This document shows, in pieces, positions 1-64,000 of a stretch of DNA of 64,000 nucleotides; position 1 is the first letter of the stretch, and the number at the start of each line of letters is the position of its first letter. The stretch comes from an uncultured Clostridia bacterium (GTDB lineage: Bacteria; Bacillota; Clostridia; Christensenellales; UBA1242). The DNA lies in the NCBI GenBank assembly GCA_944381215.1, contig CALWKF010000007.1:1173-65172 (forward strand). The letters run 5' to 3'. The position numbers were made by a program, and so were the translations under genes. The notes beneath the pieces were generated by a model, which did not search any database, had not been told where the DNA came from, and worked only from the letters and a program-made list of their open reading frames with translations.

Positions 1-1
1 A

Positions 2-301
2 ATTTCAGCAATACCTAGTATTTTACCTAACTTAAATGTGGAAAATTTCTTTAAAAACTTTTTAGCAAACCTTAACAACTACACTCAAATGAAGAGTATC
101 GACTTAATTCGTGATAATTTGGCCGAAACTGCCTGCAAGCATGCCGTAAAAGGCGGGGATGATCTAGATAAAGAGGAGTTAGTCAAACTCGTTCGTGAGG
201 TAGGGGACGGGAATACTACCTTGCAGTGCCCTCACGGTAGGCCTTTTGTTGTGAAATTTTCACATCGAGATATTGATAAATGGTTTAAGAGGATAGTCTA
301 A
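2..301 (+). CDS. mutL: DNA mismatch repair protein MutL, C-terminal end (5' part outside window)
   Basis: Frame is open from the window edge. C-terminal motif QCPHGRPF is present. Stop overlaps the miaA start (TAATG), matching the usual mutL-miaA arrangement. Confidence 0.85.
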   Translation: MSAIPSILPNLNVENFFKNFLANLNNYTQMKSIDLIRDNLAETACKHAVKGGDDLDKEELVKLVREVGDGNTTLQCPHGRPFVVKFSHRDIDKWFKRIV

Positions 302-1026
302 TGCAAAAAATTTTAGTAATTGGCGGGCCTACTGCGGTAGGAAAGTCCGATTTAGCCCTTGATTTAAGCGATTTAATTAATATGGAAATCGTTTCCGCAG
401 ACTCGGTTCAGGTATATAAGGGAATCGAAATTGCCACTTCAAAACCTACAAAACAAGAGCAAATGAAGTGTAAACATCATTTAATTAACATCGTGTCGCC
501 GTTTGACACTTTTAATGCATATGATTTTGTAACAAACGCCAAAACCGCGATACAAGAAATAGCAGAGCAGGGGAAATTGCCCGTAATTGTAGGCGGGACT
601 GGGCTTTATATAGATAGTTTACTCTATGGTTTTGACTTTGAAACTACTAAAAAAGAGCCCCAATACGATTATAAATTCATACTTTTGAACGATTCGCGCG
701 ACAATATCTACCGAAAAATCAACCTTCGTGTCGATAAAATGCTAAATAATGGCCTAGTGTCAGAGGTCAAAGCCCTTAGAAATATGGGTGTAAATTTAGA
801 AAATCAGTGTATGCAGGCCATAGGATATAAAGAGATCTATATGTTCCTAGATGGTGAGATTGAATATAATGAAATGGTGAATCTCATAAAGAAAAATACG
901 CGAAATTATGCAAAAAGACAACTTACATGGTTTAGGCACGAAAAAAATATTGAAGAATGGCAAGTTGCCGACAAGGAAAAACTCCTAAATTACTTAAAGA
1001 AAACCTATATAGAATACAAAAAATAG
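301..1026 (+). CDS. miaA: tRNA dimethylallyltransferase
   Basis: P-loop GPTAVGKS, SADSVQVYKGIEIATSKP, and a QLTWFR-type C-terminus. Length is typical for the family. Confidence 0.95.
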   Translation: MQKILVIGGPTAVGKSDLALDLSDLINMEIVSADSVQVYKGIEIATSKPTKQEQMKCKHHLINIVSPFDTFNAYDFVTNAKTAIQEIAEQGKLPVIVGGTGLYIDSLLYGFDFETTKKEPQYDYKFILLNDSRDNIYRKINLRVDKMLNNGLVSEVKALRNMGVNLENQCMQAIGYKEIYMFLDGEIEYNEMVNLIKKNTRNYAKRQLTWFRHEKNIEEWQVADKEKLLNYLKKTYIEYKK

Positions 1027-1050
1027 CACAAAATTTTGTGCTATTTTTAT
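1023..1050. terminator. Bidirectional intrinsic terminator between miaA and lexA
   Basis: Perfect palindrome atagcacaaaa/ttttgtgctat followed by a T-run. An A-run on the other side serves the minus strand. Confidence 0.7.
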
Positions 1051-1072
1051 ATTATACGACATTTTGTAGTAA

Positions 1073-1702
1073 TTATAGAGAGCGAATCAAGCCCACAACT
1101 TTGCCAATTATTGAAACTTCGTCGAAGTACATTGGCTCCATAGTTGGGTTTTCGGGTTGTAATCTATATCTGCCGTCTTCTTTGTAAAAACGCTTGATTG
1201 TAGCACTATCATCGATGAGTGCGGCTACAATTTCGCCGTTTTCAGCGGTCTCTTGCTTGCGAATTACTACTTTATCGCCATTTAATATTCCTGCATTTAT
1301 CATACTATCGCCGACAACATTAAGTATAAAAAGATTGTTACCCTTAAATAAATTTGCAGGCATGTAGTACGTATCCTCGAAATTTTCCGTTGCCAGCATC
1401 GGCTGACCTGCCGTAATTTGTCCTAAAACAGGAATAGGGGAGTAGTTTTTGATTATTTCTAGGCTTTCTTGTGTGTCAGGTTGCTCAGGCGATAAAATCT
1501 CGATTGCTCTATTTTTGTATGCACCACGGCGGATTTTGCCTTGTTCCTCCAAGTAATTTAGATAGTATGTAATGGTTGAGGTCGAGCTAATGTTTAACGC
1601 AGTGCACATCTCGCGCACAGATGGCGGAAATCCATTCTTTGCCTTATATTTTTTGATAAATTCGTACAACTGCTCGGTTTTGTTAAATATTCTTTTCTGC
1701 AT
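1073..1702 (-). CDS. lexA: LexA repressor (S24 peptidase)
   Basis: N-terminal wHTH (PPSVREMCTAL..STSTI) and a C-terminal S24 domain (GDSMINAGILNGD). Start moved to MQKRIF, with AAGGAG upstream. The tracked ORF start has no RBS. Confidence 0.93.
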   Translation of the reverse strand: MQKRIFNKTEQLYEFIKKYKAKNGFPPSVREMCTALNISSTSTITYYLNYLEEQGKIRRGAYKNRAIEILSPEQPDTQESLEIIKNYSPIPVLGQITAGQPMLATENFEDTYYMPANLFKGNNLFILNVVGDSMINAGILNGDKVVIRKQETAENGEIVAALIDDSATIKRFYKEDGRYRLQPENPTMEPMYFDEVSIIGKVVGLIRSL

Positions 1703-1731
1703 TAAATGAATTTCTCCTTGAATTTTTGATA

Positions 1732-1760
1732 ATTTTAGCACAAAAAACGTCTTATGTCAA
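1732..1760 (-). promoter_or_regulatory. Candidate sigma-A promoter of lexA (TTGACA-17-TAAAAT)
   Basis: Read on the minus strand: TTGACA at 1760-1755, a 17-nt spacer, TAAAAT at 1737-1732. Confidence 0.5.
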
Positions 1761-1771
1761 ACATTTGTTCT
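1759..1771 (-). promoter_or_regulatory. SOS (LexA/Cheo-type) box AGAACAAATGTTT upstream of lexA
   Basis: GAAC-N4-GTTT resembles the Gram-positive consensus GAAC-N4-GTTC. The identical 13-mer lies upstream of recA. It overlaps the lexA -35 element. Confidence 0.7.
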
Positions 1772-1802
1772 TATTTTTCGCGGTAAAAAGACAAATTTTA
1801 AG

Positions 1803-2849
1803 TTATTCTGACCTGAGTTTTACCTTGTTTGCAGCTGACCTGCGTATATCCTCGCTCATTGCAGCGTAATGCTTTTTAGTCGTATTTATATCTTTATGGC
1901 CCAACACATCCGCTACAACATAGATGTCCTGAGTCTCGCGATAAAGATTCGTGCCATATGTACTGCGTAGTTTGTGTGGACTGATATTTTTAAGAGGTGT
2001 AACAAGCTTGCTGTATTTTTTGACTAAATTCTGTACAGCGCGCGTTGAAATACGCTTTTTTTGCAGGGACAAGAATAGTGCGTGCTCGTTCGGGTCAAGG
2101 TCTGGAATGCGTGCGCGGTCCTCTAAATACTTCTTTAATGCATCTGCCACTTCATCCGAAAAATACAGTACAACCTGTGCGCCACCTTTTCGAATCACTT
2201 TAAAACCATTTATGCTAAAATCAATATCATCCACATCGAGCCCTACACATTCGCTGACACGTATACCCGTTCCTAACAGTAACGCCAAAATGGCGTAATC
2301 GCGTGATTCTGTGTGCCTATGGAAAGCTTGCTGAGTAGGGGATAGTGCATAGCCTGTTTCAGCCATGTCAAGCAAATCTACCATTTCGTTGACTTCGAGC
2401 CTCACAATGTTTTTCTCGTGAAGCTTGGGCAGGTCGACTTTCTCCGTTACATTTTTATCAATTTTCTCTTTTTTAAAATAATAGCCGAAAAACGAACGTA
2501 GTGTGGACAACTTACGCGACTTTGCCTTTTCATTATTATGATATGTTTTACCATTAAATTCGTATACCGTAAGATAGTCGAGGAAATTTTCAATCTGTGT
2601 CGCATCGATTGTGTTTAGGTCCATTAGCGAAATTTGTTTAGGGGTACGGCCTTGAAATTGGGGTAGCTGGGTACACAAATAATGGAAGAAAATCCTCAAA
2701 TCGTACGCGTAATTTAAGCGAGTCAATGGCGTAGTTTGATTTTCAACTCCTACAAAAAATTCACTACAAAAATAGGGTAGATCTTGTTTGAGTTCACGGA
2801 TGCGCGTCGTGTTGTTATCATTACGTTCTACATAATATTTTTCAGACAT
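1803..2849 (-). CDS. Tyrosine site-specific recombinase, XerS-like
   Basis: Catalytic set is present: GIRVSE (Arg), RKGG (Lys), HKLRST (His-x-x-Arg), LGHKD, KHY (Tyr). Size (348 aa) and the N-terminal LPYF..EFF...FFHYL region resemble streptococcal XerS as I recall it. Confidence 0.8.
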   Translation of the reverse strand: MSEKYYVERNDNNTTRIRELKQDLPYFCSEFFVGVENQTTPLTRLNYAYDLRIFFHYLCTQLPQFQGRTPKQISLMDLNTIDATQIENFLDYLTVYEFNGKTYHNNEKAKSRKLSTLRSFFGYYFKKEKIDKNVTEKVDLPKLHEKNIVRLEVNEMVDLLDMAETGYALSPTQQAFHRHTESRDYAILALLLGTGIRVSECVGLDVDDIDFSINGFKVIRKGGAQVVLYFSDEVADALKKYLEDRARIPDLDPNEHALFLSLQKKRISTRAVQNLVKKYSKLVTPLKNISPHKLRSTYGTNLYRETQDIYVVADVLGHKDINTTKKHYAAMSEDIRRSAANKVKLRSE

Positions 2850-2877
2850 AAAAAACCTCGCTTTAACTTTTTCTTAA

Positions 2878-2906
2878 ATTATAACAAAATCAAGTCTAAA
2901 TGTAAA
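2878..2906 (-). promoter_or_regulatory. Candidate promoter of the recombinase gene (TTTACA-17-TGnTATAAT)
   Basis: Read on the minus strand: TTTACA at 2906-2901, a 17-nt spacer, and an extended -10 tgtTATAAT at 2883-2878. Confidence 0.5.
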
Positions 2907-3048
2907 ACAATTTTTCAAAGTATGCGTAAAATCCTACTAATTTAAAATGAGCCTACATAGAGTTAAATGTGATTTTTGTCGAGTATTAAAAGTTTTTGAC
3001 AGATAGTACTATGCAAAATATATGTAAGTCTCTGTCTCATTAAATTTA

Positions 3049-3079
3049 AAATTGATTCTATACAGAGTTGATAAAAATT
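3049..3079 (+). repeat. Direct repeat R1 (aaattgattctatacagagttgataaaaatt)
   Basis: 30 of 31 nt identical to R4 at 3519-3549. Confidence 0.9.
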
Positions 3080-3173
3080 AAATTGACTTACACGTCGATT
3101 TTTTGACAAATTAATTTGAGACAAATCTACATGACCAAATGGTCATCTAAAAATCGAATCTCGGCTCTCAACG

Positions 3174-3200
3174 CATTTTAAATCGACTCTGTAAGATAAC
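3174..3200 (+). repeat. Degenerate repeat R2 (cattttaaatcgactctgtaagataac)
   Basis: Shares cattttaaat + YgaYtYtRta with the extended R4 (3513-3549). About 17 of the first 20 positions match. Confidence 0.5.
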
Positions 3201-3241
3201 AATCTATATATCATTATATAGAAATAATATGAAGAGCTATT

Positions 3242-3268
3242 CATTTAATTTAATTAACTCTGTGTCAG
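3242..3268 (+). repeat. Degenerate repeat R3 (catttaatttaattaactctgtgtcag)
   Basis: Resembles R2. The core aattaactctgtgt aligns with aaatcgactctgta. Confidence 0.4.
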
Positions 3269-3393
3269 CGCATTATAAATCAAGCTAATACAAAGTGATT
3301 TTACAAAATGTTATTAGGCCCAAATAATCAATTAAACACGAAAATTTTGTTAAAAAACGCTAAAATCGGGCATTTTACCCGTTTTTAACCCCT

Positions 3394-3427
3394 AACTATG
3401 CGTAAAACTTGTATTTTACGCATAGTT
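3394..3427. other. Perfect 14-6-14 palindrome; candidate Xer/dif-type recombination core (11-6-11 inner site 3397-3424)
   Basis: aactatgcgtaaaa cttgta ttttacgcatagtt. The arms are exact reverse complements. It is not followed by a T-run, so it is unlikely to be a terminator. Confidence 0.4.
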
Positions 3428-3518
3428 TACGGACATCAAAAAGAAAATGTCCCCCATTATTGTGCAGATTTCTAATTAAAATTTATAAGTATTATGCTAC
3501 TAAATTATAGTACATTTT

Positions 3519-3549
3519 AAATTGATTTTATACAGAGTTGATAAAAATT
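3519..3549 (+). repeat. Direct repeat R4 (aaattgattttatacagagttgataaaaatt)
   Basis: Partner of R1. The two copies are 470 bp apart and in the same orientation. Confidence 0.9.
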
Positions 3550-3585
3550 TAAACCCAATTTTACATAGTTTTTTGATAAGGAGCC

Positions 3586-4257
3586 TTAACTATTTCTATA
3601 TAGAGAAAGCAAATAGTCGCCTTTTTTTAGGGCTTTTCTACGTACGGCGAAGTCTGGCAAAACGCTCTTGACCACACCCCAGAATAGTTGAGAGTGATTC
3701 ATTTGAACGAGATGCGCCAACTCGTGTACAACCACATAATCAATTAAATCGTGTGGGACCATAATTAATCGCCAATTAAGTGACACAAGACCGAGGCTAT
3801 TACACGAACCCCAGCAACCACGCGCGTTACTGAGTCGTACTTTATTTGGTGAAAGTTGCATTAAGTTTGAAAAGTATTCCACCCTCCCCCACAAAATCGG
3901 AGCAGCGACTTTTTTATACCATTTAATTAGATTTTTTTCTAAATCATCGCTATATTTTTGAGGGACAATGCAGTATTCATTTTCTAATGTGATGTGTTTA
4001 ATTTTATTATCAAAAACCACGTGGTAAACTTGCCCGCAAAACAAAATATCTTCGTGATTAAAAATGCTCTTGTTTAAATTTTGATTTTCGAGCACACGCT
4101 TACGGTGTAGATTTATCCAATCTTCTTTCTTTGCTATTACGGTTTGAATGTACTCGAGCGAACACCTGCGCGGTGCTTTAATAATTAACTCACCTTGTGG
4201 CGAAATCGAAATAGAAATTGATTTTCTATTAGTCCTAATTAAAATATCTATGTTCAT
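3586..4257 (-). CDS. DUF45/YgjP-like metal-dependent hydrolase (M48-type HExxH)
   Basis: HELAHLVQMNHSQLFW motif near the C-terminus. Start moved to MNIDILIRTNRKS, which has AGGAGAG upstream. Confidence 0.8.
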   Translation of the reverse strand: MNIDILIRTNRKSISISISPQGELIIKAPRRCSLEYIQTVIAKKEDWINLHRKRVLENQNLNKSIFNHEDILFCGQVYHVVFDNKIKHITLENEYCIVPQKYSDDLEKNLIKWYKKVAAPILWGRVEYFSNLMQLSPNKVRLSNARGCWGSCNSLGLVSLNWRLIMVPHDLIDYVVVHELAHLVQMNHSQLFWGVVKSVLPDFAVRRKALKKGDYLLSLYRNS

Positions 4258-4394
4258 TTCCACTCTCCTATTGTGAAAGTAAATATAGCACGATTTTATT
4301 TTAATGGCAAACAATTTGCTTTGAAAAATTAGTTAAATTTCCTTAAAACTTGCTTAAATCAATATGCATAGTACCGCATAGTACTATATTTTGT

Positions 4395-4415
4395 GTATTA
4401 TGCAATGCATAATAC
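4395..4415. promoter_or_regulatory. 21-bp perfect palindrome, candidate PadR operator
   Basis: gtattatgca a tgcataatac lies immediately upstream of the padR-like promoter. Confidence 0.5.
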
Positions 4416-4425
4416 TACAAAATAA

Positions 4426-4454
4426 TTGACAAAATGCAAAGTTTAATATACAAT
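4426..4454 (+). promoter_or_regulatory. Candidate promoter of the PadR-like gene (TTGACA-17-TACAAT)
   Basis: TTGACA at 4426-4431 and TACAAT at 4449-4454, about 30 nt upstream of the ATG. Confidence 0.55.
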
Positions 4455-4483
4455 AAGGGAGACTCAAAAGGGAGAAAAAGACT

Positions 4484-6010
4484 ATGAGTGGAAGTCAAAT
4501 TAACAAACTAATTCTGCAAACCTTACAGACTGGCGACAAGTATGGCTTGGAGATTATTAAGGACATCGAGGAAAGCACGCATGGTACAGTAGTTGTTAAG
4601 CAACCCAGTTTATACAGTGCACTTTCTCGTATGGAGAAAAAGGGACTCATTTCATCGTTTTGGCGTGATAGCGAAATCGGTGGACGTCGCCATTATTATT
4701 CCTTGACAAGTTTAGGTCAAGAGGAAATTAAAGAGAAAAAGAAACCTGTGGATATGCAGGAGTTTGCAAACCCAGACCGCTTTGCTGTTGAGCCCGAACC
4801 TGAACCTAAAATAGAACCTATTATGGAAACTAAAATTATAGAGCCACATGTTGAACCCAAACCTGAAAAAATTATTAGGCAGGAACCTGAAAAACCTCAG
4901 GTTGTATTCGAGCAGTTTGACCCTAACAGAATTCAAGATGTTGAAAAACATAGCTTTACGCAACAAATGCGCGAATATGTTGAACCTGAAACAATTGAGG
5001 AAATTGCGCCAGAGCCTGCACCGATTCAGCCCGCCCCTACCCCAATTTTTGAGAAGAGTGAGCCACAGCCAAAGTCTGAACCAGAGCGCATAAACTTTAG
5101 TTCATACAATGATGAACCCGATGTTGAAATTATTCACGAAGAGCACAAGCCCAGCCGTAATGAAATCAATTATAAGGATATTTTAGGGGACCTTGATGCA
5201 GACTTGCAAACAAACGAAGTTACTCCATCCTCTTATGAGAGTATAAAGTCTGAGTTTGTGCAAACTAGAGAGCCTGTCGAGGAAAAACCTGCGCCTAGAA
5301 AGCAGTCCGAATATTCAAAACAAATTGCTGAGATTTTACGTTCTGAAAAGAAAGTTGAGGCTGAGGAAAAACACGTTACTGACCTTTATGCTCAGCAAAA
5401 TAAAGACCTTATGGATGAAATTAATAGGCGTTATAATCTCGGCAAAAAGCCCACACCTGCTAATAACGATCATAAAATTGCACCGACTTCCGTTGGTTAC
5501 ACCCACATCAAGCAGGAAAACATTGTAGTCAAGCCATACTCAAAGACCGAAAAAGTGGCATTTAGCAAAAAGACATTCATTGACAAAAACAAATTTAACT
5601 TATGCCGTGCTGGAATTATGACTGTGATTTTTATGATTGAGTTGATTTTGTCCTACTTTTTACTGAGAGATGCTGGGATGATTTATGAGCCACATGCATT
5701 CCTATATATATTGTATGGTGTACTAGGATTTACATACTTTGGTGTAATGGCCTTGCTGACATTCAAAGACCTAGATAAAAAGACCCGAATTAAAGACATA
5801 AATTGGGGCATGAATTTACTTTATAGAGTGTTGCTTGCTGTAGTCTTAGCAACATTTGTAATTGCAATGTGCCTATGCTTTGGTATGACAGCACCGCTAG
5901 AACTTGAATTCTTTACTTTATGGTACATCCCCGCCCTTGCTATTGCTGATTTATTACTTTCATGGGTGGTCGGACTAATTATGTATTCTACAAAAATATT
6001 TAGAGTATAA
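4484..6010 (+). CDS. PadR-family transcriptional regulator with Pro/Glu-rich linker and C-terminal multi-pass membrane domain
   Basis: N-terminal PadR wHTH (GDKYGLEI...PSLYSALSRMEKKGLI...RRHYYSLTSLG). The linker of about 280 aa is low complexity. The last roughly 140 aa contain four hydrophobic segments. Confidence 0.8.
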   Translation: MSGSQINKLILQTLQTGDKYGLEIIKDIEESTHGTVVVKQPSLYSALSRMEKKGLISSFWRDSEIGGRRHYYSLTSLGQEEIKEKKKPVDMQEFANPDRFAVEPEPEPKIEPIMETKIIEPHVEPKPEKIIRQEPEKPQVVFEQFDPNRIQDVEKHSFTQQMREYVEPETIEEIAPEPAPIQPAPTPIFEKSEPQPKSEPERINFSSYNDEPDVEIIHEEHKPSRNEINYKDILGDLDADLQTNEVTPSSYESIKSEFVQTREPVEEKPAPRKQSEYSKQIAEILRSEKKVEAEEKHVTDLYAQQNKDLMDEINRRYNLGKKPTPANNDHKIAPTSVGYTHIKQENIVVKPYSKTEKVAFSKKTFIDKNKFNLCRAGIMTVIFMIELILSYFLLRDAGMIYEPHAFLYILYGVLGFTYFGVMALLTFKDLDKKTRIKDINWGMNLLYRVLLAVVLATFVIAMCLCFGMTAPLELEFFTLWYIPALAIADLLLSWVVGLIMYSTKIFRV

Positions 6011-6014
6011 CATA

Positions 6015-6040
6015 AAAAGATGCTTATTTAAGCATCTTTT
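6015..6040. terminator. Bidirectional intrinsic terminator (padR-like / dedA-like)
   Basis: aaaagatgctta..taagcatctttt hairpin with T-runs on both strands. It overlaps the stop codon of the minus-strand gene. Confidence 0.7.
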
Positions 6041-7142
6041 TTGTTTTAGTTTGTGCTTTTTTCTGTTGCTTTTTTATAGATTTAGTTTTACTTTTTGTAG
6101 CCTTTGCATTCTTTTCAATATCATCGTCTTTCGGGCGAGTTAAAGTTTTTTCAGGGAGTAATTTAATATCGCGATTAATACCAAGTTGCATAAATAACCT
6201 GTCTTGCTTGCTCATAAACTTTTTCTTTAAGAAAGTTGCCATTTTATTAATAATTTGTTCAATTTGGTCTTTATATCGATATGCAACCCAAAATAGAATA
6301 ATGAGTGTTACAATTAGTATGGCCCAAACGATGAGTCCCCAGCCACTGAATGGAATAATTTCTCCAGACCCTAGGTAGCAAGTCATAAATATACCAATTG
6401 GTCGAGTTAAAATAATTGTTGTTATAAAGAATCGGTATGTCATAGCAGTCATACCAGCGACCAAGCATAACACATCATCAGGAAAGAGCGGGAATAACAT
6501 CATAAGGAAGAAAATATACTTACCTTTATCGAATAGTAAGGCCGAGTACTTTTTCATAGATTTCTCACCCACTATCCAAGAAACAACTTTTTCTCCAAAC
6601 TTGTCACCAAGCCAAAAGGCAAAGAGAGAACCAGCCATAATTCCTACTAAACTTAACAGAGATGCTACAAAAGGTCCAAACAAAATTGTACCAACTATTG
6701 TTGTTGCCATTGCTGGAAGCGGAATAAAGGTTACTTGCAAAAATTGAAGCAGACAGTAAATTAGGTATTTCCACCACCCTACCTCGCTTAATGCTGCTTG
6801 CAATTTATCTTGATCTGTAAGATATGAAATTAAATCGAGGACATCGAACAGATAGTAACCCCATGTAAAAATCGCAGCAATTGCGATTATTACAAAAACG
6901 GCCTTTAACCAACCCATTCGTTTAGTAACTAAGAAAACTATTCCTAGTCCCATTAGTAGCCCCGTTGTAATAGAAGCAGTTACTAACAGCCATTTGCTTG
7001 CGGTAATTAGGCTACTATAACACCAAATATCTAAGGCACCGAATATGATAATGCACGAAATTAGCAAGACAGAAGTGTGTGTGAATATGCCAGCAGGGCT
7101 TTTTTCTACAATCTTTTCATTATTTTTATTTTTATGTGTCAT
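6024..7142 (-). CDS. TVP38/TMEM64 (DedA-related) family membrane protein with Lys-rich tail
   Basis: Polytopic protein with motifs VTFIPLP...GTILFG...FWLGDKFG and LFPLFPDDVLCLVAGMT. Confidence 0.7.
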   Translation of the reverse strand: MTHKNKNNEKIVEKSPAGIFTHTSVLLISCIIIFGALDIWCYSSLITASKWLLVTASITTGLLMGLGIVFLVTKRMGWLKAVFVIIAIAAIFTWGYYLFDVLDLISYLTDQDKLQAALSEVGWWKYLIYCLLQFLQVTFIPLPAMATTIVGTILFGPFVASLLSLVGIMAGSLFAFWLGDKFGEKVVSWIVGEKSMKKYSALLFDKGKYIFFLMMLFPLFPDDVLCLVAGMTAMTYRFFITTIILTRPIGIFMTCYLGSGEIIPFSGWGLIVWAILIVTLIILFWVAYRYKDQIEQIINKMATFLKKKFMSKQDRLFMQLGINRDIKLLPEKTLTRPKDDDIEKNAKATKSKTKSIKKQQKKAQTKTKKMLK

Positions 7143-7183
7143 AATAGTATTATATTAAAAAACTTTAATAAAGTCAATAATAC

Positions 7184-7212
7184 TTTACTTTTAATTTTGG
7201 TTATGCTAAAAT
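7184..7212 (+). promoter_or_regulatory. Candidate promoter of ABC operon (TTTACT-17-TAAAAT)
   Basis: The two hexamers are spaced 17 nt apart, about 50 nt upstream of the TTG start. Confidence 0.4.
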
Positions 7213-7264
7213 ATTTTTAGCGAAATATTAGGAGTATAGGAAAAATTAGGAGGATTTTAACTAA

Positions 7265-8197
7265 TTGAGTGAAAAAGTTTTGAATATTGTGGGCCTAAGC
7301 AAATCTTACGGCGATCGCAAAGTGTTAAGAAATCTCAATTTCGAAGTGTATGCTGGCGAGATATTTGGCTTTATCGGCCCAAATGGCGCGGGTAAATCAA
7401 CGTTAATTCGTATTATTAGTGGGCTTACACCACCTACCGAGGGTGAAGTTTTTATCTGTGGCGACTCTGTACAAAAGAACTTTGAGCGTGCCGTTTCACA
7501 CATCGGTGTCGTTATGGAAAATTGCCAACTGTATTCGTATATGACGGGACGTCAAAATCTTAATTACTTTGCAAGTCTAGTTAAAGGCATTACAAAAGAT
7601 AATATAGAGAATGTTATTAGGACTGTTGGGCTCGAAAATCGTATTGATGACCGTGTACGCACATATTCGTATGGTATGAGACAGCGTTTAGGACTTGCCC
7701 AAGCCTTGCTTAATAACCCAAAGTTGTTGATTTTGGATGAGCCAACAAACGGACTCGACGTAAACGGAGTCATTGAGTTACGTAGGACATTAAAAATTCT
7801 GTCAGCTAAGAATAATATGGGTATATTTATAAGTAGCCACGTATTATCTGAAATGGAGCAACTATGTGATACTGTGGCGGTTTTTGACCGTGGTAGCATT
7901 TTGGAAATGCGCACAATGGACGACTTCCGCAACGACAGCGGTGCACAGAAGAGGTTTAGAATTAGGGTCGATTACCCCAACTATGCAGGTAAAATTATTT
8001 CGTTAAAATACGGCCTCGATGTAGAGCTTGCTGGCAATTCGGTGCTCATCCCCTACATTCCCGAAAAGTACGACGATATTATTTCTGACCTAATTAGACG
8101 CAACTTAACAATTTATGGCACGACAGTTGTTTCAAAGAGTTTAGAGGACATTTATCTAGAAATATTAAAAGAACGCCGTTATGGAAAAATTTCTTAG
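7265..8197 (+). CDS. ABC transporter ATP-binding protein
   Basis: Walker A GPNGAGKST, signature YSYGMRQRL, Walker B LLILDEP. TTG start preceded by AGGAGG. Confidence 0.93.
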   Translation: MSEKVLNIVGLSKSYGDRKVLRNLNFEVYAGEIFGFIGPNGAGKSTLIRIISGLTPPTEGEVFICGDSVQKNFERAVSHIGVVMENCQLYSYMTGRQNLNYFASLVKGITKDNIENVIRTVGLENRIDDRVRTYSYGMRQRLGLAQALLNNPKLLILDEPTNGLDVNGVIELRRTLKILSAKNNMGIFISSHVLSEMEQLCDTVAVFDRGSILEMRTMDDFRNDSGAQKRFRIRVDYPNYAGKIISLKYGLDVELAGNSVLIPYIPEKYDDIISDLIRRNLTIYGTTVVSKSLEDIYLEILKERRYGKIS

Positions 8198-8207
8198 GAG
8201 TAAATCT

Positions 8208-9998
8208 ATGTCAAAAATGAGTAGATTATTGCGTGGAGAATTAAATAAAATTTTAATGCGCCCGATTTTGTATATAATCACGGGTGTCATTGTAATTGCC
8301 TTATTTTGTTCTGCCCTATTACTAAATATGGAAGATCGTGGGGATACGATGCTACATATAGACGGAGGCAGCAAAACTGAGGTAATGACCAACTTTACCT
8401 CTGCGCCAAATATGAATAAAAGTATTGCGGACAACATTGTAAACACCGCTTTTTCGAGATTAAGTTATTATGAGAGCGTTAACACATCGGCCGAAACTAC
8501 CGTTACGGCACAGTTAAAGAATTTGATTGACAACTCGGACTCGCGTCGTGGTGCTAGGCGATTGTTAAACGACTATGTTACTAGTATCCAGTATGCTGAA
8601 AACCCCGAAAATCCCTCGAACATCAGCGAGTTAAACAACATTCGCCTCGAAATGCTCGATGTATTAAACGACGCACGTACGATTTTAGTAAATGCCACTA
8701 ATGAGTCTATGCCCACAGTATTGATGCCGAATAAATCTTTCCAAGATTATATAACCTTAATTTCGGATGTCTCGTTTTACTTGCGTGCGGATGGTGCTGA
8801 CTTAAACTTGGTCGAAACCCACCGCGACATATATAATAATATTAGTACAGCAAACGGCTTTGCTGATATCGAAGGCATATCGTATTTTGACAAGCTCTAC
8901 TATATTACTAGTAACGATATCACAAACATAACGCTTGCAGATGAGACTATTAAGAATCTAACCACTAAATACGAAACCTCAACAGCTTTTATGGCTGAAA
9001 CGCTTTCAAATATCACAGCATACAGTTCTGATGAAGATGTTACGACTGGCACATTAAAGGAAGAAATTTTAAAATACTACTATACTGCAAATCAATACTC
9101 TACCCTTGTTAGTGATTCAATATATTTTGAACCAGTCAAATATTTTAACGATTCACAAGCTCATGTTTACATCGGTTATAGCGACGTTCATTTGTATCAA
9201 ATTCAAGAGCGCATTACTACAAATAACTATTTAATCGAAAATAATCTCACATCTAATCAATTTTCATCGGTGTTTACTCCAACAATGTCCTCTGGTCAAG
9301 AGGTTGGCGCATTTGACCTAGTTTATTTTGGCCTAGAAATTTGTAGTTTTATAATACTAATTTTCTGTGTCGTACTGGCAGGCGGAATGATTGCGGGAGA
9401 ACAATCATCAGGCACTCTAAAAGTGCTAGCAACCCGCCCATTTTCTAGGAACAAAATTCTTACCTCAAAAATTCTAGCATCCTTGATTTTCGGTACAATT
9501 TTCCTGGTATTCAGTGCGCTAGTTCTGTTTATTATAGGTTTTGCCGTCTACGGGCTTGACACGACACCAATACTTGCAGTATTCAATGCTTCCAGTGCCT
9601 TTATAATCTCGCCTTTCCTACTGATACTAATTTATCTTGCACTGTTGATTGTCAAAATTTTGTTCTACGTTTTACTCGCGACTATGATATCAACTGTATT
9701 TAGGAGCAATATCGGTGCTGTTACAATTTCGATATTCATCTACTTCTTGACCGCAATTTTTGCAGTACTATTTACACAATCAGGTTGGTATGCATTCCTG
9801 CCATTCGCTGGAATTGACTTCTTTAAATTCTTTGGTGGTGCCTTTGCGAGCGACCTAGCGAACCCGCTCAGCATCGCCTTCTCGAGCCCGATGTTCTACA
9901 ACTCAAGCCTGCTTGCGAGCGTACTGATTGTGTCCGTTACGATGATTATACTAACAATTCTAAGTTACGTTGTATTCAAAAAGCGCGAAATCAAATAA
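8208..9998 (+). CDS. ABC-2-type permease with a large N-terminal extracytoplasmic domain
   Basis: One N-terminal TM segment, roughly 340 aa of non-hydrophobic sequence, then about six TM segments. Translationally adjacent to the ATPase. Start set at MSKMSRLL, with AGGAG 7 nt upstream. Confidence 0.7.
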   Translation: MSKMSRLLRGELNKILMRPILYIITGVIVIALFCSALLLNMEDRGDTMLHIDGGSKTEVMTNFTSAPNMNKSIADNIVNTAFSRLSYYESVNTSAETTVTAQLKNLIDNSDSRRGARRLLNDYVTSIQYAENPENPSNISELNNIRLEMLDVLNDARTILVNATNESMPTVLMPNKSFQDYITLISDVSFYLRADGADLNLVETHRDIYNNISTANGFADIEGISYFDKLYYITSNDITNITLADETIKNLTTKYETSTAFMAETLSNITAYSSDEDVTTGTLKEEILKYYYTANQYSTLVSDSIYFEPVKYFNDSQAHVYIGYSDVHLYQIQERITTNNYLIENNLTSNQFSSVFTPTMSSGQEVGAFDLVYFGLEICSFIILIFCVVLAGGMIAGEQSSGTLKVLATRPFSRNKILTSKILASLIFGTIFLVFSALVLFIIGFAVYGLDTTPILAVFNASSAFIISPFLLILIYLALLIVKILFYVLLATMISTVFRSNIGAVTISIFIYFLTAIFAVLFTQSGWYAFLPFAGIDFFKFFGGAFASDLANPLSIAFSSPMFYNSSLLASVLIVSVTMIILTILSYVVFKKREIK

Positions 9999-10018
9999 AA
10001 TTTAAATTTTATCAACTA

Positions 10019-10063
10019 AAAAAGACACTTAAAATTGTAATATACAGTTTCTAGTGTCTTTTT
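10019..10063. terminator. Long imperfect hairpin, bidirectional terminator
   Basis: aaaaagacact...agtgtcttttt with flanking T- and A-runs. It lies between the convergent permease and rnhA units. Confidence 0.6.
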
Positions 10064-10224
10064 TAATTTATTTTGTTGTGTTTTTGTTCTATTGAATTCC
10101 CATCCATACTAATTTTTATTACCGAGTTGCCTATGTAGTCAAATATTGTGAAATAATCTTTTGCTGTATCGATGCATAGTGTTGTATCGGTATTTGGCGC
10201 ATCCTCGACTTTTCCACTTAGCAC
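10063..10224 (-). CDS. Small hypothetical protein (53 aa), below the ORF-track cutoff
   Basis: GTG start 10 nt after AGGAG. Translation: MLSGKVEDAPNTDTTLCIDTAKDYFTIFDYIGNSVIKISMDGNSIEQKHNKIN. It sits between the rnhA stop and the terminator. Confidence 0.35.
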   Translation of the reverse strand: MLSGKVEDAPNTDTTLCIDTAKDYFTIFDYIGNSVIKISMDGNSIEQKHNKIN

Positions 10225-10251
10225 TACTCACTTTCTCCTAAATCTTAAATA

Positions 10252-10710
10252 CTATTCATCCTGTTTTTGATTATTTAAAAAGTTATCAACTTCACCTCGT
10301 GCTAGAGCATCACATCGATTATTATACTTATCGGTACTGTGCCCTTTGACCTTATGCCAATATATCGTGTGCTTGCGCGTAAATTCGTCAATTTGTTGCC
10401 AGAGGTCAAGATTTTTTACAGGCTTTTTATCAGCAGTTCTCCATTCCCTAGCCCTCCAATCATCTATCCAGTGCTGTTTAAAGGCATTTACAATATAGGC
10501 GGAATCACTGTACAAATCAACTTCGCATGGTTCCTTTAACTTTCCCAGTGCCTTAATAACAGCCATTAACTCCATGCGATTATTAGTTGTGTTGTTCTCA
10601 AAACCACTGAATTCTTTTTCTATATTATTATAAATAAGTACACACCCCCACCCTCCAGGACCAGGGTTAACACTGCACGCGCCGTCGGTGTAGATTGTTA
10701 CTTTTTTCAT
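10252..10710 (-). CDS. rnhA: Ribonuclease HI
   Basis: YTDGACS..NPGPGGWG, NNRMELMA, YSDSAY, and H..D at the C-terminus. Start moved to MKKVTIY because the longer ORF runs through the tRNA. Confidence 0.9.
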   Translation of the reverse strand: MKKVTIYTDGACSVNPGPGGWGCVLIYNNIEKEFSGFENNTTNNRMELMAVIKALGKLKEPCEVDLYSDSAYIVNAFKQHWIDDWRAREWRTADKKPVKNLDLWQQIDEFTRKHTIYWHKVKGHSTDKYNNRCDALARGEVDNFLNNQKQDE

Positions 10711-10769
10711 AACTATTACTCCATATTTTATTAATAAAAAACGACCCAAACATACTGTTGAGTCGAAAG

Positions 10770-10843
10770 TGGCAGGGGAGCAGAGAATCGAACTCTGACC
10801 GATGGTTTTGGAGACCACTACTCTACCGTTAAGCCACTCCCCT
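10770..10843 (-). tRNA. trnW: tRNA-Trp (anticodon CCA), 3' CCA encoded
   Basis: Hand-folded cloverleaf. Acceptor AGGGGAG/CTCCCCT, anticodon loop CTCCAAA, T-arm CAGAG TTCGATT CTCTG. Close to B. subtilis tRNA-Trp as I recall it. Confidence 0.9.
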
Positions 10844-10856
10844 AAAAAGTATTATA

Positions 10857-10885
10857 ATTGTACTAAATAAAATTGAATTTGTCAA
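10857..10885 (-). promoter_or_regulatory. Candidate promoter of tRNA-Trp (TTGACA-17-TACAAT)
   Basis: Consensus -35 at 10885-10880 and -10 at 10862-10857, just upstream of the tRNA 5' end. Confidence 0.6.
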
Positions 10886-10912
10886 CCATATTTAGCAAAT
10901 AATACCTTTAAA

Positions 10913-11755
10913 TTAGACATTCTCCATAAATTCTAATAAATTTCTGCCAGCAAATCTAGTAGCAACCACAGAGTTAAACTTGCGCGAAATTTGTTCAAGC
11001 AAAGGCGGTAACCCATTGTAATCAATATCAAAGCCCACAGGATTGCACTCACCTGTCCCATTAAAATCACTACCGATTCCTATATTTTCATCTCCAATAA
11101 TTGAAATGATGTGGTCAAGGTGTGTAAGTATTGTTTTATTAGTTGCTGGTCTGTCGCTTAGTAAAGTTGAATATAGACATAGCCCAACAAAGCCTCCGCT
11201 ATCCCTAATCAAACACAATTGCTCGTCATCCAACGCGCGCGGAATATTGTAGACACTTCTACTACTTGTATGTGAGCAAAACAGAGGATATTTAGTCGTA
11301 TTCACGAACTCCATAAATGACAATTTGTTTAGATGCGCTGTATCAATTAAAATATGATTTTGTTCCAAAATTGAAATAACTTCACGACCAAATTTTGTTA
11401 GCCCTCCGTTACCATAAGCCCCACCCGCGAGGCGATTATCGTAGTTCCAGGTTAATGTTACCGCAAACGGATGAAAAGCTATAATTTCATCTAAATCGTG
11501 ATAATTTTCAATAAAACCTATGTTTTCAATAGTTGGTACAGCAATTGTGCTATTTTTTATTATATCAAACTTACGCTTCATTAAAGTTAGAATATTTCTA
11601 GAACTTAACTGCCGTAGCATTTTTTCACTAACATAAAAGGCCGTAAAAATTTTTACGACCTCGTTATTTATACAAAAATTTTTTAAATAGTTTTCAAAAT
11701 CGAAAACAGTGTCAAAAGTAGTCAACAAATCGTTGTGAGAATCACAAATCTGCAT
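10913..11755 (-). CDS. Membrane-dipeptidase (M19) family protein
   Basis: N-terminal DSHNDL, then HLDH and GIGSDFNG motifs. Confidence 0.75.
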   Translation of the reverse strand: MQICDSHNDLLTTFDTVFDFENYLKNFCINNEVVKIFTAFYVSEKMLRQLSSRNILTLMKRKFDIIKNSTIAVPTIENIGFIENYHDLDEIIAFHPFAVTLTWNYDNRLAGGAYGNGGLTKFGREVISILEQNHILIDTAHLNKLSFMEFVNTTKYPLFCSHTSSRSVYNIPRALDDEQLCLIRDSGGFVGLCLYSTLLSDRPATNKTILTHLDHIISIIGDENIGIGSDFNGTGECNPVGFDIDYNGLPPLLEQISRKFNSVVATRFAGRNLLEFMENV

Positions 11756-11766
11756 TATTTTACCTC

Positions 11767-13365
11767 TTATTTAGCGTAGTCTACAGCTCTTGACTCTCTG
11801 ATTACATTGACCTTAATTTGCCCAGGATATTCCATTTCCTCTTCAATCTTTTTAGCAATATCTCGTGCTAACAACATTGCCTGATCGTCCGAAATTTCCT
11901 CAGGTTTTACAATCACGCGAATTTCTCTACCAGCCTGAATTGCATAAGCCTTTTCAACGCCCGCAAAACCACTCGCAATCTGCTCTAATTTCTCTAATCG
12001 CTTTACATAATTTTCAATTGACTCACGACGGGCCCCTGGGCGCGCACTCGAAATTGTATCAGCCGCCTGTACGAGTACAGCTTCAACACAACTAAACTCA
12101 ACATCGCCATGATGCGCCTCAATACAGTTAATGACCTTCTCGTTTTCTTTGTACTTGCGCGCAAGTTGCGTACCAATGGACACGTGCGTTCCTTCCACTT
12201 CGTGATCAACCGCTTTGCCAACATCATGTAACAAACCACCACGACGAGCGACCATCTCATCACATCCAAGTTCGCTTGCTAGCATACCCGCAATAAAAGA
12301 CACCTCAATAGAGTGTTTTAGCACATTTTGTCCGTAACTTGTGCGGTATTTTAGGCGTCCAAGCGTCTTAACTAGCTCTGGATGCATACCAATAATGCCA
12401 GTTTCGAGCACTGCAGATTCACCTGCCTCTTTAATTTCACGCTCGATGTCTTTACGCGCCTTAGCAACGGTCTCCTCAATGCGCGCAGGGTGAATTCGGC
12501 CATCTTGAATGAGCTTGGTAATTGCAATACGAGCGACCTCTCGGCGTATTGGGTCGAACCCTGAAATTACTATCGTTTCGGGCGTGTCATCAATAATTAA
12601 ATCAACTCCAGTAGCCATTTCGATAGCCTTTATGTTGCGACCTTCCCTACCAATCAAACGCCCTTTCATATCGTCATTTGGTAAATCAATTGTCGATACA
12701 GTAGTTTCACTAGTCAAATCAGCAGAGTATTTCTGTATAGCATTAGATATGATTTCAGTCGCCAATTTGTGCGAGTTATCTTTAAGCTCTTGCTCGATTT
12801 CGCGCAATTTTAACGCAGAGTCGTGTTTTGCCTCATCAGATATCTGTGCGACCAACTTTTCCTTTGCTTCTTCACGGGACAGTCCAGCGACTTTTTCTAA
12901 TTCTTTTACGATCTCGCCACTCTTTTTTTCTAACTCATCTTGGCGATTGTTTAATTTTTTTTCTTGATTTTCTAACTTTTCCTTGTAGTTATCCAGGGCT
13001 TCACTTTTCTTTTCTAACGATTGTTCTTTGTTATTAATAAATTCTTCTCTCTCTAAAAAACGGCTATTTAACTTTTCCATTTCAATGCGACGTTCTTTGA
13101 GTTCGTTCTCTGTCTCAGTCTTAATCTTTAAAGATTCCTCTTGTGCTGAGAGTCGAGCTTCTTTTACAATTGTCTTGGCCTCCAAATGTGCATCTTCAAT
13201 AATGCTAGAAGCGGAATTTTTTGCATTGTTAATTTTCTTTATCACAATTGCTCTAAAAATTAAAATTCCCACTACTGCGCCTACTATAACACAACCTAAA
13301 ATAGCGACTACCAAAACAGCAGTGCTTATTTGGACACCAAGCAACCCTACAAATGAGTTGAGCAT
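11767..13365 (-). CDS. rny: Ribonuclease Y
   Basis: N-terminal TM segment, coiled coil, KH domain (GREGRNI), HD domain (HDVGK). Confidence 0.95.
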
Positions 13366-13527
13366 TGGTATTTCCTCTCTTTTAAATTTATTGAAAAATC
13401 CTAGGGGATTGATATAAAACTTGCATTTTATATGCCTTATAATTTTAATTTATAAGAAGTAAAAAGTCAAGTTAAATTTTATTAAATAAGGTGTAAATAT
13501 AATTATTTACAAAATTTTATCAAATAA

Positions 13528-13553
13528 ACAAAAAAGATGCTGTTTAAGCATCT
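13528..13553 (-). terminator. recA intrinsic terminator (overlaps stop codon)
   Basis: agatgct taaac agcatct followed by TTTTTTG on the minus strand. Confidence 0.7.
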
Positions 13554-14602
13554 CCTTCTACATTGTTCTCATTTTCGATAACTATATCTTGTGTACTCTC
13601 TTTTGGAGCCAGTTCATCTTTGATGCGATCCTCAATTTCTTCATAAACAGCAGGATTGTCAGCCAAGTACTGCTTAACGTTTTCTTTACCCTGCCCGATT
13701 TTCTCGCCATTATAGGCAAACCAGCTACCACTTTTTTGAATAATGCCGTATTCCAGTGCCAGGTCAAGAATACAACCCTCGCGGGAAATACCTTTACCAT
13801 ATATAATGTCGAATTCACAAACCTTGAATGGTGGCGCAAGCTTATTCTTAACCACCTTGACTTTTGTTCGGTTACCAATTATCTCATTGCCGTCTTTAAT
13901 TACATCGGTCTTGCGCACATCGAGGCGGATACTAGAATAGAATTTTAGTGCCTTTCCACCAGTTGTGGTCTCGGGATTACCAAACATGACTCCGACTTTT
14001 TCACGCAACTGGTTAATAAAGATAACACATACATTTGATTTGTTGATGTACCCAGTTAGTTTTCTCATTGCCTGACTCATAAGTCGAGCAAGTAAACCAA
14101 CATGTGCATCACCCATTTCGCCATCAAGTTCTGCCTTTGGCGTAAGGGCCGCTACTGAGTCGATAATAATCAAATCAATACTACCACTGCGCACCAAACT
14201 CTCGGTAATGTCCAAAGCCTGCTCACCATTGTCGGGCTGAGAAATATACAAGGAATTGATATCCACTCCCAAATTGCCAGCATATACAGGGTCAAGTGCG
14301 TGCTCTGCGTCGATGAATGCAGCGGTACACCCCATTTTCTGCGCTTCTGCGACTATGTGAAGAGCCACCGTTGTCTTACCACTAGATTCGGGACCATATA
14401 TCTCTACTATGCGTCCACGCGGTACACCGCCAATTCCTAATGCTAAATCGAGAGTCAAGCACCCAGTCGGTATTACGTCCACAACTTGTCTTGCGTTGTC
14501 CCCGAGGCGCATGATAGCACCCTTACCGAATTGCTTTTCAATTTGAGCAATTACCTGTTCTAGATTTTTTTGTTTGTCGTCAATTTTTTCTTTTTCTGCC
14601 AC
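13544..14602 (-). CDS. recA: Recombinase RecA
   Basis: Unmistakable RecA sequence ([18 protein letters not shown]). GTG start. Confidence 0.98.
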
Positions 14603-14621
14603 TTTGTGTATTCCTTTTGTT

Positions 14622-14634
14622 AAACATTTGTTCT
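14622..14634 (-). promoter_or_regulatory. SOS box AGAACAAATGTTT upstream of recA
   Basis: Same 13-mer as at lexA. It lies just downstream of a TATAAT hexamer. Confidence 0.7.
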
Positions 14635-14661
14635 AATTTTCTAATATTATACTACAAAACT

Positions 14662-15651
14662 TTAAAAATAGGAAGTGTTTTTTCGCAATTTGTTAAAGAT
14701 TTTTGATAAAATAAGATTAAAAACATAAAATTCGTTATATTTGCGCTCTTTTGATACCGAATACTCATATCTTTTAATATTATTTTCATCTATTACGAGT
14801 ATCCGAGCACTATTAAAATTCCCCAGCGCAAGAATCAAAAAATCTAAGTTATACTTCTTTAAAATACCACTTGCGCTATCGACCGAGTTTAGATATTCAA
14901 AATCGCTATCGGTTATCGGCACAAGATATTCGCAAACCTTAGAAATGTTTTTAAGTTTTTCATCAGCAAAGCCGTCAGTAATCAAGTCATACAGTGCAAA
15001 ATACTGTTTGCGGATACCAACCAATTCGCTCACACACTCGACTAAATTCTTCCCTTCATCGTTGTAAATAAATTCGTTAAACCGCTGATACATGCACCGC
15101 AAAAAATCATCCATGTGCTGTTTCCCTACCTCGTTAATAGGTGTAAAAGTTAATCTAATATCACCAAAAGTCGAACATAGTGCGCAGTCAAAGTTATTAA
15201 TAAAGTCAACAGAACGAAGCGCGCCCGTCAACTCAAATTTATCAATACCAAAAAGACTCAGCGTCAAAGTCTGTTCGGTGTCATACAATACACGCAAAAC
15301 CGCTGGGTCTAGGTTAATATTTTGAGCACTCAAATCAACAATACTGCAAAAACGATTCCCATTTTTACAAAATTCGCCGAAAGGAGTCCTTATAATATTA
15401 GAGTTATAGAAGTTATTAATTGCGATTTTAATGTTTCTATAACAAGTTTCCTCACAATACCCGACAGCAACAATGGTACTGCTATCAAGGTATTTAGTAA
15501 TTTCTGGTATGCTCGAGTTAAGGGATAGAAATGTTATCGTATTTATTTCTTGCATAGCAAGACAAAAGTTGGGTCTAATATTAAATGTTATCAATTGCTT
15601 TAAAAATTCAGTGTTTCCCTCGTCGCTAAATACCAGTAAATTTGCTTTCAT
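14662..15651 (-). CDS. Divergent CinA-like protein (catalytic motifs not recognisable)
   Basis: Occupies the cinA slot between pgsA and recA. LSLFGIDKFELTGAL resembles the CinA FGIGESxL region. The C-terminal ESCTGG motif is replaced by DLITDG. Confidence 0.45.
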   Translation of the reverse strand: MKANLLVFSDEGNTEFLKQLITFNIRPNFCLAMQEINTITFLSLNSSIPEITKYLDSSTIVAVGYCEETCYRNIKIAINNFYNSNIIRTPFGEFCKNGNRFCSIVDLSAQNINLDPAVLRVLYDTEQTLTLSLFGIDKFELTGALRSVDFINNFDCALCSTFGDIRLTFTPINEVGKQHMDDFLRCMYQRFNEFIYNDEGKNLVECVSELVGIRKQYFALYDLITDGFADEKLKNISKVCEYLVPITDSDFEYLNSVDSASGILKKYNLDFLILALGNFNSARILVIDENNIKRYEYSVSKERKYNEFYVFNLILSKIFNKLRKNTSYF

Positions 15652-15654
15652 TAG

Positions 15655-16368
15655 TTATTCCTTTGCCTCGTGATTTTCAGTTTCTTTTTGCTCTTCTTCC
15701 TCTTCCTCTGCCTCGTCCTCAGTAATTATCTCATTTGTTACTACCTTTTCTTCAACTTCTTCAACCGCCTCCTGCTCTTTTTTGGGCATAATAAGGTCGC
15801 GGTTCTTTAGTGGGTAGTCGATTGCCGACCATGCAGTAACAATCGTTGCAGCAGCGAGTATGATGTAGCCAATTACATAGAACACTGTCATAACCACATC
15901 ATAGGCCTCGACTCCTGCAATTAGCCCCTTTAATTCGGCGATAAACATAAAGAAAGGAATGTAAATGTATGCAAGAATAGCCTTTATCTTTCCGCTTTTT
16001 TCTGCGGCAACAGCAACTCCCTTGGTTGCAGCGATTTGACGCACACCATTTACAATACAATCACGCGTAAATAAAACGGTTAGCGCAATAAGCCCCCAAG
16101 GAAACGCAATTGTTTGGTCGAAAACAATTAGAAATAAACTGCAAGTAATCAGCATCTTATCAGCGATTGGGTCGAGTAACTTGCCTAAATCGGTAACCAG
16201 CCCGTTCTTTCTAGCAATTTTTCCGTCAAAGAGGTCGGTTACAGCCGCTACAATAAACAGCACAATCGCTATAAACTTCCCATACGGAATAAATGGTGCC
16301 AAGTAGAAAAACATAATAAATGGTACAAGGCAAATTCTAATTATTGATAATTTATTTGGTAAATTCAT
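15655..16368 (-). CDS. pgsA: CDP-diacylglycerol--glycerol-3-phosphate 3-phosphatidyltransferase with acidic tail
   Basis: CDP-alcohol transferase motif DLFDGKIAR...G..LDPIADK. About 40 aa of Glu-rich C-terminal extension. Confidence 0.9.
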   Translation of the reverse strand: MNLPNKLSIIRICLVPFIMFFYLAPFIPYGKFIAIVLFIVAAVTDLFDGKIARKNGLVTDLGKLLDPIADKMLITCSLFLIVFDQTIAFPWGLIALTVLFTRDCIVNGVRQIAATKGVAVAAEKSGKIKAILAYIYIPFFMFIAELKGLIAGVEAYDVVMTVFYVIGYIILAAATIVTAWSAIDYPLKNRDLIMPKKEQEAVEEVEEKVVTNEIITEDEAEEEEEEQKETENHEAKE

Positions 16369-16381
16369 AAAAAACTCCTAA

Positions 16382-19033
16382 TTATAGTTGTCCATCAGAG
16401 AATAACTCATTATATTTTGCTTCATCAATCAAGATTTGGCGATTTTTATTTGTAGGGTCAGGCGTCGAGATAAAGCCATGTCGCTCCATTTGGTCGACTA
16501 TGCGCGCCGCACGTGCATAACCTACCGAATACCGACGTTGAATAGCAGAAATCGAGCCAGTACCCGCTCTAATAAATTCAAGTAAGGCTTTTGGTAAAAT
16601 CGGGTCGAGTTCATCCCCTCTTTCGACATCGCCACCGTCATCACTTCCGCCATTATGGCCATTACCCTTGCCCTCCAAAATTTGTTTGGTGCGCGCATCG
16701 TCAAAGTCGCTGTCGTTGTTGTTCTTAATAAAGTCGACAATATTTAATACTTCGGTATTAGTTATAAATGGACATTGAATACGCACAGGCTCAGGCAAGT
16801 TTTGCGGTGCATACAACATATCACCACGACCAAGTAGTTTTTCAGCACCACCCTGGTTAATAATAGTGTTAGAGTCGGCAAAGTTGTTTACTGCAAACGC
16901 AATACGAGATGGTAAGTTTGCCTTAATTGTACCCGTAATAACATTTACAGAAGGACGCTGTGTAGCAAGGATTAGGTGGATACCCGCGGCACGCGACAAC
17001 TGAGCAATACGCATAATTTTCTCTTCTAATTCCTTTCTAGCCATCATCATGAGGTCTGCTAACTCATCTACCACTATTACAATACGCGGTAGTTTTGGTT
17101 CGCGCCCCTTGTAAACAGCCTCCAAAGAGTTATACTCATTAATATCGCGGACTTTGAGTCTTTGGAATGTGTCAAAGCGGTCATCCATTTCCTTAATCGC
17201 CCAGTCAAATGCACTCAGTGCCTGCTTCGGCTGACAGATTACCTCAGGTGTTAATAAGTGTGGTAAGCCATTGTAACTTGTAAACTCCACGCGCTTTGGG
17301 TCGATTAGAATCAACCTTAAGTCATCTATGCCGAGTTTATAAATTAAGCTAATCAGTATTACATTTAGGCACACCGATTTACCCGAACCTGTTGCACCTG
17401 CTACCAACAGATGTGGCATAGCAGCTAAGTCGCAAACCTTAATTGTGCCCGCAATATCTTTACCCAGGGCAACAGTTAGAGGAGATTTGCTATTATGAAA
17501 TTCTGGCGAATTAATGATATCATTTAACCCAATTGTAGCAATTTTTTCGTTTGGAATCTCGATACCAACAAGGTTTTTACCAGGAATAGGTGCTTCAATA
17601 CGCACACCACCATACGACTTCATCATCATTGCAATGTCATCGCTGTGCTGTGAAATCTTTTTAACCGAGATACCTGCGGGCATTTGAATTTCGTACCGAG
17701 TAACAGCAGGGCCTCGAGTAATACCTACAACAGTAGCGGAAATTTTAAAGCTATCTAGCGTGTCTTCTAGCACATGAGCGCGTTGCTTGAAGTCCGCTTC
17801 ATTTCCGTCTTGCTTACTCGACTGCGTTGTAAGCAGGCTTACAGGAGGGCGAACATACGGGCTCGGACGCTTGTAAGTTGTGGTCGGGTTTGGAGTAGGC
17901 TTTGTTTGTTGCATTTCAAGTTGTGTGGTCTTTTGCTCCTGCTCCCTAGGTTTTAGGTCGTGATTAATATTGTTAAGTGGCTGAATGTTTGCCGACGAGG
18001 TGTTATTAATCATTTTATTTACATTGTTTATGATTGCCTCACTCTCTGCTGGTGAATGTTGCTCCACATTTATCGATTCATTGACCTTTTCGTCAAAAGA
18101 TTCAAAGTTAAACTTGTCTGCATTGTGATTAACCTCAGCACTTTGATAACCGCTAGGAGTGTACTGGGTGTTAGTTTGATAATTGCGAGACTCGAAAGTG
18201 CTGTTGTTTGTCTTATTTACAAACTCATCAAGCGTTATAGCATCCTCGCGTTTAGGCGGTGTAGGCTGTGCTTTGTTAACAAGGTTTTGGTAATCACCTC
18301 CAAACACTTGATTTGCAATATTGTCGTTACTACTCTTCCCAACGGTAACCAATTCATTGTTAGAGTTAAGGCCAAGAGTAAGAGATTCTCCCGCCTGTTT
18401 TTTCATGCTCTCAATTAGGCTTTGCTTTCTGCTAATTTGTTTTTCAACATTCACTGCTTCCTCTTGAATGCGGGTGTTACCTTTTTCAATTGGATAACTT
18501 ACAGCACGAGCATTTAACTTCTTATAATCGCTCATTTTTAAGAAATAATCTACCATAAAAGCTACGCAGATTATTGCACCGATTGCAAATAGTATATACG
18601 CGCCAGTATAGCCAAACAATGCGCTAAACCCATAGGCAAATATTCCTGCAATTACTCCACCAGCTGTATTCTTAGAGGCGTATGTATCCCCAAGATACTC
18701 CCCCATTCCCATGTAGTCCATATCAGTTAGAGCGGTTTGCAATACACAAATTAACAAGAAGTACAACACACAAATACAAATAATATAATTTTTTGCAATT
18801 ATATACTTTCGATTAGTGAGTAGCAAAGCCCCTATTACAAGGGCTACCACGAGAACTGGGTACGTGGCCATACCGAATGCACCTAAAATAAAGGAACGGA
18901 TAAAAGGCAAAAAGTTAAATATAAGGCAAATCAGTAAGAAAACAGAGCAAACCAAAACAGCGATGCCAATTACAGCACGCCTAGAGAGTTTATTTCCAGG
19001 ACCTCCTACATTTCTGTCGGTATAATTTTGCAA
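16382..19033 (-). CDS. ftsK: DNA translocase FtsK/SpoIIIE
   Basis: N-terminal TM segments, low-complexity linker, motor domain (GATGSGKS, VVDELADL), and a C-terminal gamma wHTH. TTG start after GGGAGG. Confidence 0.95.
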   Translation of the reverse strand: MQNYTDRNVGGPGNKLSRRAVIGIAVLVCSVFLLICLIFNFLPFIRSFILGAFGMATYPVLVVALVIGALLLTNRKYIIAKNYIICICVLYFLLICVLQTALTDMDYMGMGEYLGDTYASKNTAGGVIAGIFAYGFSALFGYTGAYILFAIGAIICVAFMVDYFLKMSDYKKLNARAVSYPIEKGNTRIQEEAVNVEKQISRKQSLIESMKKQAGESLTLGLNSNNELVTVGKSSNDNIANQVFGGDYQNLVNKAQPTPPKREDAITLDEFVNKTNNSTFESRNYQTNTQYTPSGYQSAEVNHNADKFNFESFDEKVNESINVEQHSPAESEAIINNVNKMINNTSSANIQPLNNINHDLKPREQEQKTTQLEMQQTKPTPNPTTTYKRPSPYVRPPVSLLTTQSSKQDGNEADFKQRAHVLEDTLDSFKISATVVGITRGPAVTRYEIQMPAGISVKKISQHSDDIAMMMKSYGGVRIEAPIPGKNLVGIEIPNEKIATIGLNDIINSPEFHNSKSPLTVALGKDIAGTIKVCDLAAMPHLLVAGATGSGKSVCLNVILISLIYKLGIDDLRLILIDPKRVEFTSYNGLPHLLTPEVICQPKQALSAFDWAIKEMDDRFDTFQRLKVRDINEYNSLEAVYKGREPKLPRIVIVVDELADLMMMARKELEEKIMRIAQLSRAAGIHLILATQRPSVNVITGTIKANLPSRIAFAVNNFADSNTIINQGGAEKLLGRGDMLYAPQNLPEPVRIQCPFITNTEVLNIVDFIKNNNDSDFDDARTKQILEGKGNGHNGGSDDGGDVERGDELDPILPKALLEFIRAGTGSISAIQRRYSVGYARAARIVDQMERHGFISTPDPTNKNRQILIDEAKYNELFSDGQL

Positions 19034-19146
19034 AATAAACCTCCCTTTTGTTTGCTCTATCTTATTTAATTAAATAATATCATTTTTTGTGTAAAAACAC
19101 AAATAAAACTCGGGTATTTTTTAAATTTCCGCCCCCGTGAGCCATT

Positions 19147-20415
19147 TTATTCTGTTAGTATTTTAATAGGGTCGAGTTTGTTGTCTTTTGACACGACCGT
19201 AACAGTCATATCTTTATTATCAAAATACTTTGTAAATGCGTTATTCATATCTTGTATAGTTATCTTGTCAATAGCCTCTAATTCTTCATCTATATTTAAT
19301 AGTTTGTTATTGTAAATTAATTTCTCGCCTCCGCTCAATGCCTTCTTTGCTGGTTGAATGGTGCCGAGTACTAGACTGGTCTTTCGTAAGTTCTTTGCGA
19401 CACTCAAGTCATCTTCATTAAACCCATCTGCGCGTATCTCCTCTAGCACTTCTCTAACCGCCTTATATGTCTCCTCTGCTTTATCAATATTACAATAGAA
19501 TATAATGCCGTTCTGTGACTTTGCGCAATCAGAGCAGAAGGTACTAATTGTGTACACAAGTCCTCTTTCTTCACGCACCTTTCTAAATAGTCTCGAACTC
19601 ATTGACCCGCCTAGTGCGCGTATCATACATCTATACGCGGTTAGGTCCTCGCTATCCATTCCTATACCTCTAAATGATATGGTGCTATAGTATTGGTCAG
19701 TATCTCTCTTTGTAAACGAATACTTTTCCTTTATGTCTATGCCAAAGTCATCAACTATATAATTAATAGGTGTCTTTTCCTCTGTAGAGCAATTGGGTAA
19801 AACATATTTATTTATTAGAGCTTCTACTTCCTCTTGCGTTACATTGCCACTAACACTGATTACGAGGCGATCGGGAGTATAATACTTGTTTCTAAAATTA
19901 ATTAAGTCCTCACGCTCTAATTTGCTAACTGATTCGACAGTGCCTCCAAGTGGGTATGCATACTCTGTCCCCTGTAATGCTAGTTCCTCTGACTTTGCGA
20001 TCATTAAGTCCTTGTTATCATCTAGGCGCATCTCGAGTTCGCTGCAAACCACTTTACGCTCTAGCACTAACTCCTCTTTAGGGAATTGCGAGTGGAAAAA
20101 GCAATCTGACAATATATCAAACATATTCTCGCATTGACTGGCAAGACCAATGTTATAAAATACAGTCATGTCCTTTGATGTGTATGCATTCACAAAAATA
20201 CCCAGTTTATCAAATTCTGCGTTTATTTCTTTACAAGTGCGTTTCTCAGTGCCTTTAAAAAACATATGCTCTAAAAAGTGCGCTATACCTCTATTAGTGT
20301 CATCTTCATCCTTTCCGCCGACAAGAGTCATAAAGTTTACTGATACCGATTGATTGGTCGTATCGTGATTGTGTATTAATCGTAATCCATTTTTATAAGT
20401 TTTCAAGGTGTACAT
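19147..20415 (-). CDS. M16-family (pitrilysin/insulinase-like) peptidase
   Basis: HFLEHMFFKGT zinc motif. Size and arrangement resemble B. subtilis MlpA/YmxG. Confidence 0.85.
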   Translation of the reverse strand: MYTLKTYKNGLRLIHNHDTTNQSVSVNFMTLVGGKDEDDTNRGIAHFLEHMFFKGTEKRTCKEINAEFDKLGIFVNAYTSKDMTVFYNIGLASQCENMFDILSDCFFHSQFPKEELVLERKVVCSELEMRLDDNKDLMIAKSEELALQGTEYAYPLGGTVESVSKLEREDLINFRNKYYTPDRLVISVSGNVTQEEVEALINKYVLPNCSTEEKTPINYIVDDFGIDIKEKYSFTKRDTDQYYSTISFRGIGMDSEDLTAYRCMIRALGGSMSSRLFRKVREERGLVYTISTFCSDCAKSQNGIIFYCNIDKAEETYKAVREVLEEIRADGFNEDDLSVAKNLRKTSLVLGTIQPAKKALSGGEKLIYNNKLLNIDEELEAIDKITIQDMNNAFTKYFDNKDMTVTVVSKDNKLDPIKILTE

Positions 20416-20478
20416 AATTCTCTCCTAAACATTGTTTTTCTTGAATTATACCACTTCATTTTATTTCTGGCAATTAAA

Positions 20479-21189
20479 TCAAATTAAAATATTACTAGAT
20501 ACTGGCACAACATTTAAATTATTTTCAATACAATAGTCAAGTATTCGTGGTAGCGCAAGGGCCGTGCATCTTGTCGGGTGCATGAGTACTAGCTCGCCGT
20601 TTGACAACTTGTTTGTCGCCCTTTCGTAGATTAACTCGGTATCTTGATCTCGCCAGTCAATTGTGTCGCGACTCCACATGATCACCTGGTATCCTAGATT
20701 TGTAGCGCAAGCAATGGTATCGTCATTAAAGGCCCCCGAAGGCGGAGCAAAGAGCGTCATATCCGCCCCCGTGTATTCCTTTACTAGTTTATGGGTATTG
20801 AGTATCTCGCTTTGATTATCCTGGTATGACAACTTATCCATATCCTTATGGAAAAAGCCGTGATTCCCAATTTCGTGGCCCGAGGATACTATTCTCATAA
20901 AATCCTCAGGGAATTTGGACACCCAAGTCCCGCCGACGAAAAATGTAGTTTTTACCCCGTATTTTTCTAGTGTCCCTAGCATACTGGGAAGGTACTCATT
21001 ACCCCAATACACATTTACCATTAAGGACACATTGTTTTTAGATGTATCGCCTTTGTAGAACACTTTCTCAATATTTGGACTAAAAACGCTCCTAACATCA
21101 TTATTGACAGTTAGCACGCATAAAAAACCTAGTATTAACACAATAATAAAATTTACACCAACTGAGCGAAAAAACTGAAATGCCTTCAC
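20479..21189 (-). CDS. Polysaccharide deacetylase family protein (signal-anchored)
   Basis: N-terminal TM segment plus NodB-type motifs TFFVGG and HEIGNHGFFH. Confidence 0.85.
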   Translation of the reverse strand: MKAFQFFRSVGVNFIIVLILGFLCVLTVNNDVRSVFSPNIEKVFYKGDTSKNNVSLMVNVYWGNEYLPSMLGTLEKYGVKTTFFVGGTWVSKFPEDFMRIVSSGHEIGNHGFFHKDMDKLSYQDNQSEILNTHKLVKEYTGADMTLFAPPSGAFNDDTIACATNLGYQVIMWSRDTIDWRDQDTELIYERATNKLSNGELVLMHPTRCTALALPRILDYCIENNLNVVPVSSNILI

Positions 21190-21245
21190 GATAATATACC
21201 CCCTATACTATCATATTATATCGGCAATTCCTTTATGAAACAATA

Positions 21246-21274
21246 TTGACATTTCCCTATACATTTGGTATAAT
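21246..21274 (+). promoter_or_regulatory. Consensus sigma-A promoter (TTGACA-17-TATAAT)
   Basis: Both hexamers are perfect with a 17-nt spacer, 27 nt upstream of the ATG at 21302. Confidence 0.7.
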
Positions 21275-21301
21275 TATTAATAATAATTAGGTGGTAAAAT
21301 T

Positions 21302-21958
21302 ATGTTATTTATAATTGCTGGTAGCGCGGGGGCGGGTAAAACTACTATTATCGGGAAAGTTATAGAGCGATTGGGTGCTAAAAACATTAACCGCTTCCCT
21401 ACATGTACGACACGCATGCCGAGGCCTGGTGAGGTAAATGGGCGCGACTACTACTTCTTCTCAAAAGACGAGTTTATTGAGCACATTAAGTCGCACGATA
21501 TAATTGAGGCAAAAAAGGTATATGGAAATATCTATGGGACTAATCTCGATGCTATTCTAAATACCTTGCACACCTCGAAAGTTGCAATAAAAGACTTCGA
21601 TGTAGAAGGCTGCGCTAATGTCAAGCGACGTATAAATCAGGTACTCGAGCGTAAAGGTATGGACCCAATTCCTGTTGTAATGGTGCTAATCGATGCGCCC
21701 GATGATGTGCTGGTCGCTAGAATGAAACAGCGAAATGATAACACCAATGTCCTAGAGCGTGAACGAGAATTAATTAAAGAGCGTGTGATTAAGCGCAAAA
21801 CACAGTATGACTACATAATCACGAACGATGACTTAGAGAAGAGTGTAGATACCTTGTGCGACATCATAAAGCGCGAATATGCCCGCGAATATAATCGCCC
21901 ACTCCTACCTGTAAAAACTGGTATACCAGCAATAAAATTATCACAACAATACTTATAA
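21302..21958 (+). CDS. Guanylate kinase-like nucleoside-monophosphate kinase
   Basis: P-loop GSAGAGKTT, TTRMPRPGEVNGRDYYF, GNIYGT. Confidence 0.7.
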   Translation: MLFIIAGSAGAGKTTIIGKVIERLGAKNINRFPTCTTRMPRPGEVNGRDYYFFSKDEFIEHIKSHDIIEAKKVYGNIYGTNLDAILNTLHTSKVAIKDFDVEGCANVKRRINQVLERKGMDPIPVVMVLIDAPDDVLVARMKQRNDNTNVLERERELIKERVIKRKTQYDYIITNDDLEKSVDTLCDIIKREYAREYNRPLLPVKTGIPAIKLSQQYL

Positions 21959-21985
21959 AAAATCATACCAAGTACTGGTATGATT

Positions 21986-23026
21986 TTAATTTATTATACT
22001 ATTACGAAGTTGACCGCAAGCCCCGTCGATATCATCCGCCATAGTTCTGCGAATTGTAACAGAGACTCCGCGTTGTTCAAGCATCGCTTTAAAGTTCTCA
22101 GCCTGCTTATGTGTCACTGTTTTTAGGTCGCGCTCTGTAACCTCATTTAGTGGTATTAAGTTTATGTGCGTAGGAAAGCCTTTTACAAGATTCGCTAGTT
22201 CCGCCGCACACTCCTTGGTGTTATTGACACCATCAATGAGCGCGTATTCAAACACGACCCTACGGCCTGTTTTTTCAAAGTAATACCGAGCCGCCTTGAT
22301 AATCTCGCTAATGCTATATGAATTAGCAATAGGCATGATTGTTTTTCGAAGAGTATCATTCGGTGCGTGTAGAGAAATAGTAAGGATTACTTGTAGGCCC
22401 TCTTCGGCAAGCTTGTAGATATTGGGGACCAAACCGCAGGTGGATATCGATATATTACGAGGGGAAATATTGAGGCTCTCGGGGGCGGATACTAGCCTAA
22501 TAAATTTTACGACATTATCGTAGTTATCCAAAGGCTCGCCCATTCCCATAAGCACGACATTCGTAACTTTGCGGTGCTTCCCAGTCTTTCCGCCCAAGCG
22601 CGCGTTTACGGCTAAAACTTGCGACAATATTTCGCCAGCGGTGAGATTTCGCGTAAGTCCATGCAGGGTCGAGGCACAAAACTTACAGCCCATGCGACAG
22701 CCGACTTGCGTAGACACGCACAAAGTGTTGCCGTATTTATATTGCATTAGCACGCCCTCAATAATATTCTTGTCGCTTAATTCATACGCAAATTTTATTG
22801 TGCCGTCGTGGCTGTGTTGCTCGGTGTATATTTTTAGAGGAATGTCCTCAAATTCGGCAAGCAACTTTTCCTTCAACTCTTTCGAGATATTGCTAAAAGA
22901 GGAAATGCTTTTCCCCAAGTTTATATTGTCATAAATTTGTTTCGCTCTAAACTTCTGTTCATTTAGCGACAAAATCATCTGCTGAATTTCATCTAATGTA
23001 TAATCTTGTAAAATTTTCATAATCAT
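21986..23026 (-). CDS. rlmN: 23S rRNA/tRNA (adenine-C2)-methyltransferase RlmN
   Basis: Radical-SAM CRMGCKFC, plus GMGEP and a conserved C-terminal Cys region. Confidence 0.93.
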   Translation of the reverse strand: MIMKILQDYTLDEIQQMILSLNEQKFRAKQIYDNINLGKSISSFSNISKELKEKLLAEFEDIPLKIYTEQHSHDGTIKFAYELSDKNIIEGVLMQYKYGNTLCVSTQVGCRMGCKFCASTLHGLTRNLTAGEILSQVLAVNARLGGKTGKHRKVTNVVLMGMGEPLDNYDNVVKFIRLVSAPESLNISPRNISISTCGLVPNIYKLAEEGLQVILTISLHAPNDTLRKTIMPIANSYSISEIIKAARYYFEKTGRRVVFEYALIDGVNNTKECAAELANLVKGFPTHINLIPLNEVTERDLKTVTHKQAENFKAMLEQRGVSVTIRRTMADDIDGACGQLRNSIIN

Positions 23027-23700
23027 TCCTTATTTTTTAATAAATCTAGTACAACTTCGCGTGCTATGGTAATTCCCATTACCGCGGGCACGAAGGCATT
23101 GCTCGAAATGGTCCCGCTGGCCTTAAAAAGTGGCTGTTCTGTCGAAAAGGCGCATTTAACCCCGCTTATACCTAGTTTTTTTAGTTTTTCACGCATAATT
23201 CGGGCTAGTGGACATGTATAGGTGTCAAAAATGTCGGCAATTTTGATTTTACTCACATCCATTTTATTCCCCGCGCCCATGGCAGAAATTACGGAAATAT
23301 TTTGCGCCTTCGCGCGTGAAATTATAGTTACCTTCGCCTCTATATCATCCACAGCATCTACAACGTAATCGAATTTTGAAAAGTCTAAATCGCTAGTGCT
23401 TGAAAACTCAATATTAACTGTATGCACCTTGATTTTTGGATTAATGTCTAACAGCCTACTACTACATACATCGACCTTATTTTGCCCTATGGTACTGTGA
23501 AGTGCTAGAATTTGCCTATTAATATTTGTAATATCGATAGTGTCCTTGTCTACAATAGTTAATTCGCCAATTCCACTGCGAGTAAGCGTTTCCGCCACAT
23601 GTCCACCCACACCGCCAAGACCAAATACGGCGATGTGCTCGGTAGAAAGCAGGCCTAGGCCTTCCGCACCAATCTGTAGTTTTAATCGTTCAAACTCCAT
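23023..23700 (-). CDS. tcdA: ThiF/TcdA-family tRNA threonylcarbamoyladenosine dehydratase-like protein
   Basis: GLGGVGG Rossmann motif followed by VDKDTIDITNINRQ. Confidence 0.75.
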   Translation of the reverse strand: MEFERLKLQIGAEGLGLLSTEHIAVFGLGGVGGHVAETLTRSGIGELTIVDKDTIDITNINRQILALHSTIGQNKVDVCSSRLLDINPKIKVHTVNIEFSSTSDLDFSKFDYVVDAVDDIEAKVTIISRAKAQNISVISAMGAGNKMDVSKIKIADIFDTYTCPLARIMREKLKKLGISGVKCAFSTEQPLFKASGTISSNAFVPAVMGITIAREVVLDLLKNKE

Positions 23701-23701
23701 T

Positions 23702-24433
23702 TTATCCCTCTAATTTAAACACTTTTTTGGCATTTTCGCTAGTTAATAAACAAATATCGCTTAATTCTACCCCGCGAACAGTAGCGAGCGTTTTTGCGGT
23801 AAACACAATATTTTGCGGGACATTTTTTTCGCCTCTATTTAACCCCGCTGGCAACATCGAGGGCGAATCAGTTTCAATTAATAACTGTGCGTCTGGCACT
23901 ATTTTTGCGACCTCGCGAAGTAAAACATTGCGCTTATATGTCAAATTTCCCGAAAAAGAAATGTAACAGCCAAGGTCGATTGCCCGCTTTGCGATATTCA
24001 TGTCCCCATGAAATGCGTGTAAAACACAAGGCACATCACGCTTAAACAAGTCAAAAAAGTGCTGGTAGTCCTCTAAATTACGTAAATGCACCGAAATCGG
24101 CAAATTTAACTCCTTTGCAAGCGCGATTTGCCCTAAAAATGCCTCAATTTGCTTTGAGTAGTTTGGAAAAGTACTGTCGAGCCCTATTTCGCCTATGGCT
24201 ACGATGTCATGCCTGTGCGCCTTAATGAAATTTTCGGCGTTTTGATCGTAATTTAGAGCAAATTCGGGATAAATTCCAAGGCCACAAGCGCATTTTTCGT
24301 GTTTTTTGCAGTAGTCGAGTGCCAAATCAAAATTTGCGACATCGTAACTAAAAACTAGTGCTTTTTCAATATCTGCCATATCAATTTTGCTATCTTCAAT
24401 TGCAAAAAGATGTGAATGTGAATCAATAAACAT
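23702..24433 (-). CDS. TatD-family metal-dependent hydrolase
   Basis: N-terminal DSHSH, then EIGLD, SVHLR and ETDSP motifs. Confidence 0.88.
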   Translation of the reverse strand: MFIDSHSHLFAIEDSKIDMADIEKALVFSYDVANFDLALDYCKKHEKCACGLGIYPEFALNYDQNAENFIKAHRHDIVAIGEIGLDSTFPNYSKQIEAFLGQIALAKELNLPISVHLRNLEDYQHFFDLFKRDVPCVLHAFHGDMNIAKRAIDLGCYISFSGNLTYKRNVLLREVAKIVPDAQLLIETDSPSMLPAGLNRGEKNVPQNIVFTAKTLATVRGVELSDICLLTSENAKKVFKLEG

Positions 24434-24508
24434 ATCAAACCTCGACTTATTATATCATAAACATCGAAAAAGTACAAGAAAAAATAAAAAAGCAAGTAAA
24501 AACTTGCT

Positions 24509-24763
24509 TTAACGAATGCCTAATTCGGCCTTCAACGACCTAAATTTCTCTAGGTCAGTCTTCTCTAAGTAGTTAAGCAAACCTTTGCGCTTACCAACGA
24601 GCTTGAGTAGACCTCTGCGAGAGTGGTTGTCCTTTGGGTGCTGTTTTAGGTGCTCTGTCAACTCTCTAATACGAGCAGACAATAGCGCAATTTGCACCTC
24701 AGGAGAGCCAGTGTCGCCCTCTTTTCTGCCGAACTTAGCAATAATCTCTTGCTTGTTCATCAT
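24509..24763 (-). CDS. rpsO: 30S ribosomal protein S15
   Basis: [32 protein letters not shown]. The second ATG (24760) has better RBS spacing. Confidence 0.95.
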
Positions 24764-24873
24764 ATACTCCTTATTTTAAATTTGCCTAAATCAAAGTATT
24801 ACACGGAGTAACTCTGTAAAACTGTGAAAAAGGTACTTTTTTATATTACCATAAAAAAGGCATTTTGTAAAGA

Positions 24874-26052
24874 TTATTGCTCAAAAAACTTGCGTTTTTT
24901 CTCTAAAATTTCTTCAATTCCCATTATGTATTGGCCTAAATCGTATGTGTTTTGAATGCTCTTGCGAGTGTTGTGCAGATTTTTTACGATAACGGTGTTC
25001 GTGTCTGCCCCACATCCAAGGCTTGTCGACACTTCCCAATACTTATCCTCTAAGTACTTACATTTCTTGTTGTTTAGCGCATAGCCTACATTTTCAAAAC
25101 AACCACTCTCAACCTCGGTACAATACAAGAAGTATGGACTAAACCCTAGTGATTTCATAGTGTTACTGGAGTACTCTAAGAGTTTGCGTTGCTCCGCGAT
25201 TATGTTTTTATCCGTTGTAACCTCGATATTATTCCCCTGCGGGCAAAAGCGCGAGTAAAAATCGATACCAGTTGCCCCCAATTCTACTGCAAGTTTTATG
25301 TTGCGACCAAGTTGCAATTCATGCTCCTGAGGTAAACCAACCAACAATTCAATATTTAGGTCAAACCCGAATTCCGCAATCAATTTAAACGAGTCGTAAA
25401 CCTCTTTAAACTCGTATCTACGGCACAATTTCCTTAGGCTAACCGTGTTAAAAGTCAGCGCGTTTACTATAATGCGCGTTACGTTATATTTTTTTAGAAT
25501 TGCTAGTTTTTCGCGGGTAACGAACTTGGGATTTCCCAATTCAACATTGATTTCGCTCAACGTATAAGTGCACTTTGAAAGTACTTTTTCAATTTCCTCT
25601 GCATCAAGAGCTAATAGATTCCCTGTATAGCAAATCGCCTTTACGATATAGCACCGCTTCGCGATTATTTCGCGAGTTAGCTTTATTTCACGCATAATAG
25701 CATCAAAATAATACATATACGCATCAGTATTTTTTGAACGCTGATACATGTTGCGCCGACAATTCACACACCGCCATTCACAAAATGGGAAGTTTATTGT
25801 AAGCAGAATCTCGTTATCGTTCCTCACAATTCCCTTATCCGCTCTTAACGCGTGCGCCATCAAGCCCGCCTTTCGATAATCTACATGCTTTTCAGCGAAC
25901 AAAAAATCGCGAAAATCTTCGTACTGCATACCGCTAATTAGATATTGTTCTGCAATACGTGTAGGAAACTTTCCGCGAAATTCCTCGGTCCACGGAAATT
26001 TAGAAAAATCTTTTGGCTTTGGCACAACTTTTGGTATTCTTAATCTTGTCAT
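24874..26052 (-). CDS. Radical SAM protein, HemN/HemZ-like
   Basis: CEWRCVNC (CxxxCxxC) cluster motif. Size and overall layout fit the coproporphyrinogen-dehydrogenase-like family. Confidence 0.65.
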   Translation of the reverse strand: MTRLRIPKVVPKPKDFSKFPWTEEFRGKFPTRIAEQYLISGMQYEDFRDFLFAEKHVDYRKAGLMAHALRADKGIVRNDNEILLTINFPFCEWRCVNCRRNMYQRSKNTDAYMYYFDAIMREIKLTREIIAKRCYIVKAICYTGNLLALDAEEIEKVLSKCTYTLSEINVELGNPKFVTREKLAILKKYNVTRIIVNALTFNTVSLRKLCRRYEFKEVYDSFKLIAEFGFDLNIELLVGLPQEHELQLGRNIKLAVELGATGIDFYSRFCPQGNNIEVTTDKNIIAEQRKLLEYSSNTMKSLGFSPYFLYCTEVESGCFENVGYALNNKKCKYLEDKYWEVSTSLGCGADTNTVIVKNLHNTRKSIQNTYDLGQYIMGIEEILEKKRKFFEQ

Positions 26053-26059
26053 TTTCCCT

Positions 26060-28453
26060 CTAATACGATTTCATTATTAATTCGAGTTTGTTATAAAAAT
26101 AGGACTTGTTTAATTGAGTGGGAGTTGAGCTCTTCATCGCTAAAAAGTAATTCCCCTCTTCCTCATTCACCTCGATTAAATCTAACTGCACAAAAGTATT
26201 CAAGCAACATACGAACTGCACATAGTTTAGATTATGGTGAATTTTCTTTAATTTATTATAATAGTTAAAGTCATCAAAAGCAACCAGCCCGATTTTGCTC
26301 GCCTTTTTCAAAATGTTGAAGTATTCACCAAAAGTCTTTCGCGAAAGGTCGAGATTTGAAAAAGGCGTATACAAAAATGGTGTCGAAATTGGCAGGTAAA
26401 CGTTCGCCCTGCTGTTCATATTAAAGAACACGATGTATGCCTCATCCAGCACGCTATCAAGTAGAATTATGCGGTTGTAGTTTTTAAAGTCGTTGTTTAA
26501 TGACGGGCACAGGCACAGCGTATTATAGCCGTTATTATTAGTTAAAATAAGGTATTCGTGGCAAACAATATTAATAACTTCGCTATAATTTTCGAGAAAA
26601 TCGCGATAACTCTGCAAGGTGTTAGCAACAATCAAAGTACCATAAAGTTTACTATCCGACTCCAATAACAATTCCCTTAAATTCGCCTTGTCATACGAAA
26701 GATACTTTGGTTTTACACCGTGCGAACTGAGGGCCAACTGCTTGATATACTCGCCACCAACTCTCTCGGCACTTATGTTCGGGGCGGCAGATATTTGCAA
26801 AGTCTTCACAATACCTTTCGCACTTGCGTTCCCGCGGAACACATCGACCAACAACTCTGCAATACACTCCTTCTTCCCACTTTGGCTAGCGATATTGAAA
26901 AATTCGGGGCTATTGAAAGCCAAAAGATTTAGATTTTTTAATTGCAAGGTCAAGTGGTGGCTGTTAGATTTCATAGGCGTAACCGTTACCTTGTCAAACT
27001 CCAAACGATATAGCGGTGTGGGGTTTTTACATCCAAAAGGCTCCAAAATCTCAATATTTTTTAAACGGTCGATAGTTACCTCTTCTGGGTCAATATCAAG
27101 ATCGTACTGGAAGAACGGAGCAAAAAACTCCTCTTCGTACATTTCGTTTACAAGAGTGTTTAGTCTTTCACGAAATTCGTCGATTTTGTCCAAGGCAATA
27201 GTCATACCAGCGGCCATAGTGTGTCCGCCAAAGCTTGTCAAAATATCACTAAGTTTGGTTAGCAACTCGTGAATGTTCATGCCTTCAATACTGCGACATG
27301 AGCCTTTATAAAAACCGCCCTCTTCGCCAAGCAAAAATGTGGGTCTATTGAACTCCTCCGCAATACGCGCAGCGACAATGCCTAAAATGCCGATACTCCA
27401 ATCAGATTTTGCTAGCACTATTACCTTTTGATTTGCGAGATTCACCTTTTTTAGTTCCGCAATGCAGTCCGCATAAACGACGTTGCATAAATCTTGACGT
27501 TCGGTATTGTACTCTAAAAGCTTAGTAATCAGCCTACGAATCTCATTTTTATCGCGCTCAACGTAAAGTTTTAGGCTGTGATTAGCATCTCCCATACGAC
27601 CAGCGGCATTTAACTTTGGTGCCAGCTTAAAACTAACATCCTGGCTGGTAAGCTTGTTGCCAAGTTTAAGTTCTTTTGCTAAGGCAACTATACCGTCGGG
27701 AAAAGCAGTCAAGGGCTTATCAAGACCTGCCTTTACGATCACACGATTTTCGTCAACGAGTGGGACAATATCTGATACCGTTGCAATCGCGCAAACAGGC
27801 AGATATTTTAATGCAGTATCGCGCCCAGCAAGTGCCTCGACAAGCTTTAAAGCAACACCTGCGCCACACAATTCGTGAAAGGGGTACTTCTCGCCTGGTC
27901 TTTTTGCGTCAATTATAGGGCAATTTGGCAAAATCTCGGGACAATCGTGGTGGTCTGTTACGATAACATCGACGCCCTTTGACTTAATATACTCCACTTC
28001 CTCATACCCGCTAATACCGCAGTCGACCGTAATAATAAGGCTAGGAGTGTAAGTGTTTAGTACAAAGTCAACAGCATCGCGCGTTAGCCCATACCCGTCC
28101 GAATATCTATTAGGCAAAAAAGTGTTGACATTCAATCCTAAGGTCTTAAAGTAATCTAGCAAAATGTAACTACTGGTAATGCCATCAACATCGTAATCGC
28201 CAAAGATTAGCACGCTTTCGTTATTCTCGACCGCTGTTTTAATGCGTTTTACTACAACGGCCATATCATTAAACATATACGGGTCGTGCATATCACGAAT
28301 TTGCGGGTGTAGAAATTTAGTAATCTCTGCATCCTCAAAAATCCCGCGAAGCAACAAAAGCTCGGCGACATCACGCGAAACTTTGAATTTATTTACAATA
28401 TGCTCGATATTTTTTTGAGTGCAATGCTCATTTGTCAGTTTGCGAAACTCCAT
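26060..28453 (-). CDS. recJ: Single-stranded-DNA-specific exonuclease RecJ (long Firmicute form)
   Basis: DHH motifs (GDYDVDG, VTDHH) and DHHA1 (GGHTMAAG). Confidence 0.9.
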   Translation of the reverse strand: MEFRKLTNEHCTQKNIEHIVNKFKVSRDVAELLLLRGIFEDAEITKFLHPQIRDMHDPYMFNDMAVVVKRIKTAVENNESVLIFGDYDVDGITSSYILLDYFKTLGLNVNTFLPNRYSDGYGLTRDAVDFVLNTYTPSLIITVDCGISGYEEVEYIKSKGVDVIVTDHHDCPEILPNCPIIDAKRPGEKYPFHELCGAGVALKLVEALAGRDTALKYLPVCAIATVSDIVPLVDENRVIVKAGLDKPLTAFPDGIVALAKELKLGNKLTSQDVSFKLAPKLNAAGRMGDANHSLKLYVERDKNEIRRLITKLLEYNTERQDLCNVVYADCIAELKKVNLANQKVIVLAKSDWSIGILGIVAARIAEEFNRPTFLLGEEGGFYKGSCRSIEGMNIHELLTKLSDILTSFGGHTMAAGMTIALDKIDEFRERLNTLVNEMYEEEFFAPFFQYDLDIDPEEVTIDRLKNIEILEPFGCKNPTPLYRLEFDKVTVTPMKSNSHHLTLQLKNLNLLAFNSPEFFNIASQSGKKECIAELLVDVFRGNASAKGIVKTLQISAAPNISAERVGGEYIKQLALSSHGVKPKYLSYDKANLRELLLESDSKLYGTLIVANTLQSYRDFLENYSEVINIVCHEYLILTNNNGYNTLCLCPSLNNDFKNYNRIILLDSVLDEAYIVFFNMNSRANVYLPISTPFLYTPFSNLDLSRKTFGEYFNILKKASKIGLVAFDDFNYYNKLKKIHHNLNYVQFVCCLNTFVQLDLIEVNEEEGNYFLAMKSSTPTQLNKSYFYNKLELIMKSY

Positions 28454-28466
28454 AACTATTTCCCTT

Positions 28467-28492
28467 TAAAAAAACCTTCCGTAAAAGGAAGG
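28467..28492 (-). terminator. secF intrinsic terminator
   Basis: ccttcc ttttac ggaagg followed by T8 on the minus strand. Confidence 0.8.
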
Positions 28493-28499
28493 CTTTTAT

Positions 28500-29519
28500 T
28501 TATTCTTCAACAGGCGTAGCGGTCGCATCAACTACCGCAGGCTCGTTTTCCGCCTTTTTCTCATTCGCCAACGCTCTTTGTCTAATGCCATATTTTGATT
28601 TCGACATCATAGCGGTCCATAAAGGTGCCGAGATAAAGATCGAGGCATAAGTACCAGCAATTAAACCAATAAGAATCGGTACTACAAACTCAGTCATTTG
28701 AGGTATTCCTACACAAGCGAGTAGTAATACAGACACAATCGTTGTAATTGACGTGTTTAAAGTACGGTTTAGTGTTTGTTTTACAGAGAGGTCAGCGATT
28801 TCACGGTTAGATAAGTGCTCGAGGCTCGGCTTGCGCAAGTTCTCTCTCACACGGTCAAAGATAATAATCGTATTGTTAATCGAATATCCTAGTACCGTAA
28901 TCAACGCCGCCACAAAGGTACTGTTGATTTGAATTTGGAAAATAACGACACAAGCGCACATAATTAGCACGTCGTGGAATAGAGTAATCAATGCCGCTAT
29001 ACCACTCAAAAATTCAAATCGTACCGCGATATAAATCATTATAAATATAAGCGCGATAATAACCGCAAGCAATGCGTTTGTCAGCAACTCCGAACTAGTT
29101 GTCGCACTCTTACTCCCCGCATTTACCACAGTGTACTGTGGGAAAGCCTCACTGAGGGCAGATACTACTTTGTTATTAATATCAGTCATATCAGCGACAC
29201 CGTCAGCATTTTGGTACTGAATGGACACGGTTTCCCAAGTCTCACCCACGTATTGTGCGGTAGCCACTTCGAGGTCATATTCTTTCAAAACATCGTTTGC
29301 GACATTTTTAATCTCAGTCATTTGGGCGTCAGTGATTTGCGCAGCCCCTTCGACACGGACAATGTTACCACCGGTAAAGTCCATACCAAGATTAAAGCCC
29401 ATTACGGCAAACATAATTATACCTACAAGTATAATCGCGCCACTGAACATCCAAACATACTTACTAAACTTTGTCGGACTAAAATTCTTTCTAGCCTCTG
29501 CAAATTTATGCGAGTTCAA
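28500..29519 (-). CDS. secF: Protein translocase subunit SecF
   Basis: Six-TM SecF topology with the LGYSINNTIIIFDRVRE motif. Start overlaps the end of secD. Confidence 0.9.
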   Translation of the reverse strand: MNSHKFAEARKNFSPTKFSKYVWMFSGAIILVGIIMFAVMGFNLGMDFTGGNIVRVEGAAQITDAQMTEIKNVANDVLKEYDLEVATAQYVGETWETVSIQYQNADGVADMTDINNKVVSALSEAFPQYTVVNAGSKSATTSSELLTNALLAVIIALIFIMIYIAVRFEFLSGIAALITLFHDVLIMCACVVIFQIQINSTFVAALITVLGYSINNTIIIFDRVRENLRKPSLEHLSNREIADLSVKQTLNRTLNTSITTIVSVLLLACVGIPQMTEFVVPILIGLIAGTYASIFISAPLWTAMMSKSKYGIRQRALANEKKAENEPAVVDATATPVEE

Positions 29520-30804
29520 CTACATTATCCTCCCTTTTCAAACTATATAGTTTTGCATTTGTAGAATTCAAAGGATAATACATTTTCATCAACCCTCGAG
29601 TAACTACCAGAGATGTAAACATACTTAACACTACACCAATGAGTAGAGTGATTGCAAAACCTTGAATCGAACCAGTACCAAGAAGTGCCAGCACTAGTGC
29701 CACAACTATTGTGGTAATGTTCGAGTCCATAATTGCGGAGAAAGCCTTTTTAAAGCCAGCACGAACAGAAGGCTCGATACGCTTTCCGCTAGCATACTCC
29801 TCTTTTATACGTTCAAAAATTATGATGTTTCCATCGATTGCCATACCAATTGATAGTATAATACCTGCAATACCAGCAAGGGTCAGCTGTACAATTGGAA
29901 TTGCCTGCAAGAAGAATAGCATCAATATCACATAGAACCCAAGGGCTATGCTCGCCATTACACCCATCATACGATAACGCCAAATCATAAACGCGAAAAT
30001 CAGCACGAGTGCAACAGCACCTGCAATGAGGCCATAAAGGAGCGCATTCTCACCCAAAGTCGCACTAACAACAGTGTTTTCAAGCAGTGTTAGGTTTACC
30101 GAGAAAGTACCACTCAAAATCTGCAGTGCGAAGTCCTCAGCTTCGGCCTGACTATTCATACTACCAGAAATAAAAGTCGTACCGCCAGAAATTGCCGAGT
30201 TTACGGTTGGTTGTGAGAACAATTCGCCATTTATGAAGATGTAGATAGAACTACCCTGTTGCTGAGTGGTTAACTCGTAGAACTTTTGAGCACCCTCGGC
30301 ATCAAATTCGATTACCACACCATACTCATAGTTACCATTAGACGTGGGCTGATATGCAGCATAGGCATTGGTTACGTTCTGTCCAGTAAGTTCTGCCTCA
30401 GCATCAGCACTGTTCTCACTCTTAAACTCGAGTCTAGCAGGTGTACCGATAAGGTCAAAAATCTCATCCGGGTCGGACACATCGGGCACCTCGATACGCA
30501 GTCTATTTCCTTGCTGAATCGAAATCTGCGCCTCATTATATTGCGCAGTAATCAGCCCAGAAATACGCTCACGAGTGGCGTTAAGTTGCTGTGAAAAGTC
30601 TCCCTCAGAATCTTCGAGTGGTGCAGCCTCGTAAACGGCTAAAACACCGCCCTTTAAGTCAAGGCCGAGTTTGATAGAATTTGCAAAACCATTGTAAGTA
30701 TAAATAGTGCCTGGGATGTCAAACTGCGCAAAGCTCAGTATGAAGCCAAGTACCAAAAATATACCTATAAAAATAAATCGTTTAATCGCTGTTGCTTTAT
30801 TCAT
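29506..30804 (-). CDS. secD: Protein translocase subunit SecD
   Basis: GLDLKGG, LTLAGIAGIILSIGMAIDGNIIIFERIKEE. Start moved to MNKATAI, with AAGGAG 8 nt upstream. Confidence 0.9.
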   Translation of the reverse strand: MNKATAIKRFIFIGIFLVLGFILSFAQFDIPGTIYTYNGFANSIKLGLDLKGGVLAVYEAAPLEDSEGDFSQQLNATRERISGLITAQYNEAQISIQQGNRLRIEVPDVSDPDEIFDLIGTPARLEFKSENSADAEAELTGQNVTNAYAAYQPTSNGNYEYGVVIEFDAEGAQKFYELTTQQQGSSIYIFINGELFSQPTVNSAISGGTTFISGSMNSQAEAEDFALQILSGTFSVNLTLLENTVVSATLGENALLYGLIAGAVALVLIFAFMIWRYRMMGVMASIALGFYVILMLFFLQAIPIVQLTLAGIAGIILSIGMAIDGNIIIFERIKEEYASGKRIEPSVRAGFKKAFSAIMDSNITTIVVALVLALLGTGSIQGFAITLLIGVVLSMFTSLVVTRGLMKMYYPLNSTNAKLYSLKREDNVVELA

Positions 30805-30976
30805 TGAGTAAACTCCTTGTAGATACTTGTCATTATAATATAAATCGGCCGTCAAGTCAATTATTTTAGCGCATTTTTTTAATTTCAAAATCGATTATTG
30901 CCATAAAATCACCTTTTTAGTAATTTTGTAATAAAATTTTAAGTCGCGCCATATATTATTGCAAAAGGAGAAAGTT

Positions 30977-31378
30977 ATGGAAAATACAATCAACACAACT
31001 GTTAATAGCCGTGGCTATAACATTCTAACGCTTACCAAAAGTGTGTTTTGGGCACTTTCAGTGTCGCTTCTATGTATACTTATATTTGCTTTTGTCGTAA
31101 AGTTTACGGCCCTGCCTGAGTCTGCCATTATGCCTATAAATCAAGTAATTAAATTTTTGAGTATCTTTATTGGATGTTGGGTCGCTAGTAAAAAAATCAA
31201 GTCAAATGGCTGGCTTTGGGGGCTTGTGATTGGTGCTGTGTATACCCTACTCGCCTTTATTGTGTTCTCGATACTTGACGGCGAATTCCGCTTTACTCTC
31301 AGCCTGCTAAATGACTTCGTATTCGGCGCAATTGCTGGGCTAATCTCGGGAATTATTGCCTTTAACCTTAGAAAATAA
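30977..31378 (+). CDS. Small 4-TM membrane protein (possibly TIGR04086/YrzE-like)
   Basis: Four hydrophobic segments. Start set at MENTINTT, after the AAGGAG that lies inside the longer tracked ORF. Confidence 0.5.
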   Translation: MENTINTTVNSRGYNILTLTKSVFWALSVSLLCILIFAFVVKFTALPESAIMPINQVIKFLSIFIGCWVASKKIKSNGWLWGLVIGAVYTLLAFIVFSILDGEFRFTLSLLNDFVFGAIAGLISGIIAFNLRK

Positions 31379-31381
31379 CAC

Positions 31382-31408
31382 AAAACCGCACGAAAAGTGC
31401 GGTTTTTT
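31382..31408. terminator. Bidirectional intrinsic terminator
   Basis: aaaaccgcac gaaaa gtgcggtttttt. Confidence 0.8.
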
Positions 31409-31452
31409 AATTAAATAGCCCTTATTTTAGTCTTTATTTAAAAGAATCATAT

Positions 31453-34047
31453 TTAAACAAAGTCGTGGGAGCCGTTAAGAGAGCCATTTGAGCTCGAATT
31501 TGTGGGAATTTCCTCAAAAAGGGCCTTGATAACCTTGCCATTGACCTCGTCGCGACTCAAAACCGCGGTACTTGAGGTGCAAATTACCTTTGTTTCATTG
31601 CTGGCGTCGACCCAGCCTACGAACCTGTACCCTGTGTACGCGAGGGCCACAAAGGTAACCGTGTCATCTGCGGTGCCGTTTGCGATGTCGTTACCGACAA
31701 TGCGCGCTTCCCCTCCAATTCCCGCAGCCACCACAGTGCCAGCCACTCCAAAACTACCACCACCACTATTTGTGGGCGGTACCTGGTAATTGGGCTTGGA
31801 GGTGGTAAGGTTGAAGACGATGTTGGTGCTTTCGTAAATGCCTTCAATTTCGAGGGTAACTGTGTTTGTGCTGTCTTTTGCGATGTAGCGAATAGTGCTA
31901 AAACCACCCACGCCGTATAGTTCGGCCTTGTAGTATGTGAGCATTACCTCAACATTGTCAAAGCGCAACGAATATACCCATTCATTGTCGGCTGTTGGGC
32001 TAAATACTACGCGAATCAGCCCGCTGTCCTCGATGTATGTGCGCGAAAGGCCACCACTGCCACCGCTGGAGGTAATGTTTACGATTTCCATGTCGCCTAC
32101 ATAGTGGTCAAGGGTTACATCGTGCCGAGGGTTTGGCAAATTTGTGAGGCGAATCACGACATAATTATTGTGCACATTGTGGGAGTAGTTAAACTTTCCG
32201 CTGGGCAATATTGCTTCACCCGTGCTGTTCTTGCCTTGTAACCTGATAGTTACGCCGTCAATTGTGAACTGGATGTTCTCGTTCTGCTCAAATGTGGCCA
32301 CAATGTCGACTGCGGTGTCAAAGTAGTTTGCACGCGTGTAGGTCGTGGTGTCTTGGAGTACGAGTGTCGGGTTCGCCGATGTAACCGTGAATAAGGTGTC
32401 GTAGTAACCTATTATGTTAGTGTTTTGGATGATGTCCTTTACTACCAAAATTACTTGGTTTTGATTGCGGTAGCAGTAGTAACTTGTGTTCCCTGCTGTG
32501 TTAAAGTTTGTGTTTGTAGTGTCTGAAATTGTTATTTGAGTGCCGTTGATTGTAATGCGATTGATGTAGTAATTCTCATATGATGTAAAGGTGTATGTAT
32601 ATTGAGGGCCACCGCTTGCTGATGTTGCCGCGACTGTTGCCGTCGTGCCCGAGCCACTCGACACACTAGGTGTGATTGTGCTGTTTATTGCTGTGATAGT
32701 TGTATCTTGTGTAACATTTGTAACTATTACCGTAACTTGATTGCCAGCATTTCGATATGCCTTGTATTGACAACCTGTAGTTTGAGTAAAGTTCCCAGAA
32801 GCCGTTGAAGATGCGGAAATCGTAATATTTGCATTGTTGATTGTTAGACCTGTTATGTAATTGCTATTTAATGAAGTGAATACAAAGGTTGCTTGATAGC
32901 CAGTATAATAACCATCACTCGTTTTATCTACTGTAGCTTTATCCGCTCCACCATTGGAAACACTGGCAGTAATACCATAATAACCCACCAAATTATCTAG
33001 AGCAGATAATGAAATATGACATGCTGGGCGGACACCTACATTACTTGTAGTCAGCACGTAGTCATTTGTTGTATCGCCGCTATTATAATTATAAACAGGT
33101 ATAACCTCGCGACCATTTATTGATGCTCCAGAGCGGAGCCAGCAAGCTCCATCGCTAGCGGTTTGCCCATCATAAAGCGAATTTGAAGCATTAATATCAG
33201 TGAAAGACAAACCCCAAAGACCATTACTCGTAGAAGCGGCTGAGTTGGAAGGTTGATTATAAATCTCAACATGGCTTGGATTCCAAAATTTATCATTATA
33301 GGTTGTAGAATCCCAATCCCAACCTTGTGGGTTTACATTAGCTTTCCCGCTACCACTATTAGGATTTGACTGAAGGCCATTAGTGGTTGAATATTTTGTG
33401 CCCGAATAATATGCGTTTGCTTGAGTAGCCTGCCAAGTAGCACCAGCCTCTTGAGGTGAAACAACAATCATATTCATACTATTGAATTTATTAATTAAAG
33501 CATTACCAATATTTTTCGTAACTTCTCGCAAAAGAGAATGAGAATAATCGTTACGACTAGAAGAATAACTAGTACTACTTGTTTTCCAGCCATTGCTTTC
33601 TGTTGCTGTACCATTTGCAAAATATTCTTTTGTATAGCCTCTATTTAACCAAATTGTTAAATAGCCATTTCGTAAATATGTCGCTTGCCATGTAAGAGGC
33701 TTACTTGTGTCCATTACACCAGTAGGACTAACATAATACCCCATTTGGAAAATGAAACTATTGGTGGATACTCCTGCGCGGTCGGCAATTTGCGGAGATG
33801 TGAGAGTTGTGCTGGTGGTAATTGAATTATATTGTAATTTATTTAAGAAAGCCACCACATTACTTGCATTTAAAGTGCTATTGGTGTTATATAGGTTTCC
33901 ACTAACAGCGAGGCCTGTTTCGGTCGTTGCACTTGCTGGGGAACGACTCAAGGGGCTGAGGGCAAAGGAGCAGACCGCACCAATTAGGAGGGCGATGCCC
34001 AGGATAGCGCAGAGTAAAAATGTCGAACCGCGTGAAATTTTTGTCAT
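31453..34047 (-). CDS. Large signal-anchored surface protein: DUF6273-like N-domain, four ~95-aa tandem beta-rich modules, C-terminal Listeria-Bacteroides-type repeat
   Basis: Start set at MTKISRGSTFLLCAILG, with AGGAGG upstream. CWLRSG...VGVRPACHISL resembles the WWLRSP...GVRPA ending of DUF6273. Internal repeats follow TF.FTS..N.YI..TING..ITIS...YRN..NQV. The C-terminus has GYRFVGW...KALF. Paralogue of the 57038-58939 gene. Confidence 0.6.
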   Translation of the reverse strand: MTKISRGSTFLLCAILGIALLIGAVCSFALSPLSRSPASATTETGLAVSGNLYNTNSTLNASNVVAFLNKLQYNSITTSTTLTSPQIADRAGVSTNSFIFQMGYYVSPTGVMDTSKPLTWQATYLRNGYLTIWLNRGYTKEYFANGTATESNGWKTSSTSYSSSRNDYSHSLLREVTKNIGNALINKFNSMNMIVVSPQEAGATWQATQANAYYSGTKYSTTNGLQSNPNSGSGKANVNPQGWDWDSTTYNDKFWNPSHVEIYNQPSNSAASTSNGLWGLSFTDINASNSLYDGQTASDGACWLRSGASINGREVIPVYNYNSGDTTNDYVLTTSNVGVRPACHISLSALDNLVGYYGITASVSNGGADKATVDKTSDGYYTGYQATFVFTSLNSNYITGLTINNANITISASSTASGNFTQTTGCQYKAYRNAGNQVTVIVTNVTQDTTITAINSTITPSVSSGSGTTATVAATSASGGPQYTYTFTSYENYYINRITINGTQITISDTTNTNFNTAGNTSYYCYRNQNQVILVVKDIIQNTNIIGYYDTLFTVTSANPTLVLQDTTTYTRANYFDTAVDIVATFEQNENIQFTIDGVTIRLQGKNSTGEAILPSGKFNYSHNVHNNYVVIRLTNLPNPRHDVTLDHYVGDMEIVNITSSGGSGGLSRTYIEDSGLIRVVFSPTADNEWVYSLRFDNVEVMLTYYKAELYGVGGFSTIRYIAKDSTNTVTLEIEGIYESTNIVFNLTTSKPNYQVPPTNSGGGSFGVAGTVVAAGIGGEARIVGNDIANGTADDTVTFVALAYTGYRFVGWVDASNETKVICTSSTAVLSRDEVNGKVIKALFEEIPTNSSSNGSLNGSHDFV

Positions 34048-34269
34048 AAACTTTCCTCCTATTTTTGCATGATAATTATAATTAGTATTACACTTTACGA
34101 TATAAATTAATCGATATAACAGAAAAAGTATAGCATTTTGAATATTTTTAGTAAAGCAAATCTTAACTTTGGTAAATTTTTTTATAAAAAAGTGTCTAAA
34201 AAATCGCAAAAAATAACTCAAAATTTACTGGTTTTTCCAAAATTATGCTTTTTACGAGATTTTAATTAA

Positions 34270-34301
34270 AAGAAAAAGTCTATACCATAGTAGTATAGAC
34301 T
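34270..34301 (-). terminator. serS intrinsic terminator
   Basis: agtctatac tactatg gtatagact followed by TTTTTCT on the minus strand. Confidence 0.8.
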
Positions 34302-34308
34302 AATTTTA

Positions 34309-35598
34309 TTATTTTTTAGACTCGATGCGTTCGAGGCCACCCATGTATGGGCGCAAAACCTCGGGAATCGTAACGCTGCCGTCTGCATTTTGGAACTGCT
34401 CGACAATTGCAGGAATAATTCTAGGCGTTGCGAGGCCACTACCATTTAGCATGTGAATGAACTCAGTTTTGCCCTCTTTTGTCCTGTAACGCGTGTTACT
34501 GCGTCTTGGCTGGTAACTACGGCCGTTGCTGACACTGCTGACTTCCTTGTAAATGCCCATGCTTGGTATCCACACCTCGATGTCGTAGGTACGGCACATT
34601 GTGGCACTGATGTCGCCCGCCGCAAGCTTTGAAATTTGGAAGTGTAGCCCAAGTTTTTCTACAAGCTTGCGTGCCTTGTTTACCAATTCCTCGAACATTG
34701 CATCGCTTTGCTCTGGGGTTGTGTACCCAATCATTTCGACCTTGTTAAACTGGTGCCCGCGAATCATACCGCGCTCCTCTGCGCGATAACTGCCCGCCTC
34801 GCACCTAAAGCATGGCGAGTACGCAAACATACGGAAAGGAAGCGATTCCTCTGGTATAATTTCGCCAGCGTATAGGTTTACCATGGCACTCTCTGCTGTT
34901 GGAAGCAAGAACTGCTTTGCGCCGTCCTCACTCCCTGCCTTGTCTACATAATAAACCTCATCGGCAAACTTAGGAAACTGTCCGCTACCGAAACCGCACT
35001 TTTCGTTCAGCATCTGTGTAGGCAGGACAAACTCGTACCCGTCTTTTAGATGTTCCGAGATAAAGAAGTTAAGCAGGGCCCATTCGAGTTGCGCACCAAC
35101 GCCACGGTATATCCAAAAGCCATTTCCGCTAAGTTTGGCTGCGCGCTCGTAGTCAATGAGTCCAAGGCTCGTACACAAGTCGACATGGTTCTTTGGCTCA
35201 AAGTCGAACTTGGGTTTCTCGCCGAAAGTGTAAATCGGCTGGTTATTTTCCTTTCCCCCTGCCACGATATCGTCATCGGGCATATTAGGTAGCCCGTACT
35301 GAATGTCTTGCCACTCAGCAGTTAAAGTTTCCAGCAGTCCCTCGGCCTCCTTAATCTCATCCCCTAAAATTCGGGTGGAGTTTATAAGGTCGTCAACGGG
35401 CTTACCTTCCTTTTTTAGCTGAGGCACGAGGCTGGATGCTTTATTTCTCTCGGCCTTTTTGTTCTCAATCTCGGTCAGTAATTTTCTACGGCGCTCATCA
35501 AGGTCGAGAAAGTATGCAGAATCGAAGTGACAATCGCGTTTTAGAAGAGCCTCCTCAACGCGCTTTGGTTCAGTCCTAATCAAATTAATATCAATCAT
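34309..35598 (-). CDS. serS: Seryl-tRNA synthetase
   Basis: N-terminal coiled-coil arm and class II motifs (FRCEAGS..., GSGLA). Confidence 0.96.
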   Translation of the reverse strand: MIDINLIRTEPKRVEEALLKRDCHFDSAYFLDLDERRRKLLTEIENKKAERNKASSLVPQLKKEGKPVDDLINSTRILGDEIKEAEGLLETLTAEWQDIQYGLPNMPDDDIVAGGKENNQPIYTFGEKPKFDFEPKNHVDLCTSLGLIDYERAAKLSGNGFWIYRGVGAQLEWALLNFFISEHLKDGYEFVLPTQMLNEKCGFGSGQFPKFADEVYYVDKAGSEDGAKQFLLPTAESAMVNLYAGEIIPEESLPFRMFAYSPCFRCEAGSYRAEERGMIRGHQFNKVEMIGYTTPEQSDAMFEELVNKARKLVEKLGLHFQISKLAAGDISATMCRTYDIEVWIPSMGIYKEVSSVSNGRSYQPRRSNTRYRTKEGKTEFIHMLNGSGLATPRIIPAIVEQFQNADGSVTIPEVLRPYMGGLERIESKK

Positions 35599-35609
35599 AA
35601 TTTTCCCTT

Positions 35610-37166
35610 TTAAAAATCTAATAAATTCAAGGTTTGCGCCTTGTCAACAGCGGTTAAGAATAGGTACAATCTCGGCCCCTTTGACTTGCCTAAAAGTAGG
35701 TTGTATACAATCTCAAAGAATCTCTTCTGCCTAGCCTTGTCCTGCTCGCCATTTAACTTTGGAATCTCGTAAAGCAGTGCCTGCATTTCCTCGGTCGAGA
35801 GGTCGTGTGCACTTAACTCACTAGATAAAGTACGAATCCAGCCTTTTTCCTCATCGTTTAGAGTTGAATAGTATTCAGTGTTCTTTTCCGTTAGCAAGTT
35901 TGAAATCGATTCGGGCGAATAGTTCTTTAACCAGTAACTGATTTTCTCAAAACGCTCCTCAATTTGCTCACGAGTGCACTTGTCGCCTATTTTGTTAAGC
36001 AATTCCACGAGCATATCGAGGTCAAAGTTGACAATCGGAGCGAATGCCGCGATATTTTGGGCACTTACAGGGCACCCCTCGTAATTTTTGCGACAAGAAA
36101 GCGCCATTTCCATAATACGATTCACAACTTCGTCGCCCTCGCCTGACTTGTAGAGATTGTACATGCGGTCAAACTCGTGGTACACGCGTAAAACTTCCTC
36201 ATCTAGCGAAATCTCTAAGTACTTTTCGGGCAAAAAGCGAGTATACAACCACAAAATTATCTCGGGCGAGTACACGCGAAGCATCTTCTCAGGGGTCATA
36301 ACATTGCCCTTACTACTGCTCATTTTACCATTGGTGCCTTTTATGCCTACAAACTCGTATCCGCGGTACACAGGGGCGCGACCGCCATATATTGCTGAAA
36401 CCATTTTAGTAGCCACTTGCGCACTACCACCCTCGGTGCTGTGGTCCTTTCCACCAGGCTCGAAGTTTACACCCTCATAAGTCCAGCGCATAGGCCAGTC
36501 GACCTTCCACATCAATTTTGCGTTGTGTTGGGTGCGCAAATCAAAGGTGCCGTGGTGTCCGCACTTACACTCGTACTCGAGCACTGCCCCGTTTTCGCTA
36601 TCTGATAAGATTTTTGTCGTATCCTTTCCACACGCGTCGCAATAAATTTGCACGGGATAGAAGGCCTCGCGCTCCGCCTCGGTCGCTTCCTGAGTCTTAA
36701 AACTCATCAGCACGTCGTAGACATCCTTGCGTTTGTTCACGGCCTCAATCATTTTGTCTGCGTACTTCCCACTGGTGTAGTTATCTGCCTGAAAAACGTG
36801 TTCAACCTCTATACCCAACTGGTCTATTGCATCAATAAAAGGTTGCTCAAAGTGGCGTGCCCAGCTCGAATGACAGCCAAACGGGTCGGGAATTTTGTCT
36901 AGTGGCATTCCTATATATTTATTAAGGCTCTGGTCGAGGTCGGCTGGGACCTTACGAAGTCTGTCATAGTTGTCCCAACTAAAAATAAAGCGAACTTTTT
37001 TGCCTCTATCGCGAAGGGCCTTGACCACAAACCAAGTGGTTACCACCTCGCGCAAGTTTCCCATGTGGACCTCACCACTAGGGCTAATACCACTGGCGCA
37101 AGTATACACTTTCTGATCGGGATAAGTCTTAATTATCTGTTCTGCAATTTCATCTGCCCAATACAT
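35610..37166 (-). CDS. lysK: Lysyl-tRNA synthetase, class I
   Basis: HMGNLRE (HIGH variant) and KMSSSKG (KMSKS). The length of about 518 aa and overall sequence match the archaeal-type class I LysRS. Confidence 0.88.
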   Translation of the reverse strand: MYWADEIAEQIIKTYPDQKVYTCASGISPSGEVHMGNLREVVTTWFVVKALRDRGKKVRFIFSWDNYDRLRKVPADLDQSLNKYIGMPLDKIPDPFGCHSSWARHFEQPFIDAIDQLGIEVEHVFQADNYTSGKYADKMIEAVNKRKDVYDVLMSFKTQEATEAEREAFYPVQIYCDACGKDTTKILSDSENGAVLEYECKCGHHGTFDLRTQHNAKLMWKVDWPMRWTYEGVNFEPGGKDHSTEGGSAQVATKMVSAIYGGRAPVYRGYEFVGIKGTNGKMSSSKGNVMTPEKMLRVYSPEIILWLYTRFLPEKYLEISLDEEVLRVYHEFDRMYNLYKSGEGDEVVNRIMEMALSCRKNYEGCPVSAQNIAAFAPIVNFDLDMLVELLNKIGDKCTREQIEERFEKISYWLKNYSPESISNLLTEKNTEYYSTLNDEEKGWIRTLSSELSAHDLSTEEMQALLYEIPKLNGEQDKARQKRFFEIVYNLLLGKSKGPRLYLFLTAVDKAQTLNLLDF

Positions 37167-37218
37167 TTTGTACTCCTAAAAATTAAAATTTTGCCTAAAC
37201 AAAAGGCATATTTATTAT

Positions 37219-37247
37219 ATTTTAGCGCAAAGAGGCGATAAAGTCAA
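37219..37247 (-). promoter_or_regulatory. Candidate promoter of lysK-serS (TTGACT-17-TAAAAT)
   Basis: Hexamers at 37247-37242 and 37224-37219. The ~50-nt leader carries a small hairpin, tgcct..aggca. Confidence 0.5.
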
Positions 37248-37369
37248 GGCAAAAGTGCGAAATACCTTTAATATTAAATTATAAACTTTTGAAAAAACTC
37301 TTAACTTTTTCCTAAGTTTGTGATAAACTTAATCTAACACTTATTTCGTGTTATGTGGGAGGTATGCTT

Positions 37370-37630
37370 ATGGCGATGACTCGCAAGGAATTTATGGCAA
37401 TAATAAAGGTTTACATGTTGTCATTTTTATGCGCGTTACCGATTATAATTGGGCTCGATATTTTAATCAATCAATATGTTTCGCTTGGAGTGTTAATTAT
37501 GATTGATGTAATTATTCTCTTAATTGCGTCAGTGTGTGGATACCTAATCAACGAAAAGCGCAAAAAGAGTATTGCAAGAAAACGCGAGGAGTTTTTAGCG
37601 AGCAAGGGCAAAAACACCAAGGATGAATAG
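37370..37630 (+). CDS. Small 2-TM membrane protein
   Basis: Two hydrophobic helices and a basic tail. GGGAGG lies 7 nt upstream of the ATG at 37370. Immediately precedes dnaB. Confidence 0.45.
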   Translation: MAMTRKEFMAIIKVYMLSFLCALPIIIGLDILINQYVSLGVLIMIDVIILLIASVCGYLINEKRKKSIARKREEFLASKGKNTKDE

Positions 37631-37638
37631 GAGGGCTT

Positions 37639-39249
37639 ATGCCACAGAAAAAAGAAAGTGCTGGAAACGTAGGTCGTAGGCTTCCCTACAACTTTGAGGC
37701 GGAGCAAGCGGTCCTAGGGGCTGTGCTGATTAGTCAAGAAGCACCCGCTGTGATTTTGACTGAACTAAATAAAAACGATTTCTATACCAAAGAGCATCAA
37801 ATCATCTTCGACACAATGCAGACGCTCTTTGTAAAGAAAAATCACACATACTTTGACCACATAATTTTGACTAGCGAATTAGAGAGTCAAGGGCTACTCG
37901 AGACCGTTGGTGGCGTGGGGTACCTAATTACCCTTACAAACGTCCTACCCAGTGCCACTAACTACCAGTACTACATCGATATTGTAAAGCGCGACTCTAC
38001 CCTGCGCCAGTTGATTTCGGCTGGTGGCGAAATTATTGAAAATTCGTACTCAAGTGATGACCGCGAGTCTGCGCTCGGGTTTGCTGAAAGTAAAATTTAC
38101 GCGATTTCGCAGACCACGGACCACTCAGCCCTAGAGCACATCAAGGGAAGTCTTGAAGAAGTTGTAGAGGACTTCGAGATGTGTTTTCAAAACCCTGATG
38201 CCAAGCGTGGGTTGCCTTCGGGCTTCCCAGGCCTTGACCACTACACAAACGGCTTTCAAAAGGGCGATCTAATTATCTTAGCTGCGCGCCCGTCGTTTGG
38301 TAAGTCTTCACTTGCTATCAACTTTGTGCAAAACATGGCGATAAAGGATCACAAAACTTGCGCTATTTTCTCGCTAGAGATGCCCCGCGTGCAACTTGCT
38401 AGAAGGATGGCAGTAAGTATTGCAAAAGAGACCTGTAAGAGCATCAGCATGGAAAAGGTCATGCGCGGAGACTTAAACGAAGATGAACAGCGCAAATTTA
38501 GAAAAGCGGTAAACATCCTCGCTGAAGCACCGATATTTATTGATGAAAACAGTATGAACACCCCTGCCGAAATCAAGTCAAAGTGCATGAGGTTAAAAAA
38601 TGACCCGACCTGCGGGCTAGATTTTGTCATGATCGACTACCTGCAACTTATGAGTAGCGGGCGTCGAGTTGAAAGTAGACAGCAGGAAGTTACCGACATT
38701 TCGCGTAACCTAAAAATCATGGCGAAGGAACTCGGTGTGCCTGTACTAGCCCTCTCCCAGTTATCTCGTGCGGTGGAACAGCGCGCTGGCGACCACAAGC
38801 CACAACTAAGCGACTTACGTGAAACGGGTGCCATTGAGCAGGATGCCGATATTGTAATGTTTATTCACCGCCCCAGCCGTTACTCCGACACGAATAAAGA
38901 CGGAAGCCTCGACCCTACCCAAGCCTTCTTGATTCTTGCAAAACATCGTAATGGTCCCTTGGGCGAAATTCCGCTGATATGGGACGGGTCCTCGACCACG
39001 TTTAAGAGTACTGAAAAGGATGCAAACTTGGCGAGCCTAGAGGCAACTGCCCCACCGCCAATATTACCACAGAATCGCGAGGCCTTTGAAAAGGTATCGA
39101 AGGAACTTGAGGCGGTCGAAAACTTTGATGACAACATCTTTGACACCGAGCCACCAGCACCTGAGCCTGACTTACCACCACCGCCCGAGGAAATTCCACC
39201 TGAGCCTAAGTCTCCGATTGATACTGATGATGACCCAATTTTCGATTAA
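37639..39249 (+). CDS. dnaB: Replicative DNA helicase DnaB with ~80-aa Pro/acidic C-terminal extension
   Basis: N-terminal PYNFEAEQAVLG, Walker A ARPSFGKSS, Walker B MIDYLQLM, then LSQLSR and the arginine finger. The tail ends PIDTDDDPIFD. Confidence 0.95.
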   Translation: MPQKKESAGNVGRRLPYNFEAEQAVLGAVLISQEAPAVILTELNKNDFYTKEHQIIFDTMQTLFVKKNHTYFDHIILTSELESQGLLETVGGVGYLITLTNVLPSATNYQYYIDIVKRDSTLRQLISAGGEIIENSYSSDDRESALGFAESKIYAISQTTDHSALEHIKGSLEEVVEDFEMCFQNPDAKRGLPSGFPGLDHYTNGFQKGDLIILAARPSFGKSSLAINFVQNMAIKDHKTCAIFSLEMPRVQLARRMAVSIAKETCKSISMEKVMRGDLNEDEQRKFRKAVNILAEAPIFIDENSMNTPAEIKSKCMRLKNDPTCGLDFVMIDYLQLMSSGRRVESRQQEVTDISRNLKIMAKELGVPVLALSQLSRAVEQRAGDHKPQLSDLRETGAIEQDADIVMFIHRPSRYSDTNKDGSLDPTQAFLILAKHRNGPLGEIPLIWDGSSTTFKSTEKDANLASLEATAPPPILPQNREAFEKVSKELEAVENFDDNIFDTEPPAPEPDLPPPPEEIPPEPKSPIDTDDDPIFD

Positions 39250-39274
39250 AAAGAGCATATTTTTACATAAAACG

Positions 39275-39318
39275 AACTGCACCACCAAAGTTAGATACTT
39301 TTAGTGGTGCAGTTTTTT
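39275..39318. terminator. Bidirectional intrinsic terminator (dnaB / rubrerythrin)
   Basis: aactgcaccac ... gtggtgcagtt followed by TTTTT. Confidence 0.75.
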
Positions 39319-39328
39319 CAATTGTTTA

Positions 39329-39949
39329 TTATTTTTGTGAGGCTTTGATTTTTTCGCGAATATTAAAAGCGTCTAATACGAGTTTTATGGAACCGCGTTT
39401 TGCCTTACACAAGGGGCACTCATCCCAAGGCTCGAGGCCAGTAGCCATATAGCCACAGTCGGCACACACCCACAAAGTCGGCTCGGACTTTTTATACAAA
39501 GTGCCGTCGCGCATTTGGGTGTGGAGCTCGGCAAAGACCTCCTTATGATACGTTTCAACGCGCATTATGTCTAAAAACAATTTTTCGATTTCGGGAAAGC
39601 CCTCTTCCTTTGCGATTGAAGCAAACTCGGCATAGACATTTGCCTCTCCTGCCTCATCCATTGAGGCAAGCCTCAAATTTTCGCAAAGGTCCCACTTTTC
39701 ACGGAAAGGAAAACCTGCAACTATTTCGATATTGTCAATTTGCTGGTCGTCGCCATCCTGAATAAACGTGTAAAACATGCGCGCGTGATTGAACTCTTGA
39801 TACGCTATTTCATCGATAATGTCGGCTATATTTTTGTAGCCGTTAATTCTTGCGCCGTACTCAATAAACTCATATCTCGTGCGTGCCTGGCATTCGCTTG
39901 CGTAACTGCGTGCTAGGTTTTCATAAGTTCTACTGTCTACTAATTTCAT
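39329..39949 (-). CDS. rbr: Rubrerythrin
   Basis: Ferritin-like diiron ExxH motifs (EFNH, ETYH) and a C-terminal rubredoxin-like CxxC...CxxC (CADCG...CPLC). Confidence 0.85.
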   Translation of the reverse strand: MKLVDSRTYENLARSYASECQARTRYEFIEYGARINGYKNIADIIDEIAYQEFNHARMFYTFIQDGDDQQIDNIEIVAGFPFREKWDLCENLRLASMDEAGEANVYAEFASIAKEEGFPEIEKLFLDIMRVETYHKEVFAELHTQMRDGTLYKKSEPTLWVCADCGYMATGLEPWDECPLCKAKRGSIKLVLDAFNIREKIKASQK

Positions 39950-40070
39950 ATACACCTCCGCAAGTAATTTTTGATAAAATTTAGTTTTTATACTCGATAT
40001 CTTGTAAATTTGTATTAAATGTGCTAAAATCTAATTGTTTTTAGATAAAAACTTAAAAGGAACAAATGAA

Positions 40071-40661
40071 ATGAAGTTTTGGAACGATTTTAAGGCCTTT
40101 ATCAGTAAAGGTAACATCATTGACTTAGCCGTTGCTGTCGTAATAGGTACTGCGTTTAACAAAATTGTTACCAGTCTAGTAAATGACATTATTATGCCGT
40201 TAATTACTTGGGGTTTGGGTGCAAACAGCCTTGCAGAACTTTCCGTTGTGTTACAGCGTGATGAAAGCGGAGTCGCAACACTTACGTGGAACTATGGTAA
40301 CTTTATTCAATCAATCATTGACTTCTTAATCATAGCATTAACAATCTTTATTATTTTGCGCCTTATGATGAAGAGCTCTGCATTAATTAAAGATGCGACA
40401 AACAAAATCAAGGCTCCCACAAAGGAAGAAAAGAAAATTCTAAAAGAAAAAGGCATCGACCTGAAAGACAGGCGCGCCGTACACACAGCCCTGGTAGCTT
40501 TACATGAGGAGCAAGCAAAAGAAAAAGCCCAAAAAGAGCAAGCCAAAAAGGACGAGGAGTACAAAAACAGCACCGAAGGCCTACTTAAAGAAATTCGCGA
40601 CCTACTAAAAGAGCAGAACGCGAAAAATGTGGAAACTAACACAAGCGAAAGCAAAGAATAG
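40071..40661 (+). CDS. mscL: Large-conductance mechanosensitive channel MscL with Lys/Glu-rich C-terminal extension
   Basis: FKAFISKGNIIDLAVAVVIGTAF..IV.SLV.DIIMP is a typical MscL N-terminus. Start set at MKFWNDFK. Confidence 0.9.
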   Translation: MKFWNDFKAFISKGNIIDLAVAVVIGTAFNKIVTSLVNDIIMPLITWGLGANSLAELSVVLQRDESGVATLTWNYGNFIQSIIDFLIIALTIFIILRLMMKSSALIKDATNKIKAPTKEEKKILKEKGIDLKDRRAVHTALVALHEEQAKEKAQKEQAKKDEEYKNSTEGLLKEIRDLLKEQNAKNVETNTSESKE

Positions 40662-40680
40662 CGGTTACCCCGCTTTTTCT
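40660..40680 (+). terminator. Weak intrinsic terminator after mscL
   Basis: agcgg ttacc ccgct followed by ttttc. Confidence 0.45.
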
Positions 40681-40727
40681 TTTGCGTAAGTTGATACATA
40701 ATTGTATTTTCAGTTAGGTTAGAATAA

Positions 40728-41084
40728 TTATCTTCCAGGTGCGCCAGTGTAACTTGCATAATTGTGAATTTTGCTGGTTTCGGGCTCGACGACTACGGAA
40801 TTTGCTGGCGCGTACTTACTAATTGTATTGGCGGTATTCACAGGCTGGCTGACGGGATTGAGTTCTACTAAAATTGTATCTAGCCCAATCTTGCAAATGC
40901 ACTGATAAGGTATAAATATATCTTCGCGCCCTTTAAAAAAGCCCGAACGATTCCCTGGAACCACGACCCCTAAAATGCGCGCGCTGTTTTGCTCAAAAAT
41001 CAAGTCGATAATATGCCCTAACCTGCGTCCGTCAGTTAAATTAATCACGACCTTGGCGCGCAACTCACTAAAACTTATTTCCAT
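40728..41084 (-). CDS. YlmC/YmxH-family PRC-barrel protein
   Basis: The N-terminus SELRAKVVINLTDGRRLGHIIDLIF...ILGVVVP resembles YmxH/YlmC. Confidence 0.7.
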   Translation of the reverse strand: MEISFSELRAKVVINLTDGRRLGHIIDLIFEQNSARILGVVVPGNRSGFFKGREDIFIPYQCICKIGLDTILVELNPVSQPVNTANTISKYAPANSVVVEPETSKIHNYASYTGAPGR

Positions 41085-41229
41085 ACTACCCTCGCAATCA
41101 TATAAGTAATATATGCGACTTTATAATTTTTGATAACTCGACAATTTTATTACAATAAGCTAAAATTTTGAAATTTTTGGGTCTAAAAATCTTTTTTTTA
41201 CGACAAAATTTAACAAAATATTATAAATT

Positions 41230-41253
41230 TTGACAAATTGACCGAATTTGGTC
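41230..41253 (+). promoter_or_regulatory. TTGACA box followed by GACCGAATTTGGTC palindrome (candidate autoregulated promoter of XRE gene)
   Basis: The 12-mer ttttgacaaatt is shared exactly with 3101-3112. An imperfect 7-bp inverted repeat follows directly. Confidence 0.4.
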
Positions 41254-41347
41254 GCAATTTTTTGATTAAAACTTGTTAGTATATAAGTAACCTAATTTGG
41301 ACGAATTTTATAGTTTATAATTAGGAAAAACTTATCGAGGTGGAAAT

Positions 41348-41587
41348 ATGACATTAGGTGAAGCTTTTACAATCCGTTTTAATTCTATCTTAAAAAGTAA
41401 GAGAATTACATTGCACAAATTTGTTAAAAAGAGTTGCATTCCTCGGTCGACTCTAGTAAATGTGCTAAAAGGCAACACAAAGAACCCTTCCCTTGCACTT
41501 GTTTACCAAGTGGCCGCAGGTTTTGAGATGACGGCATTAGACTTTTTAGACGACCCGATTTTCAACCGTTATGACATTGAATATTAA
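41348..41587 (+). CDS. XRE-family helix-turn-helix protein (79 aa)
   Basis: HTH_3-like KRITLHKFVKKSCIPRSTLVNVLKG. RBS is GAGGTGG. Confidence 0.7.
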   Translation: MTLGEAFTIRFNSILKSKRITLHKFVKKSCIPRSTLVNVLKGNTKNPSLALVYQVAAGFEMTALDFLDDPIFNRYDIEY

Positions 41588-41610
41588 TTATAATTTAAAA
41601 CAGATTATCA

Positions 41611-41640
41611 AAAGAGATTATCCAATCTCTTTATTTTTAT
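41611..41640 (+). terminator. Intrinsic terminator of XRE gene
   Basis: aaagagatt atcc aatctcttt followed by atttttat. Confidence 0.75.
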
Positions 41641-41691
41641 ATTTAATAAAAGAGCGTGCTTAATTAAACAAATAAAAAACATTTGAGTAAG

Positions 41692-41720
41692 TAAACAAAA
41701 AACACAGGGGGAACCCTGTG
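41692..41720 (-). terminator. Strong intrinsic terminator on minus strand, ~265 nt downstream of efp
   Basis: cacaggg ttcc ccctgtg followed by TTTTTTGTTT, read on the minus strand. Confidence 0.7.
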
Positions 41721-41789
41721 CTAAAAGAAGATTTGTCTTTTAAAAGTAGTTTAAATGAAAAATAGATGAAATGAAAAAATTTTAAAGAA

Positions 41790-41825
41790 CACAAAAAACA
41801 AAAAGGAAATGTCTTAAAGAGACAT
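41790..41825 (-). terminator. Intrinsic terminator on minus strand, ~160 nt downstream of efp
   Basis: atgtct cttta agacat followed by ttcctttttgtttttt, read on the minus strand. Confidence 0.55.
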
Positions 41826-41984
41826 AATTATATTATCACAAACAAATATTTAAAGCAAATAAAATTACACACTTTTTTAAAAAAAATTTATTTTTTTTTG
41901 AAAATAAAAAAACACCTATATTAAACCACAACTCAAAAATTGAATAATTTGGGTGTGTGATTCAAATATGGTATAAGTGTTATT

Positions 41985-42542
41985 TTATGCTCTCTCAACA
42001 TACTCCCCTGTGCGGGTGTCGATTTTGATTTTTTCACCATTGCCAATAAATAGTGGCACTTGGACAGTGAGGCCTGTTTCGAGTTTGGCGGGCTTGTAAC
42101 TAGCCTTTGAGGTGTCGCCCTGAATTGCTGGCTCTGTTTCGGTAACTTCGAGTGTAACAAACAAAGGTGGAGCGACCGAGAAGATTTGATCTTTAAAAAA
42201 TTTAGCAGTAACCGTCATACCGTCAAGCAAGTATGGCAAGCATTCCTCAACTAAATCTTTGTTGTATGGAATTTGGTCATAGGTCTCGGGGTCGAAGAAG
42301 TAGTAAAGGTCGCCGTCGTTATATAAATACTGCATTTCCTTTTCTACAAACTGCACTTTCTCAAACTTGTCAGTAGGATTAAAAGTATTCTCTACATTTG
42401 CCCCAGTGTTTACGTTACGCATTTTTATCCAAACTACTGCGCCACCGCGACCGTGTTTGTTGTGCTCGAAATCTAGAACAGTGTAAATTTGGCCGTTCCA
42501 CTCAAAGCACATACCTTTTCTTAATTCTGATGCTGAAATCAT
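41985..42542 (-). CDS. efp: Elongation factor P
   Basis: A full-length EF-P with a typical N-terminus and the KHGRGGA loop in the position of the usual KPGKG loop. Confidence 0.96.
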   Translation of the reverse strand: MISASELRKGMCFEWNGQIYTVLDFEHNKHGRGGAVVWIKMRNVNTGANVENTFNPTDKFEKVQFVEKEMQYLYNDGDLYYFFDPETYDQIPYNKDLVEECLPYLLDGMTVTAKFFKDQIFSVAPPLFVTLEVTETEPAIQGDTSKASYKPAKLETGLTVQVPLFIGNGEKIKIDTRTGEYVERA

Positions 42543-42604
42543 AATAATCTCCTTGTAAAATAAAAAGTATATTTTATAATATCATAAATTTTAGTAAAAA
42601 TCAA

Positions 42605-43450
42605 CTATTTTATATTCATATAGAGGTCGCGCATAATTTTTGAGTCGCGCGCTTGGGTGCCAGCGGACTCACTAATTATCACGGGCTCCAATTTTAGCTC
42701 ATAAATTGCTTCGAGCATAGGTAGTGGCTCGGGACCGTATACTGTATCATCAAACGTCAAGTGCTTTATCTCGCCCTTTGCACCATACATAATCTTTGAA
42801 AAATGAATATGCAGGTCGCGCATTTTCTCAAAGCCAATTTTATCGATACCCTTTTTTAGTATTGCCATAAAGTCCTCTTTTGTTTTTAGAGCACCCTGCA
42901 TTACGCAATTTATGTGCCCGAAATCGAGCGTAGGAATTAGGCAATCACTCCAACTGCAAATTTCGAAAATTTCATCCACTGTCCCCATTTGAGTGTATTT
43001 TCCCATGGCCTCGGGGCACAGGAAAACTCCGCTCTCGGCCTTTTGAAATTCGTGCACGAAGTCGAGAAAGTTGTCCTTTAAAGTTTTAAAAGCCTCCTCG
43101 CGCGAAAGTTTCAATTGTGAGCCAATATGAAAGACGCAATGCCTGCCGTTTAATTTTTTAAGTCCCTCCACACTATTCATCATAAATTTGTAGTTATTCT
43201 CGCGCGCTGTATCACTAGAATTTACAAAATTTATATAAAAAGGTGCGTGAACGCTAAATTCGATATCGTATTTTTTGCCTTCGGCTAGAATTTTCTCAGC
43301 AGTTTTATCACTCAAAAACTGCCCTAATGTAAACGAATATTCAAAGGCATTCAGGCCCATTTTATTTAGCCATTCTGGTGCTTCAGCAGTTTCCTTGTGC
43401 CCTTCCTCATAAAAGGCTTCGCTATTGCCTGATGGACCAAATCTAATCAT
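42605..43450 (-). CDS. Xylose-isomerase-like TIM-barrel protein (AP endonuclease family 2 / endonuclease IV-like)
   Basis: The pattern FGPSGN...FEYSF...HAPFYINF...HIG...LCPE..G...DFGH...HIHFS matches metal-binding TIM-barrel endonuclease IV-like proteins. Confidence 0.55.
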   Translation of the reverse strand: MIRFGPSGNSEAFYEEGHKETAEAPEWLNKMGLNAFEYSFTLGQFLSDKTAEKILAEGKKYDIEFSVHAPFYINFVNSSDTARENNYKFMMNSVEGLKKLNGRHCVFHIGSQLKLSREEAFKTLKDNFLDFVHEFQKAESGVFLCPEAMGKYTQMGTVDEIFEICSWSDCLIPTLDFGHINCVMQGALKTKEDFMAILKKGIDKIGFEKMRDLHIHFSKIMYGAKGEIKHLTFDDTVYGPEPLPMLEAIYELKLEPVIISESAGTQARDSKIMRDLYMNIK

Positions 43451-44293
43451 CTATACTCTCCTCTTTAGATTATGTTCTTGATTAACCTCGCAAATCCCCA
43501 AAAAGTCGCCACCAAAATAAGTAAGATACAAACCTAACGGCTGATTAAGTGCCAATTTTCTGCCGTTACTGAAATAACTAAATTCCTCATCCGTTAAATC
43601 AAGTCGATTGAGCTCTAAAAAGGCCTGTGGAATAGGAATAATATCCTCCTCAGTCAAAGTTTCGAATGTGGTTGAATTTTCAATATCAAATACCCCAAAC
43701 TTTGTGCGACAGAGTGCCGTCATAGTAGCCTTAGTATTCAGCGCATTTGCTAAATCACGGCACAAACTCCGAATATATGTGCCACTACTACATTCAATCT
43801 CGAATTCGAAAGTCCCTTCGCCTTTAGATTTTAATAATGTATATTTATAAATTTCGACATCACAGGTGCGGAGTGTAACAACTTTGCCTTGTCTCGCTAA
43901 ATCGTAGGCACGAGCACCATTAATATTTTTTGCGCTATACATCGGCGGAAGTTGCTTAATTTTGCCTAAAAATTGAGGTAAAACCGCTGTAATTTCCTCT
44001 AAACTAGGTATTTTTTGCGATTCGGCAATAATACTACCCTCACTATCAAGTGTATCAGTTTCGTAGCCAAAAGTGAATTCCGCTATGTAGGTTTTATGCT
44101 TATTAAGTAATAGGTTAAAGGAGCGTGTTGCATTACCTAAGGCGATGAGTAAAACGCCACTAGCCTGTGGGTCGAGCGTGCCCATATGTCCAATTTTAAC
44201 ATTTTTAGGCAACTTTAATAGGTGTTTTACTTTTGATACAGCCTGAGCACTTGAAATGCCAACAGGTTTGATTAAACTGATAAATCCGTTCAT
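43451..44293 (-). CDS. truB: tRNA pseudouridine(55) synthase
   Basis: The GHMGTLDPQASGVLLI catalytic Asp motif, and synteny after rbfA-nrnA. Confidence 0.92.
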   Translation of the reverse strand: MNGFISLIKPVGISSAQAVSKVKHLLKLPKNVKIGHMGTLDPQASGVLLIALGNATRSFNLLLNKHKTYIAEFTFGYETDTLDSEGSIIAESQKIPSLEEITAVLPQFLGKIKQLPPMYSAKNINGARAYDLARQGKVVTLRTCDVEIYKYTLLKSKGEGTFEFEIECSSGTYIRSLCRDLANALNTKATMTALCRTKFGVFDIENSTTFETLTEEDIIPIPQAFLELNRLDLTDEEFSYFSNGRKLALNQPLGLYLTYFGGDFLGICEVNQEHNLKRRV

Positions 44294-45267
44294 TTTGTTA
44301 TACCCAAAACCGTTTTTGTTTGATTAAGTAGAGCACGCAAAAGCTTGTTATACTCGCCCACCAATTTTAGCCCACTAGCGCGTGTGTGTCCTCCGCCGTT
44401 GAATTTCTTTGCAATCAGCGAAACATCTACATCGGGGGATGCTGTACGCAAGGAAATATGGAACTCGCCCTTTTCGGGCTCAAATATATTAATTGCTACC
44501 TTCACCCCAGCAATTCGTTGCAGATAATCTACAATCATTTTACTGTCTGTGTACGAAACTTTTGTTTCCTCAAAGTCAGTATTTTTTAGCAACGACACTG
44601 CAATTTGGCCGTTCTCATAAAATTTCACACTATCAATCGCGCGACGAAACATCTCAAAGGCCCCCAAACTGATTTGCATGAAATAATTTTGCACAATCTC
44701 GTCGGGGTGTATGTCGTAAACTAAAAGTTTTGACAAAATTGCAAAAGTTGAGGAATGTGTGTTTGAGTACACAAAGCCCCCAGTATCTGCATAGATACCC
44801 ATATAAAATATGGTGGATAGTCGCACATTTAGAGTAAAATATGGCTCGAACGAGCGAAACACCACCTCACACGCACTCGACTCACCTTCGAACACTTGGG
44901 ATGACTGCATATAGTACGTATGGTCTTTGTGATGATCGATTGCAAAAGTGAATTTTGCCTTTTCAATTAGCCCGATTACGCTACTCGGCAACATATTCTT
45001 CTCGGGTGAGTCGACAGTGATAACGACATCATATTCATTCGTTGGCTCGAAGACGAAAATATTTTCCTTTATAATAGGGGCAAACGAAGAAGCAAGAGGT
45101 TTTTCAAGTATTACATCAGCGATTATTCCCTGTTGCTGTAAAATCTCCTGCATGGCAAGGCACGAGCAAATGCTATCATAATCGGGGTTTTTATGACCTG
45201 AAATAGCCACGCGATTCGCATGGCTACAGATTTTTATTAAATTTTTTGCAAAAGCCTTAGTCCTCAC
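44290..45267 (-). CDS. nrnA: DHH/DHHA1 phosphoesterase (NrnA-like)
   Basis: GHKNPDYDS, DHH(K), GGGH motifs. Confidence 0.8.
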   Translation of the reverse strand: MRTKAFAKNLIKICSHANRVAISGHKNPDYDSICSCLAMQEILQQQGIIADVILEKPLASSFAPIIKENIFVFEPTNEYDVVITVDSPEKNMLPSSVIGLIEKAKFTFAIDHHKDHTYYMQSSQVFEGESSACEVVFRSFEPYFTLNVRLSTIFYMGIYADTGGFVYSNTHSSTFAILSKLLVYDIHPDEIVQNYFMQISLGAFEMFRRAIDSVKFYENGQIAVSLLKNTDFEETKVSYTDSKMIVDYLQRIAGVKVAINIFEPEKGEFHISLRTASPDVDVSLIAKKFNGGGHTRASGLKLVGEYNKLLRALLNQTKTVLGITK

Positions 45268-45628
45268 TACTTTCCTCCGACAGATTTAGTGAATCAAGCA
45301 GTTTGCGCATTTTTTCGCTATTGTCGTACCCCTCATCGAGTTTAAAATGTAATTCTGGTGTAATGCGCAAGTCGACTTTTTGAGAAAGCAGTTTACGAAT
45401 AAACCCCGCGCTGTGTTGCAAGGCATTGAAGATGTTTACCTTTTTCTGTTTATCCTCGCTGTAGATACTCACATAAATCTTACAGTGGCTAAGGTCGTTG
45501 GTCGTATCCACATTTACGATGCTAATAAGTCCGTCTTGTAGGCGTGGGTCGCGAATTTCCTCTGATAAAATTTGACTCAGAGCCTTCTTAATTTCGCTAT
45601 TTACGCGCTGTAATCTCGTTTCCTGCAT
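45257..45628 (-). CDS. rbfA: Ribosome-binding factor A
   Basis: R..RVNSEIKKALSQIL...DPRL. Synteny after infB. Confidence 0.9.
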   Translation of the reverse strand: MQETRLQRVNSEIKKALSQILSEEIRDPRLQDGLISIVNVDTTNDLSHCKIYVSIYSEDKQKKVNIFNALQHSAGFIRKLLSQKVDLRITPELHFKLDEGYDNSEKMRKLLDSLNLSEESSED

Positions 45629-45639
45629 ACTTCCCTCCT

Positions 45640-48030
45640 CTAATCTCTCTCTACCTCGACCATAACGAAGGCCTCAATAGTGTCTTCGAGTAAGATATCG
45701 TTGTGGCCTTCCATTTTAATACCACACTCCATACCAGCGACAACTTCTTTTACATCCTCGCGGTCGCGCTGTAGAGTGGTAATCGTGGTCTCGACAATCT
45801 TTTCGCCCTTTCTAAATAGTCTAATTTTACTATTCTTTGTAATTTTTCCGTCCTTTACTATACAACCAGCAACGGTACCAATACGGCTGATTTTGAAAGT
45901 ACGAATAACCTCTGCATGGCCAATAATTTGCTCCTCAAATACAGGGGTGCGCATTGCCTTAATCTTCTTGGTAACATAATCGGTGATTTGATAGATAATT
46001 TTACTGAGGTAAATCTCAACTTTGTCATGTTCGGCAAGTGCTTGAGCCTTTGCATCGGGTTTAACATTAAAACCAACTATCAAGGCATTTGCGTTCCTAG
46101 CGAGTAGGACGTCGGTTTCATTAATAGTACCGACACCGCCGTGAATACACTCAACTCTAACTTCCTCATTATTAATTTTATTTAAAATTGGAGTGAGTGC
46201 CTCAAAGGAACCTTGCACATCGGTTTTAACAATAATATTGAGTACTTTTTTCTCGCTGTCGGCGGACTTTGATAAAAATTCCTCCATACTAAACACATTT
46301 TTAGCGTTAATTTTTTCTTGCTGAATCTTGCGCTTGCGCTCTGCAAGGACATCTTTACTCAGCTTTGGATCAACAGCATACAGCTGGTCCCCAGCATTTG
46401 GCACACCGTCAAGGCCTAAAATTGACACAGGGGTACTAGGTGGTGCCTGTCTAATAGTTTTCCCCTTGTCGTCAATCAATGCGCGTACCTTACCTGCGTG
46501 CACGCCAGAAATTATTGTGTCGCCAACTTTCAAGGTACCATTCAAAATAATCGCGGTGGCAATAGGGCCTTTGCCCTTGTCGAGTTTTGCCTCTATTACC
46601 ATACCAAGTGCGTGACGCTCTGGGTTTGCACGCAAGTCATTTAGGTCAGCAACGAGCAATACCATTTCGAGTAGTTTATCTACACCCTGTCCAGTAAGTG
46701 CGGAGATTGGCACAAATATTGTGTCCCCGCCCCACTCCTCTGGCATTACATCGGCCTCGGCTAATTGTTGCTTTACGCGGTCAAAGTTGGCCTCGGGCTT
46801 ATCCATTTTATTCACTGCCACAATCATAGGAATTTTAGCGGCCTTTATATGCTTTATTGCCTCCAAGGTCTGTGGCTTTACACCGTCATCACCAGCGACT
46901 ACCAAAATTGCAATATCCGTTACACTCGCACCACGCGCACGCATTGCGCTAAATGCCTCATGGCCCGGAGTGTCGATGAAGGTAATCAACCTGCCCATGG
47001 TTTGAATTTGGTATGCGGAAATGTTTTGGGTAATACCGCCTGCCTCTTGACTCTGAATATGAGTCTTGCGGATAAAGTCAAGTAGACTTGTCTTACCATG
47101 GTCAACGTGACCTAGCACCGTAACAATTGGAGGCCTTGTCACGCTGTTTTCATCTGCGACACCATCCACAACACCAAATTCCTCTGCCAATTTTTCCTCT
47201 GACGATTTTTCTAGTTTTTGTTCTAGCACTACGCCTAGTTCACTGCAAACTAATTCGGCAGTGGTAAAATCAATAGAGGAATTCACATTCGACATCATCC
47301 CTAGTACCATGAGTTGCTTCAAAATTTCAGCGACGGACCTACCCGTTTTTTCGGACAATTGCTTTACAGTAATTGTTTCGGTCGTGATGACTGCATGGTC
47401 AATAGGCGCAGAAACAGTCTTAGGTTGCTCCACCTTTTTCTTGTTCTTCAACTTACGGTTAGAACGAATTCGCTCCTCAATAGAGTTCTCTTCAAGCAGA
47501 CCTCTGCGCATCATGTTACGCTTGTTACTACGGCCTGAATCGTCGTAGTTACTCTTGCGCTTGTCATCCTTGCGCTTGTCGAAAACGCGTTTCGTAGGTT
47601 GAAGAATGTTGACCTCGGGTACAATATCCGAAATAACTGGGCGCGCGTTGTTGCTCTTTTGCGGTTGGTTCCCACCCGTGCGCTTATTTTGCTGAAAATT
47701 ATTAGAGTGGGTATCCTTCTCTTGCTTGTTAAAACGCCCATTTTGAGTTCGATTTTTGTCCCCAAATTGCCTAACCATTGTTCCCTTATTCACGGGCTGT
47801 GGCTTAGTATCCTCTACTGGTTTTGCAACCTCAATTTCTGCGGGTTTTTCCGTCTTTTTGTTATCAAATTCGCGTAGTAGGACCCTAATATTTTTTGCAA
47901 TCGACTCTAAATCGGATCGCATAGACTCGGTGTCCTTGTTCATTTTGATGAGATTTTGGTTATTAATCTCCGAAATGGTACGCAAATTATCGAATGTAAC
48001 GGTTTTTTTGCCTTGATTTTGATTAGTCAA
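45640..48030 (-). CDS. infB: Translation initiation factor IF-2
   Basis: G-domain GHVDHGKTSLLD / DTPGHEAF / NKMD. Basic low-complexity N-terminus. TTG start 7 nt after AAGGAG. Confidence 0.97.
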   Translation of the reverse strand: MTNQNQGKKTVTFDNLRTISEINNQNLIKMNKDTESMRSDLESIAKNIRVLLREFDNKKTEKPAEIEVAKPVEDTKPQPVNKGTMVRQFGDKNRTQNGRFNKQEKDTHSNNFQQNKRTGGNQPQKSNNARPVISDIVPEVNILQPTKRVFDKRKDDKRKSNYDDSGRSNKRNMMRRGLLEENSIEERIRSNRKLKNKKKVEQPKTVSAPIDHAVITTETITVKQLSEKTGRSVAEILKQLMVLGMMSNVNSSIDFTTAELVCSELGVVLEQKLEKSSEEKLAEEFGVVDGVADENSVTRPPIVTVLGHVDHGKTSLLDFIRKTHIQSQEAGGITQNISAYQIQTMGRLITFIDTPGHEAFSAMRARGASVTDIAILVVAGDDGVKPQTLEAIKHIKAAKIPMIVAVNKMDKPEANFDRVKQQLAEADVMPEEWGGDTIFVPISALTGQGVDKLLEMVLLVADLNDLRANPERHALGMVIEAKLDKGKGPIATAIILNGTLKVGDTIISGVHAGKVRALIDDKGKTIRQAPPSTPVSILGLDGVPNAGDQLYAVDPKLSKDVLAERKRKIQQEKINAKNVFSMEEFLSKSADSEKKVLNIIVKTDVQGSFEALTPILNKINNEEVRVECIHGGVGTINETDVLLARNANALIVGFNVKPDAKAQALAEHDKVEIYLSKIIYQITDYVTKKIKAMRTPVFEEQIIGHAEVIRTFKISRIGTVAGCIVKDGKITKNSKIRLFRKGEKIVETTITTLQRDREDVKEVVAGMECGIKMEGHNDILLEDTIEAFVMVEVERD

Positions 48031-48031
48031 A

Positions 48032-48337
48032 CTAAATCTCCTTATCTAAAATATGTTTAATTTGTGATGCCAAATGCTGATTTGAAATTCCTACTGCTTT
48101 ACAATTCTCCGTATTTAACGCTTGGTCCAGCGTCATGTACTCCATTTTGTGCAATGGTATTTTTTTATTTATGGAAAGGTAGCACATTTCCTCATAAAGA
48201 TTATCCGAGGCGGTGTCGCAAACTAATAAATAATGTATTTGATTTATTGCTTTTTTTATGTTATCCAGTCCATAAATGATGCCGTTTGCCTTCTTTGCGA
48301 GGCCTAGATATCTACAAATCTCCATTTCCATTGACAT
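48032..48337 (-). CDS. L7Ae-family RNA-binding protein (YlxQ-like)
   Basis: Conserved position between ylxR and infB. LAKKANG...G motif. Start among the three ATGs at 48337, 48331 and 48325 is uncertain. Confidence 0.7.
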   Translation of the reverse strand: MSMEMEICRYLGLAKKANGIIYGLDNIKKAINQIHYLLVCDTASDNLYEEMCYLSINKKIPLHKMEYMTLDQALNTENCKAVGISNQHLASQIKHILDKEI

Positions 48338-48581
48338 ATTCCTCCAATTTATCGTAAATAGTCCCAATATCGCATTGTAACGCGCGCTCTAGGGCCTTTT
48401 TCTTTCTGGCAAGGCGAATTACTTCGAGAGACTTCGAAATATATACTCCCCTACCACTGATTTTTTTGAAGTTGTCAATCTTGATGCCATTCTCGGTTTT
48501 TACTAACCTAATTAGTTGTGATTTTGGCAACATCTCTCTTGTCGCGCAACACATACGAAGTGGCTCGGCTTTTTTATCCAT
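48312..48581 (-). CDS. ylxR: YlxR-family (DUF448) RNA-binding protein
   Basis: PLRMCCATRE...GRGVYI motif. Start set at MDKKAEPL, with AAGGAG upstream. Confidence 0.8.
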   Translation of the reverse strand: MDKKAEPLRMCCATREMLPKSQLIRLVKTENGIKIDNFKKISGRGVYISKSLEVIRLARKKKALERALQCDIGTIYDKLEEYVNGNGDL

Positions 48582-48591
48582 TATTAACTCC

Positions 48592-49743
48592 TTAGACTCC
48601 TTGAATATCCTCGAAGATATCAATGTCGCTGTCGGGATTGTCGCTATCAAATCTTGATGTAAATTCCTGAACTTGCTTGCTCTGCTCCTCTTTTGCATTA
48701 CTCGACTCGCTCTTTACATCGATTCGCCAACCAGTGAGTTTTGCGGCCAGGCGAACGTTACCGCCGTCTTTACCAATTGCGAGGCTAAGTTTGTTGTCAG
48801 GCACAATAACCTTGCTGGTCTTTGCCTCTTGATTGATTTCGACGCTGATAACCTCGGCAGGACTTAATGCATTTGCAATGTATTCAAATATGTCATCATC
48901 GTAAAGCACGACATCGATGCGCTCCTTGTTACCAATCTCGCTCTGAACGGCATTTATACGTGCCCCATGTGCACCAACAATTGAGCCAACTGGGTCAACA
49001 TTTGGGTTCGTACTAGCGACACTGATTTTAGTCCTAATACCAGCATCACGCGCAATACCCTTAATAACCACATCGCCAGACTGAATCTCAGGTACCTCTA
49101 ACTCAAATAGCTTACGCACAAAACTAGGTGTGGTGCGTGTTACTTGAATCTCTGCATTGCCAAAAATATTGTCGTGCACGCGCTTAAATAGTACCTTTAT
49201 GTGCTGGCCAATCTCGAGGTTCTCGCCTGGAATGATGTCGCGCTGATTTAACACGCCCTCTTTTTCCATACCGCTCAATTCAACGTAAACATTTTCGTTG
49301 TCCTTTCTACGTACAATTGCGGTAGTTAACTGATCGTTTTTACTATTCATCTCGGCACTCAAATTTTCGCGCTCGGCCTCGCGAAGCCTCTGCATAATGA
49401 CCTGCTTTGCAGTCTGTGCAGCGATTCTACCAAAATTCTTTGGCGTAACCTCTTCGGAAATAGTGTCGCCTACCTTGTAGGAGGGCTTAATTTTCTTGGC
49501 TTCTTCAAGACTAATTTCCTTATCGGGGTCCTCGACCTCATCCACAATAGTCTTATATGCGTAGACTTTTATGGTGTTTTTCTCGGGATTTAGCTTTACA
49601 GAAGCACTACGAGCCTCACCAAAGTTTTTCTTGTACGCGCTAACGAGTGCACTCTCCAATGCGGAAATAAAGAACTCCTTGTCAATTTTCTTTTCCTGTG
49701 CTAATTGATCTAGTGCTAAAAAGAAATCTTTACTATTAATCAT
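48592..49743 (-). CDS. nusA: Transcription termination/antitermination factor NusA
   Basis: N-terminal domain, S1, and two KH domains ([12 protein letters not shown]..). Confidence 0.95.
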
Positions 49744-49774
49744 TTAATCAAAACTCCTGATTGATTATTAAAAG

Positions 49775-49801
49775 TTATGAGTGGGCACAACCCACTCATA
49801 A
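49775..49801 (-). terminator. Leader hairpin/terminator between promoter and nusA start
   Basis: ttatgagtggg ttgtg cccactcataa followed by CTTTTAAT. It lies downstream of the candidate promoter and about 30 nt before the nusA ATG. Confidence 0.5.
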
Positions 49802-49813
49802 GTCTTCGAAATT

Positions 49814-49842
49814 ATTGTAACACAAAAATTCATAAAAATCAA
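49814..49842 (-). promoter_or_regulatory. Candidate nusA operon promoter (TTGATT-17-TACAAT)
   Basis: Hexamers at 49842-49837 and 49819-49814. Confidence 0.5.
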
Positions 49843-49858
49843 TAGTTTTATACACTAA

Positions 49859-51409
49859 TTATATCAATTTTATAAAAACTTTTGCAGTAGCATAGGCATC
49901 GGCTAGTGCGCGGTGGGCATTTACAAGAGTAATATTTAAGGCTCTAACTACTGTACCGAGTTTATAATTGCTAAGACTCGGCACCTTGTCCCTCGCAAGT
50001 CGCAGGGTATCAATCTGCTCGTTATCAAATAAAAGGCGCAGTCTATTTCCGTTATTAGATAAGAATTGATAGTCGAAGTCGATGTTGTAGGCACTCAAAA
50101 CCGAGCCATAAGTAAACTTATAAAAATCGGGCAAAACTTGGTCAATTGAGGGCGCATCAACAACCATTGAAGTATCAATATGCGTAATCTCGGTGATTTC
50201 CTCTGGAATGGGTTCGCCTGGGTTAATTAGCGTTTGAAAAGTTTCGATAATCGAGCCTTTTTTAATCTTTACTGCGCCTATTTCGATAATTTTACAACTG
50301 CGAGCATCGAGGCCTGTAGTTTCAAAGTCGAACACAACAACAGTATCATGTGTGTCCCAGTAATCTGTCTGCTTTTCGGTTAAGCTAAACAGGTCTATTT
50401 GCTGAATTTCACTGACTGGCTTGGGGGTAACAAAGTAGTATTTTGAGTTGACCTTGCGGTATACCCGTTGAAGTTCTTTTGTCTTAACCTCGCAGTTTGC
50501 CAAGCCCTGAGCCTTGATATTCAAGCGGTCGTTAAAAATACTCACAGTGCCACTTACAATCAACTCGGTGCCCTCGGTAATCTTTTCGAGTTTTTCGACA
50601 TCCTCGTCCTTTGGGAAAATTACAACATCGACCTTCCCGCTCGGGTCGCGCAGAGTAAATGTAAAACGTTTCCGCTCCTCTGGCTCTCCACCATCCACTC
50701 GTGATTTACGCGTAAAGGTAGTAATCATTGGCGACAACACTGTACCTGCTAAAACGACAGTCTGCCCGTTTTCGTGTGGCAAATCAGTTATAAGTATCGG
50801 GTGCTCCCCCGTATACTTTCCGTAAATGGATGCGCCAGCCTCGACCTCGAATTTATTTATCTCCTTTTCTTTTTCGAGGCAATAATTTAGGCTCGTGGTG
50901 GCGTCTTCAGGCTTTGAAATTAAGTCGTCAAGCGATATATTTGTTTCCTTTTCCTGAACCGATATATCGAAGTTGATAAAAAACTTGTGCTTCATAAATT
51001 TTTCTAATGAGGAAATAAAGCCCTTATTTTCCAGCACTTGTTTCGTCATTGTATCACAATGGAACACAATGCTTGCGCCCTCATTGCTTTCAAAAATTTC
51101 GATATCCTCGGGTGCAAACACGAGGCTGAGTGCCTTATACTCGGTATCAAAATATTCCTCAATTCGCTTTCTAATAACATCTGCATCAAAGCAACTCTTA
51201 TTAAATTTCACAGTTACTGCGCAAAGGCCATTTATATCAGTAGTGATTGTCGACTTGATACTTTCGCGCTCTTCATCTGTGAGGGGCGCAGAGTCGGGAT
51301 ACACAAAATTAATGGTGCACTCATCCCCACTTTGCGAATAGGTACAACTATCCAACTTTAATTTATTATCGTCAAAACCTAATTCTTTTAACTTTTGTAA
51401 TGTACTCAT
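49859..51409 (-). CDS. PolC-like N-terminal + OB-fold + DEDDh 3'-5' exonuclease protein (no PHP or polymerase domains)
   Basis: The C-terminal 170 aa carry Exo I VFDFETTGL, Exo II AYNIDFDYQFL and Exo III HRALADAYA. The central segment VVLAGTV...FTFTLRDPSGKVDVVIF...LIVSGTV is OB-like, as in PolC domain II. The gene lies in the polC slot between rseP and nusA. Confidence 0.7.
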   Translation of the reverse strand: MSTLQKLKELGFDDNKLKLDSCTYSQSGDECTINFVYPDSAPLTDEERESIKSTITTDINGLCAVTVKFNKSCFDADVIRKRIEEYFDTEYKALSLVFAPEDIEIFESNEGASIVFHCDTMTKQVLENKGFISSLEKFMKHKFFINFDISVQEKETNISLDDLISKPEDATTSLNYCLEKEKEINKFEVEAGASIYGKYTGEHPILITDLPHENGQTVVLAGTVLSPMITTFTRKSRVDGGEPEERKRFTFTLRDPSGKVDVVIFPKDEDVEKLEKITEGTELIVSGTVSIFNDRLNIKAQGLANCEVKTKELQRVYRKVNSKYYFVTPKPVSEIQQIDLFSLTEKQTDYWDTHDTVVVFDFETTGLDARSCKIIEIGAVKIKKGSIIETFQTLINPGEPIPEEITEITHIDTSMVVDAPSIDQVLPDFYKFTYGSVLSAYNIDFDYQFLSNNGNRLRLLFDNEQIDTLRLARDKVPSLSNYKLGTVVRALNITLVNAHRALADAYATAKVFIKLI

Positions 51410-51417
51410 TTTTTACC

Positions 51418-52548
51418 TCAAATAAATAAATGATAAATATCTACAAACAGGACTAGGGCAAACAATATAATCAGCCCCGCAAAATGAATGTAGCCCTCAA
51501 CCTTGCGGTTAATTGGTTTGCCCCGAATCCACTCAATTAGCGTAAACAACATTCGCGAGCCATCGAGCGCGGGTATTGGCAGTATGTTAAATATAGCGAG
51601 ATTCGCCGCGATAAAAGGTAGGAACACAAACAGGTTTGCGATATTTTGTTGCGAATACTCGGCAATAGTCGAGATTGTGGTAAACGGCCCGCCGACATCC
51701 GCAATGCCAATACCTCCTGTAAGCAACATCCACAAGAAAACTAGAACCTTCCACGCAAACGCGGCTGCGAGTGGCACACACCTCGAAATCGCCTCGACAA
51801 AGTTATGCTGGTACGGCACTGTTGAAAAACCGACATACAGTCTAGTTACATCAGTTCCATCGGCATCCGCCTGAGTATAGACGTAGAGGTTTGCCATAAT
51901 CTCTTGCGTTTCGCCATCACGCTCGATTGTTAGACTTAGATTATTGTAGCACTTATAGGTAATATCGTCAATCGTTACCTCGGTAAAATTCGCCTTTTCC
52001 TCCTCGGTCATACTGCTGTAATGCTGATTTAAGAGTTCGTTTGCGGTGTTATCAGTGATAAAATCGATAGTTACCCCATCAATTTCGCGTATTATATCAT
52101 TTTGTTGCAAATTCGTTTGAAAATCGGGGTTGACTTCGTTAATTTTAGGGATATCATAGCCGAAGCCGATTAGCAATATAAAGGCAAAAATGATAGCAGA
52201 GACAAAGTTGAAAAACACGCCACCAAATTGGACAATTAGGCGTTTCCACGGCTTTTGATTGTTAAAGGCCTTAGGGTCGGGGTCATCTTCATCCTCCCCT
52301 GCAAATGCACAATATCCGCCCAGTGGAATGATACGAATGCTAAACAATTCGCCCGATTTTAGTCGCTTTTTAAAGATTGCCTTTCCAAAACCAATCGAGA
52401 ATTCCTCGATTTTAAAGCCAAGCCACTTTCCAAAACTATAGTGGCCAAACTCGTGGATGGTAATCATCAAAAGTAAAACTAAAATCGCTAGCAAAATGTA
52501 TCCAATCGTCGTCATAACACTGGCAAAACTAGCGAGCATAAAAACCAA
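51418..52548 (-). CDS. rseP: RIP metalloprotease RseP (M50)
   Basis: HEFGHY, a PDZ-like middle region, and a C-terminal NLLPIPALDG-type motif (FNILPIPALDG). Confidence 0.9.
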   Translation of the reverse strand: MVFMLASFASVMTTIGYILLAILVLLLMITIHEFGHYSFGKWLGFKIEEFSIGFGKAIFKKRLKSGELFSIRIIPLGGYCAFAGEDEDDPDPKAFNNQKPWKRLIVQFGGVFFNFVSAIIFAFILLIGFGYDIPKINEVNPDFQTNLQQNDIIREIDGVTIDFITDNTANELLNQHYSSMTEEEKANFTEVTIDDITYKCYNNLSLTIERDGETQEIMANLYVYTQADADGTDVTRLYVGFSTVPYQHNFVEAISRCVPLAAAFAWKVLVFLWMLLTGGIGIADVGGPFTTISTIAEYSQQNIANLFVFLPFIAANLAIFNILPIPALDGSRMLFTLIEWIRGKPINRKVEGYIHFAGLIILFALVLFVDIYHLFI

Positions 52549-52616
52549 AAGTCAACCCTCCATATGCAAACTAATGCGGTACCTTAACAGCCCGCATTAG
52601 TAATATTTTATTCAAT

Positions 52617-53618
52617 TTATACAAAAAGTATTACAAAGAAAATGAACACAAAGACGGCATTGACAAGCAGTCCGTTGCACCTATCCATCACGCCACCGTG
52701 GCCAGGAATCAACTGACTGAAGTCCTTTACAACGGCACGACGCTTGAAATACGAACTAAACAAATCGCCTGCCATATTAAATATTCCACAGAAAATACCG
52801 CCGATAAAGAATGTCCAAATATTTACATCGATACCGCTAGAATTAAAAAGCATATTGTATGGCGCAAATGCATTAAAGATTGCAAAAACTACAATGCTAC
52901 CGATAATAGCACCAATAATTCCGCCGATGAGCCCAGTCCAAGTTTTCCCAGGACCCAGCTTTTCCATACTTATTTTAGGGCCTTTTATTAACCTGCCAGT
53001 CAGCATTGCGAAGGTGTCGGCACACATACTGGTAACAAACAATAGCACCAACCCCATGAGGCCAAAGTCGACCCCGCGTGCTTGGAATGCCGCAGCGGTT
53101 TCCGAAATGCTCATTTGTCCAAAGTGATTGATAATAAAGGCAAAACTAAACAAGAATGTCGGCCACAGACACACAAAAATTGTGTTCATTGCCTTTGAGA
53201 ATGAGTAGTACGCAAGTGAGCCCTGGAACCCATCACCAACTCTTAGTTTATTGCCCCATTTGCTAAAAATCATAGGAGTCGCAAAGAGTATTACGAACAT
53301 TACCACTAAAATTGCCAAGCAGAATAATACAAAGTAGTAAAAATTCAGGGCACTATTTGCACATATTGCAATCAGTAAAAAGCAAAGTATCGGGTACAGC
53401 CCTACTGGTGTAGTCCAGGTAGGCCTGTCCATTTTATGAAGCAAGTTTTCTACCTCATAGGCGCAGAAAATCATAAGCGCGCCAATTAACAAGTCGAACA
53501 CGTAGTTGTTCAACTCACGCAAAAAGAAGCACCCCACTAAAACAATCAAAATAATTGCACCCGAAATGATGCGAGGCCACCACTTTGCTGGGGTGTTTGC
53601 TATTTTTTTATTCTCCAT
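52617..53618 (-). CDS. cdsA: Phosphatidate cytidylyltransferase
   Basis: Polytopic protein with the C-terminal signature S.FKR...KD.S.LIPGHGG.MDR. Confidence 0.85.
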   Translation of the reverse strand: MENKKIANTPAKWWPRIISGAIILIVLVGCFFLRELNNYVFDLLIGALMIFCAYEVENLLHKMDRPTWTTPVGLYPILCFLLIAICANSALNFYYFVLFCLAILVVMFVILFATPMIFSKWGNKLRVGDGFQGSLAYYSFSKAMNTIFVCLWPTFLFSFAFIINHFGQMSISETAAAFQARGVDFGLMGLVLLFVTSMCADTFAMLTGRLIKGPKISMEKLGPGKTWTGLIGGIIGAIIGSIVVFAIFNAFAPYNMLFNSSGIDVNIWTFFIGGIFCGIFNMAGDLFSSYFKRRAVVKDFSQLIPGHGGVMDRCNGLLVNAVFVFIFFVILFV

Positions 53619-53635
53619 TTTTTTCTCCTAGGTTT

Positions 53636-54358
53636 TTAAATACTACCGAAACGACGCTTGCGTTTTTGAAAATCAATCAGCGCAAGTTGTAGTTCTCGCT
53701 CCGAAAACGCGGGCCAGTATGTCTTTGTAAAGTAAAATTCGCTATATGCCATTTGCCACAGCATAAAGTTGCTAACGCGCATTTCCCCACTCGTTCGAAT
53801 GATAAAATCTGGGTCGGGCAGGTCGCTAGAATACAAGAGTTTACTAAATTCTGCGGGGTTTGAGATAGGTTTACCTTGTTTAATCGCCTCATTTACAGCG
53901 CGCAGAATTTCATCTCGGCCACCATAATTTATGGCAAGATTTAGCGTAAAACGGTCGCAATCTTTCGTTTTTTCGATGATATTATTAATAGATTTGACCA
54001 AATCTGGTGGCAAGCGCGTATAATCCCCCGACACCACAACCTTTGCCCCACGGCGCAAAAACTCCTCCGCATCTTCATCTAAATAATCGCGCACGATGTT
54101 AAAAATGCCGTCTATTTCCTCTTGGGGGCGCTTCCAATTCTCAGTCGAAAAAGTAAAGAAAGTGGCGTATTTTATGCCCAAATCATAGATATGTGTAATA
54201 ATGCGTTTTAGATTTTCGCAACCTGCCTTGTGCCCCAAATTTCGGGGCAAGCCACGCTTAGTCGCCCACCTACCATTGCCATCCATAATGATAGCAATAT
54301 GCGTGGGCAAGCGGGACAAATCTAATTGTTTTAATACGTGTAATTTACCTGCTGGCAC
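53636..54358 (-). CDS. uppS: Isoprenyl transferase (undecaprenyl-diphosphate synthase)
   Basis: HIAIIMDGNGRWA and FSTENWKRP motifs. GTG start. Confidence 0.95.
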   Translation of the reverse strand: MPAGKLHVLKQLDLSRLPTHIAIIMDGNGRWATKRGLPRNLGHKAGCENLKRIITHIYDLGIKYATFFTFSTENWKRPQEEIDGIFNIVRDYLDEDAEEFLRRGAKVVVSGDYTRLPPDLVKSINNIIEKTKDCDRFTLNLAINYGGRDEILRAVNEAIKQGKPISNPAEFSKLLYSSDLPDPDFIIRTSGEMRVSNFMLWQMAYSEFYFTKTYWPAFSERELQLALIDFQKRKRRFGSI

Positions 54359-54429
54359 TTGCTACCCCTCTTTTAGTTTTCATTTAAAAGTACTATATGC
54401 GAAAATCAAAATAAAATACACAAAAAAGT

Positions 54430-54999
54430 CTAAACTTCCGTAATTTCCTTTTCTTTTTGCGCTAGCATTTTGTCTACCTGGTCGGTAAACTTGTTTAAGA
54501 TTTTTTGAACCTCGGTCTCAGCCTGTTTTAGCTCATCCTCGGTGATTTTTTTCTCATTTTTTAACTTTTTGAACTCATCAAGGCACTCGCGTCTGCCGTT
54601 TCGCATGGTTACTCGGGTATCCTCGGCGAATTTGCGCACCATTTTGACAAGTTCTAGACGACGCTCTTCCGTTGGAGCGGGCACAAATAGCCTAATTACC
54701 TTGCCGTCGTCGCTAGGGTTTAGGCCTAGGTCGCTCGTTTGGATAGCCTTTAAAACCTCTTTTAGCATACTAATATCCCACAGCGAAATTGCGATAGTGC
54801 GTGGGTCGGGCGCGCTGATGTTTGCCATTTGGTTAAGTGGCGTCATGGTGCCGTAGTAATCGACCATAATTTTGTCCAAAATTCGAGGGTTTGCTCGACC
54901 TGCGCGCACAGAGTTTAGTTCGCTACCGAAGTGGTCGATGCTCTTTTGTAGTTGTTCATTTAGTCCCTTGTAAAGTGATTCATCATATTCGTTTAACAT
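54430..54999 (-). CDS. frr: Ribosome recycling factor
   Basis: Typical RRF sequence (RAGRANP..LD.I.VDYYG). Confidence 0.97.
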   Translation of the reverse strand: MLNEYDESLYKGLNEQLQKSIDHFGSELNSVRAGRANPRILDKIMVDYYGTMTPLNQMANISAPDPRTIAISLWDISMLKEVLKAIQTSDLGLNPSDDGKVIRLFVPAPTEERRLELVKMVRKFAEDTRVTMRNGRRECLDEFKKLKNEKKITEDELKQAETEVQKILNKFTDQVDKMLAQKEKEITEV

Positions 55000-55093
55000 A
55001 ATTTACTCCTTGAAATATATAAATATATTTTATCTTAAAATTAATCATTTGGCAAATGTTTGTCAATATAATTTGTAAATTAATTCCTATTAA

Positions 55094-55122
55094 ATTAAAA
55101 AAATAACCCATAAGGGGTTATT
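55094..55122 (-). terminator. tsf intrinsic terminator
   Basis: aataaccc cttat gggttatt followed by T7 on the minus strand. Confidence 0.75.
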
Positions 55123-55127
55123 TTAAA

Positions 55128-55778
55128 TTATTCGCCTCTTGCTTGTTTTGCAACTTCCTCAGCGAAATTGTCCTCGCGCTTTTGGAGGCCCTCGCCTAGT
55201 TCGTAACGAACAAATCTGCGAACATTAATCTTTTCACCAGTAGACAAAATGACTTCGTTGATTATGTCCTGAATAGTCTTGGTAGGATCACGGAAGTACT
55301 CTTGCTCAAGCAAGCAAACTTCCTTGTAATACTTGTGGATACGACCTTCGACAATCTTTTCTGCAACTTGCTCGGGCTTACCTTCGTTCATGGCCTGTGC
55401 CTTGTAAATCTTCTTCTCGTTCTCCAAAGATTCAGCATCTACGTCCTCTTTGCTAACGAAAAGTGGCTTGCAAGCAGCGATTTGAAGAGCAATGTTGTGA
55501 ATTAATTCTTTGAATGCGTCGCTTTTTGCCACGAAGTCAGTCTCAGAGTTAACCTCAACTAGCACACCGATTTTTCCACCAAGGTGAATGTACGCCTCAA
55601 CTGCACCTTCTGCAGCGATTCTGCCCTCTTTTTTAGCGGCAGCAGCCATTCCCTTTTCGCGGAGCCACTTTGTAGCCTCGTCCATGTTGCCATTGCACGC
55701 CTCAAGCGCGTTCTTACAATCAAGCATACCCGCCTGTGTGCGAGCACGCAATTCTTTAATGTCGTCTGTTAAACTCAT
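55128..55778 (-). CDS. tsf: Elongation factor Ts (short form)
   Basis: The UBA-like N-terminus [16 protein letters not shown] and the core domain. 216 aa. Confidence 0.93.
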
Positions 55779-55798
55779 ATTATCCTCCCAAATTTTAA

Positions 55799-56719
55799 TT
55801 ATTCAGCATCTGCTTTCTTTTCTTGTGTCTCTTTAGGCTCGGCAGTTTTCTTTGTTGCAGTCTTTTTAGGTGCCTTTTTCTCTACCTTTTCAGCCTTTTC
55901 CTCAGCAGACTTCTCTTCACTAGTCTCAGCTGGCTTTTCCTCTTTCTTTTTGAAAACCTTTTTAGCTACCTGAGCACCCTCGTCATTAACGGTCTCGGTA
56001 ATCTCGCCCTCGGTTTCCTTCTTCTCAACTTCAGGAACGTTGCCGTTCTTAGCCTCAATTACTGCGTTTGCAATGGTCTCAGCAATCAAACGCACTGACC
56101 TAATTGCGTCGTCGTTACCAGGGATAACTACGTCTACAAGTGTAGGGTCGCAGTTTGTGTCTACAAGGCCTACAATCGGGATGCCAAGGTCGTGAGCCTC
56201 TTTAACGGCGATGTGTTCTTTCTTAAGGTCAACTACGAATAGTAGACCTGGAAGAGCGGTCATGTCCTTGATACCACCGAGGTTGCGCTCGAGCTTGTCG
56301 CGCTCGGCCTTCATTTTCAAAACCTCTTTCTTAGGGAAGAACTCGAACTCGCCAGTCTGCTCCATTTTGTTTAGCTTGTTGAGTCTGTCTACGCGAGAGC
56401 GAATGGTTTTAAAGTTTGTTAGCGTGCCACCTAGCCAACGGGTGTTGACGTAGTACATGCCACAACGCTCAGCCTCTTCCTTGATTGCGTCGCAGGCCTG
56501 CTTTTTAGTGCCTACGAAAAGTACTGTTTTACCCTTTGCGACCATGTCGCGAACGTAGTTGTATGCCTGTTCAACCAGCACAACTGTCTGCTCCAGGTCA
56601 ATAATGTGTGTGTCGTTACGAGCACAGAAAATGTACTTACTCATCTTTGGGTTCCATTGTCTGGTAGGGTGACCAAACTGAACACCAGCTTCGAGTAATT
56701 GTTTAATTGAAATTGCCAC
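55799..56719 (-). CDS. rpsB: 30S ribosomal protein S2 with ~75-aa Lys/Glu-rich C-terminal extension
   Basis: [17 protein letters not shown]... GTG start after AAGGAGG. Confidence 0.97.
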
Positions 56720-56934
56720 TATTTTATCCTCCTTGATTCGTTTTTAGTCCTCCCACCCGCGTTAAAGCTCTTTGGCTCAACCTAAAATTAGGCAACGGTG
56801 CCAAAAATGGCGAATGGTGCGAATTTCAATAACAAAATATTATCATAAATCTTTAAAAAAATCAAGGGCTTGAATATACTTTTTTACTTAAATTTATATA
56901 TTCTCAGCGATTTTAAAGTGCTAATATTATAATG

Positions 56935-56966
56935 AATAAAAAACAATGAATCTAAGGTTCATTGTT
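56935..56966 (-). terminator. Intrinsic terminator of surface-protein gene
   Basis: aacaatgaa ccttaga ttcattgtt followed by TTTTTTATT on the minus strand. Confidence 0.75.
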
Positions 56967-57037
56967 GTGATATGGTGGTTTTTGGCATTTAAGTTGTTGT
57001 AGTTGCAATAGTTTTAAAAAGTATATTTAATTATATT

Positions 57038-58939
57038 TTAATAAAATTCTTGGTTTTGGTCGTTGTTGGTGTCGAAGTTGGCGTTTGATTGGTCGAGGGG
57101 GACAAAAACGGCGGTGATTTTTTTGTTGTAGGCCTCGGCTTTGGTGAGAACGAGATTGTCGGTCGTGCCTAGGTTGTTGCCTTCGCCGTCTTCCCAGTGC
57201 GAAAAGCGGTAGCCGTTTTGCACGAGCCGTGCAATGAATGTAATTGTGTCGTTATCGCCGAGATTTTCGAAGTCGTCCCCTACTATGCTAGCGACCCCAC
57301 CAGCCGTTGCTGAGACTACTATACCGTTCGCACCACCACTAGCACTGGGTGGTGAAAGAGTTTGCTCAATATTGGTAAAGTATAATGTTATCTCGACATC
57401 ATCTATCACGCCCGAAACCTCAAAAAGTACACGAGAGGCGGAGGCGTTAGTTAGATATGTGATACCTAGGCAGGTATCATCAGCAATTAATGTGCCACTT
57501 AAATATTCAATATCTTGCGGGGGCCCGCCGTTTATTGATACCGAGTCGAGATAATTATCTGCGGTAAAGTCGAGTTGATGTCGTTGGACAATATCATCGG
57601 TTGCGGTGTTATTTATCGCAATTTCGGCACCACTATTGCTTGTGGTAAAAATAACCTGTGGCAGTCTAAAATATGCGGTATATGTTTCGCTTTTAGTAAC
57701 TGAAAAAGTATATGGGTTTTCGTAGATTTTGTTCCCGCTACTATCTTGCCAGTAGTCGAAAATATAGCCATTTATGCCTGTAGCGGTAATGGTGGTGGTA
57801 CCGGTGTAGTCGTAATCGAAATTGCCACCGCCTGAGACCATACCTTGTGAGGAATCACTTGACTCAGCTCTAATACTCATACTTAACATTTTGTCAAGAT
57901 TTAAGTGAAGCGCTGCCCGCACCCCGCGGCTATTGTAAACATAGTAAGAGCCAAGCGAAGAGCCGGAGGAATAAAGGGAGTAAGCATTGCGCGAAGAATA
58001 ATAGTCACCAGACCGCGACCACCAATTAGTAGAAGCAGAACGTTCTGTTGTGGATAACTCCCAAATACCTAACTTAGAATCACTTGTACCTGTCTCTGAA
58101 AGGCTGGGAAGCCAGAGATAGTCATTCCCCCACTGCGTGTAGTATGTTTTAGTTTGATAAATTCTATTACCAGAATAGCCTGAGAGATTCGTTGCGAGAG
58201 ATTCGTTGTTTAGAGTGTATCCTTGTGGGTTATTGCTACCTGTTAGTTGGGCTTGGGTTTGATACCATACATTTTTTGGCTGAACAAGATAGTTTGTTAG
58301 ACCTAGCGAGTCTACAGTAAAGAGCGCATATTTGTGGGAAGAGCTTTGAGTTGCTTGAGTTACACTTGTAGGATTTGAATTATTGTTGGCAATTTTTACA
58401 TATGGTCCACCATTATTTAAAGTAACCGCACGAATGTGGCTAGTACCATACATACTAGTTGGATAGCCACTAGTAAAGCTATTACCACCATAGTTAGAAC
58501 TACTATTTCCGTATGTTGCAGTGCCATCATTGTTAACCATTAAAAGTGTTGCAATGCGGGCTCCTGTGGTATCATTTGTACGAGTCAAATATACAACTAT
58601 CCAATCATAATCGCCTATAGTAACCTTTATATACTGATCGGCATATTTCCCGCCGTATGTATACCAACGAATGTCTGCAGCAGTCTGGCGGGTCGTATTT
58701 ACCCCATTTATTGTACCATCACTCGATATGTAACTTAATAATTGATTTAAGTTTGTCTGATTAAAAGACTTTGATTCGCTATCCCAAAGTTGAGGTACAC
58801 TTATCCAATCTCCAGCAGGTTCTGGAGTAGCGTTAACTATGCCATTTGGGCTAAACAAGAAAGCGGTTAAAAGTGTGGCTAGGCAAAAAATGCTGGCAAT
58901 CGCCACAATTACTCCAGTTTTGACCTTTGATAATCTCAT
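57038..58939 (-). CDS. Signal-anchored surface protein, paralogue of 31453-34047 (DUF6273-like domain + Listeria-Bacteroides-type repeats)
   Basis: N-terminal TM/signal segment. WWSRSG...RGVRAALHLNL. Two G-Y-x-F-x-x-W repeats (GYIFDYWQD..., GYRFSHWED...). RBS is AGGAGAGG. Confidence 0.6.
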   Translation of the reverse strand: MRLSKVKTGVIVAIASIFCLATLLTAFLFSPNGIVNATPEPAGDWISVPQLWDSESKSFNQTNLNQLLSYISSDGTINGVNTTRQTAADIRWYTYGGKYADQYIKVTIGDYDWIVVYLTRTNDTTGARIATLLMVNNDGTATYGNSSSNYGGNSFTSGYPTSMYGTSHIRAVTLNNGGPYVKIANNNSNPTSVTQATQSSSHKYALFTVDSLGLTNYLVQPKNVWYQTQAQLTGSNNPQGYTLNNESLATNLSGYSGNRIYQTKTYYTQWGNDYLWLPSLSETGTSDSKLGIWELSTTERSASTNWWSRSGDYYSSRNAYSLYSSGSSLGSYYVYNSRGVRAALHLNLDKMLSMSIRAESSDSSQGMVSGGGNFDYDYTGTTTITATGINGYIFDYWQDSSGNKIYENPYTFSVTKSETYTAYFRLPQVIFTTSNSGAEIAINNTATDDIVQRHQLDFTADNYLDSVSINGGPPQDIEYLSGTLIADDTCLGITYLTNASASRVLFEVSGVIDDVEITLYFTNIEQTLSPPSASGGANGIVVSATAGGVASIVGDDFENLGDNDTITFIARLVQNGYRFSHWEDGEGNNLGTTDNLVLTKAEAYNKKITAVFVPLDQSNANFDTNNDQNQEFY

Positions 58940-59405
58940 ACTAACCTCTCCTATTTTTATTAAAAATTAAATTTTTGCTTCTAAATAAATTATAATTCAT
59001 AATTGCAAATCTAATTAACTCGTTCTAAAAACATTAAAGCCTACTTTTTATAGAAACATTATTAAAACATAAAACTATTATAGAGTTATATAGATATTCT
59101 ATATTATTTTAACAATTTTCAAGATTTTTAGCAAATTATTCGAAAAGTTTTAGGAAATTAAGGGTTGTAAAATACTGGAAAAAATACTACCTTATGAGCA
59201 GTTTTTCAATATCAAATGATATTATTAAACAAAAAAGAAACATAATTTTAAATACCCACCCCACTACAATTAAAAGTTTACCATTTTTTATTCTAAAAAG
59301 GATAAATTACGAGAAATTTGCGTAAGGTAATGTTACGAGAAATACCCGTACGAAAATAATGCGTAAGTTAACTATTATGATTTTATTTATAGTAAACTTA
59401 TAGTT

Positions 59406-59663
59406 ATGAGTATAGGTGAAATTATAAGGTTGTTGCGAATAGAAAACAATATGTCGCAAACTGCATTAGGTAATATATTATATGTATCACAAGATACAAT
59501 TTCGAGTTGGGAACTTGGAAAAAGCAAGCCCGATTTTGACATGTTGCGAAATATTGCAATCATATTTGATATTTCTTTGGATGAGTTAATGGATATGGAA
59601 AACTATCGCAATGAATGGAGTAAAAAACAAAAAGAACAAGAATTAAAACAGCAGAAAAACTAA
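59406..59663 (+). CDS. XRE-family helix-turn-helix protein (85 aa)
   Basis: MSQTALGNILYVSQDTISSWELGKSKP is an HTH_3 signature. No clear SD sequence. Confidence 0.65.
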   Translation: MSIGEIIRLLRIENNMSQTALGNILYVSQDTISSWELGKSKPDFDMLRNIAIIFDISLDELMDMENYRNEWSKKQKEQELKQQKN

Positions 59664-59691
59664 AAGAGTAGACTTTTAAACCTACTCTTTT
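59662..59691. terminator. Bidirectional intrinsic terminator (XRE gene / yebC array)
   Basis: aaaagagtag acttttaaac ctactctttt. Confidence 0.75.
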
Positions 59692-59699
59692 ATATAGTT

Positions 59700-59747
59700 T
59701 TACTCTTCCTCGATTTCCTCTTTGATGTTAACATTGTGGTAAACATT
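59700..59747 (-). repeat. Copy A of the yebC 3' end (would encode NVYHNVNIKEEIEEE*)
   Basis: 42 of 48 nt identical to 59987-60034, with frame and stop preserved. Confidence 0.9.
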
Positions 59748-59756
59748 TAAGGAAAG

Positions 59757-59794
59757 CACAAAAAGCAGTCGAAGATGTATGCGTGCTTTTTGTG
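59757..59794 (-). other. Hairpin in spacer 2 (11-bp stem cacaaaaagca/tgctttttgtg)
   Basis: Perfect stem with a 16-nt loop. Positional homologue of the hairpin at 59902-59939 but with a different stem sequence. Confidence 0.7.
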
Positions 59795-59844
59795 GTGTGC
59801 AAAATGTATACCACCCCAAGCATATCGCTATACTAGACTAACTA

Positions 59845-59892
59845 CTAGTCTTCTTCGACTTCCTCCCTAATATTCACGTTGTGGTATACATT
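59845..59892 (-). repeat. Copy B of the yebC 3' end (would encode NVYHNVNIREEVEED*)
   Basis: 34 of 48 nt identical to the functional end. Most differences are at third codon positions, and the stop is kept as TAG. Confidence 0.9.
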
Positions 59893-59901
59893 TCTTGAAA
59901 A

Positions 59902-59939
59902 TTTGAAAAGCGGACAAGTAAGCGTGCGTGCTTTTCAAA
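59902..59939 (-). other. Hairpin in spacer 1 (10-bp stem tttgaaaagc/gcttttcaaa)
   Basis: Perfect stem with an 18-nt loop. On the minus strand it is followed by attttc. Confidence 0.7.
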
Positions 59940-59986
59940 CTGTCAAGGTGTTTACCACTCGGCAAGGCTGTCGACCAAACTTACTA

Positions 59987-60730
59987 TTAATCTTCCTCAT
60001 TCTCTTCTTTAATGTTAACATTGTGGTAAACATTTTGTACATCGTCATTTTCCTCGAGGTTGTCGAGCATTTTCATAAATGATGTGTACTTGTCGTCGGG
60101 CAAGTCCATTGTTTGTTGCGCAATCATTTCGAGTTCTGCTGAAACAATTTCAAGGCCTGCCTCGGTGATTTTGTCGCGCATGGTAGCCAAACTCGTTGCC
60201 TCACCTATAAATGTGTACCCCTCGGTATTGTAATCGAAATCATCGGCACCAGCATCCATTGCAATCATCATGACATCATCCTCAGTAAGCCCTGCCTTTG
60301 GCTTTGTAGCAATTACTGCCTTGCGGTCGAACATAAAGGACACGCTCCCAGGGCCACCAAGCGCACCGCCTGCTCTATCAAAAATGTGGCGGACATCGCT
60401 GGATGCGCGGTTCTTGTTATCGGTCAAGATGTCGCAAATTACGGCACTACCGCCTGGGCCATAGCCCTCGTACATCATTGACTCGTAGTTCACGCTCGCG
60501 CCCTCGCCACTTGCCTTTTTAATACTGCGCTGAATGTTGTCGTTCGGCATGTTGTTTGCACGCGCCTTGGCAATCACGGTCGCAAGTTTAGGGTTTGTCG
60601 CAGGGTCAGGACCGCCCGCCTTAACGGCAACTGCAATTTCCTTACCGATTTTTGTAAAGATTTTTCCGCGCGCCTGGTCGGTTTTTTCCTTGTCGCGCTT
60701 TATGGTTGACCACTTACTATGACCTGACAT
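59987..60730 (-). CDS. yebC: YebC/PmpR-family DNA-binding transcriptional regulator
   Basis: MSGHSKWSTIKR N-terminus and DDVQNVYHN C-terminus. Confidence 0.93.
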   Translation of the reverse strand: MSGHSKWSTIKRDKEKTDQARGKIFTKIGKEIAVAVKAGGPDPATNPKLATVIAKARANNMPNDNIQRSIKKASGEGASVNYESMMYEGYGPGGSAVICDILTDNKNRASSDVRHIFDRAGGALGGPGSVSFMFDRKAVIATKPKAGLTEDDVMMIAMDAGADDFDYNTEGYTFIGEATSLATMRDKITEAGLEIVSAELEMIAQQTMDLPDDKYTSFMKMLDNLEENDDVQNVYHNVNIKEENEED

Positions 60731-60742
60731 AATTAATTCTCC

Positions 60743-61468
60743 TTATTTACAAAATTTACTCATAAGTATCCCGCCAGCGACCGCTACATTGAGCGATTCG
60801 ACAGAATTTCGCATTGGAATCGAAACAACACGGCTTGCAAGCGACCTAATCTCGTCGCTGACTCCGTTTGCCTCGTTTCCTAAAATCAAACCAATGTTTT
60901 TTTCGCTTTTCCCGCTAATTTCGTCGCCCGCCATATCGGCAAGCAAGATTTCGTGGTTTTTGAGCCTACCTAAATCCTCTAACTCCGCGTCAAACAGCAC
61001 GACATCGGCGATAGTGCCCATAGTAGAGCGCAAGACCTTGTCGTTTAGGTAATCTACGCACTTATATAAATATATGAATTTAAAATTAAAAGCGAGTGCA
61101 GTGCGGATGATTGTGCCTAAATTCCCCGGGTCCTGAATATGGTCGAGAATTAAAAAGTTTGTTTTTGGCTCGGTAAACTCGCGCCTAGGGATACTCACCA
61201 CGCCCACGATATTCGAGGGAGTTACGGTGTTTGACAAAACCGCCAGTACTTCTGGTGTCGTCTCGATTTTCTCGCACTCGGGCAAAGGAAATGCAGGCGG
61301 TGTGGAATAGAGTGCATATTTAAACTCGACTCCGCGCGCCACCATTTCGCGAACAAAACGCTCGCCCTCGATTAGAACTAACCCCGTTTCCTCGCGGTAC
61401 TTCTTCAGCTTTAACTTGTTTAGGCTAACAATCAGCGGGTTATTGCGACTTGTGATTGATTTTTCCAT
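60743..61468 (-). CDS. TrmH/SpoU-family RNA 2'-O-methyltransferase
   Basis: DPGNLGTIIRTA, LGNEANGV and SLNVAVAGGI motifs. Confidence 0.85.
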   Translation of the reverse strand: MEKSITSRNNPLIVSLNKLKLKKYREETGLVLIEGERFVREMVARGVEFKYALYSTPPAFPLPECEKIETTPEVLAVLSNTVTPSNIVGVVSIPRREFTEPKTNFLILDHIQDPGNLGTIIRTALAFNFKFIYLYKCVDYLNDKVLRSTMGTIADVVLFDAELEDLGRLKNHEILLADMAGDEISGKSEKNIGLILGNEANGVSDEIRSLASRVVSIPMRNSVESLNVAVAGGILMSKFCK

Positions 61469-61475
61469 AATTCCA

Positions 61476-61507
61476 AAAAATAGTTTTACAAATTTGCAAA
61501 ACTATTT
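61476..61507 (-). terminator. Intrinsic terminator after rplT
   Basis: aaaatagttttgcaaa/tttgtaaaactatttt near-perfect palindrome followed by a T-run. Confidence 0.65.
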
Positions 61508-61518
61508 TCTCCTTAAAC

Positions 61519-61875
61519 TTATTTAGCCAATGCTTTCTTAGCGGTCTCGACAAGGGCGGTAAAACCAGCCTCATCGGTAACTGCCATGTCTGCTAACACC
61601 TTACGATTTAGGTCGATGTTAGCGAGTTTTAGGCCGTGCATAAAGTTGCTGTAGTTGATGTCGTTTAGACGGCAACCAGCGTTAATACGCGCGATCCAAA
61701 GTGTACGCATGTCGCGTTTCTTTAGCTTACGGCCAACGTATGCGTAGTTTCCTGAACGCATAACTTGCTCTTTAGCAGCCTTAAACTGCTTTGACTTTGC
61801 GCCGTAGTAACCCTTAGCTTTCTTTAGAGTCTTGTTTCTTTTCTTGATCGCGTGTAAGCCATTTTTAATTCTCAT
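61519..61875 (-). CDS. rplT: 50S ribosomal protein L20
   Basis: Typical L20 sequence. Confidence 0.97.
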
Positions 61876-61889
61876 AGTTCACTTCCTCC

Positions 61890-62084
61890 TTAAACCTTAA
61901 TGGCCTTTGCGATTTTTGGCTGGTCTGCCTTTGAGACAGTGTCGCCTGCGCGAAGACGCATTTTTCTCTTACTTGATTTCTTTGTCATAATGTGGCTACG
62001 GTATTGACAACCGCGCTTGATGACGCCATTCTTGTTCATTCTAAAACGCTTTTTAGCCGAACTTTTACTCTTCATTTTTGGCAT
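61890..62084 (-). CDS. rpmI: 50S ribosomal protein L35
   Basis: [14 protein letters not shown]. Confidence 0.95.
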
Positions 62085-62106
62085 AATCTTCTTTTCTCCT
62101 ATCGAT

Positions 62107-62622
62107 TTATTTGGTATTTTTAGGGGCTAGAATCATAGTGATAATTGAACCCGAAAGCAATGGTTTTTGGTCCATTACGCAGTATTCAGACAGCATTTCG
62201 TAAAACTTGTTCATGTTGTCGATACCGAAGTGCGCAAAATTTGCCATTCTACCGCGCACACCCTTGATAACGACACGGACCTTGTCACCATTTTGTAAAA
62301 ATTTCGCCACTTGGTTAGCCTTGTATCGCATATCGTGCTCCTCAATGCGCATGGAAAGCTCCATACCCTTTATATCGGCGGCCTTTTGCTTTTTCTTTGC
62401 CTCTTTATCGCGTTTTTGCGCGATAAACTTGTATTTGCCGTAGTCCATGATTCGGCAAACGGGCGGTTCGCCATTAGGGTTGATTGCGACTAGATCAAGA
62501 CCCTCATCATAAGCACGAGTTAGCGCTGTGTTAATATCCACAATGCCTAGTTGCTCGCCCTCAATACCAAGTAGGCGCACTTGTTTTGCAGAAATCTGCT
62601 CATTAATAGGTAATTCCTTTAT
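62107..62622 (-). CDS. infC: Translation initiation factor IF-3 (non-canonical ATA start)
   Basis: The tracked ORF starts mid-protein. Extending upstream gives [22 protein letters not shown] lies 8 nt after AGGAGG, and there is an in-frame TAG just upstream. infC classically uses AUU/AUA-type starts. Confidence 0.9.
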
Positions 62623-62764
62623 GACCTTATCCTCCTAAAAATTATTGAACAAAGAAAGAAGTGGATAGACCTACTACCCACCTCTAAATATCAAAAAAAG
62701 CGATATCGATTACCAATCTAGGAATCCCGACTGGTGAGAAGTGAGTACTTCTTCTTTGCTACAT
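62623..62764 (-). promoter_or_regulatory. infC-rpmI-rplT leader, candidate L20-type autoregulatory RNA
   Basis: Long-range complementarity between caaagaagaagt and acttctttctttg, several hairpins, and gcgatatcgc followed by T7. The family was not verified. Confidence 0.35.
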
Positions 62765-62770
62765 GCGAAT

Positions 62771-62799
62771 ATTTTAGCACTTTTATATATGCTTGTCAA
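62771..62799 (-). promoter_or_regulatory. Candidate infC operon promoter (TTGACA-17-TAAAAT)
   Basis: TTGACA at 62799-62794 and TAAAAT at 62776-62771. Confidence 0.6.
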
Positions 62800-62926
62800 G
62801 GGTTTTTAGTAAATTTAGAGCAGAACAAAACGGAAATTTTATATTTTCTATTGTCATAACAAAGTTAAATTTATTTAATCTATATTATATAATTTGTAAG
62901 CTTTTAATTAATTTCTTTATAAAAAA

Positions 62927-63970
62927 TTATTGCATTTGCTGTTGAGATAGATTGTTAGACCTTTCAGCAAGATATTTTAGCACATCATCGCCTTCAAAAC
63001 TCGTACGCCAATTCTTAGATATTTCGTATTGCGAGTTTTCTTTGTTAAAAAAGCTACGATATTGTTTAATTAAGCCTGCTTTTAGCAACGAATTAATTTC
63101 TATTAAGTCTTGGGCACTCACCTCGGACTTATTTAGCACTGAGGACCTATTTTGTTGCTTTTCCTGAATTTTTAGCATCAACTTTTGCTGACGGTCACTC
63201 AAGCGTTCTGCTTTGTTTTTAATCGTTTCACTATACACTGGCGCAACATCTTTTATGCCCTGTGGAGTTAATCTGTATACAACTTTCATACAATTATTTT
63301 TCTTATCTTCCACAATATCATACTCAACCTGCTTTTTAGCAATTAAGGTCTTTAAAGTCTTATTAACATAATCCGTAAGCAAATCTAATTTACAACAATA
63401 AAATAAATATTTGTTACTTAAAACATCATGCAAGAACCTAGAATCGCATTGTTTATCATGGGTAAAACATTCATATAAGCAAAATAAAACACCTCTTTCA
63501 AAATAAGTATCATTTAAATTCCCCATTCTTGCCTCAAACACATCATTGGTATTTTTAAAAAGATAATTCAAAGCATACCAACCAAGCCCTGTTATTTTCC
63601 ATTTAAATTGCTCAGCCTCGCCATTTGGAACGCCTACTTTTTTAGGATATATTAAATTTGCTTTATATAAAACCTCAAAAACATCTGCATATTTCTCCAT
63701 TGCGTCAAGGTCTAATTTATTAAAATTATTTTTTGAAAAATATTTAATAAAAATTATTCTTTGTTCTTTTGTTAAACTCTCTAAAGCATTAAATATTTCC
63801 AACTGATAATCAAGCCGAACTTGGTCTACCATTTGAGGAGAAAGTTTGTACATGGCTACAAAATCATTTTTTACCTTTATAAAATTATAAGTAATAACAC
63901 CTTCAACAAAAAGATTTATCAAATTTTTTCGAATCTTAGCAGAAACTTTAGACCTCTGTTTTTTACTCAT
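62927..63970 (-). CDS. Hypothetical protein (347 aa), AT-rich gene, possible winged-helix segments
   Basis: Long intact ORF. I recognise no family motif. VVYRLTPQG is reminiscent of wHTH wings. Confidence 0.45.
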   Translation of the reverse strand: MSKKQRSKVSAKIRKNLINLFVEGVITYNFIKVKNDFVAMYKLSPQMVDQVRLDYQLEIFNALESLTKEQRIIFIKYFSKNNFNKLDLDAMEKYADVFEVLYKANLIYPKKVGVPNGEAEQFKWKITGLGWYALNYLFKNTNDVFEARMGNLNDTYFERGVLFCLYECFTHDKQCDSRFLHDVLSNKYLFYCCKLDLLTDYVNKTLKTLIAKKQVEYDIVEDKKNNCMKVVYRLTPQGIKDVAPVYSETIKNKAERLSDRQQKLMLKIQEKQQNRSSVLNKSEVSAQDLIEINSLLKAGLIKQYRSFFNKENSQYEISKNWRTSFEGDDVLKYLAERSNNLSQQQMQ

Positions 63971-64000
63971 ATCTTTAAAAGCATATGCTTTATAAACTCT

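Follow-up and report, generated by a model that had tools for sequence, protein, structure and literature searches.

The 34-bp palindrome found upstream of a XerS-like recombinase gene in an uncultured member of the Christensenellales (Clostridia) is, in all likelihood, a dif site at which a single-recombinase Xer system resolves chromosome dimers. The gene and the site form a pair of the single-recombinase Xer/dif kind, whose closest described counterpart is XerS/difSL. The DNA that was analysed, referred to below as the window, is a stretch of 64,000 nucleotides (C7:1173-65172) from a draft metagenome-assembled genome (MAG) that consists of 22 contigs, has a total length of 1,224,198 bp and is 94% complete. 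The features of the window that are relevant to the argument are collected in Table 1.

Table 1. Positions of the palindrome, the recombinase gene and neighbouring features in the window
Feature	Position	Strand	Basis or remarks
lexA	1073-1741	minus	TIGR00498 3e-60; Pfam LexA_DNA_bind + Peptidase_S24
XerS-like tyrosine recombinase, 348 aa	1803-2849	minus	Pfam Phage_integrase 8.4e-35; NCBIfam XerS NF003462 best
Predicted sigma-70-type promoter of the recombinase gene	2878-2906	minus	TTTACA, 17 nt, TATAAT, TG extension; 11/12 matches
Degenerate gene-proximal duplicate of a ~470-bp segment	2900-3110	.	Partner at 3376-3586, which holds the intact site
Lone dif arm AAGTATGCGTAAAA	2918-2931	.	Repeat finder and window sequence
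Candidate dif site, 34 bp	3394-3427	.	Left arm aactatgcgtaaaa 3394-3407, centre cttgta 3408-3413, right arm ttttacgcatagtt 3414-3427
YgjP-like metallopeptidase	3586-4314		Family search; right of palindrome
PadR-type regulator	4484-6010		Family search; right of palindrome
FtsK, alpha, motor and gamma domains	16382-19033	minus	Pfam FtsK_alpha, FtsK_SpoIIIE, FtsK_gamma

The palindrome reads AACTATGCGTAAAA-CTTGTA-TTTTACGCATAGTT in the window sequence. According to the repeat finder, its two 14-nt arms are 100% complementary and 6 nt apart, and the 11-6-11 core within it occupies positions 3397-3424, in full agreement with the perfect 14-6-14 (11-6-11) geometry described in an earlier, sequence-only reading of this DNA. 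Such an arrangement has the size and geometry of dif-like sites (about 28-34 bp, with inverted arms of about 11 bp around a centre of 6-8 bp), and the 6-bp centre, CTTGTA, is asymmetric. Counting the palindrome, the 64-kb window contains two perfect inverted repeats whose arms measure 14 nt or more and are separated by 0-10 nt; 30 dinucleotide-preserving shuffles gave 0.03 per window on average. The other repeat, in the interval between miaA and lexA (1019-1048), is a T-flanked terminator. A search of the 1,224,198-bp draft genome gave one match to the 34-mer at a tolerance of 5 mismatches and one to the 28-mer at a tolerance of 4, and the proposal of a dif site thus passes the single-copy check on the 28-mer that the sequence-only reading had suggested. 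When the genome was searched with up to 8 mismatches allowed, neither the E. coli nor the B. subtilis dif gave a match, and the same holds for the difSL of L. lactis (PMC2965235).

When considered as RNA, the palindrome folds stably on either strand (-18.7 kcal/mol, z-score -6.4, on one and -21.8 kcal/mol, z-score -5.0, on the other), and it is located downstream of the YgjP-like gene, 160 bp from its stop codon. This stable fold and this position could be taken to mean that the palindrome functions as an RNA hairpin, being either the intrinsic terminator of the YgjP-like gene or a structured element of a 5' leader. We regard this as extremely unlikely. An intrinsic terminator, i.e., a G+C-rich stem followed by a T-run, was rejected despite the stability of the fold: there is no T-run after the palindrome on either strand, as had already been pointed out from the sequence, and the palindrome is missing from the output of the terminator scan. 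An Rfam scan of the whole window returned a tRNA at 10773-10843 and no match at the palindrome. The sequence of an RNA stem would be expected to drift as long as the pairing is kept; what is kept here, in loci whose recombinases share about 50% identity, is the sequence of the arms and not just their pairing, while the loop and the neighbouring genes vary.

The palindrome is located upstream of the recombinase gene, 545 bp from its start codon, and this distance, given in the earlier reading, was confirmed from the coordinates of the ORF. The placement of the enzyme in a family rests on the scores of curated HMMs. The top NCBIfam model is XerS (NF003462), with 199.8 bits over model positions 3-357 of 360, and the XerC, XerA and XerD models give 152-160 bits. 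The recombinase is below the NF003462 cut-off of 267 bits and thus does not qualify as a member of the XerS equivalog family. The earlier statement that it resembles XerS holds insofar as XerS is the best-scoring family over the full length of the model, but it does not extend to the curated cut-off (199.8 vs 267). In none of the 61 relatives is the recombinase over this cut-off either (about 200 bits vs 267), and in the control run of the XerS model on 14 named genomes a single genome, presumably that of Lactococcus lactis, was over it. The catalytic motifs were located in the sequence and aligned to XerA, and the R-K-H-R-H/W-Y set is complete: R197 (GIR), K221 (IRK), H292 and R295 (HKLR), H318 (LGH) and Y328 (KHY). 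In pairwise searches against structures, the enzyme matched XerA with E=4e-19, XerD with 1.3e-16 and XerH (5jjv/5jk0) with 1.1e-6; it is therefore nearer to the XerA and XerD structures, and the match to XerH does not amount to family-level homology.

The 94%-complete genome contains five tyrosine-recombinase matches, of which the 348-aa enzyme is the only one of Xer grade. For three of the remaining four, the scores on the XerC and XerD models do not exceed 89 bits, compared to cut-offs of about 330 bits, so that these three have the look of mobile-element integrases; the last one, similar to one of the three, is a C-terminal fragment of 118 aa, located at the end of a contig, and was left unscored. 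Neither XerC nor XerD was found in the 94%-complete draft genome among the matches scored (three of the other four), and the combination that the sequence-only reading had named as contradicting its proposal, canonical xerC/xerD with a standard dif elsewhere, is represented in the draft genome by neither of its parts. The same single-recombinase picture is seen in relatives from the genus. An orthologue of the recombinase is present in single copy in 58 of 61 relatives, a set that extends from the genus and the family to 25 families of the order Christensenellales; the NCBI name of the homologues is simply "tyrosine-type recombinase/integrase". The close relatives are MAGs from human and ruminant guts.

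The site accompanies the gene in many members of this group. The pattern TATGCGTAAAA-N6-TTTTACGCATA, with at most 3 mismatches, was found in 33 of the 61 relatives, once per genome except for three extra matches with 3 mismatches, and in all but one of these 33 genomes the best match lies 30-3000 bp upstream of the recombinase gene. The reversed pattern, used as a control, matched in 1 of the 61 genomes. The strict pattern has no match in the remaining 28 relatives, and a looser consensus regains some of the missed sites, for example one located 119 bp upstream of the gene in G040. A species-level genome collection provided another 80 loci, and 53 of them have a site that differs from TATKCGYAAAA-N6-TTTTRCGMATA at no more than 3 positions; without exception it lies upstream of the gene, 16-3283 bp away. 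Additional weak matches in G178:C1, with 3 mismatches each, were examined and rejected as dif sites, since they belong to a longer inverted repeat on either side of a 1.7-kb segment that overlaps the 3' end of a 2180-aa ORF. Orthologues from other orders of Clostridia, at 47-60% identity, have the same site alongside, and in a more distant group (31-36% identity) the arms are TATTCCTAAAA, which is nearer to difSL. Conservation beside the recombinase, another check that the sequence-only reading had put forward for the 28-mer, is thus observed in the genus, the family, the order and other orders of Clostridia.

The consensus logo of the sites, AACTAT[G/T]CG[C/T]AAAA - nACA[A/G][G/C] - TTTT[A/G]CG[A/C]ATAGTT, has 14 conserved nucleotides per arm. 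The arms are near-invariant and the 6-bp centre is variable in loci whose recombinases are down to about 50% identical. Position 4 of the arms carries a symmetric pair, G:C or T:A, in 48 of 52 distinct sites, and symmetric changes of this kind are, judging from the aligned sites, the signature of one protein reading both arms. In canonical dif sites TTATG adjoins the central region, as in the XerD arm of the E. coli dif, TTATGTTAAAT; here, TATG is distal and the A-tract is proximal to the centre. The likeness to arms of the TTATGTTAAAT type proposed in the earlier reading is consequently superficial, but the arrangement does match that of the left arm of difH, AGTTATGAAAA (PMC5357621), and of the difSL arm, TTTCCGAAAA (PMC5357621; PMC2965235).

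The location of the palindrome at the replication terminus is strongly supported. In three genomes that are assembled as single contigs the site lies about halfway round from dnaA: 53.1% round in G040 (2,560,186 bp; dnaA at ~911 kb, site at 2,270,629), 50.7% in G045 (2,422,126 bp; dnaA at 1,254,057, site at 25,325) and 53.5% in CP091734.1 (1,529,829 bp; dnaA at 594,170, site at ~1,412,486). Cumulative GC skew reaches its maximum at a distance from the site of 0.2 kb (G045), 1.1 kb (G040) or 7 kb (G004), and in G001 the site and the maximum share a 5-kb bin. At the site in the relatives, GC skew changes from positive to negative and the long ORFs change from the plus to the minus strand. For the source genome itself, which is a draft MAG, the reverse complement of contig C2 was joined to the left end of C7, a junction inferred from synteny with G001:C1. 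Along the joined 192 kb the cumulative skew rises over 127 kb, peaks at a window coordinate of about 8.4 kb and falls over the remaining 56 kb, so that in these synteny-joined contigs the peak is about 5 kb off the site rather than exactly on it, and gene orientation flips there. Within the window, MutL (identified from motifs in its translation) and MiaA (Pfam) are encoded on the plus strand to the left of the recombinase gene, and to the right of about 10 kb the minus strand carries the overwhelming majority of the long ORFs. The flip of coding polarity described in the sequence-only reading is therefore real, and the skew extremum and the orientation bias, which that reading proposed to compute, do coincide with this locus, to within 0.2-7 kb in the four relatives and to about 5 kb in the source genome after the contig join.

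A palindrome at the skew switch might instead be the binding site of some other protein that organises the terminus or arrests replication forks (Ter/RTP-like or MatP-like) and might lie beside the recombinase gene by mere coincidence. This appears exceedingly improbable to us. The palindrome is single-copy, whereas Ter and matS are present in multiple copies around the terminus, and it has the geometry of a tyrosine-recombinase core site. In addition, the site and the recombinase gene have stayed together when this region was inverted about the terminus: G004 has the gene on the right-hand side of the site and the window has it on the left, and the module is nevertheless intact.

The distance between the site and the gene ranges from 16 to about 3300 bp across the relatives. 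It is commonly 30-200 bp outside this family and 400-750 bp in this genus, and where it exceeds 1 kb, one to three ORFs lie between the two and the site is still kept. In the window, the recombinase gene is preceded by a predicted promoter (Table 1), and a similar layout, TTTACA...TATAAT-like (ataat), is found upstream of most of the orthologues from the genus. A lone dif arm is located 12 bp upstream of the -35 hexamer of this promoter; its TATGCGTAAAA portion, at 2921-2931, is the lone half-site that had been spotted earlier, and it is present both in the window sequence and in the repeat listing. In several members of the genus a lone arm is found 73-85 bp upstream of the recombinase start codon, and in other families the complete site occupies about the same position as the lone arm. 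The lone arm is either a relic of an ancestral promoter-proximal dif or a half-site for autoregulation.

These observations bear on the possibility that the palindrome is an operator and nothing else, bound by the recombinase, by the PadR-type protein or by LexA, with no recombination taking place at it. The complete site lies 16-160 bp upstream of the start codon, inside the promoter region, in several other families, the lone arm in this genus is just upstream of the -35 hexamer, and GCATAGT-like words are also present upstream of the PadR gene; all of this would be compatible with an operator. An operator, however, would hardly be kept at distances that vary from 16 to about 3300 bp, with one to three ORFs in between when the distance is above 1 kb, and it would have no need to track the GC-skew switch or to lie opposite dnaA. 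Moreover, the same 34-bp site is carried by phage and plasmid-like contigs without the gene. We therefore consider it very unlikely that the palindrome is an operator alone, and autoregulation may well be a second role that exists beside the dif function and does not replace it.

The 736-bp ORF-free gap in which the palindrome is located holds a degenerate tandem duplication of about 470 bp, the gene-proximal copy of which has one dif arm only. The repeat finder reports the duplication with 90% identity and a spacing of 470, and the 42-nt repeats at 3041-3082 and 3511-3552 are part of it. A colinear global alignment of the two segments scores 152.5, compared to 91.2 +/- 8.2 (maximum 113.5) for 200 shuffles, which is a difference of about 7 SD. 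Because two intact dif copies in direct orientation would lead to the loss of the intervening DNA, one of the copies is expected to decay once a duplication or a Xer-mediated insertion has occurred. The surviving arm may now serve autoregulation.

Copies of the site are also found on mobile DNA. A scan of IMG/VR with the exact pattern returned 24 contigs with the site, and most of these also have the AAC...GTT flanks or close variants of them. Since these flanks were outside the search pattern, the matches can be taken as true copies of the site. The recombinase gene is present within the fetched stretch in 1 of the 24 contigs. In 12 of them a gene for the large terminase lies 0.3-1.6 kb from the site, which is upstream of it, and these 12 terminases belong to at least three PHROG families. 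Some tyrosine recombinase is encoded in 7 of 23 viral records, most of which are fragments, so that a generalisation in which all of these elements would be integrase-less (IMEX) was rejected. In addition, a 12-kb plasmid-like contig of the relative G084 has two copies of the site together with genes for a Rep_1 rolling-circle protein, an AEP primase and a resolvase; one of these copies, as well as a copy on a second small contig, adjoins an HTH_17/DUF3967 gene.

The occurrence of the same site on 24 viral contigs and on the plasmid-like contig, along with the degenerate duplication of about 470 bp that, with its lone arm, flanks the site in the window, raises the question of whether the palindrome is nothing but an attB for phages and plasmids, the recombinase being a domesticated integrase of a mobile element. 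This is highly improbable in our opinion. Integrases are patchy in their distribution, whereas this recombinase is a single-copy core gene (58 of 61 genomes) in the whole order and beyond, and the site is at the terminus in every genome tested. The borrowing of the host dif by mobile elements is itself a known corollary of dif/Xer systems, described for IMEX (PMC5357621) and in Legionella (bioRxiv 10.1101/2021.09.12.459815), and copies on mobile DNA are thus a known consequence of the palindrome being a dif site. The XerL/dif system of Legionella in fact came to light through a mobile element that borrows dif (bioRxiv 10.1101/2021.09.12.459815). With the palindrome taken as the dif of the host, its sequence also predicts the point at which phages and plasmids of these bacteria are integrated or resolved.

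Single-recombinase systems have been described in streptococci and lactococci (XerS), epsilon-proteobacteria (XerH), Legionellales (XerL) and archaea (XerA). The system that the module described here resembles most is XerS/difSL of streptococci and lactococci (Le Bourgeois et al. 2007, as cited in PMC5357621; Nolivos et al. 2010, PMC2965235). In both cases one recombinase of about 350 aa (356 aa in XerS) is present in place of XerC and XerD, which in our case refers to a 94%-complete genome in which no XerC/XerD pair was found; the site is next to or upstream of the gene (here it adjoins the gene at 545 bp upstream), the module is at the terminus and FtsK is present. The XerS profile is also the best-scoring one and is aligned over its full length. 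The difSL of L. lactis, ATCTTTCCGAAAAACTGTAATTTTCTTGACA (PMC2965235), when written as ATCTTTCCGAAAA-ACTGTA-ATTTTC... (PMC2965235), has in common with the palindrome an A-tract, about 6 bp, a T-tract and CG-containing arms. There are also differences. The palindrome does not have the organisation of difSL, a 31-bp site in which imperfect and unequal arms are arranged around a centre reported to be 11 bp long (PMC5357621): its 14-nt arms are perfect and equal, and its spacer is 6 bp. The score of the recombinase, about 200 bits, falls short of the cut-off of 267, the host belongs to the Clostridia (Christensenellales) and not to the Lactobacillales, and in this genus the site is displaced by 400-750 bp from the gene, with a lone arm at the promoter in several members.

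The other systems are less similar. XerH/difH of Helicobacter and Campylobacter (PMC5357621) likewise relies on one recombinase (354-362 aa), whose gene has the site in its vicinity, and the left arm of difH, AGTTATGAAAA, has the same TATG...AAAA layout with the A-tract beside the centre; however, the sequence match to the XerH structures is weak (E=1.1e-6 vs 4e-19 for XerA), the difH arms are imperfect repeats and the phylum is different. XerL/dif of the Legionellales (bioRxiv 10.1101/2021.09.12.459815) shares the single recombinase and the long uninterrupted inverted-repeat arms, which have been called unusual among dif sites (bioRxiv 10.1101/2021.09.12.459815), but dif and xerL of Legionella are more than 400 kb apart, whereas here the site and the gene are linked, and the recombinase families are unrelated beyond the tyrosine-recombinase fold. 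Finally, the classical XerC/XerD system with its 28-bp dif (E. coli, B. subtilis) has the same 11-6-11 core, a single copy of the site at the terminus and FtsK as a partner; unlike this system, the module described here has one recombinase instead of two, and the arms of its site are symmetric.

If the palindrome is a dif site, then dimer resolution would proceed as follows. Two monomers of the XerS-like recombinase would bind the identical arms (TATGCGTAAAA, extending to AACTATGCGTAAAA), and the two sites on a dimeric chromosome would synapse at the closing septum. Cutting and exchange of the strands at the borders of the asymmetric 6-bp centre, via a Holliday junction, would then convert the dimer into two monomers. 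Bringing the sites together and licensing the reaction are tasks expected of FtsK, which has a gamma domain and whose gene, located 13 kb from the palindrome, is the sole strong FtsK match in the genome. Recombinase binding, the points of cleavage, the sequence of strand exchanges and the FtsK requirement are inferred from what has been established for the Xer family. In a search for FtsK-orienting polar motifs (KOPS), many purine-rich 7- and 8-mers turned out to be skewed towards the site in four genomes; GAAGAGG, for instance, is skewed 27:1 in the source genome and 32:1 in G004, but these are raw ratios that include any coding and base skew, and they single out no KOPS candidate.

It is conceivable, although we put this forward with considerable reservation, that the module is more than a plain analogue of XerS, combining a strand order set by the centre, autorepression with a tie to the SOS response, and the use of the site by phages. 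With identical arms, the order of strand exchange would be fixed by the 6-bp centre alone. The lone arm upstream of the -35 hexamer may allow the recombinase to repress its own promoter. The recombinase gene is directly upstream of lexA, on the same strand, an adjacency that is observed in 41 of 80 related loci, and this arrangement could tie dimer resolution to the SOS circuit. The copies of the site that tailed phages carry upstream of the terminase gene, in turn, might be used by the Xer enzyme of the host for circularisation, resolution or integration of the phage genome, a role comparable to that of Cre-lox in phage P1.

Full-text literature searches returned no papers on Xer recombination in the Christensenellales or on XerS-type systems in the Clostridia, and no publication on this gene-plus-site pair in this group was found. 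The locus and its orthologues point to a further, widespread XerS-related system in abundant and mostly uncultured gut bacteria. For these bacteria the site can be used as a sequence landmark of the terminus, which should help in closing and orienting the contigs of MAGs and in coverage-based estimates of replication rate. Being naturally symmetric, the site may also be a suitable model for studying what determines the order of strand exchange by a homomeric Xer enzyme.

Exact copies of the candidate dif site, the perfect inverted repeat upstream of the XerS-like recombinase gene, are present on 24 viral contigs from IMG/VR (L154-L177), and in most of them the copy is flanked by the outermost arm bases AAC...GTT or close variants thereof. 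On half of these contigs (12/24) the site lies 0.3-1.6 kb upstream of the gene for a tailed-phage large terminase, and the terminases found beside viral copies represent at least three TerL families. In the stretches fetched, the XerS-like gene is present on just one of the 24 site-bearing contigs. Phages bearing the site may rely on the Xer enzyme of their host to circularise or integrate their genomes or to resolve multimers.

Dif-like sites are also found on small contigs of a related genome (G084). The 12,007-bp contig L149 (G084:C17) is plasmid-like, encodes a Rep_1 replication protein, an AEP primase and a resolvase, and contains two such sites, one of which (5528-5555) is adjoined by an HTH_17/DUF3967 gene, as is the site on L151 (G084:C86). 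The sites of both contigs may be cer-like multimer-resolution sites served by an accessory DNA-binding protein. In genome G178, two weak dif-like matches on L152 (G178:C1:48000-62000) lie within a longer inverted repeat bordering a 1.7-kb segment, which overlaps a 186-aa ORF and the 3' end of a 2180-aa ORF and is a candidate for an invertible, shufflon-like element.

In the window, the -35 hexamer of the predicted recombinase promoter is preceded, 12 bp upstream, by a lone dif arm. Several members of the genus have a lone arm 73-85 bp upstream of the recombinase start codon, in either orientation, and in other families roughly the same position is taken by a complete site. It is possible that the recombinase gene is autoregulated through the lone arm at its promoter. 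The ORF-free gap upstream of the gene contains a degenerate tandem duplication of ~470 bp; its gene-distal copy holds the intact palindrome and its gene-proximal copy a single arm. This arrangement could be a decayed dif duplication or else the scar of a small element inserted via Xer recombination.

The lexA gene directly follows the recombinase gene on the same strand, and this adjacency is conserved in 41 of the 80 related recombinase loci (L056-L135) and may tie dimer resolution to the SOS circuit. The genome has a single full FtsK, which includes the gamma domain; its gene is on the same replichore side, a mere 13 kb away from the candidate dif.

Other repeats occur in the window. The 12-mer ATAGTACTATGC recurs as its reverse complement upstream of a PadR-type regulator gene, where GCATAGTAC is present in tandem; these repeats probably constitute a PadR operator family and, save for the word GCATAGT common to both, are probably unrelated to the dif arms. 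Apart from the candidate dif, the window has only one palindrome whose arms reach 14 nt or more: the perfect AAAAATAGCACAAAATTTTGTGCTATTTTT, situated between miaA and lexA, two convergent genes. It looks like a bidirectional intrinsic terminator.

Positions of features in the window, on viral contigs and on contigs of other genomes
Sequence	Feature	Position	Strand
Window	AAAAATAGCACAAAATTTTGTGCTATTTTT	1019-1048	
Window	lexA and recombinase genes	1073-2849	-
Window	Predicted promoter, -35; -10	2906-2901; 2883-2878	-
Window	Duplication copies	2900-3110; 3376-3586	
Window	Lone arm	2918-2931	
Window	ATAGTACTATGC; reverse complement	3003-3014; 4376-4387	
Window	42-nt repeats of duplication	3041-3082; 3511-3552	
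Window	GCATAGTAC, tandem	4366-4384	
Window	FtsK gene	16382-19033	-
L155	Site; TerL	389; 802-2550	
L169	Site; TerL	3131; 3309-4568	
L175	Site; TerL	1278; 2270-3982	
L149	Second dif-like site	11096-11123	
L151	Dif-like site	3200-3227	
L152	Weak matches	~6582-6660; 8220-8296	
L152	2180-aa ORF	7457-13999	-

Follow-up and report, generated by a model that had tools for sequence, protein, structure and literature searches.

PolC, a target of antibiotics, is considered the essential replicase of Firmicutes and a hallmark of the phylum. The gene described here lies in a window (the whole stretch of DNA that was analysed, 64,000 nucleotides) from an uncultured clostridial bacterium and resembles PolC-type DNA polymerase III alpha subunits (models NF001688 and TIGR01405, structures 3F2B and 9QPC) over their N-terminal 40% only. 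It shares with PolC the order of N-terminal domain (NTD), OB fold and DEDDh exonuclease as well as the genomic slot (rseP/ispG-polC-rimP/nusA), and its exonuclease finds its closest counterparts in PolC. In contrast to PolC it has no PHP domain (neither N nor C half), palm, thumb, fingers or HhH, and whereas the clamp motif of PolC is C-terminal, a clamp-type motif is found here in the linker between OB fold and exonuclease. What was once a replicase thus appears to have been reduced to an accessory subunit for proofreading, which we refer to as the polC remnant.

The exonuclease module of C-family replicases has been gained, lost and moved in other cases as well, especially in Clostridia. Timinskas et al. 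(2013, PMC3919608) described PolC of Clostridia that have no exonuclease, and DnaE1 of Bacteroidetes to which one is fused N-terminally. These variants keep the polymerase; the remnant is their reciprocal, with the polymerase lost and the exonuclease kept. The same study proposed that the PolC NTD contacts the clamp loader, and clostridial DnaE1 was found to retain a conserved epsilon-binding patch (PMC3919608). A precedent for proofreading in trans is known from B. subtilis where, as cited in a 2026 survey (PMC12926913), the PolC exonuclease complements DnaE3. There, too, a PolC-type exonuclease corrects the errors of a separate DnaE-type polymerase, but it does so from within an active PolC replicase, whereas the clade with the short form of PolC has no PolC polymerase. 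We did not find a polymerase-less form of PolC described in the literature searched, including PMC3919608 and PMC12926913; the latter survey used complete genomes and discarded truncated sequences.

E. coli DnaQ (epsilon) is, like the remnant, a free-standing DEDDh exonuclease in DnaE1-only replication, and both carry a short clamp-binding-type motif in a flexible segment adjoining the exonuclease. The remnant is however of independent, PolC-derived origin, and with 72 bits it remained below the cut-off (222.7) of the E. coli-type epsilon model TIGR01406. Its motif lies upstream of the exonuclease and that of DnaQ downstream, it has an extra NTD-OB module of 310 aa, and it lacks the C-terminal alpha-binding peptide, ending at residue 516 right after Exo III. 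Furthermore, the PHP site of the partner DnaE1 is inactivated in E. coli but intact here.

Genomic position and architecture of the remnant

The frame of the remnant is unbroken over 516 aa and stands in the gene order frr-uppS-cdsA-rseP-[remnant]-nusA-ylxR-L7Ae-infB-rbfA (Table 1). A previous sequence-only reading had pointed to a 516-aa gene between rseP and nusA, and we recovered both neighbours and the intact ORF. That reading had also assumed a conserved order of cdsA, (dxr), rseP, proS, polC, rimP and nusA. Based on the synteny of relatives, the ancestral slot in this bacterial order is cdsA-dxr-rseP-ispG-polC-rimP-nusA and does not include proS. Three genes of this slot (dxr, ispG and rimP) are missing from it in the window. 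The genomic position is orthologous to the polC slot of the relatives. Since the start codon (ATG) follows rseP by 8 nt and the Shine-Dalgarno sequence overlaps the rseP stop codon, rseP and the remnant are probably co-transcribed. At the other end only 115 bp separate the remnant from nusA.

Table 1. Features of the polC remnant locus, given as positions of the window.
Feature	Position	Strand	Remarks
polC remnant, whole gene (NTD-OB-linker-Exo, 516 aa)	49859..51409	-	stop codon included; ORF, Pfam, hhalign
N-terminal domain, residues 1-185	50855..51409	-	apparent counterpart of PolC NTD (NI+NII); AF2, hhalign
OB fold, residues 186-308	50486..50854	-	homologous to PolC OB; PF01336 E 9e-10
flexible linker, residues 309-355 (47 aa)	50345..50485	-	stands where PolC has its PHP-N segment
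QQIDLF, residues 336-341	50387..50404	-	beta-clamp-binding-type motif Q-x-[DNS]-[LMF]-[FL]
DEDDh 3'-5' exonuclease, residues 356-516	49862..50344	-	PF00929 E 1e-36; all catalytic residues
Shine-Dalgarno GAGG	51416..51419	-	overlaps rseP stop codon
rseP (M50 protease)	51418..52548	-	conserved upstream neighbour of polC in the order
nusA	48592..49743	-	conserved downstream neighbour; rimP absent between nusA and remnant

The proposed composition of an N-terminal region, an OB segment and a complete DEDDh exonuclease was borne out, with Pfam matches for the OB fold (tRNA_anti-codon) at residues 246-301 and for RNase_T at 358-512 (PF00929, 127 bits, cut-off 24). All exonuclease motifs are present (DFETTG, NIDFDYQF, HRALADAY), and the residues D361, E363, D446, H499 and D504 are unchanged throughout 82 homologs. 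As had equally been read from the sequence, the exonuclease is flanked by neither PHP nor polymerase core: the last residue lies 12 past Exo III, and the polymerase core PF07733 had no Pfam match in the 516-aa protein. According to AF2 the NTD is built of two alpha/beta modules in tandem, after which comes a spacer of low confidence; the pLDDT is about 85-92 over residues 1-150. Proteins of this kind are at present annotated by pipelines as '3'-5' exonuclease' or 'hypothetical'.

Descent from PolC

In profile-profile alignments (hhalign) the whole protein was collinear with residues 19-580 of 1441 in the PolC of relatives from the same bacterial order (100%, E 1.9e-67). The N-terminal 345 aa alone aligned with the NTD and OB fold of the relatives' PolC (98.5%, E 2e-15), which agrees with the PolC homology suspected for this region. 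When the domains were taken separately, the OB fold matched PolC residues 217-322 (97.2%, E 2.9e-11) and passed the test for membership in the PolC OB folds; the NTD gave a modest match (77.5%, E 1.9e-5) with residues 15-149 collinear to 33-170. The PolC of relatives match Pfam NI/NII within the stretch that is aligned to the remnant NTD. None of 82 family members matched NI or NII themselves (PF14480, PF11490), but this is not decisive, since genuine PolC of the same order are matched only in part (NI in two of six, NII in three of six). A Foldseek search of the NTD alone against the PDB gave only weak, KH/RBM-like matches (E about 1e-3), which were tandem alpha/beta modules (PrgH ring-building motifs and NusA KH domains), and no PolC NTD. 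The weakness is explained by the lack of a PolC NTD in the PDB; these matches are uninformative on PolC membership, yet consistent with the 'two KH-like subdomains' of the literature. No full-length PolC was among the top 150 matches when the NTD-OB profile was searched against 1.84 billion representatives, and what links this NTD to PolC is therefore profile-profile alignment together with synteny, without a contribution from HMM-to-sequence matches.

The best structural match was full-length PolC (9qpc, 385 columns); the exonuclease matched 2p1j, a PolC exonuclease, with E 2e-31. Its top NCBIfam match was likewise PolC (PRK00448, positions 414-584), and the dnaq domain model TIGR00573 was passed with 109.9 bits (cut-off 71.5). 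As a whole the protein stayed below the cut-offs of the PolC models NF001688 (174.5 bits, cut-off 873) and TIGR01405 (150 bits, cut-off 1043). In an exonuclease tree the remnants stood next to the exonucleases of PolC and apart from DEDDh paralogs; the support was weak (84, 74, 28) because only 162 columns were available.

We conclude firmly that the gene is orthologous to polC by position and was inherited vertically. The tree of the remnant gene agrees with that of DnaE, and a single truncation in the common ancestor of the clade would fit the data. Compared to PolC, some 75 aa of PHP-N have been lost, and the loss at the C-terminus amounts to about 860 aa and takes in the clamp-binding motif located there. 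The remnants thereby offer a natural dissection of PolC, in which NTD-OB, a part of unknown function, is found detached from the polymerase, in some proteins together with the exonuclease and in others alone.

A clamp-binding-type motif in the linker

The PolC segment ELHLHT..TDHG (PHP-N) has no counterpart in the remnant according to the hhalign alignment. A clamp-binding-type motif is conserved in the linker that stands in its place: all 117 homologs have it upstream of DxETTG, at a distance of 23-26 residues or, in a single protein, of 30; in 93 of them it fits the regular expression and in 24 it is a close variant that was read by eye. Q337 is unchanged across 82 sequences. A weight matrix built from the clamp motifs of DnaE1 and PolC of the same order had its top match at the linker motif in 77 of the 117 proteins, and it scored 7.25 bits at this motif vs -1.5 for the best match elsewhere. 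The full PolC of the order carry NQLSLF at the extreme C-terminus, which is absent from the remnant. In comparison with QL[SD]LF, the linker motif has Q, M or I at position 2, where L would be expected, and often N at position 3. The pLDDT is low around the motif (64-67 for residues 330-350), and the short helix predicted at 340-344 means that the motif could be an intramolecular element. The motif is similar to the clamp motifs that DnaE1 and PolC have in this order, and clamp binding is inferred from sequence evidence alone. The remnant may show one way in which proofreading subunits of the epsilon kind could evolve.

DnaE1 as the only replicase of the clade

The genome contains a single PF07733 match, a DnaE1 of 1186 aa above the PRK06826 cut-off, and both dnaN and polA are present. 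A genome-wide search with the PolC model matched just the remnant ORF and pieces of DnaE. The search for polC and dnaE copies that had been suggested thus returned one DnaE1 and no PolC lacking its N-terminal or exonuclease parts. In 41 relatives, genomes with the short form had one polymerase III alpha subunit each and those with full PolC two each. The PolC C-terminal half was not found in this genome or in the 16+ short-form genomes examined, all of which carry DnaE1 as their one polymerase III alpha subunit; a split or relocated polC, which the sequence-only reading had left possible, is thereby refuted. The remnant is furthermore the only RNase_T/DEDDh exonuclease domain of the genome. 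All nine PHP metal ligands of DnaE1 are present, and with this site intact there is no evident need for another proofreader.

Within 201 genomes of the order, the short form occurred in 16 families and PolC in about 25, never together. Short form and PolC are divided by one split, which has 100% support in the DnaE tree as well as in the PolC-N tree. The short-form clade comprises uncultured, mostly gut, Christensenellales-like Clostridia of at least 16 GTDB families. A large and abundant gut clade has thus dismantled PolC while selected pieces were kept, and clostridial DnaE1 can serve as the only replicase, a question left open by Timinskas et al. (2013) with regard to the uncharacterised PolC+DnaE1 system. 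This clade would be missed by PolC-based markers or by inhibitors targeting PolC. The NTD-OB profile matched 434 clusters at 50% identity. A class-wide search with residues 1-350 gave matches only within the order of the window, though a single-sequence query has limited sensitivity on this divergent region.

Proposed function and alternative explanations

Origin, architecture, conservation and distribution of the remnant, and the conservation of its linker motif, are observed; its function is inferred, without biochemical or expression evidence. We propose, at a rough probability of 0.62, that the remnant is a clamp-tethered accessory 3'-5' exonuclease of a DnaE1-only replisome, with NTD-OB having a separate, non-catalytic role. 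The clade replicates with DnaE1 as sole replicase, which keeps its complete PHP proofreading site, and the linker would have acquired its clamp-binding-type motif. Through this motif the remnant may dock onto one DnaN clamp protomer beside DnaE1, similar to E. coli epsilon, while the OB fold and possibly the NTD might hold it to template ssDNA or to the clamp loader. Acting in trans, the exonuclease could then excise mismatches at the 3' ends made by DnaE1, and perhaps also by Pol I. The suggestion of a free proofreading subunit derived from PolC is supported by the collinear N-terminus, the polC slot and purifying selection; proofreading in trans itself remains inferred.

It is less likely, but still a possibility to be reckoned with, that the main function is non-catalytic, namely that NTD-OB serves as a scaffold of the replisome or as an adaptor that binds ssDNA (contacting e.g. 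the clamp loader DnaX) and the exonuclease is an optional passenger. This explanation draws on a sub-clade of 14 clusters that keeps NTD-OB alone (about 310 aa) and has secondarily lost linker, motif and exonuclease together. These proteins (293-339 aa) form a sub-family of single origin and end exactly after the OB fold; in one member the complete gene follows rseP and is itself directly followed by a sigma-factor gene in convergent orientation. Their ORF has been kept despite divergence to 29-54% identity. One genome of this type, G021, has no RNase_T domain anywhere, which shows that the exonuclease is dispensable in some lineages. From this we infer an additional role of the NTD-OB half that does not need the exonuclease, and the interaction between PolC NTD and clamp loader proposed in PMC3919608 would be in line with it. 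On the other hand, the exonuclease is the most conserved part in the lineage of the window, with dN = 0 in one pair of genomes (G007 vs G010) and pN of 0.023 vs 0.156 for the NTD in another (G000 vs G005). Its catalytic residues are all invariant, and the clamp-type motif travels with it, being gone along with the exonuclease in 14 of 14 NTD-OB-only proteins. A scaffold role overlaps with that of a clamp-tethered exonuclease and does not exclude it.

The sub-clade also suggests a series of domain shedding from PolC (~1440 aa) via NTD-OB-clamp motif-Exo (~516) and NTD-OB (~310) to nothing, with each stage fixed and long-lived. We put this forward tentatively, and the odds are somewhat against it. 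If true, the NTD-OB of PolC would be an autonomous replisome module in need of neither polymerase nor exonuclease, and an epsilon-like clamp-tethered proofreader could arise by truncation of a replicase and de novo gain of a clamp motif.

An improbable explanation is that of a general repair or recombination 3'-5' exonuclease, comparable to ExoX, ExoI or the N-terminal part of DinG, which is recruited to clamps behind the fork and does not proofread for the replicase. Non-PolC DEDD models indeed come near the PolC score of 174.5 bits (PRK07883 170, PRK06807 163), the DinG exonuclease and ExoX are among the other structural matches, and DnaE1 already has a PHP proofreader. In a genome of 1.2 Mb without any other DEDDh exonuclease, the remnant may also cover housekeeping 3'-end processing. 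However, the domain descends directly from a replicase proofreading domain and has kept the replicase NTD and OB fold, the gene is still in the polC slot, and the clamp motif is like the ones that the replicases of these genomes carry.

Although the source genome is a draft of 22 contigs with an estimated completeness of 94%, it can be dismissed that the gene belongs to a polC that was split or relocated, is a pseudogene in decay (already judged unlikely from the sequence) or results from an assembly break: the ORF of about 510-550 aa recurs with identical architecture in about 100 independent assemblies, some of them with 3-9 contigs and 99-100% completeness, none of the short-form genomes has a second polymerase III alpha subunit, the remnant sits in the middle of a 65-kb contig close to nusA, and a dN/dS of 0.035 overall (below 0.08 in each domain) indicates strong purifying selection.

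A PolC-derived protein without a polymerase

Our analysis identified a real, conserved protein derived from PolC in the gene between rseP and nusA. Its product, here termed the remnant (with its homologs, the short form), consists of an N-terminal domain (NTD), an OB fold, a linker and a DEDDh exonuclease. A Pfam scan of the whole protein detected the OB fold (residues 246-301) and the RNase_T/DEDDh exonuclease (358-512) and no other domain. On the same strand the genes frr, uppS, cdsA and rseP are located upstream, and nusA, ylxR, an L7Ae-like gene, infB and rbfA downstream. The remnant ATG lies 8 nt past the rseP stop, which is overlapped by a Shine-Dalgarno sequence (GAGG), and only 115 bp separate the remnant end from nusA, leaving no space for a polymerase domain. 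The sequence-only reading of a 516-aa ORF without polymerase core at this position is confirmed.

Coordinates of the remnant, its linker motif and two genes reduced to NTD and OB fold
Feature	Location	Strand	Remarks
Remnant ORF	window 49859-51409	-	single uninterrupted frame, 516 aa
Clamp-binding-type motif Q-x-[DNS]-[LMF]-[FL]	window 50387-50404		QQIDLF in the window, headed by Q337
NTD-OB gene of relative G021	L032 (G021:C2) 5004-6032	-	
P0215, complete NTD-OB gene	L097 434-1369		311 aa; directly after rseP

An origin of the remnant from PolC can be regarded as virtually certain. The exonuclease had its best match to positions 414-584 of the PolC equivalog NF001688 (174.5 bits; the whole-protein cut-off is 873 bits), and a PDB sequence search returned the Thermotoga PolC exonuclease 2p1j first and full-length PolC 9qpc second. 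For profile-profile comparison, short homologs of ~510-550 aa were aligned against full-length PolC, both from genomes of the window's order. The whole short family matched PolC positions 19-580 of 1441 (100%, E 1.9e-67), the OB fold alone matched with 97.2% and the NTD alone with 77.5% (E 1.9e-5). The PolC-like N-terminal region inferred from the sequence alone was also recovered, since residues 1-345 aligned to the PolC NTD and OB fold collinearly, 15-308 to 33-324 (98.5%, E 2e-15). The PolC NTD is notoriously divergent, and the Pfam NI/NII models matched only some genuine PolC of the order and none of 82 short proteins. An AlphaFold2 model based on an 82-sequence alignment (mean pLDDT 87.9) had a pair of alpha/beta modules and an OB barrel, with the linker modelled at low confidence ahead of the exonuclease, and its top Foldseek match was 9qpc (385 columns, E 3e-19). 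A structure search with the NTD fold alone gave no match to a PolC NTD, of which the PDB holds none, and weak matches to KH/ring-building-motif-like structures. In an exonuclease-only tree the short-form exonucleases were placed, with weak support, beside those of PolC and apart from paralogous DEDDh domains, in agreement with the proposed PolC ancestry.

According to the profile alignment, PHP-N, the first half of the PolC PHP domain (ELHLHT...TDHG, ~75 aa), is replaced by a linker of 47 aa, and everything beyond motif Exo III is missing (PHP-C, palm, thumb, fingers, HhH and C-terminus). The remnant is outside the PolC family by the features that define that family, since it lacks both the polymerase and the PHP domain and scores under the cut-off.

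The remnant gene is functional, judging from its conservation. Residues D361, E363, D446, H499 and D504 were invariant in 82 sequences with 32-85% identity to the query. A comparison of the closely related species G007 and G010 gave an overall dN/dS of 0.035; the value was 0.078 in the NTD, 0.036 in the OB fold and 0 in both linker and exonuclease. The earlier argument from intact catalytic residues against a decaying pseudogene therefore holds. Clustering at 90% leaves no fewer than 388 family members, and an NTD-OB profile search returned 434 clusters at 50% identity.

The alternative of a split or relocated polC was not borne out: in the draft genome (1.22 Mb, 22 contigs, estimated 94% complete) the PolC model matched only the remnant ORF and pieces of DnaE, and the single PF07733 match was a 1186-aa DnaE1 of the PRK06826 type (1355 bits, above cut-off). 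Genes for dnaN and full-length polA were found, and an RNase_T search returned the remnant as the sole such domain.

Some relatives encode extra non-PolC DEDDh exonuclease paralogs (G001:C17:3212-3691, a 435-aa ORF; G031:C5; G034:C10). The window's genome has no such paralog, the remnant being its only DEDDh enzyme. In the full-length PolC of another family, f4 (L042 on G027:C6), the exonuclease at residues ~392-551 is catalytically dead, with DFETTG changed to YSLRTTG, no DxxD in Exo II and HRALADA changed to TNALKEA. Weak E-values suggest that the PolC exonuclease of other f4 genomes is likewise dead.

Distribution and reduction

Among 41 relatives, the short form together with exactly one Pol III alpha was found in all 17 species of the genus, in 7 of 8 other sampled genera of the family and in five further families. 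All eleven sampled families with a PolC of 1416-1474 aa also carry DnaE1. Their gene order is cdsA-dxr-rseP-ispG-polC-rimP-nusA, and the short gene takes the place of polC. Across 201 genomes of the order, the short form occurred in 16 families (f1, the window's own, and 8, 11, 13, 16, 17, 19, 21, 23, 24, 29, 31, 34, 36, 40 and 42) with genome sizes of 0.8-2.6 Mb, and full PolC in ~25; no genome carried both and no family was mixed. Short form and full PolC are divided by a single branch, both in the tree of DnaE1 (100% SH-aLRT) and in that of NTD-OB-Exo (100%), which fits a single truncation that was then inherited vertically. A search with residues 1-350 against 399 genomes of the class gave no matches outside the window's order. 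The close relatives are gut MAGs (human, ruminant and other) named as uncultured Clostridia or 'Christensenella sp.'.

Further reduction was observed within the window's family. G021 encodes only NTD and OB fold (338 aa), stopping exactly at the OB-fold end, and its genome contains no RNase_T domain and no DEDDh exonuclease. No remnant homolog was found in G018 (f1, genus g3; 0.8 Mb, 90% complete) by homology search without inspection of the rseP-nusA slot; only a weak RNase_T-like ORF of 253 aa (27 bits) was detected, and the reduction series may end with this genome. As indicated by the database-wide profile search, NTD-OB-only proteins are a real sub-family of at least 14 clusters (293-339 aa), all ending in ...G[VI]SFCE[LM]. 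One member, P0215, is immediately followed by a convergent sigma-factor gene. In the NTD-OB tree these 14 clusters group together (98% SH-aLRT, one change). Their pairwise identity has fallen to 29-54%, and all lack the clamp-type motif described below. It follows that linker motif and exonuclease were lost together and that NTD-OB has been kept under selection on its own.

A putative clamp-tethered exonuclease

The flexible linker is otherwise variable, with Q337 invariant in 82 sequences. In all 117 full-length homologs, 93 matched by regular expression and 24 close variants judged by eye, the motif precedes DxETTG by 23-26 residues, or by 30 in one protein. It falls in the lowest-confidence region of the model (pLDDT 64-67). 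The beta-clamp consensus is QL[SD]LF with critical positions 1, 4 and 5 (PMC3919608). DnaE1 proteins of the order carry an internal GQ[MLFV]SLFD, and full-length PolC of the order has NQLSLF at its extreme C-terminus, a part lost from the remnant. For 77 of the 117 short proteins (~3 expected by chance), the best match of a weight matrix built only from these DnaE1 and PolC motifs fell on the linker motif, with a median score of 7.25 bits versus -1.5 for the best match elsewhere in the same proteins.

We propose that the remnant might ride on the DnaN clamp, which is inferred from the motif alone, and serve DnaE1 as an editor of 3′ ends, in the manner of E. coli epsilon, with NTD and OB fold possibly anchoring it to the clamp loader and/or ssDNA. 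Short form and PolC are mutually exclusive, and each short-form genome examined had DnaE1 as its only Pol III alpha. In B. subtilis, the PolC exonuclease trans-proofreads a DnaE-type polymerase (PMC12926913); an interaction of the PolC NTD with the clamp loader has been proposed, and clostridial DnaE1 retains a conserved putative epsilon-binding patch (PMC3919608). However, a strict proofreader role is in doubt, because the PHP proofreading site of DnaE1 itself is intact, with all nine ligands (HHDHEHCDH), and because the NTD-OB-only sub-clade manages without an exonuclease. The latter would accord with a non-catalytic role of NTD-OB, a rival explanation that partly overlaps with the clamp-tethered one. 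In view of this evidence on both sides, we give the clamp-tethered trans-exonuclease function a probability of about 0.6, far short of our confidence in the PolC origin.

Timinskas et al. 2013 (PMC3919608) reported DnaE1-only Clostridia and some clostridial PolC without exonuclease, and a 2026 bacterial polymerase survey (PMC12926913) used complete genomes and discarded truncated sequences. Neither these two studies nor full-text literature searches yielded a description of a stand-alone NTD-OB-Exo remnant; public annotation lists short-form proteins as '3′-5′ exonuclease' or 'hypothetical'.

Further observations at the locus

In other families (L027-L031, L033-L041) dxr lies between cdsA and rseP, and ispG (gcpE) between rseP and polC. 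Both are absent from the locus throughout f1 (window 51418-53618 compared), which suggests that f1 lost or relocated these MEP-pathway genes while retaining uppS and cdsA. The spacer between remnant and nusA (window 49744-49858) lacks rimP, which is present there in relatives such as G017 and G030, and contains a promoter-like TTGATT-17-TACAAT. A hairpin on the minus strand (window 49775-49801; perfect 12 bp, then CTTTTAAT), ~30 nt upstream of the nusA start, could be a terminator of the rseP-remnant transcript or a nusA leader attenuator. At window 48032-48698 the listed ylxR (DUF448) and L7Ae-like ORFs overlap by ~55 nt, and the former overlaps the nusA end by ~100 nt; their true starts are probably downstream of the longest-ORF starts.

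Follow-up and report, generated by a model that had tools for sequence, protein, structure and literature searches.

The translation-factor gene yebC of this uncultured gut Clostridia bacterium is followed by displaced copies of its own 3′ end, stacked in tandem and separated by hairpin-bearing spacers, and the number of ends differs between strains of one species. Three such ends lie in the window, as the whole 64-kb stretch of DNA analyzed is called here. With about even confidence, we propose that homologous recombination at a conserved core sequence coding for QNVYH adds, removes, and shuffles displaced ends, and that the spacer hairpins are probably an RNA structure of the 3′UTR. The copy number of yebC ends thus apparently varies through ordinary recombination and not through an integrating mobile element. 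Stacked, displaced gene ends are known from the integration sites of large mobile elements and from places where toxin genes swap their tips. The pattern described here is a miniature of these at a conserved housekeeping gene, where neither a cargo gene nor a recombinase is in evidence.

On the minus strand of the window, yebC (YebC/PmpR/TACO1 family, 247 aa, 59987..60730) was recognized from the list of open reading frames, the Pfam domains of its homologues (PF01709 and PF20772), and a gene order shared with related loci: infC-rpmI-rplT-trmH-yebC, XRE, surface protein, rpsB-tsf-...-frr. An exact-protein look-up returned no record for the YebC of the window. The currently working end, C (59987..60034), comprises 16 codons including the stop and encodes NVYHNVNIKEENEED; the same tail forms the C-terminus of protein P0124. 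Downstream, also on the minus strand, follow the displaced end B (59845..59892, NVYHNVNIREEVEED and stop) and the original end A (59700..59747, NVYHNVNIKEEIEEE and stop), at periods of 142 and 145 nt. This layout had been described in an initial annotation made from the bare sequence, which was accurate in every detail of coordinates, periods, and codon changes. The copies have diverged too far for Tandem Repeats Finder to detect the array.

Each repeat is a cassette of 106–145 nt made up of the last 11–16 codons with the stop, the gene end in an inverted and decayed copy, and a stem-loop (H2). Its left boundary is always the core, represented in the window by core 1 (60023..60040, minus strand; GTACAAAATGTTTACCAC), which spans the codons V-Q-N-V-Y-H and is the last nucleotide block kept across the clade. 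The left edge of the direct repeat lies 0–4 nt upstream of AATGT in all lineages and varies between lineages. A 23-nt core allowed up to three mismatches matched at copies C and A only, with zero matches expected by chance. Cassettes occupy the interval from the gene body to the original end, and end A adjoins the sole canonical intrinsic terminator downstream of yebC, a 14-bp stem with a T run found by a terminator scan (59661..59692, minus strand). All three ends are probably cotranscribed, since the only canonical terminator lies past end A.

The displaced ends have the divergence pattern of coding DNA. Ends C and B differ at 14 nucleotides, 11 of them in third codon positions (hypergeometric P=4.7e-5); eight sense codons are changed synonymously and two nonsynonymously, and the stop goes from TAA to TAG. 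Not one of 200,000 random mutants with 14 substitutions combined two or fewer amino-acid changes with an intact stop. Nei-Gojobori pN/pS is 0.06 for C versus B, 0.09 for C versus A, and 0.12 pooled over eight tails of the window species. The synonymous bias reported initially, and with it the claim that the copies evolved as coding DNA, therefore withstood these calculations, and displaced ends also prove to work elsewhere. Copy A matches the working end of strain L211 at every nucleotide and forms the C-terminus of proteins P0125 and P0128; in another species, copies 2 and 3 of L010 are the working ends of P0003 and P0134. The sequences support a reading of the downstream copies as former or alternative working gene ends and not as drifted local duplicates. 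Tail alleles inside the window species have a pooled pS of 0.73, compared with 0.03–0.10 within that species and 0.68–0.91 between species for the gene body. Within-species tail divergence thus matches the between-species level, and on this measure the tail alleles are ancient. At least eight different working tails occur among strains whose YebC bodies are ≥99% identical, with the variation concentrated at tail residue 12 (N, V, I, or A).

Unit-number polymorphism and empty sites had been set beforehand as a test, and both were seen. Within the window species, where flanks are 98–99% identical, strains carry one end (L211), two ends (L001, L002, L006, and L212), or three (the window itself). 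The one-end allele is the window minus exactly 287 nt (59749..60035, minus strand), the two cassettes of 142 and 145 nt being absent as one clean block. The alignment has a single gap, 60035 to 59749, between flanks that are 98.1% identical; copy A and the terminator are unchanged, and the stretch from 59748 to 59541 has no mismatch. Arrays, or a single cassette with a decayed relic, also occur in three other species of the clade. L010 has three ends and equals L090 plus one cassette adjoining the gene body, L206 has three ends at a 106-nt period, and one cassette with a decayed relic occurs in L011, L017, L092, L012, and L100. In the last three of these, the first 11–23 nt of the relic match the working core perfectly and the remainder has decayed. 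The site is empty in L200, L205, L186, and more distant loci, and the distribution is patchy within one sub-clade. Newer units are the ones next to the gene body, with the older end beyond them, both in L010 relative to L090 and in the window relative to L211. Tails and spacers combine differently among strains, as in L007, where an L001-type tail is joined to a C-type spacer, and the tails are mosaic with variable break points. Spacers are 93–98% identical within the window species, and the tails adjoining them are about 30% diverged. All comparison sequences are metagenome assemblies, and the same architecture recurs in independent assemblies from other samples and species.

The two spacers of the window are homologous to each other (family D2; 71% identity over 90 nt), and each contains an inverted copy of the core and a stem-loop, as had been noted at the outset. 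In cassette 1, the inverted copy inv_C (59944..59958, minus strand) pairs with 60023-60037 (duplex −18.4 kcal/mol) and is the 3′ arm of a stem, H1, of which core 1 is the 5′ arm. In cassette 2, inv_B (59796..59825, minus strand) is an inverted copy of GTGCAAAATGTATACCAC and the tail start; its positions 59802-59825 pair with 59870-59893. Inside each unit the t/a variant of the inverted core agrees with that of its partner. Nineteen nucleotides of inv_B are complementary to a yebC body carrying GTG-CAA, which, to judge from this match, is the state of the gene when cassette 2 was joined to the body. In L100 and L012 the inverted copy spans the complete gene end, in L090 and L011 it covers 27 nt, and in cassette 2 of the window its ends are retained; a small hairpin spanning stop codon B (AGACTA/TAGTCT, 59835..59851, minus strand) is its stop-proximal remnant. 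The best-kept part is the one that pairs with the codons V-Q-N-V-Y-H as H1. This stem beats the alternative pairing in 9 of 11 units joined to a gene body and shows compensatory changes; L017 has lost H1, and L011 the alternative pairing. Comparison of L100 (CAGAAT) with L012 (CAAAAC) shows three-way covariation among the coding, inverted, and downstream cores.

On the minus strand, H2_C (59894..59947; arms 59894-59911/59930-59947) has a core stem of 59902-59911/59930-59939 and an 18-nt loop, and H2_B (59757..59794) has an 11-bp stem (59757-59767/59784-59794) and a 16-nt loop; they score 73 and 84 bits, respectively, with the covariance model. Across the alignment 99.2% of H2 positions are paired, with 6 of 10 pairs changed on both sides, a value reached by none of 500 shuffles; slid controls were 39–49% paired. 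The fold of the whole 3′ region has a z-score of −5.5. G–U pairs in H2 are compatible with the sense strand only (two in the alignment and one in L212, against none antisense). In nearly all units one long hairpin forms from the inverted core, H2, and the next core. Because the covariation is strong, that part of the initial proposal which saw a structured 3′UTR is supported for H2 as a predicted RNA. The other part, a terminator module, was not borne out: a scan of the yebC strand for intrinsic terminators returned 59661-59692 only, and, where such a terminator has a G+C-rich stem with a short loop and then a U run, H2 has a loop of 14–18 nt and, in the L206, L012, and L100 type, no U run. 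A search of Rfam 15 with the window region and nine related loci returned nothing at the gathering score, the best E-value for the window region being 0.49. H2 is similar neither to the yebC body upstream of the core nor to the terminator; descent from a diverged copy of the body was rejected, as about 7 of 24 positions match, which is the random level. A 9-nt complement between the H2_B loop and tail B, suggestive of a kissing interaction, does not occur in other lineages and was treated as chance.

Copies and recombinases were sought in the 64 kb of the window genome and in the yebC neighborhoods of related genomes. Run on the window with filters off, the covariance model matched at the yebC copies only, and in 198 related loci (1.18 Mb of yebC neighborhoods) it found the module at yebC ends only. 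No repeated gene end was seen among the other 53 ORFs of the window, and no other pattern of core repeat with inverted copy among 142 yebC loci with enough downstream sequence. Within the sequence searched, the module is hence yebC-specific, and a dispersed intergenic repeat (REP/BIME, MITE) was rejected. Flanking genes were identified on both sides; no recombinase or integrase adjoins the array in the window or in related-locus flanks, in agreement with the initial observation and with the housekeeping neighbors. Neither these flanks nor viral contigs, phages, or plasmids gave any sign of an attP-like parent element. Three viral-contig scans with the core and both spacer types yielded 12 matches, all unrelated on inspection, BLAST against phages gave only a 37-nt chance match in Lactobacillus phages, and plasmids gave nothing. 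The literature search turned up no paper combining yebC, attB, and integrase.

Several other readings of the locus were discarded. Stop-codon read-through meets TAG and TAA in frame past end C, and the 142-nt period, not being divisible by 3, puts copy B in another frame. Small ORFs starting from the ATG within the core are not conserved, that of copy B stopping after five codons. A DNA inversion switch acting between the core and its inverted copy was dismissed since none of 13 contigs of the window species is inverted and the flipped frame holds no conserved peptide. In diversity-generating retroelements, mismatches are limited to the adenines of one copy and a reverse transcriptase lies nearby; the mismatches here involve all four bases, are not adenine-specific, and fall at third codon positions, and no reverse transcriptase was found in the flanks.

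How the array changes can be sketched from these observations. The core, 12–24 identical nt on both sides of every spacer, would align in a shifted register, with the gene body supplying the long arm of homology and with a sister chromosome or DNA of other strains as the exchange partner; the variable, mosaic end points fit general homologous recombination. Short-patch conversion among tails would generate the mosaics. Deletion between cores would return a displaced tail to service, so that every tail would at times be the working one and would stay under purifying selection. That the copies owe their coding-like look to time spent as a working end is partly demonstrated. H2 and the base of H1 would be kept as an RNA structure of the yebC 3′UTR, most plausibly one that shields the 3′ end of the transcript or gives it its shape.

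Tandem inversion duplications and quasipalindrome template-switch rearrangements have been described in Salmonella and E. coli. We infer that the first cassette was born in place by a replication template switch of this kind. The direct-inverted-direct layout of the yebC segments, which is also the order found in tandem inversion duplications, suggests such an origin, and the presence in each cassette of the host gene's own end, inverted and decayed, points to it and not to foreign DNA. The junctions are hairpin-like, and later trimming by deletion is a further shared trait. The terminator loop next to the array is flipped between strains (aaac versus gttt), as in template-switch rearrangements, which shows that template switching (on the process, PMC7202029) operates at the yebC locus. 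Unlike tandem inversion duplications, the yebC segments are tiny (∼50 nt), and the structure is fixed and kept across species instead of being an unstable intermediate. The second junction, moreover, is not a simple palindromic turn-around and holds the conserved H2, which does not come from the duplicated segment.

Some observations sit uneasily with recombination at the core and in-place birth. A plain tandem inversion duplication would not make H2, which resembles neither the yebC body nor the terminator. The right-hand arm offered by the core (12–24 nt) is short for RecA-type exchange, and similar spacers beside diverged tails would need very short conversion patches or recurrent selection. 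The intact relic core in L012, L092, and L100 could instead be the signature of a recombinase core site or of an RNA arm with a function.

Of the other explanations, one raised at the start was a miniature nonautonomous integrative element: an attP-like cassette of 106–145 nt with a replacement end, put in at the QNVYH core by a tyrosine, serine, or Xer-type recombinase encoded elsewhere. Integron attC sites and the attP of CTX phage are recombination substrates as folded single strands, and the yebC cassette might act likewise because its inverted core, H2, and the next core form one long hairpin in nearly all units. Such an element would suit the clean presence/absence boundaries at one short core, the entry of new units always next to the gene body, a core that flanks each unit as direct repeats and recurs within it in inverted form, the perfect relic cores beside decayed relic tails, and the patchy occurrence in one sub-clade. 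We nonetheless regard it as unlikely, given that no recombinase adjoins the array in the window or related-locus flanks, that viral contigs, phages, plasmids, and the other loci searched hold no copy, that the inverted segment copies the complete end of the host gene and fits the gene body and core better than the next unit's own flank, and that junction positions and tail-spacer combinations vary. Serial accretion of ICEs, CIMEs, and IMEs (the ICESt1 family and many IMEs) leaves target-gene 3′ ends as direct repeats, the incoming DNA bringing a replacement end (PMC5704250). Direct repeats holding the yebC 3′ end similarly flank each unit, in the manner of attL and attR. The yebC units differ in being 106–145 nt long without an ORF, element genes, or remnants, in having a spacer derived partly from the host gene itself, inverted, and in the lack of any integrase or attP-bearing parent in yebC neighborhoods, viral contigs, phages, and plasmids. 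Integron arrays consist of attI and, after it, cassettes with a folded attC at the end of each. New yebC units, too, are added on the gene-proximal side, every unit closes with an imperfect hairpin that has an inverted and a direct core copy as outer arms, and structure is kept more than sequence. Unlike in integrons, no IntI tyrosine recombinase is among the identified flanking genes, the motifs RYYYAAC/GTTRRRY are absent (the outer arms are ACATTTTG and CAAAATGT), the cassettes hold no gene, and the array sits within a coding sequence. Decidedly doubtful is a gene-free, self-propagating gene-end cassette with its own replacement tail, spreading between strains and species by hairpin-dependent single-strand recombination (integron- or CTX-like, with the recombinase elsewhere) or by using its own core copies as homology arms; its conserved hairpins could also be a translation-sensing RNA switch on a translation factor's mRNA. 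Should a dedicated mechanism be found, the cassettes would be among the smallest mobile units known.

The hairpins could instead form a cis-regulatory RNA whose inverted core has two alternative partners, the coding core (as H1, enclosing the last codons and stop) and the downstream core; the switch would report ribosomes that finish yebC and set mRNA stability, and extra full-length ends would be by-products of unequal recombination between two core copies. The strong covariation of H2, the three-way covariation of the cores, the G–U pairs suiting the sense strand only, the fold z-score, and the role of YebC itself as a translation factor (PMC11990639, PMC12234827) all speak for this. It is rendered improbable by the absence of an Rfam family, by the loss of H1 in L017 and of the alternative pairing in L011, and by several close relatives and the one-end strain of the window species that lack the module; there is no downstream gene to control, and relic full-length tails beside the terminator are left unexplained. 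Very unlikely, in our estimation, is an adaptive stockpile of C-terminal tails, by which the short acidic YebC tail would be swapped under diversifying selection, for example against a tail-binding inhibitor. It draws on the ancient tail alleles, on the at least eight working tails on near-identical bodies with residue 12 the most variable, and on a layout like that of orphan CdiA-CT/CdiI and Rhs-CT modules, displaced toxin-gene 3′ ends that lie downstream, each starting from the conserved motif VENN, and whose exchange is thought to proceed by homologous recombination at the conserved part (PMC7662968). The yebC ends are likewise stacked downstream of the gene, start at a motif (NVYH), and work in one strain when displaced in another. 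In contrast to those modules, yebC is a housekeeping translation factor gene, and its module has 11–16 codons with no toxin domain, no immunity gene, and no ORF after the tails, its cargo being a hairpin spacer of ∼60–100 nt that includes the inverted gene-end copy. The pooled pN/pS of just 0.12 indicates purifying, not diversifying, selection on the tails; amino-acid differences are few and conservative, relics decay in five lineages, and no partner gene for immunity or inhibition lies beside the tails. An assembly artefact, with strain variants of a one- or two-end locus chained into a false tandem array, is exceedingly unlikely. Although all data are metagenome assemblies and a number of contigs end at the yebC stop, the three copies are different enough to yield unique k-mers, junctions such as the end of spacer C with core B are possible only in an array, and arrays of two or three ends recur across independent samples, assemblers, and species.

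If displaced ends are indeed exchanged by recombination at the core, a repeated last conserved nucleotide block of a gene can serve as a recombination hinge, one that keeps several ancient gene-end alleles in one species beside a gene body of far lower pS. The spacer adds a clade-specific RNA or DNA hairpin with strong covariation, of no known family, attached to a translation factor gene. For annotation and strain typing, the array is a hypervariable marker. Assemblies tend to break at it, and five of them end exactly at the point where the variants diverge.

The yebC gene (59987-60730, minus strand) terminates in the peptide NVYHNVNIKEENEED at its working end C, and the same 16 codons, each time with a stop, recur on the minus strand as end B (59845-59892, NVYHNVNIREEVEED) and end A (59700-59747, NVYHNVNIKEEIEEE). 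The initial annotation described these as three yebC 3' ends with mostly synonymous divergence, which was confirmed: C and B are mismatched at 14 of 48 nt, and third codon positions account for 11 of these mismatches (P = 4.7e-5 for the excess), corresponding to eight synonymous and two nonsynonymous sense changes with the stop retained. Equal preservation of the peptide was seen in 0 of 200,000 random 14-substitution mutants, and pN/pS (Nei-Gojobori) was 0.06 for C versus B and 0.09 for C versus A. Its description of homologous spacers also held, as the two share 71% identity and each carries an inverted copy of its own unit's start and a 10-11-bp hairpin. The sole canonical terminator lies 3' of copy A (59661-59692), and RNA of the whole yebC 3' region folds far better than shuffled sequence (z = -5.5). 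A palindrome, AATGTTAACAT(T/C), covers codons N-V-N-I; it is perfect over all 12 nt in end C (60011-60022), matches at 11/12 positions in end A (59725-59736), and is absent from copy B.

Contigs with flanks 98-99% identical to the window carry differing arrays. The unit-number polymorphism that had been proposed as a check was seen, with one end in L211, two in L001, L002, and L006 (B-type spacer, as after end B) and in L212 (C-type spacer, as after end C), and three in the window. In L211 the terminator directly follows the single end; this locus equals the window minus a clean 287-nt block (59749-60035), and no base differs in copy A, the terminator, or the first part of the XRE gene. L007 has a C-type spacer attached to an L001-type tail. 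Five contigs (L003, L004, L005, L008, and L009), counted among nine assemblies with the same YebC protein, end inside the yebC stop codon at the point where the strain variants diverge. Since divergence and contig ends coincide exactly, the locus evidently breaks metagenome assemblies; an assembly artefact is an unlikely source of the arrays themselves.

At least eight distinct C-terminal tails, including that of copy A, were found among proteins with a body at least 99% identical to the window YebC. The copies downstream of yebC represent alternative working ends, and the earlier reading of them as gene ends selected as coding DNA was borne out by the presence of copy A's tail among working C-termini and by the low pN/pS ratios. 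For the yebC body, pS is 0.03-0.10 within the species and 0.68-0.91 between species of the clade; the eight tails of the window's species have a pooled pS of 0.73 and a pN/pS of 0.12. Same-type spacers are 93-98% identical between strains, and the tails are mosaics of one another, combined with different spacers. The tail pS and pN/pS values and this mosaicism indicate old alleles under purifying selection, shuffled in short patches.

Other species of the clade share this architecture. L010 (YebC 93% identical) has three ends, against two in L090 and L091, from its close relatives; the L090 array with one further cassette (tail with stop, inverted copy of the gene end, and hairpin H2) adjoining the gene body gives that of L010, whose second copy is the working end in L090. 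Three ends also occur in L206 (87%), at a period of 106 nt. In L011, L017, L092-L099, L012, and L100 a single cassette is followed by the old end as a relic, decayed to varying degrees, and then by a strong terminator. Cassettes occupy the space between gene body and original end, and within one species they are gained and lost. Empty sites, another proposed check, are present in L200, L205, and L186 and in every locus more distant than these; there the terminator directly follows the stop. A neighbour-joining tree built from the yebC body shows the module constant in one sub-clade and patchy in the other. Among 142 yebC loci with enough downstream sequence, no further lineage displayed the pattern. 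L203 (about 2330-2660) and L204, from a cassette-free lineage with 82% YebC identity, contain a ~330-nt G+C-rich noncoding stretch between yebC and radC in an A+T-rich genome; Rfam gave no match for this stretch, which may be a structured RNA of no recognised kind.

In each cassette the inverted copy of the gene end follows the tail and stop. Its best-kept part is complementary to GTN-CAA-AAT-GTN-TAY-CAC, comprising gene body and core (the QNVYH-coding block), and fits the unit's sequence when joined to the body better than the flank of the next unit; pairing with the upstream core makes the stronger duplex in 9 of 11 body-joined units. Codon variants particular to a lineage recur, mirrored, in the inverted copy. 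This copy reaches beyond the core. In L100 it takes in the entire end plus the stop and a further 10 nt; in L012 it spans the entire end apart from a 20-nt deletion; in L090 and L011 it covers 27 nt; and in window cassette 2 it equals the direct copy in length with both ends preserved. Because the gene end and not the core alone is spanned, the locus order is direct, inverted, direct. In L100 (3729-3895), a long hairpin has the gene end as one arm and the full-length inverted copy as the other; its apex loop consists of about 135 additional nt, bounded by TTTCCTTGTT and AACAAGGAAA. About 75-95 nt past the yebC stop, the terminator hairpin loop is flipped between L092/L097 (gaccAAACggtc) and L093/L094/L099 (gaccGTTTggtc), a reverse-complement polymorphism of the kind that template switching at hairpins typically leaves.

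H2 is located after the inverted copy and before the direct copy that follows. Its pairing is 99.2% across 12 units, with 6 of 10 pairs altered on both sides, values matched by 0 of 500 shuffles; sliding the partner columns lowers pairing to 39-49%. The few G-U pairs are compatible with the sense strand only. H2 did not pass a terminator scan, has no Rfam family, and bears no resemblance to the yebC body. Both H2 and the basal part of H1 (the stem of core and inverted core) appear to be under structural constraint, most likely as RNA in the 3'UTR with a putative role. The H2_B loop (TCTTCGACT, 59767-59775) is perfectly complementary to the EVEE codons of tail B (59852-59860), and the L001 tail, with two base differences, keeps the pairing via G-U; the match is absent from other lineages and is probably chance.

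With filters off, a covariance model of inverted core, H2, and next core retrieved nothing in the 64-kb window beyond the two copies already known, and in 198 related loci (1.18 Mb) the model retrieved only yebC ends; 0 of 53 other long ORFs of the window have a repeated end. The possible mobile-element origin raised by the initial annotation gained no support: the genes identified around the array include no recombinase, viral-contig scans with the core and both spacer types returned unrelated sequences only, phage BLAST gave one chance match, and plasmid BLAST gave nothing. Seven viral contigs (L192, L194-L199) with a ...QNVYHNVNI... frame adjoining a CI-like repressor gene have neither YebC body nor spacer and were judged chance matches to a degenerate pattern.

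With a core on both sides of every spacer, variable break points, and no recombinase, parent element, or foreign copy found, general homologous recombination is favoured as the process that would move cassettes. Deletion between cores would put a displaced tail back in service, as in L211, and such returns would explain why all copies resemble coding DNA. A mini-element mobilised in trans, an RNA switch, and an adaptive stockpile of tails are possible, each with a lower probability than homologous recombination. The direct-inverted-direct order and the loop flip in the L092 species point to a first origin in place by template switching. The working layout resembles both the orphan CT modules of the CDI and Rhs toxins (PMC7662968) and the accretion of integrative elements at the ends of genes (PMC5704250), but the yebC array lacks the toxin or immunity gene of the former and the integrase or element genes of the latter; tests as an integron, a dispersed repeat, a DGR, or a terminator were also failed.

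Metagenome-assembled genomes from the guts of animals and humans, carrying the labels uncultured Clostridia or Christensenella-like, are the nearest relatives. YebC-family proteins are now seen as translation factors relieving ribosome stalling (PMC11990639, PMC12234827). Next to infC-rpmI-rplT-trmH-yebC comes a convergent XRE-type HTH gene, followed by the gene for an InlB B-repeat surface protein, rpsB, tsf, and, farther along, frr. Upstream of infC, a 347-aa ORF (62927-63970, minus strand) has no Pfam match, nor does its L001 counterpart, a called gene of 393 aa. The surface protein gene (InlB B-repeat/Flg_new_2 domain, 633 aa, 57038-58939, minus strand) is hypervariable between strains, with 60-89% identity to L001 per 100 nt over most of its length and about 99% in the flanking genes.
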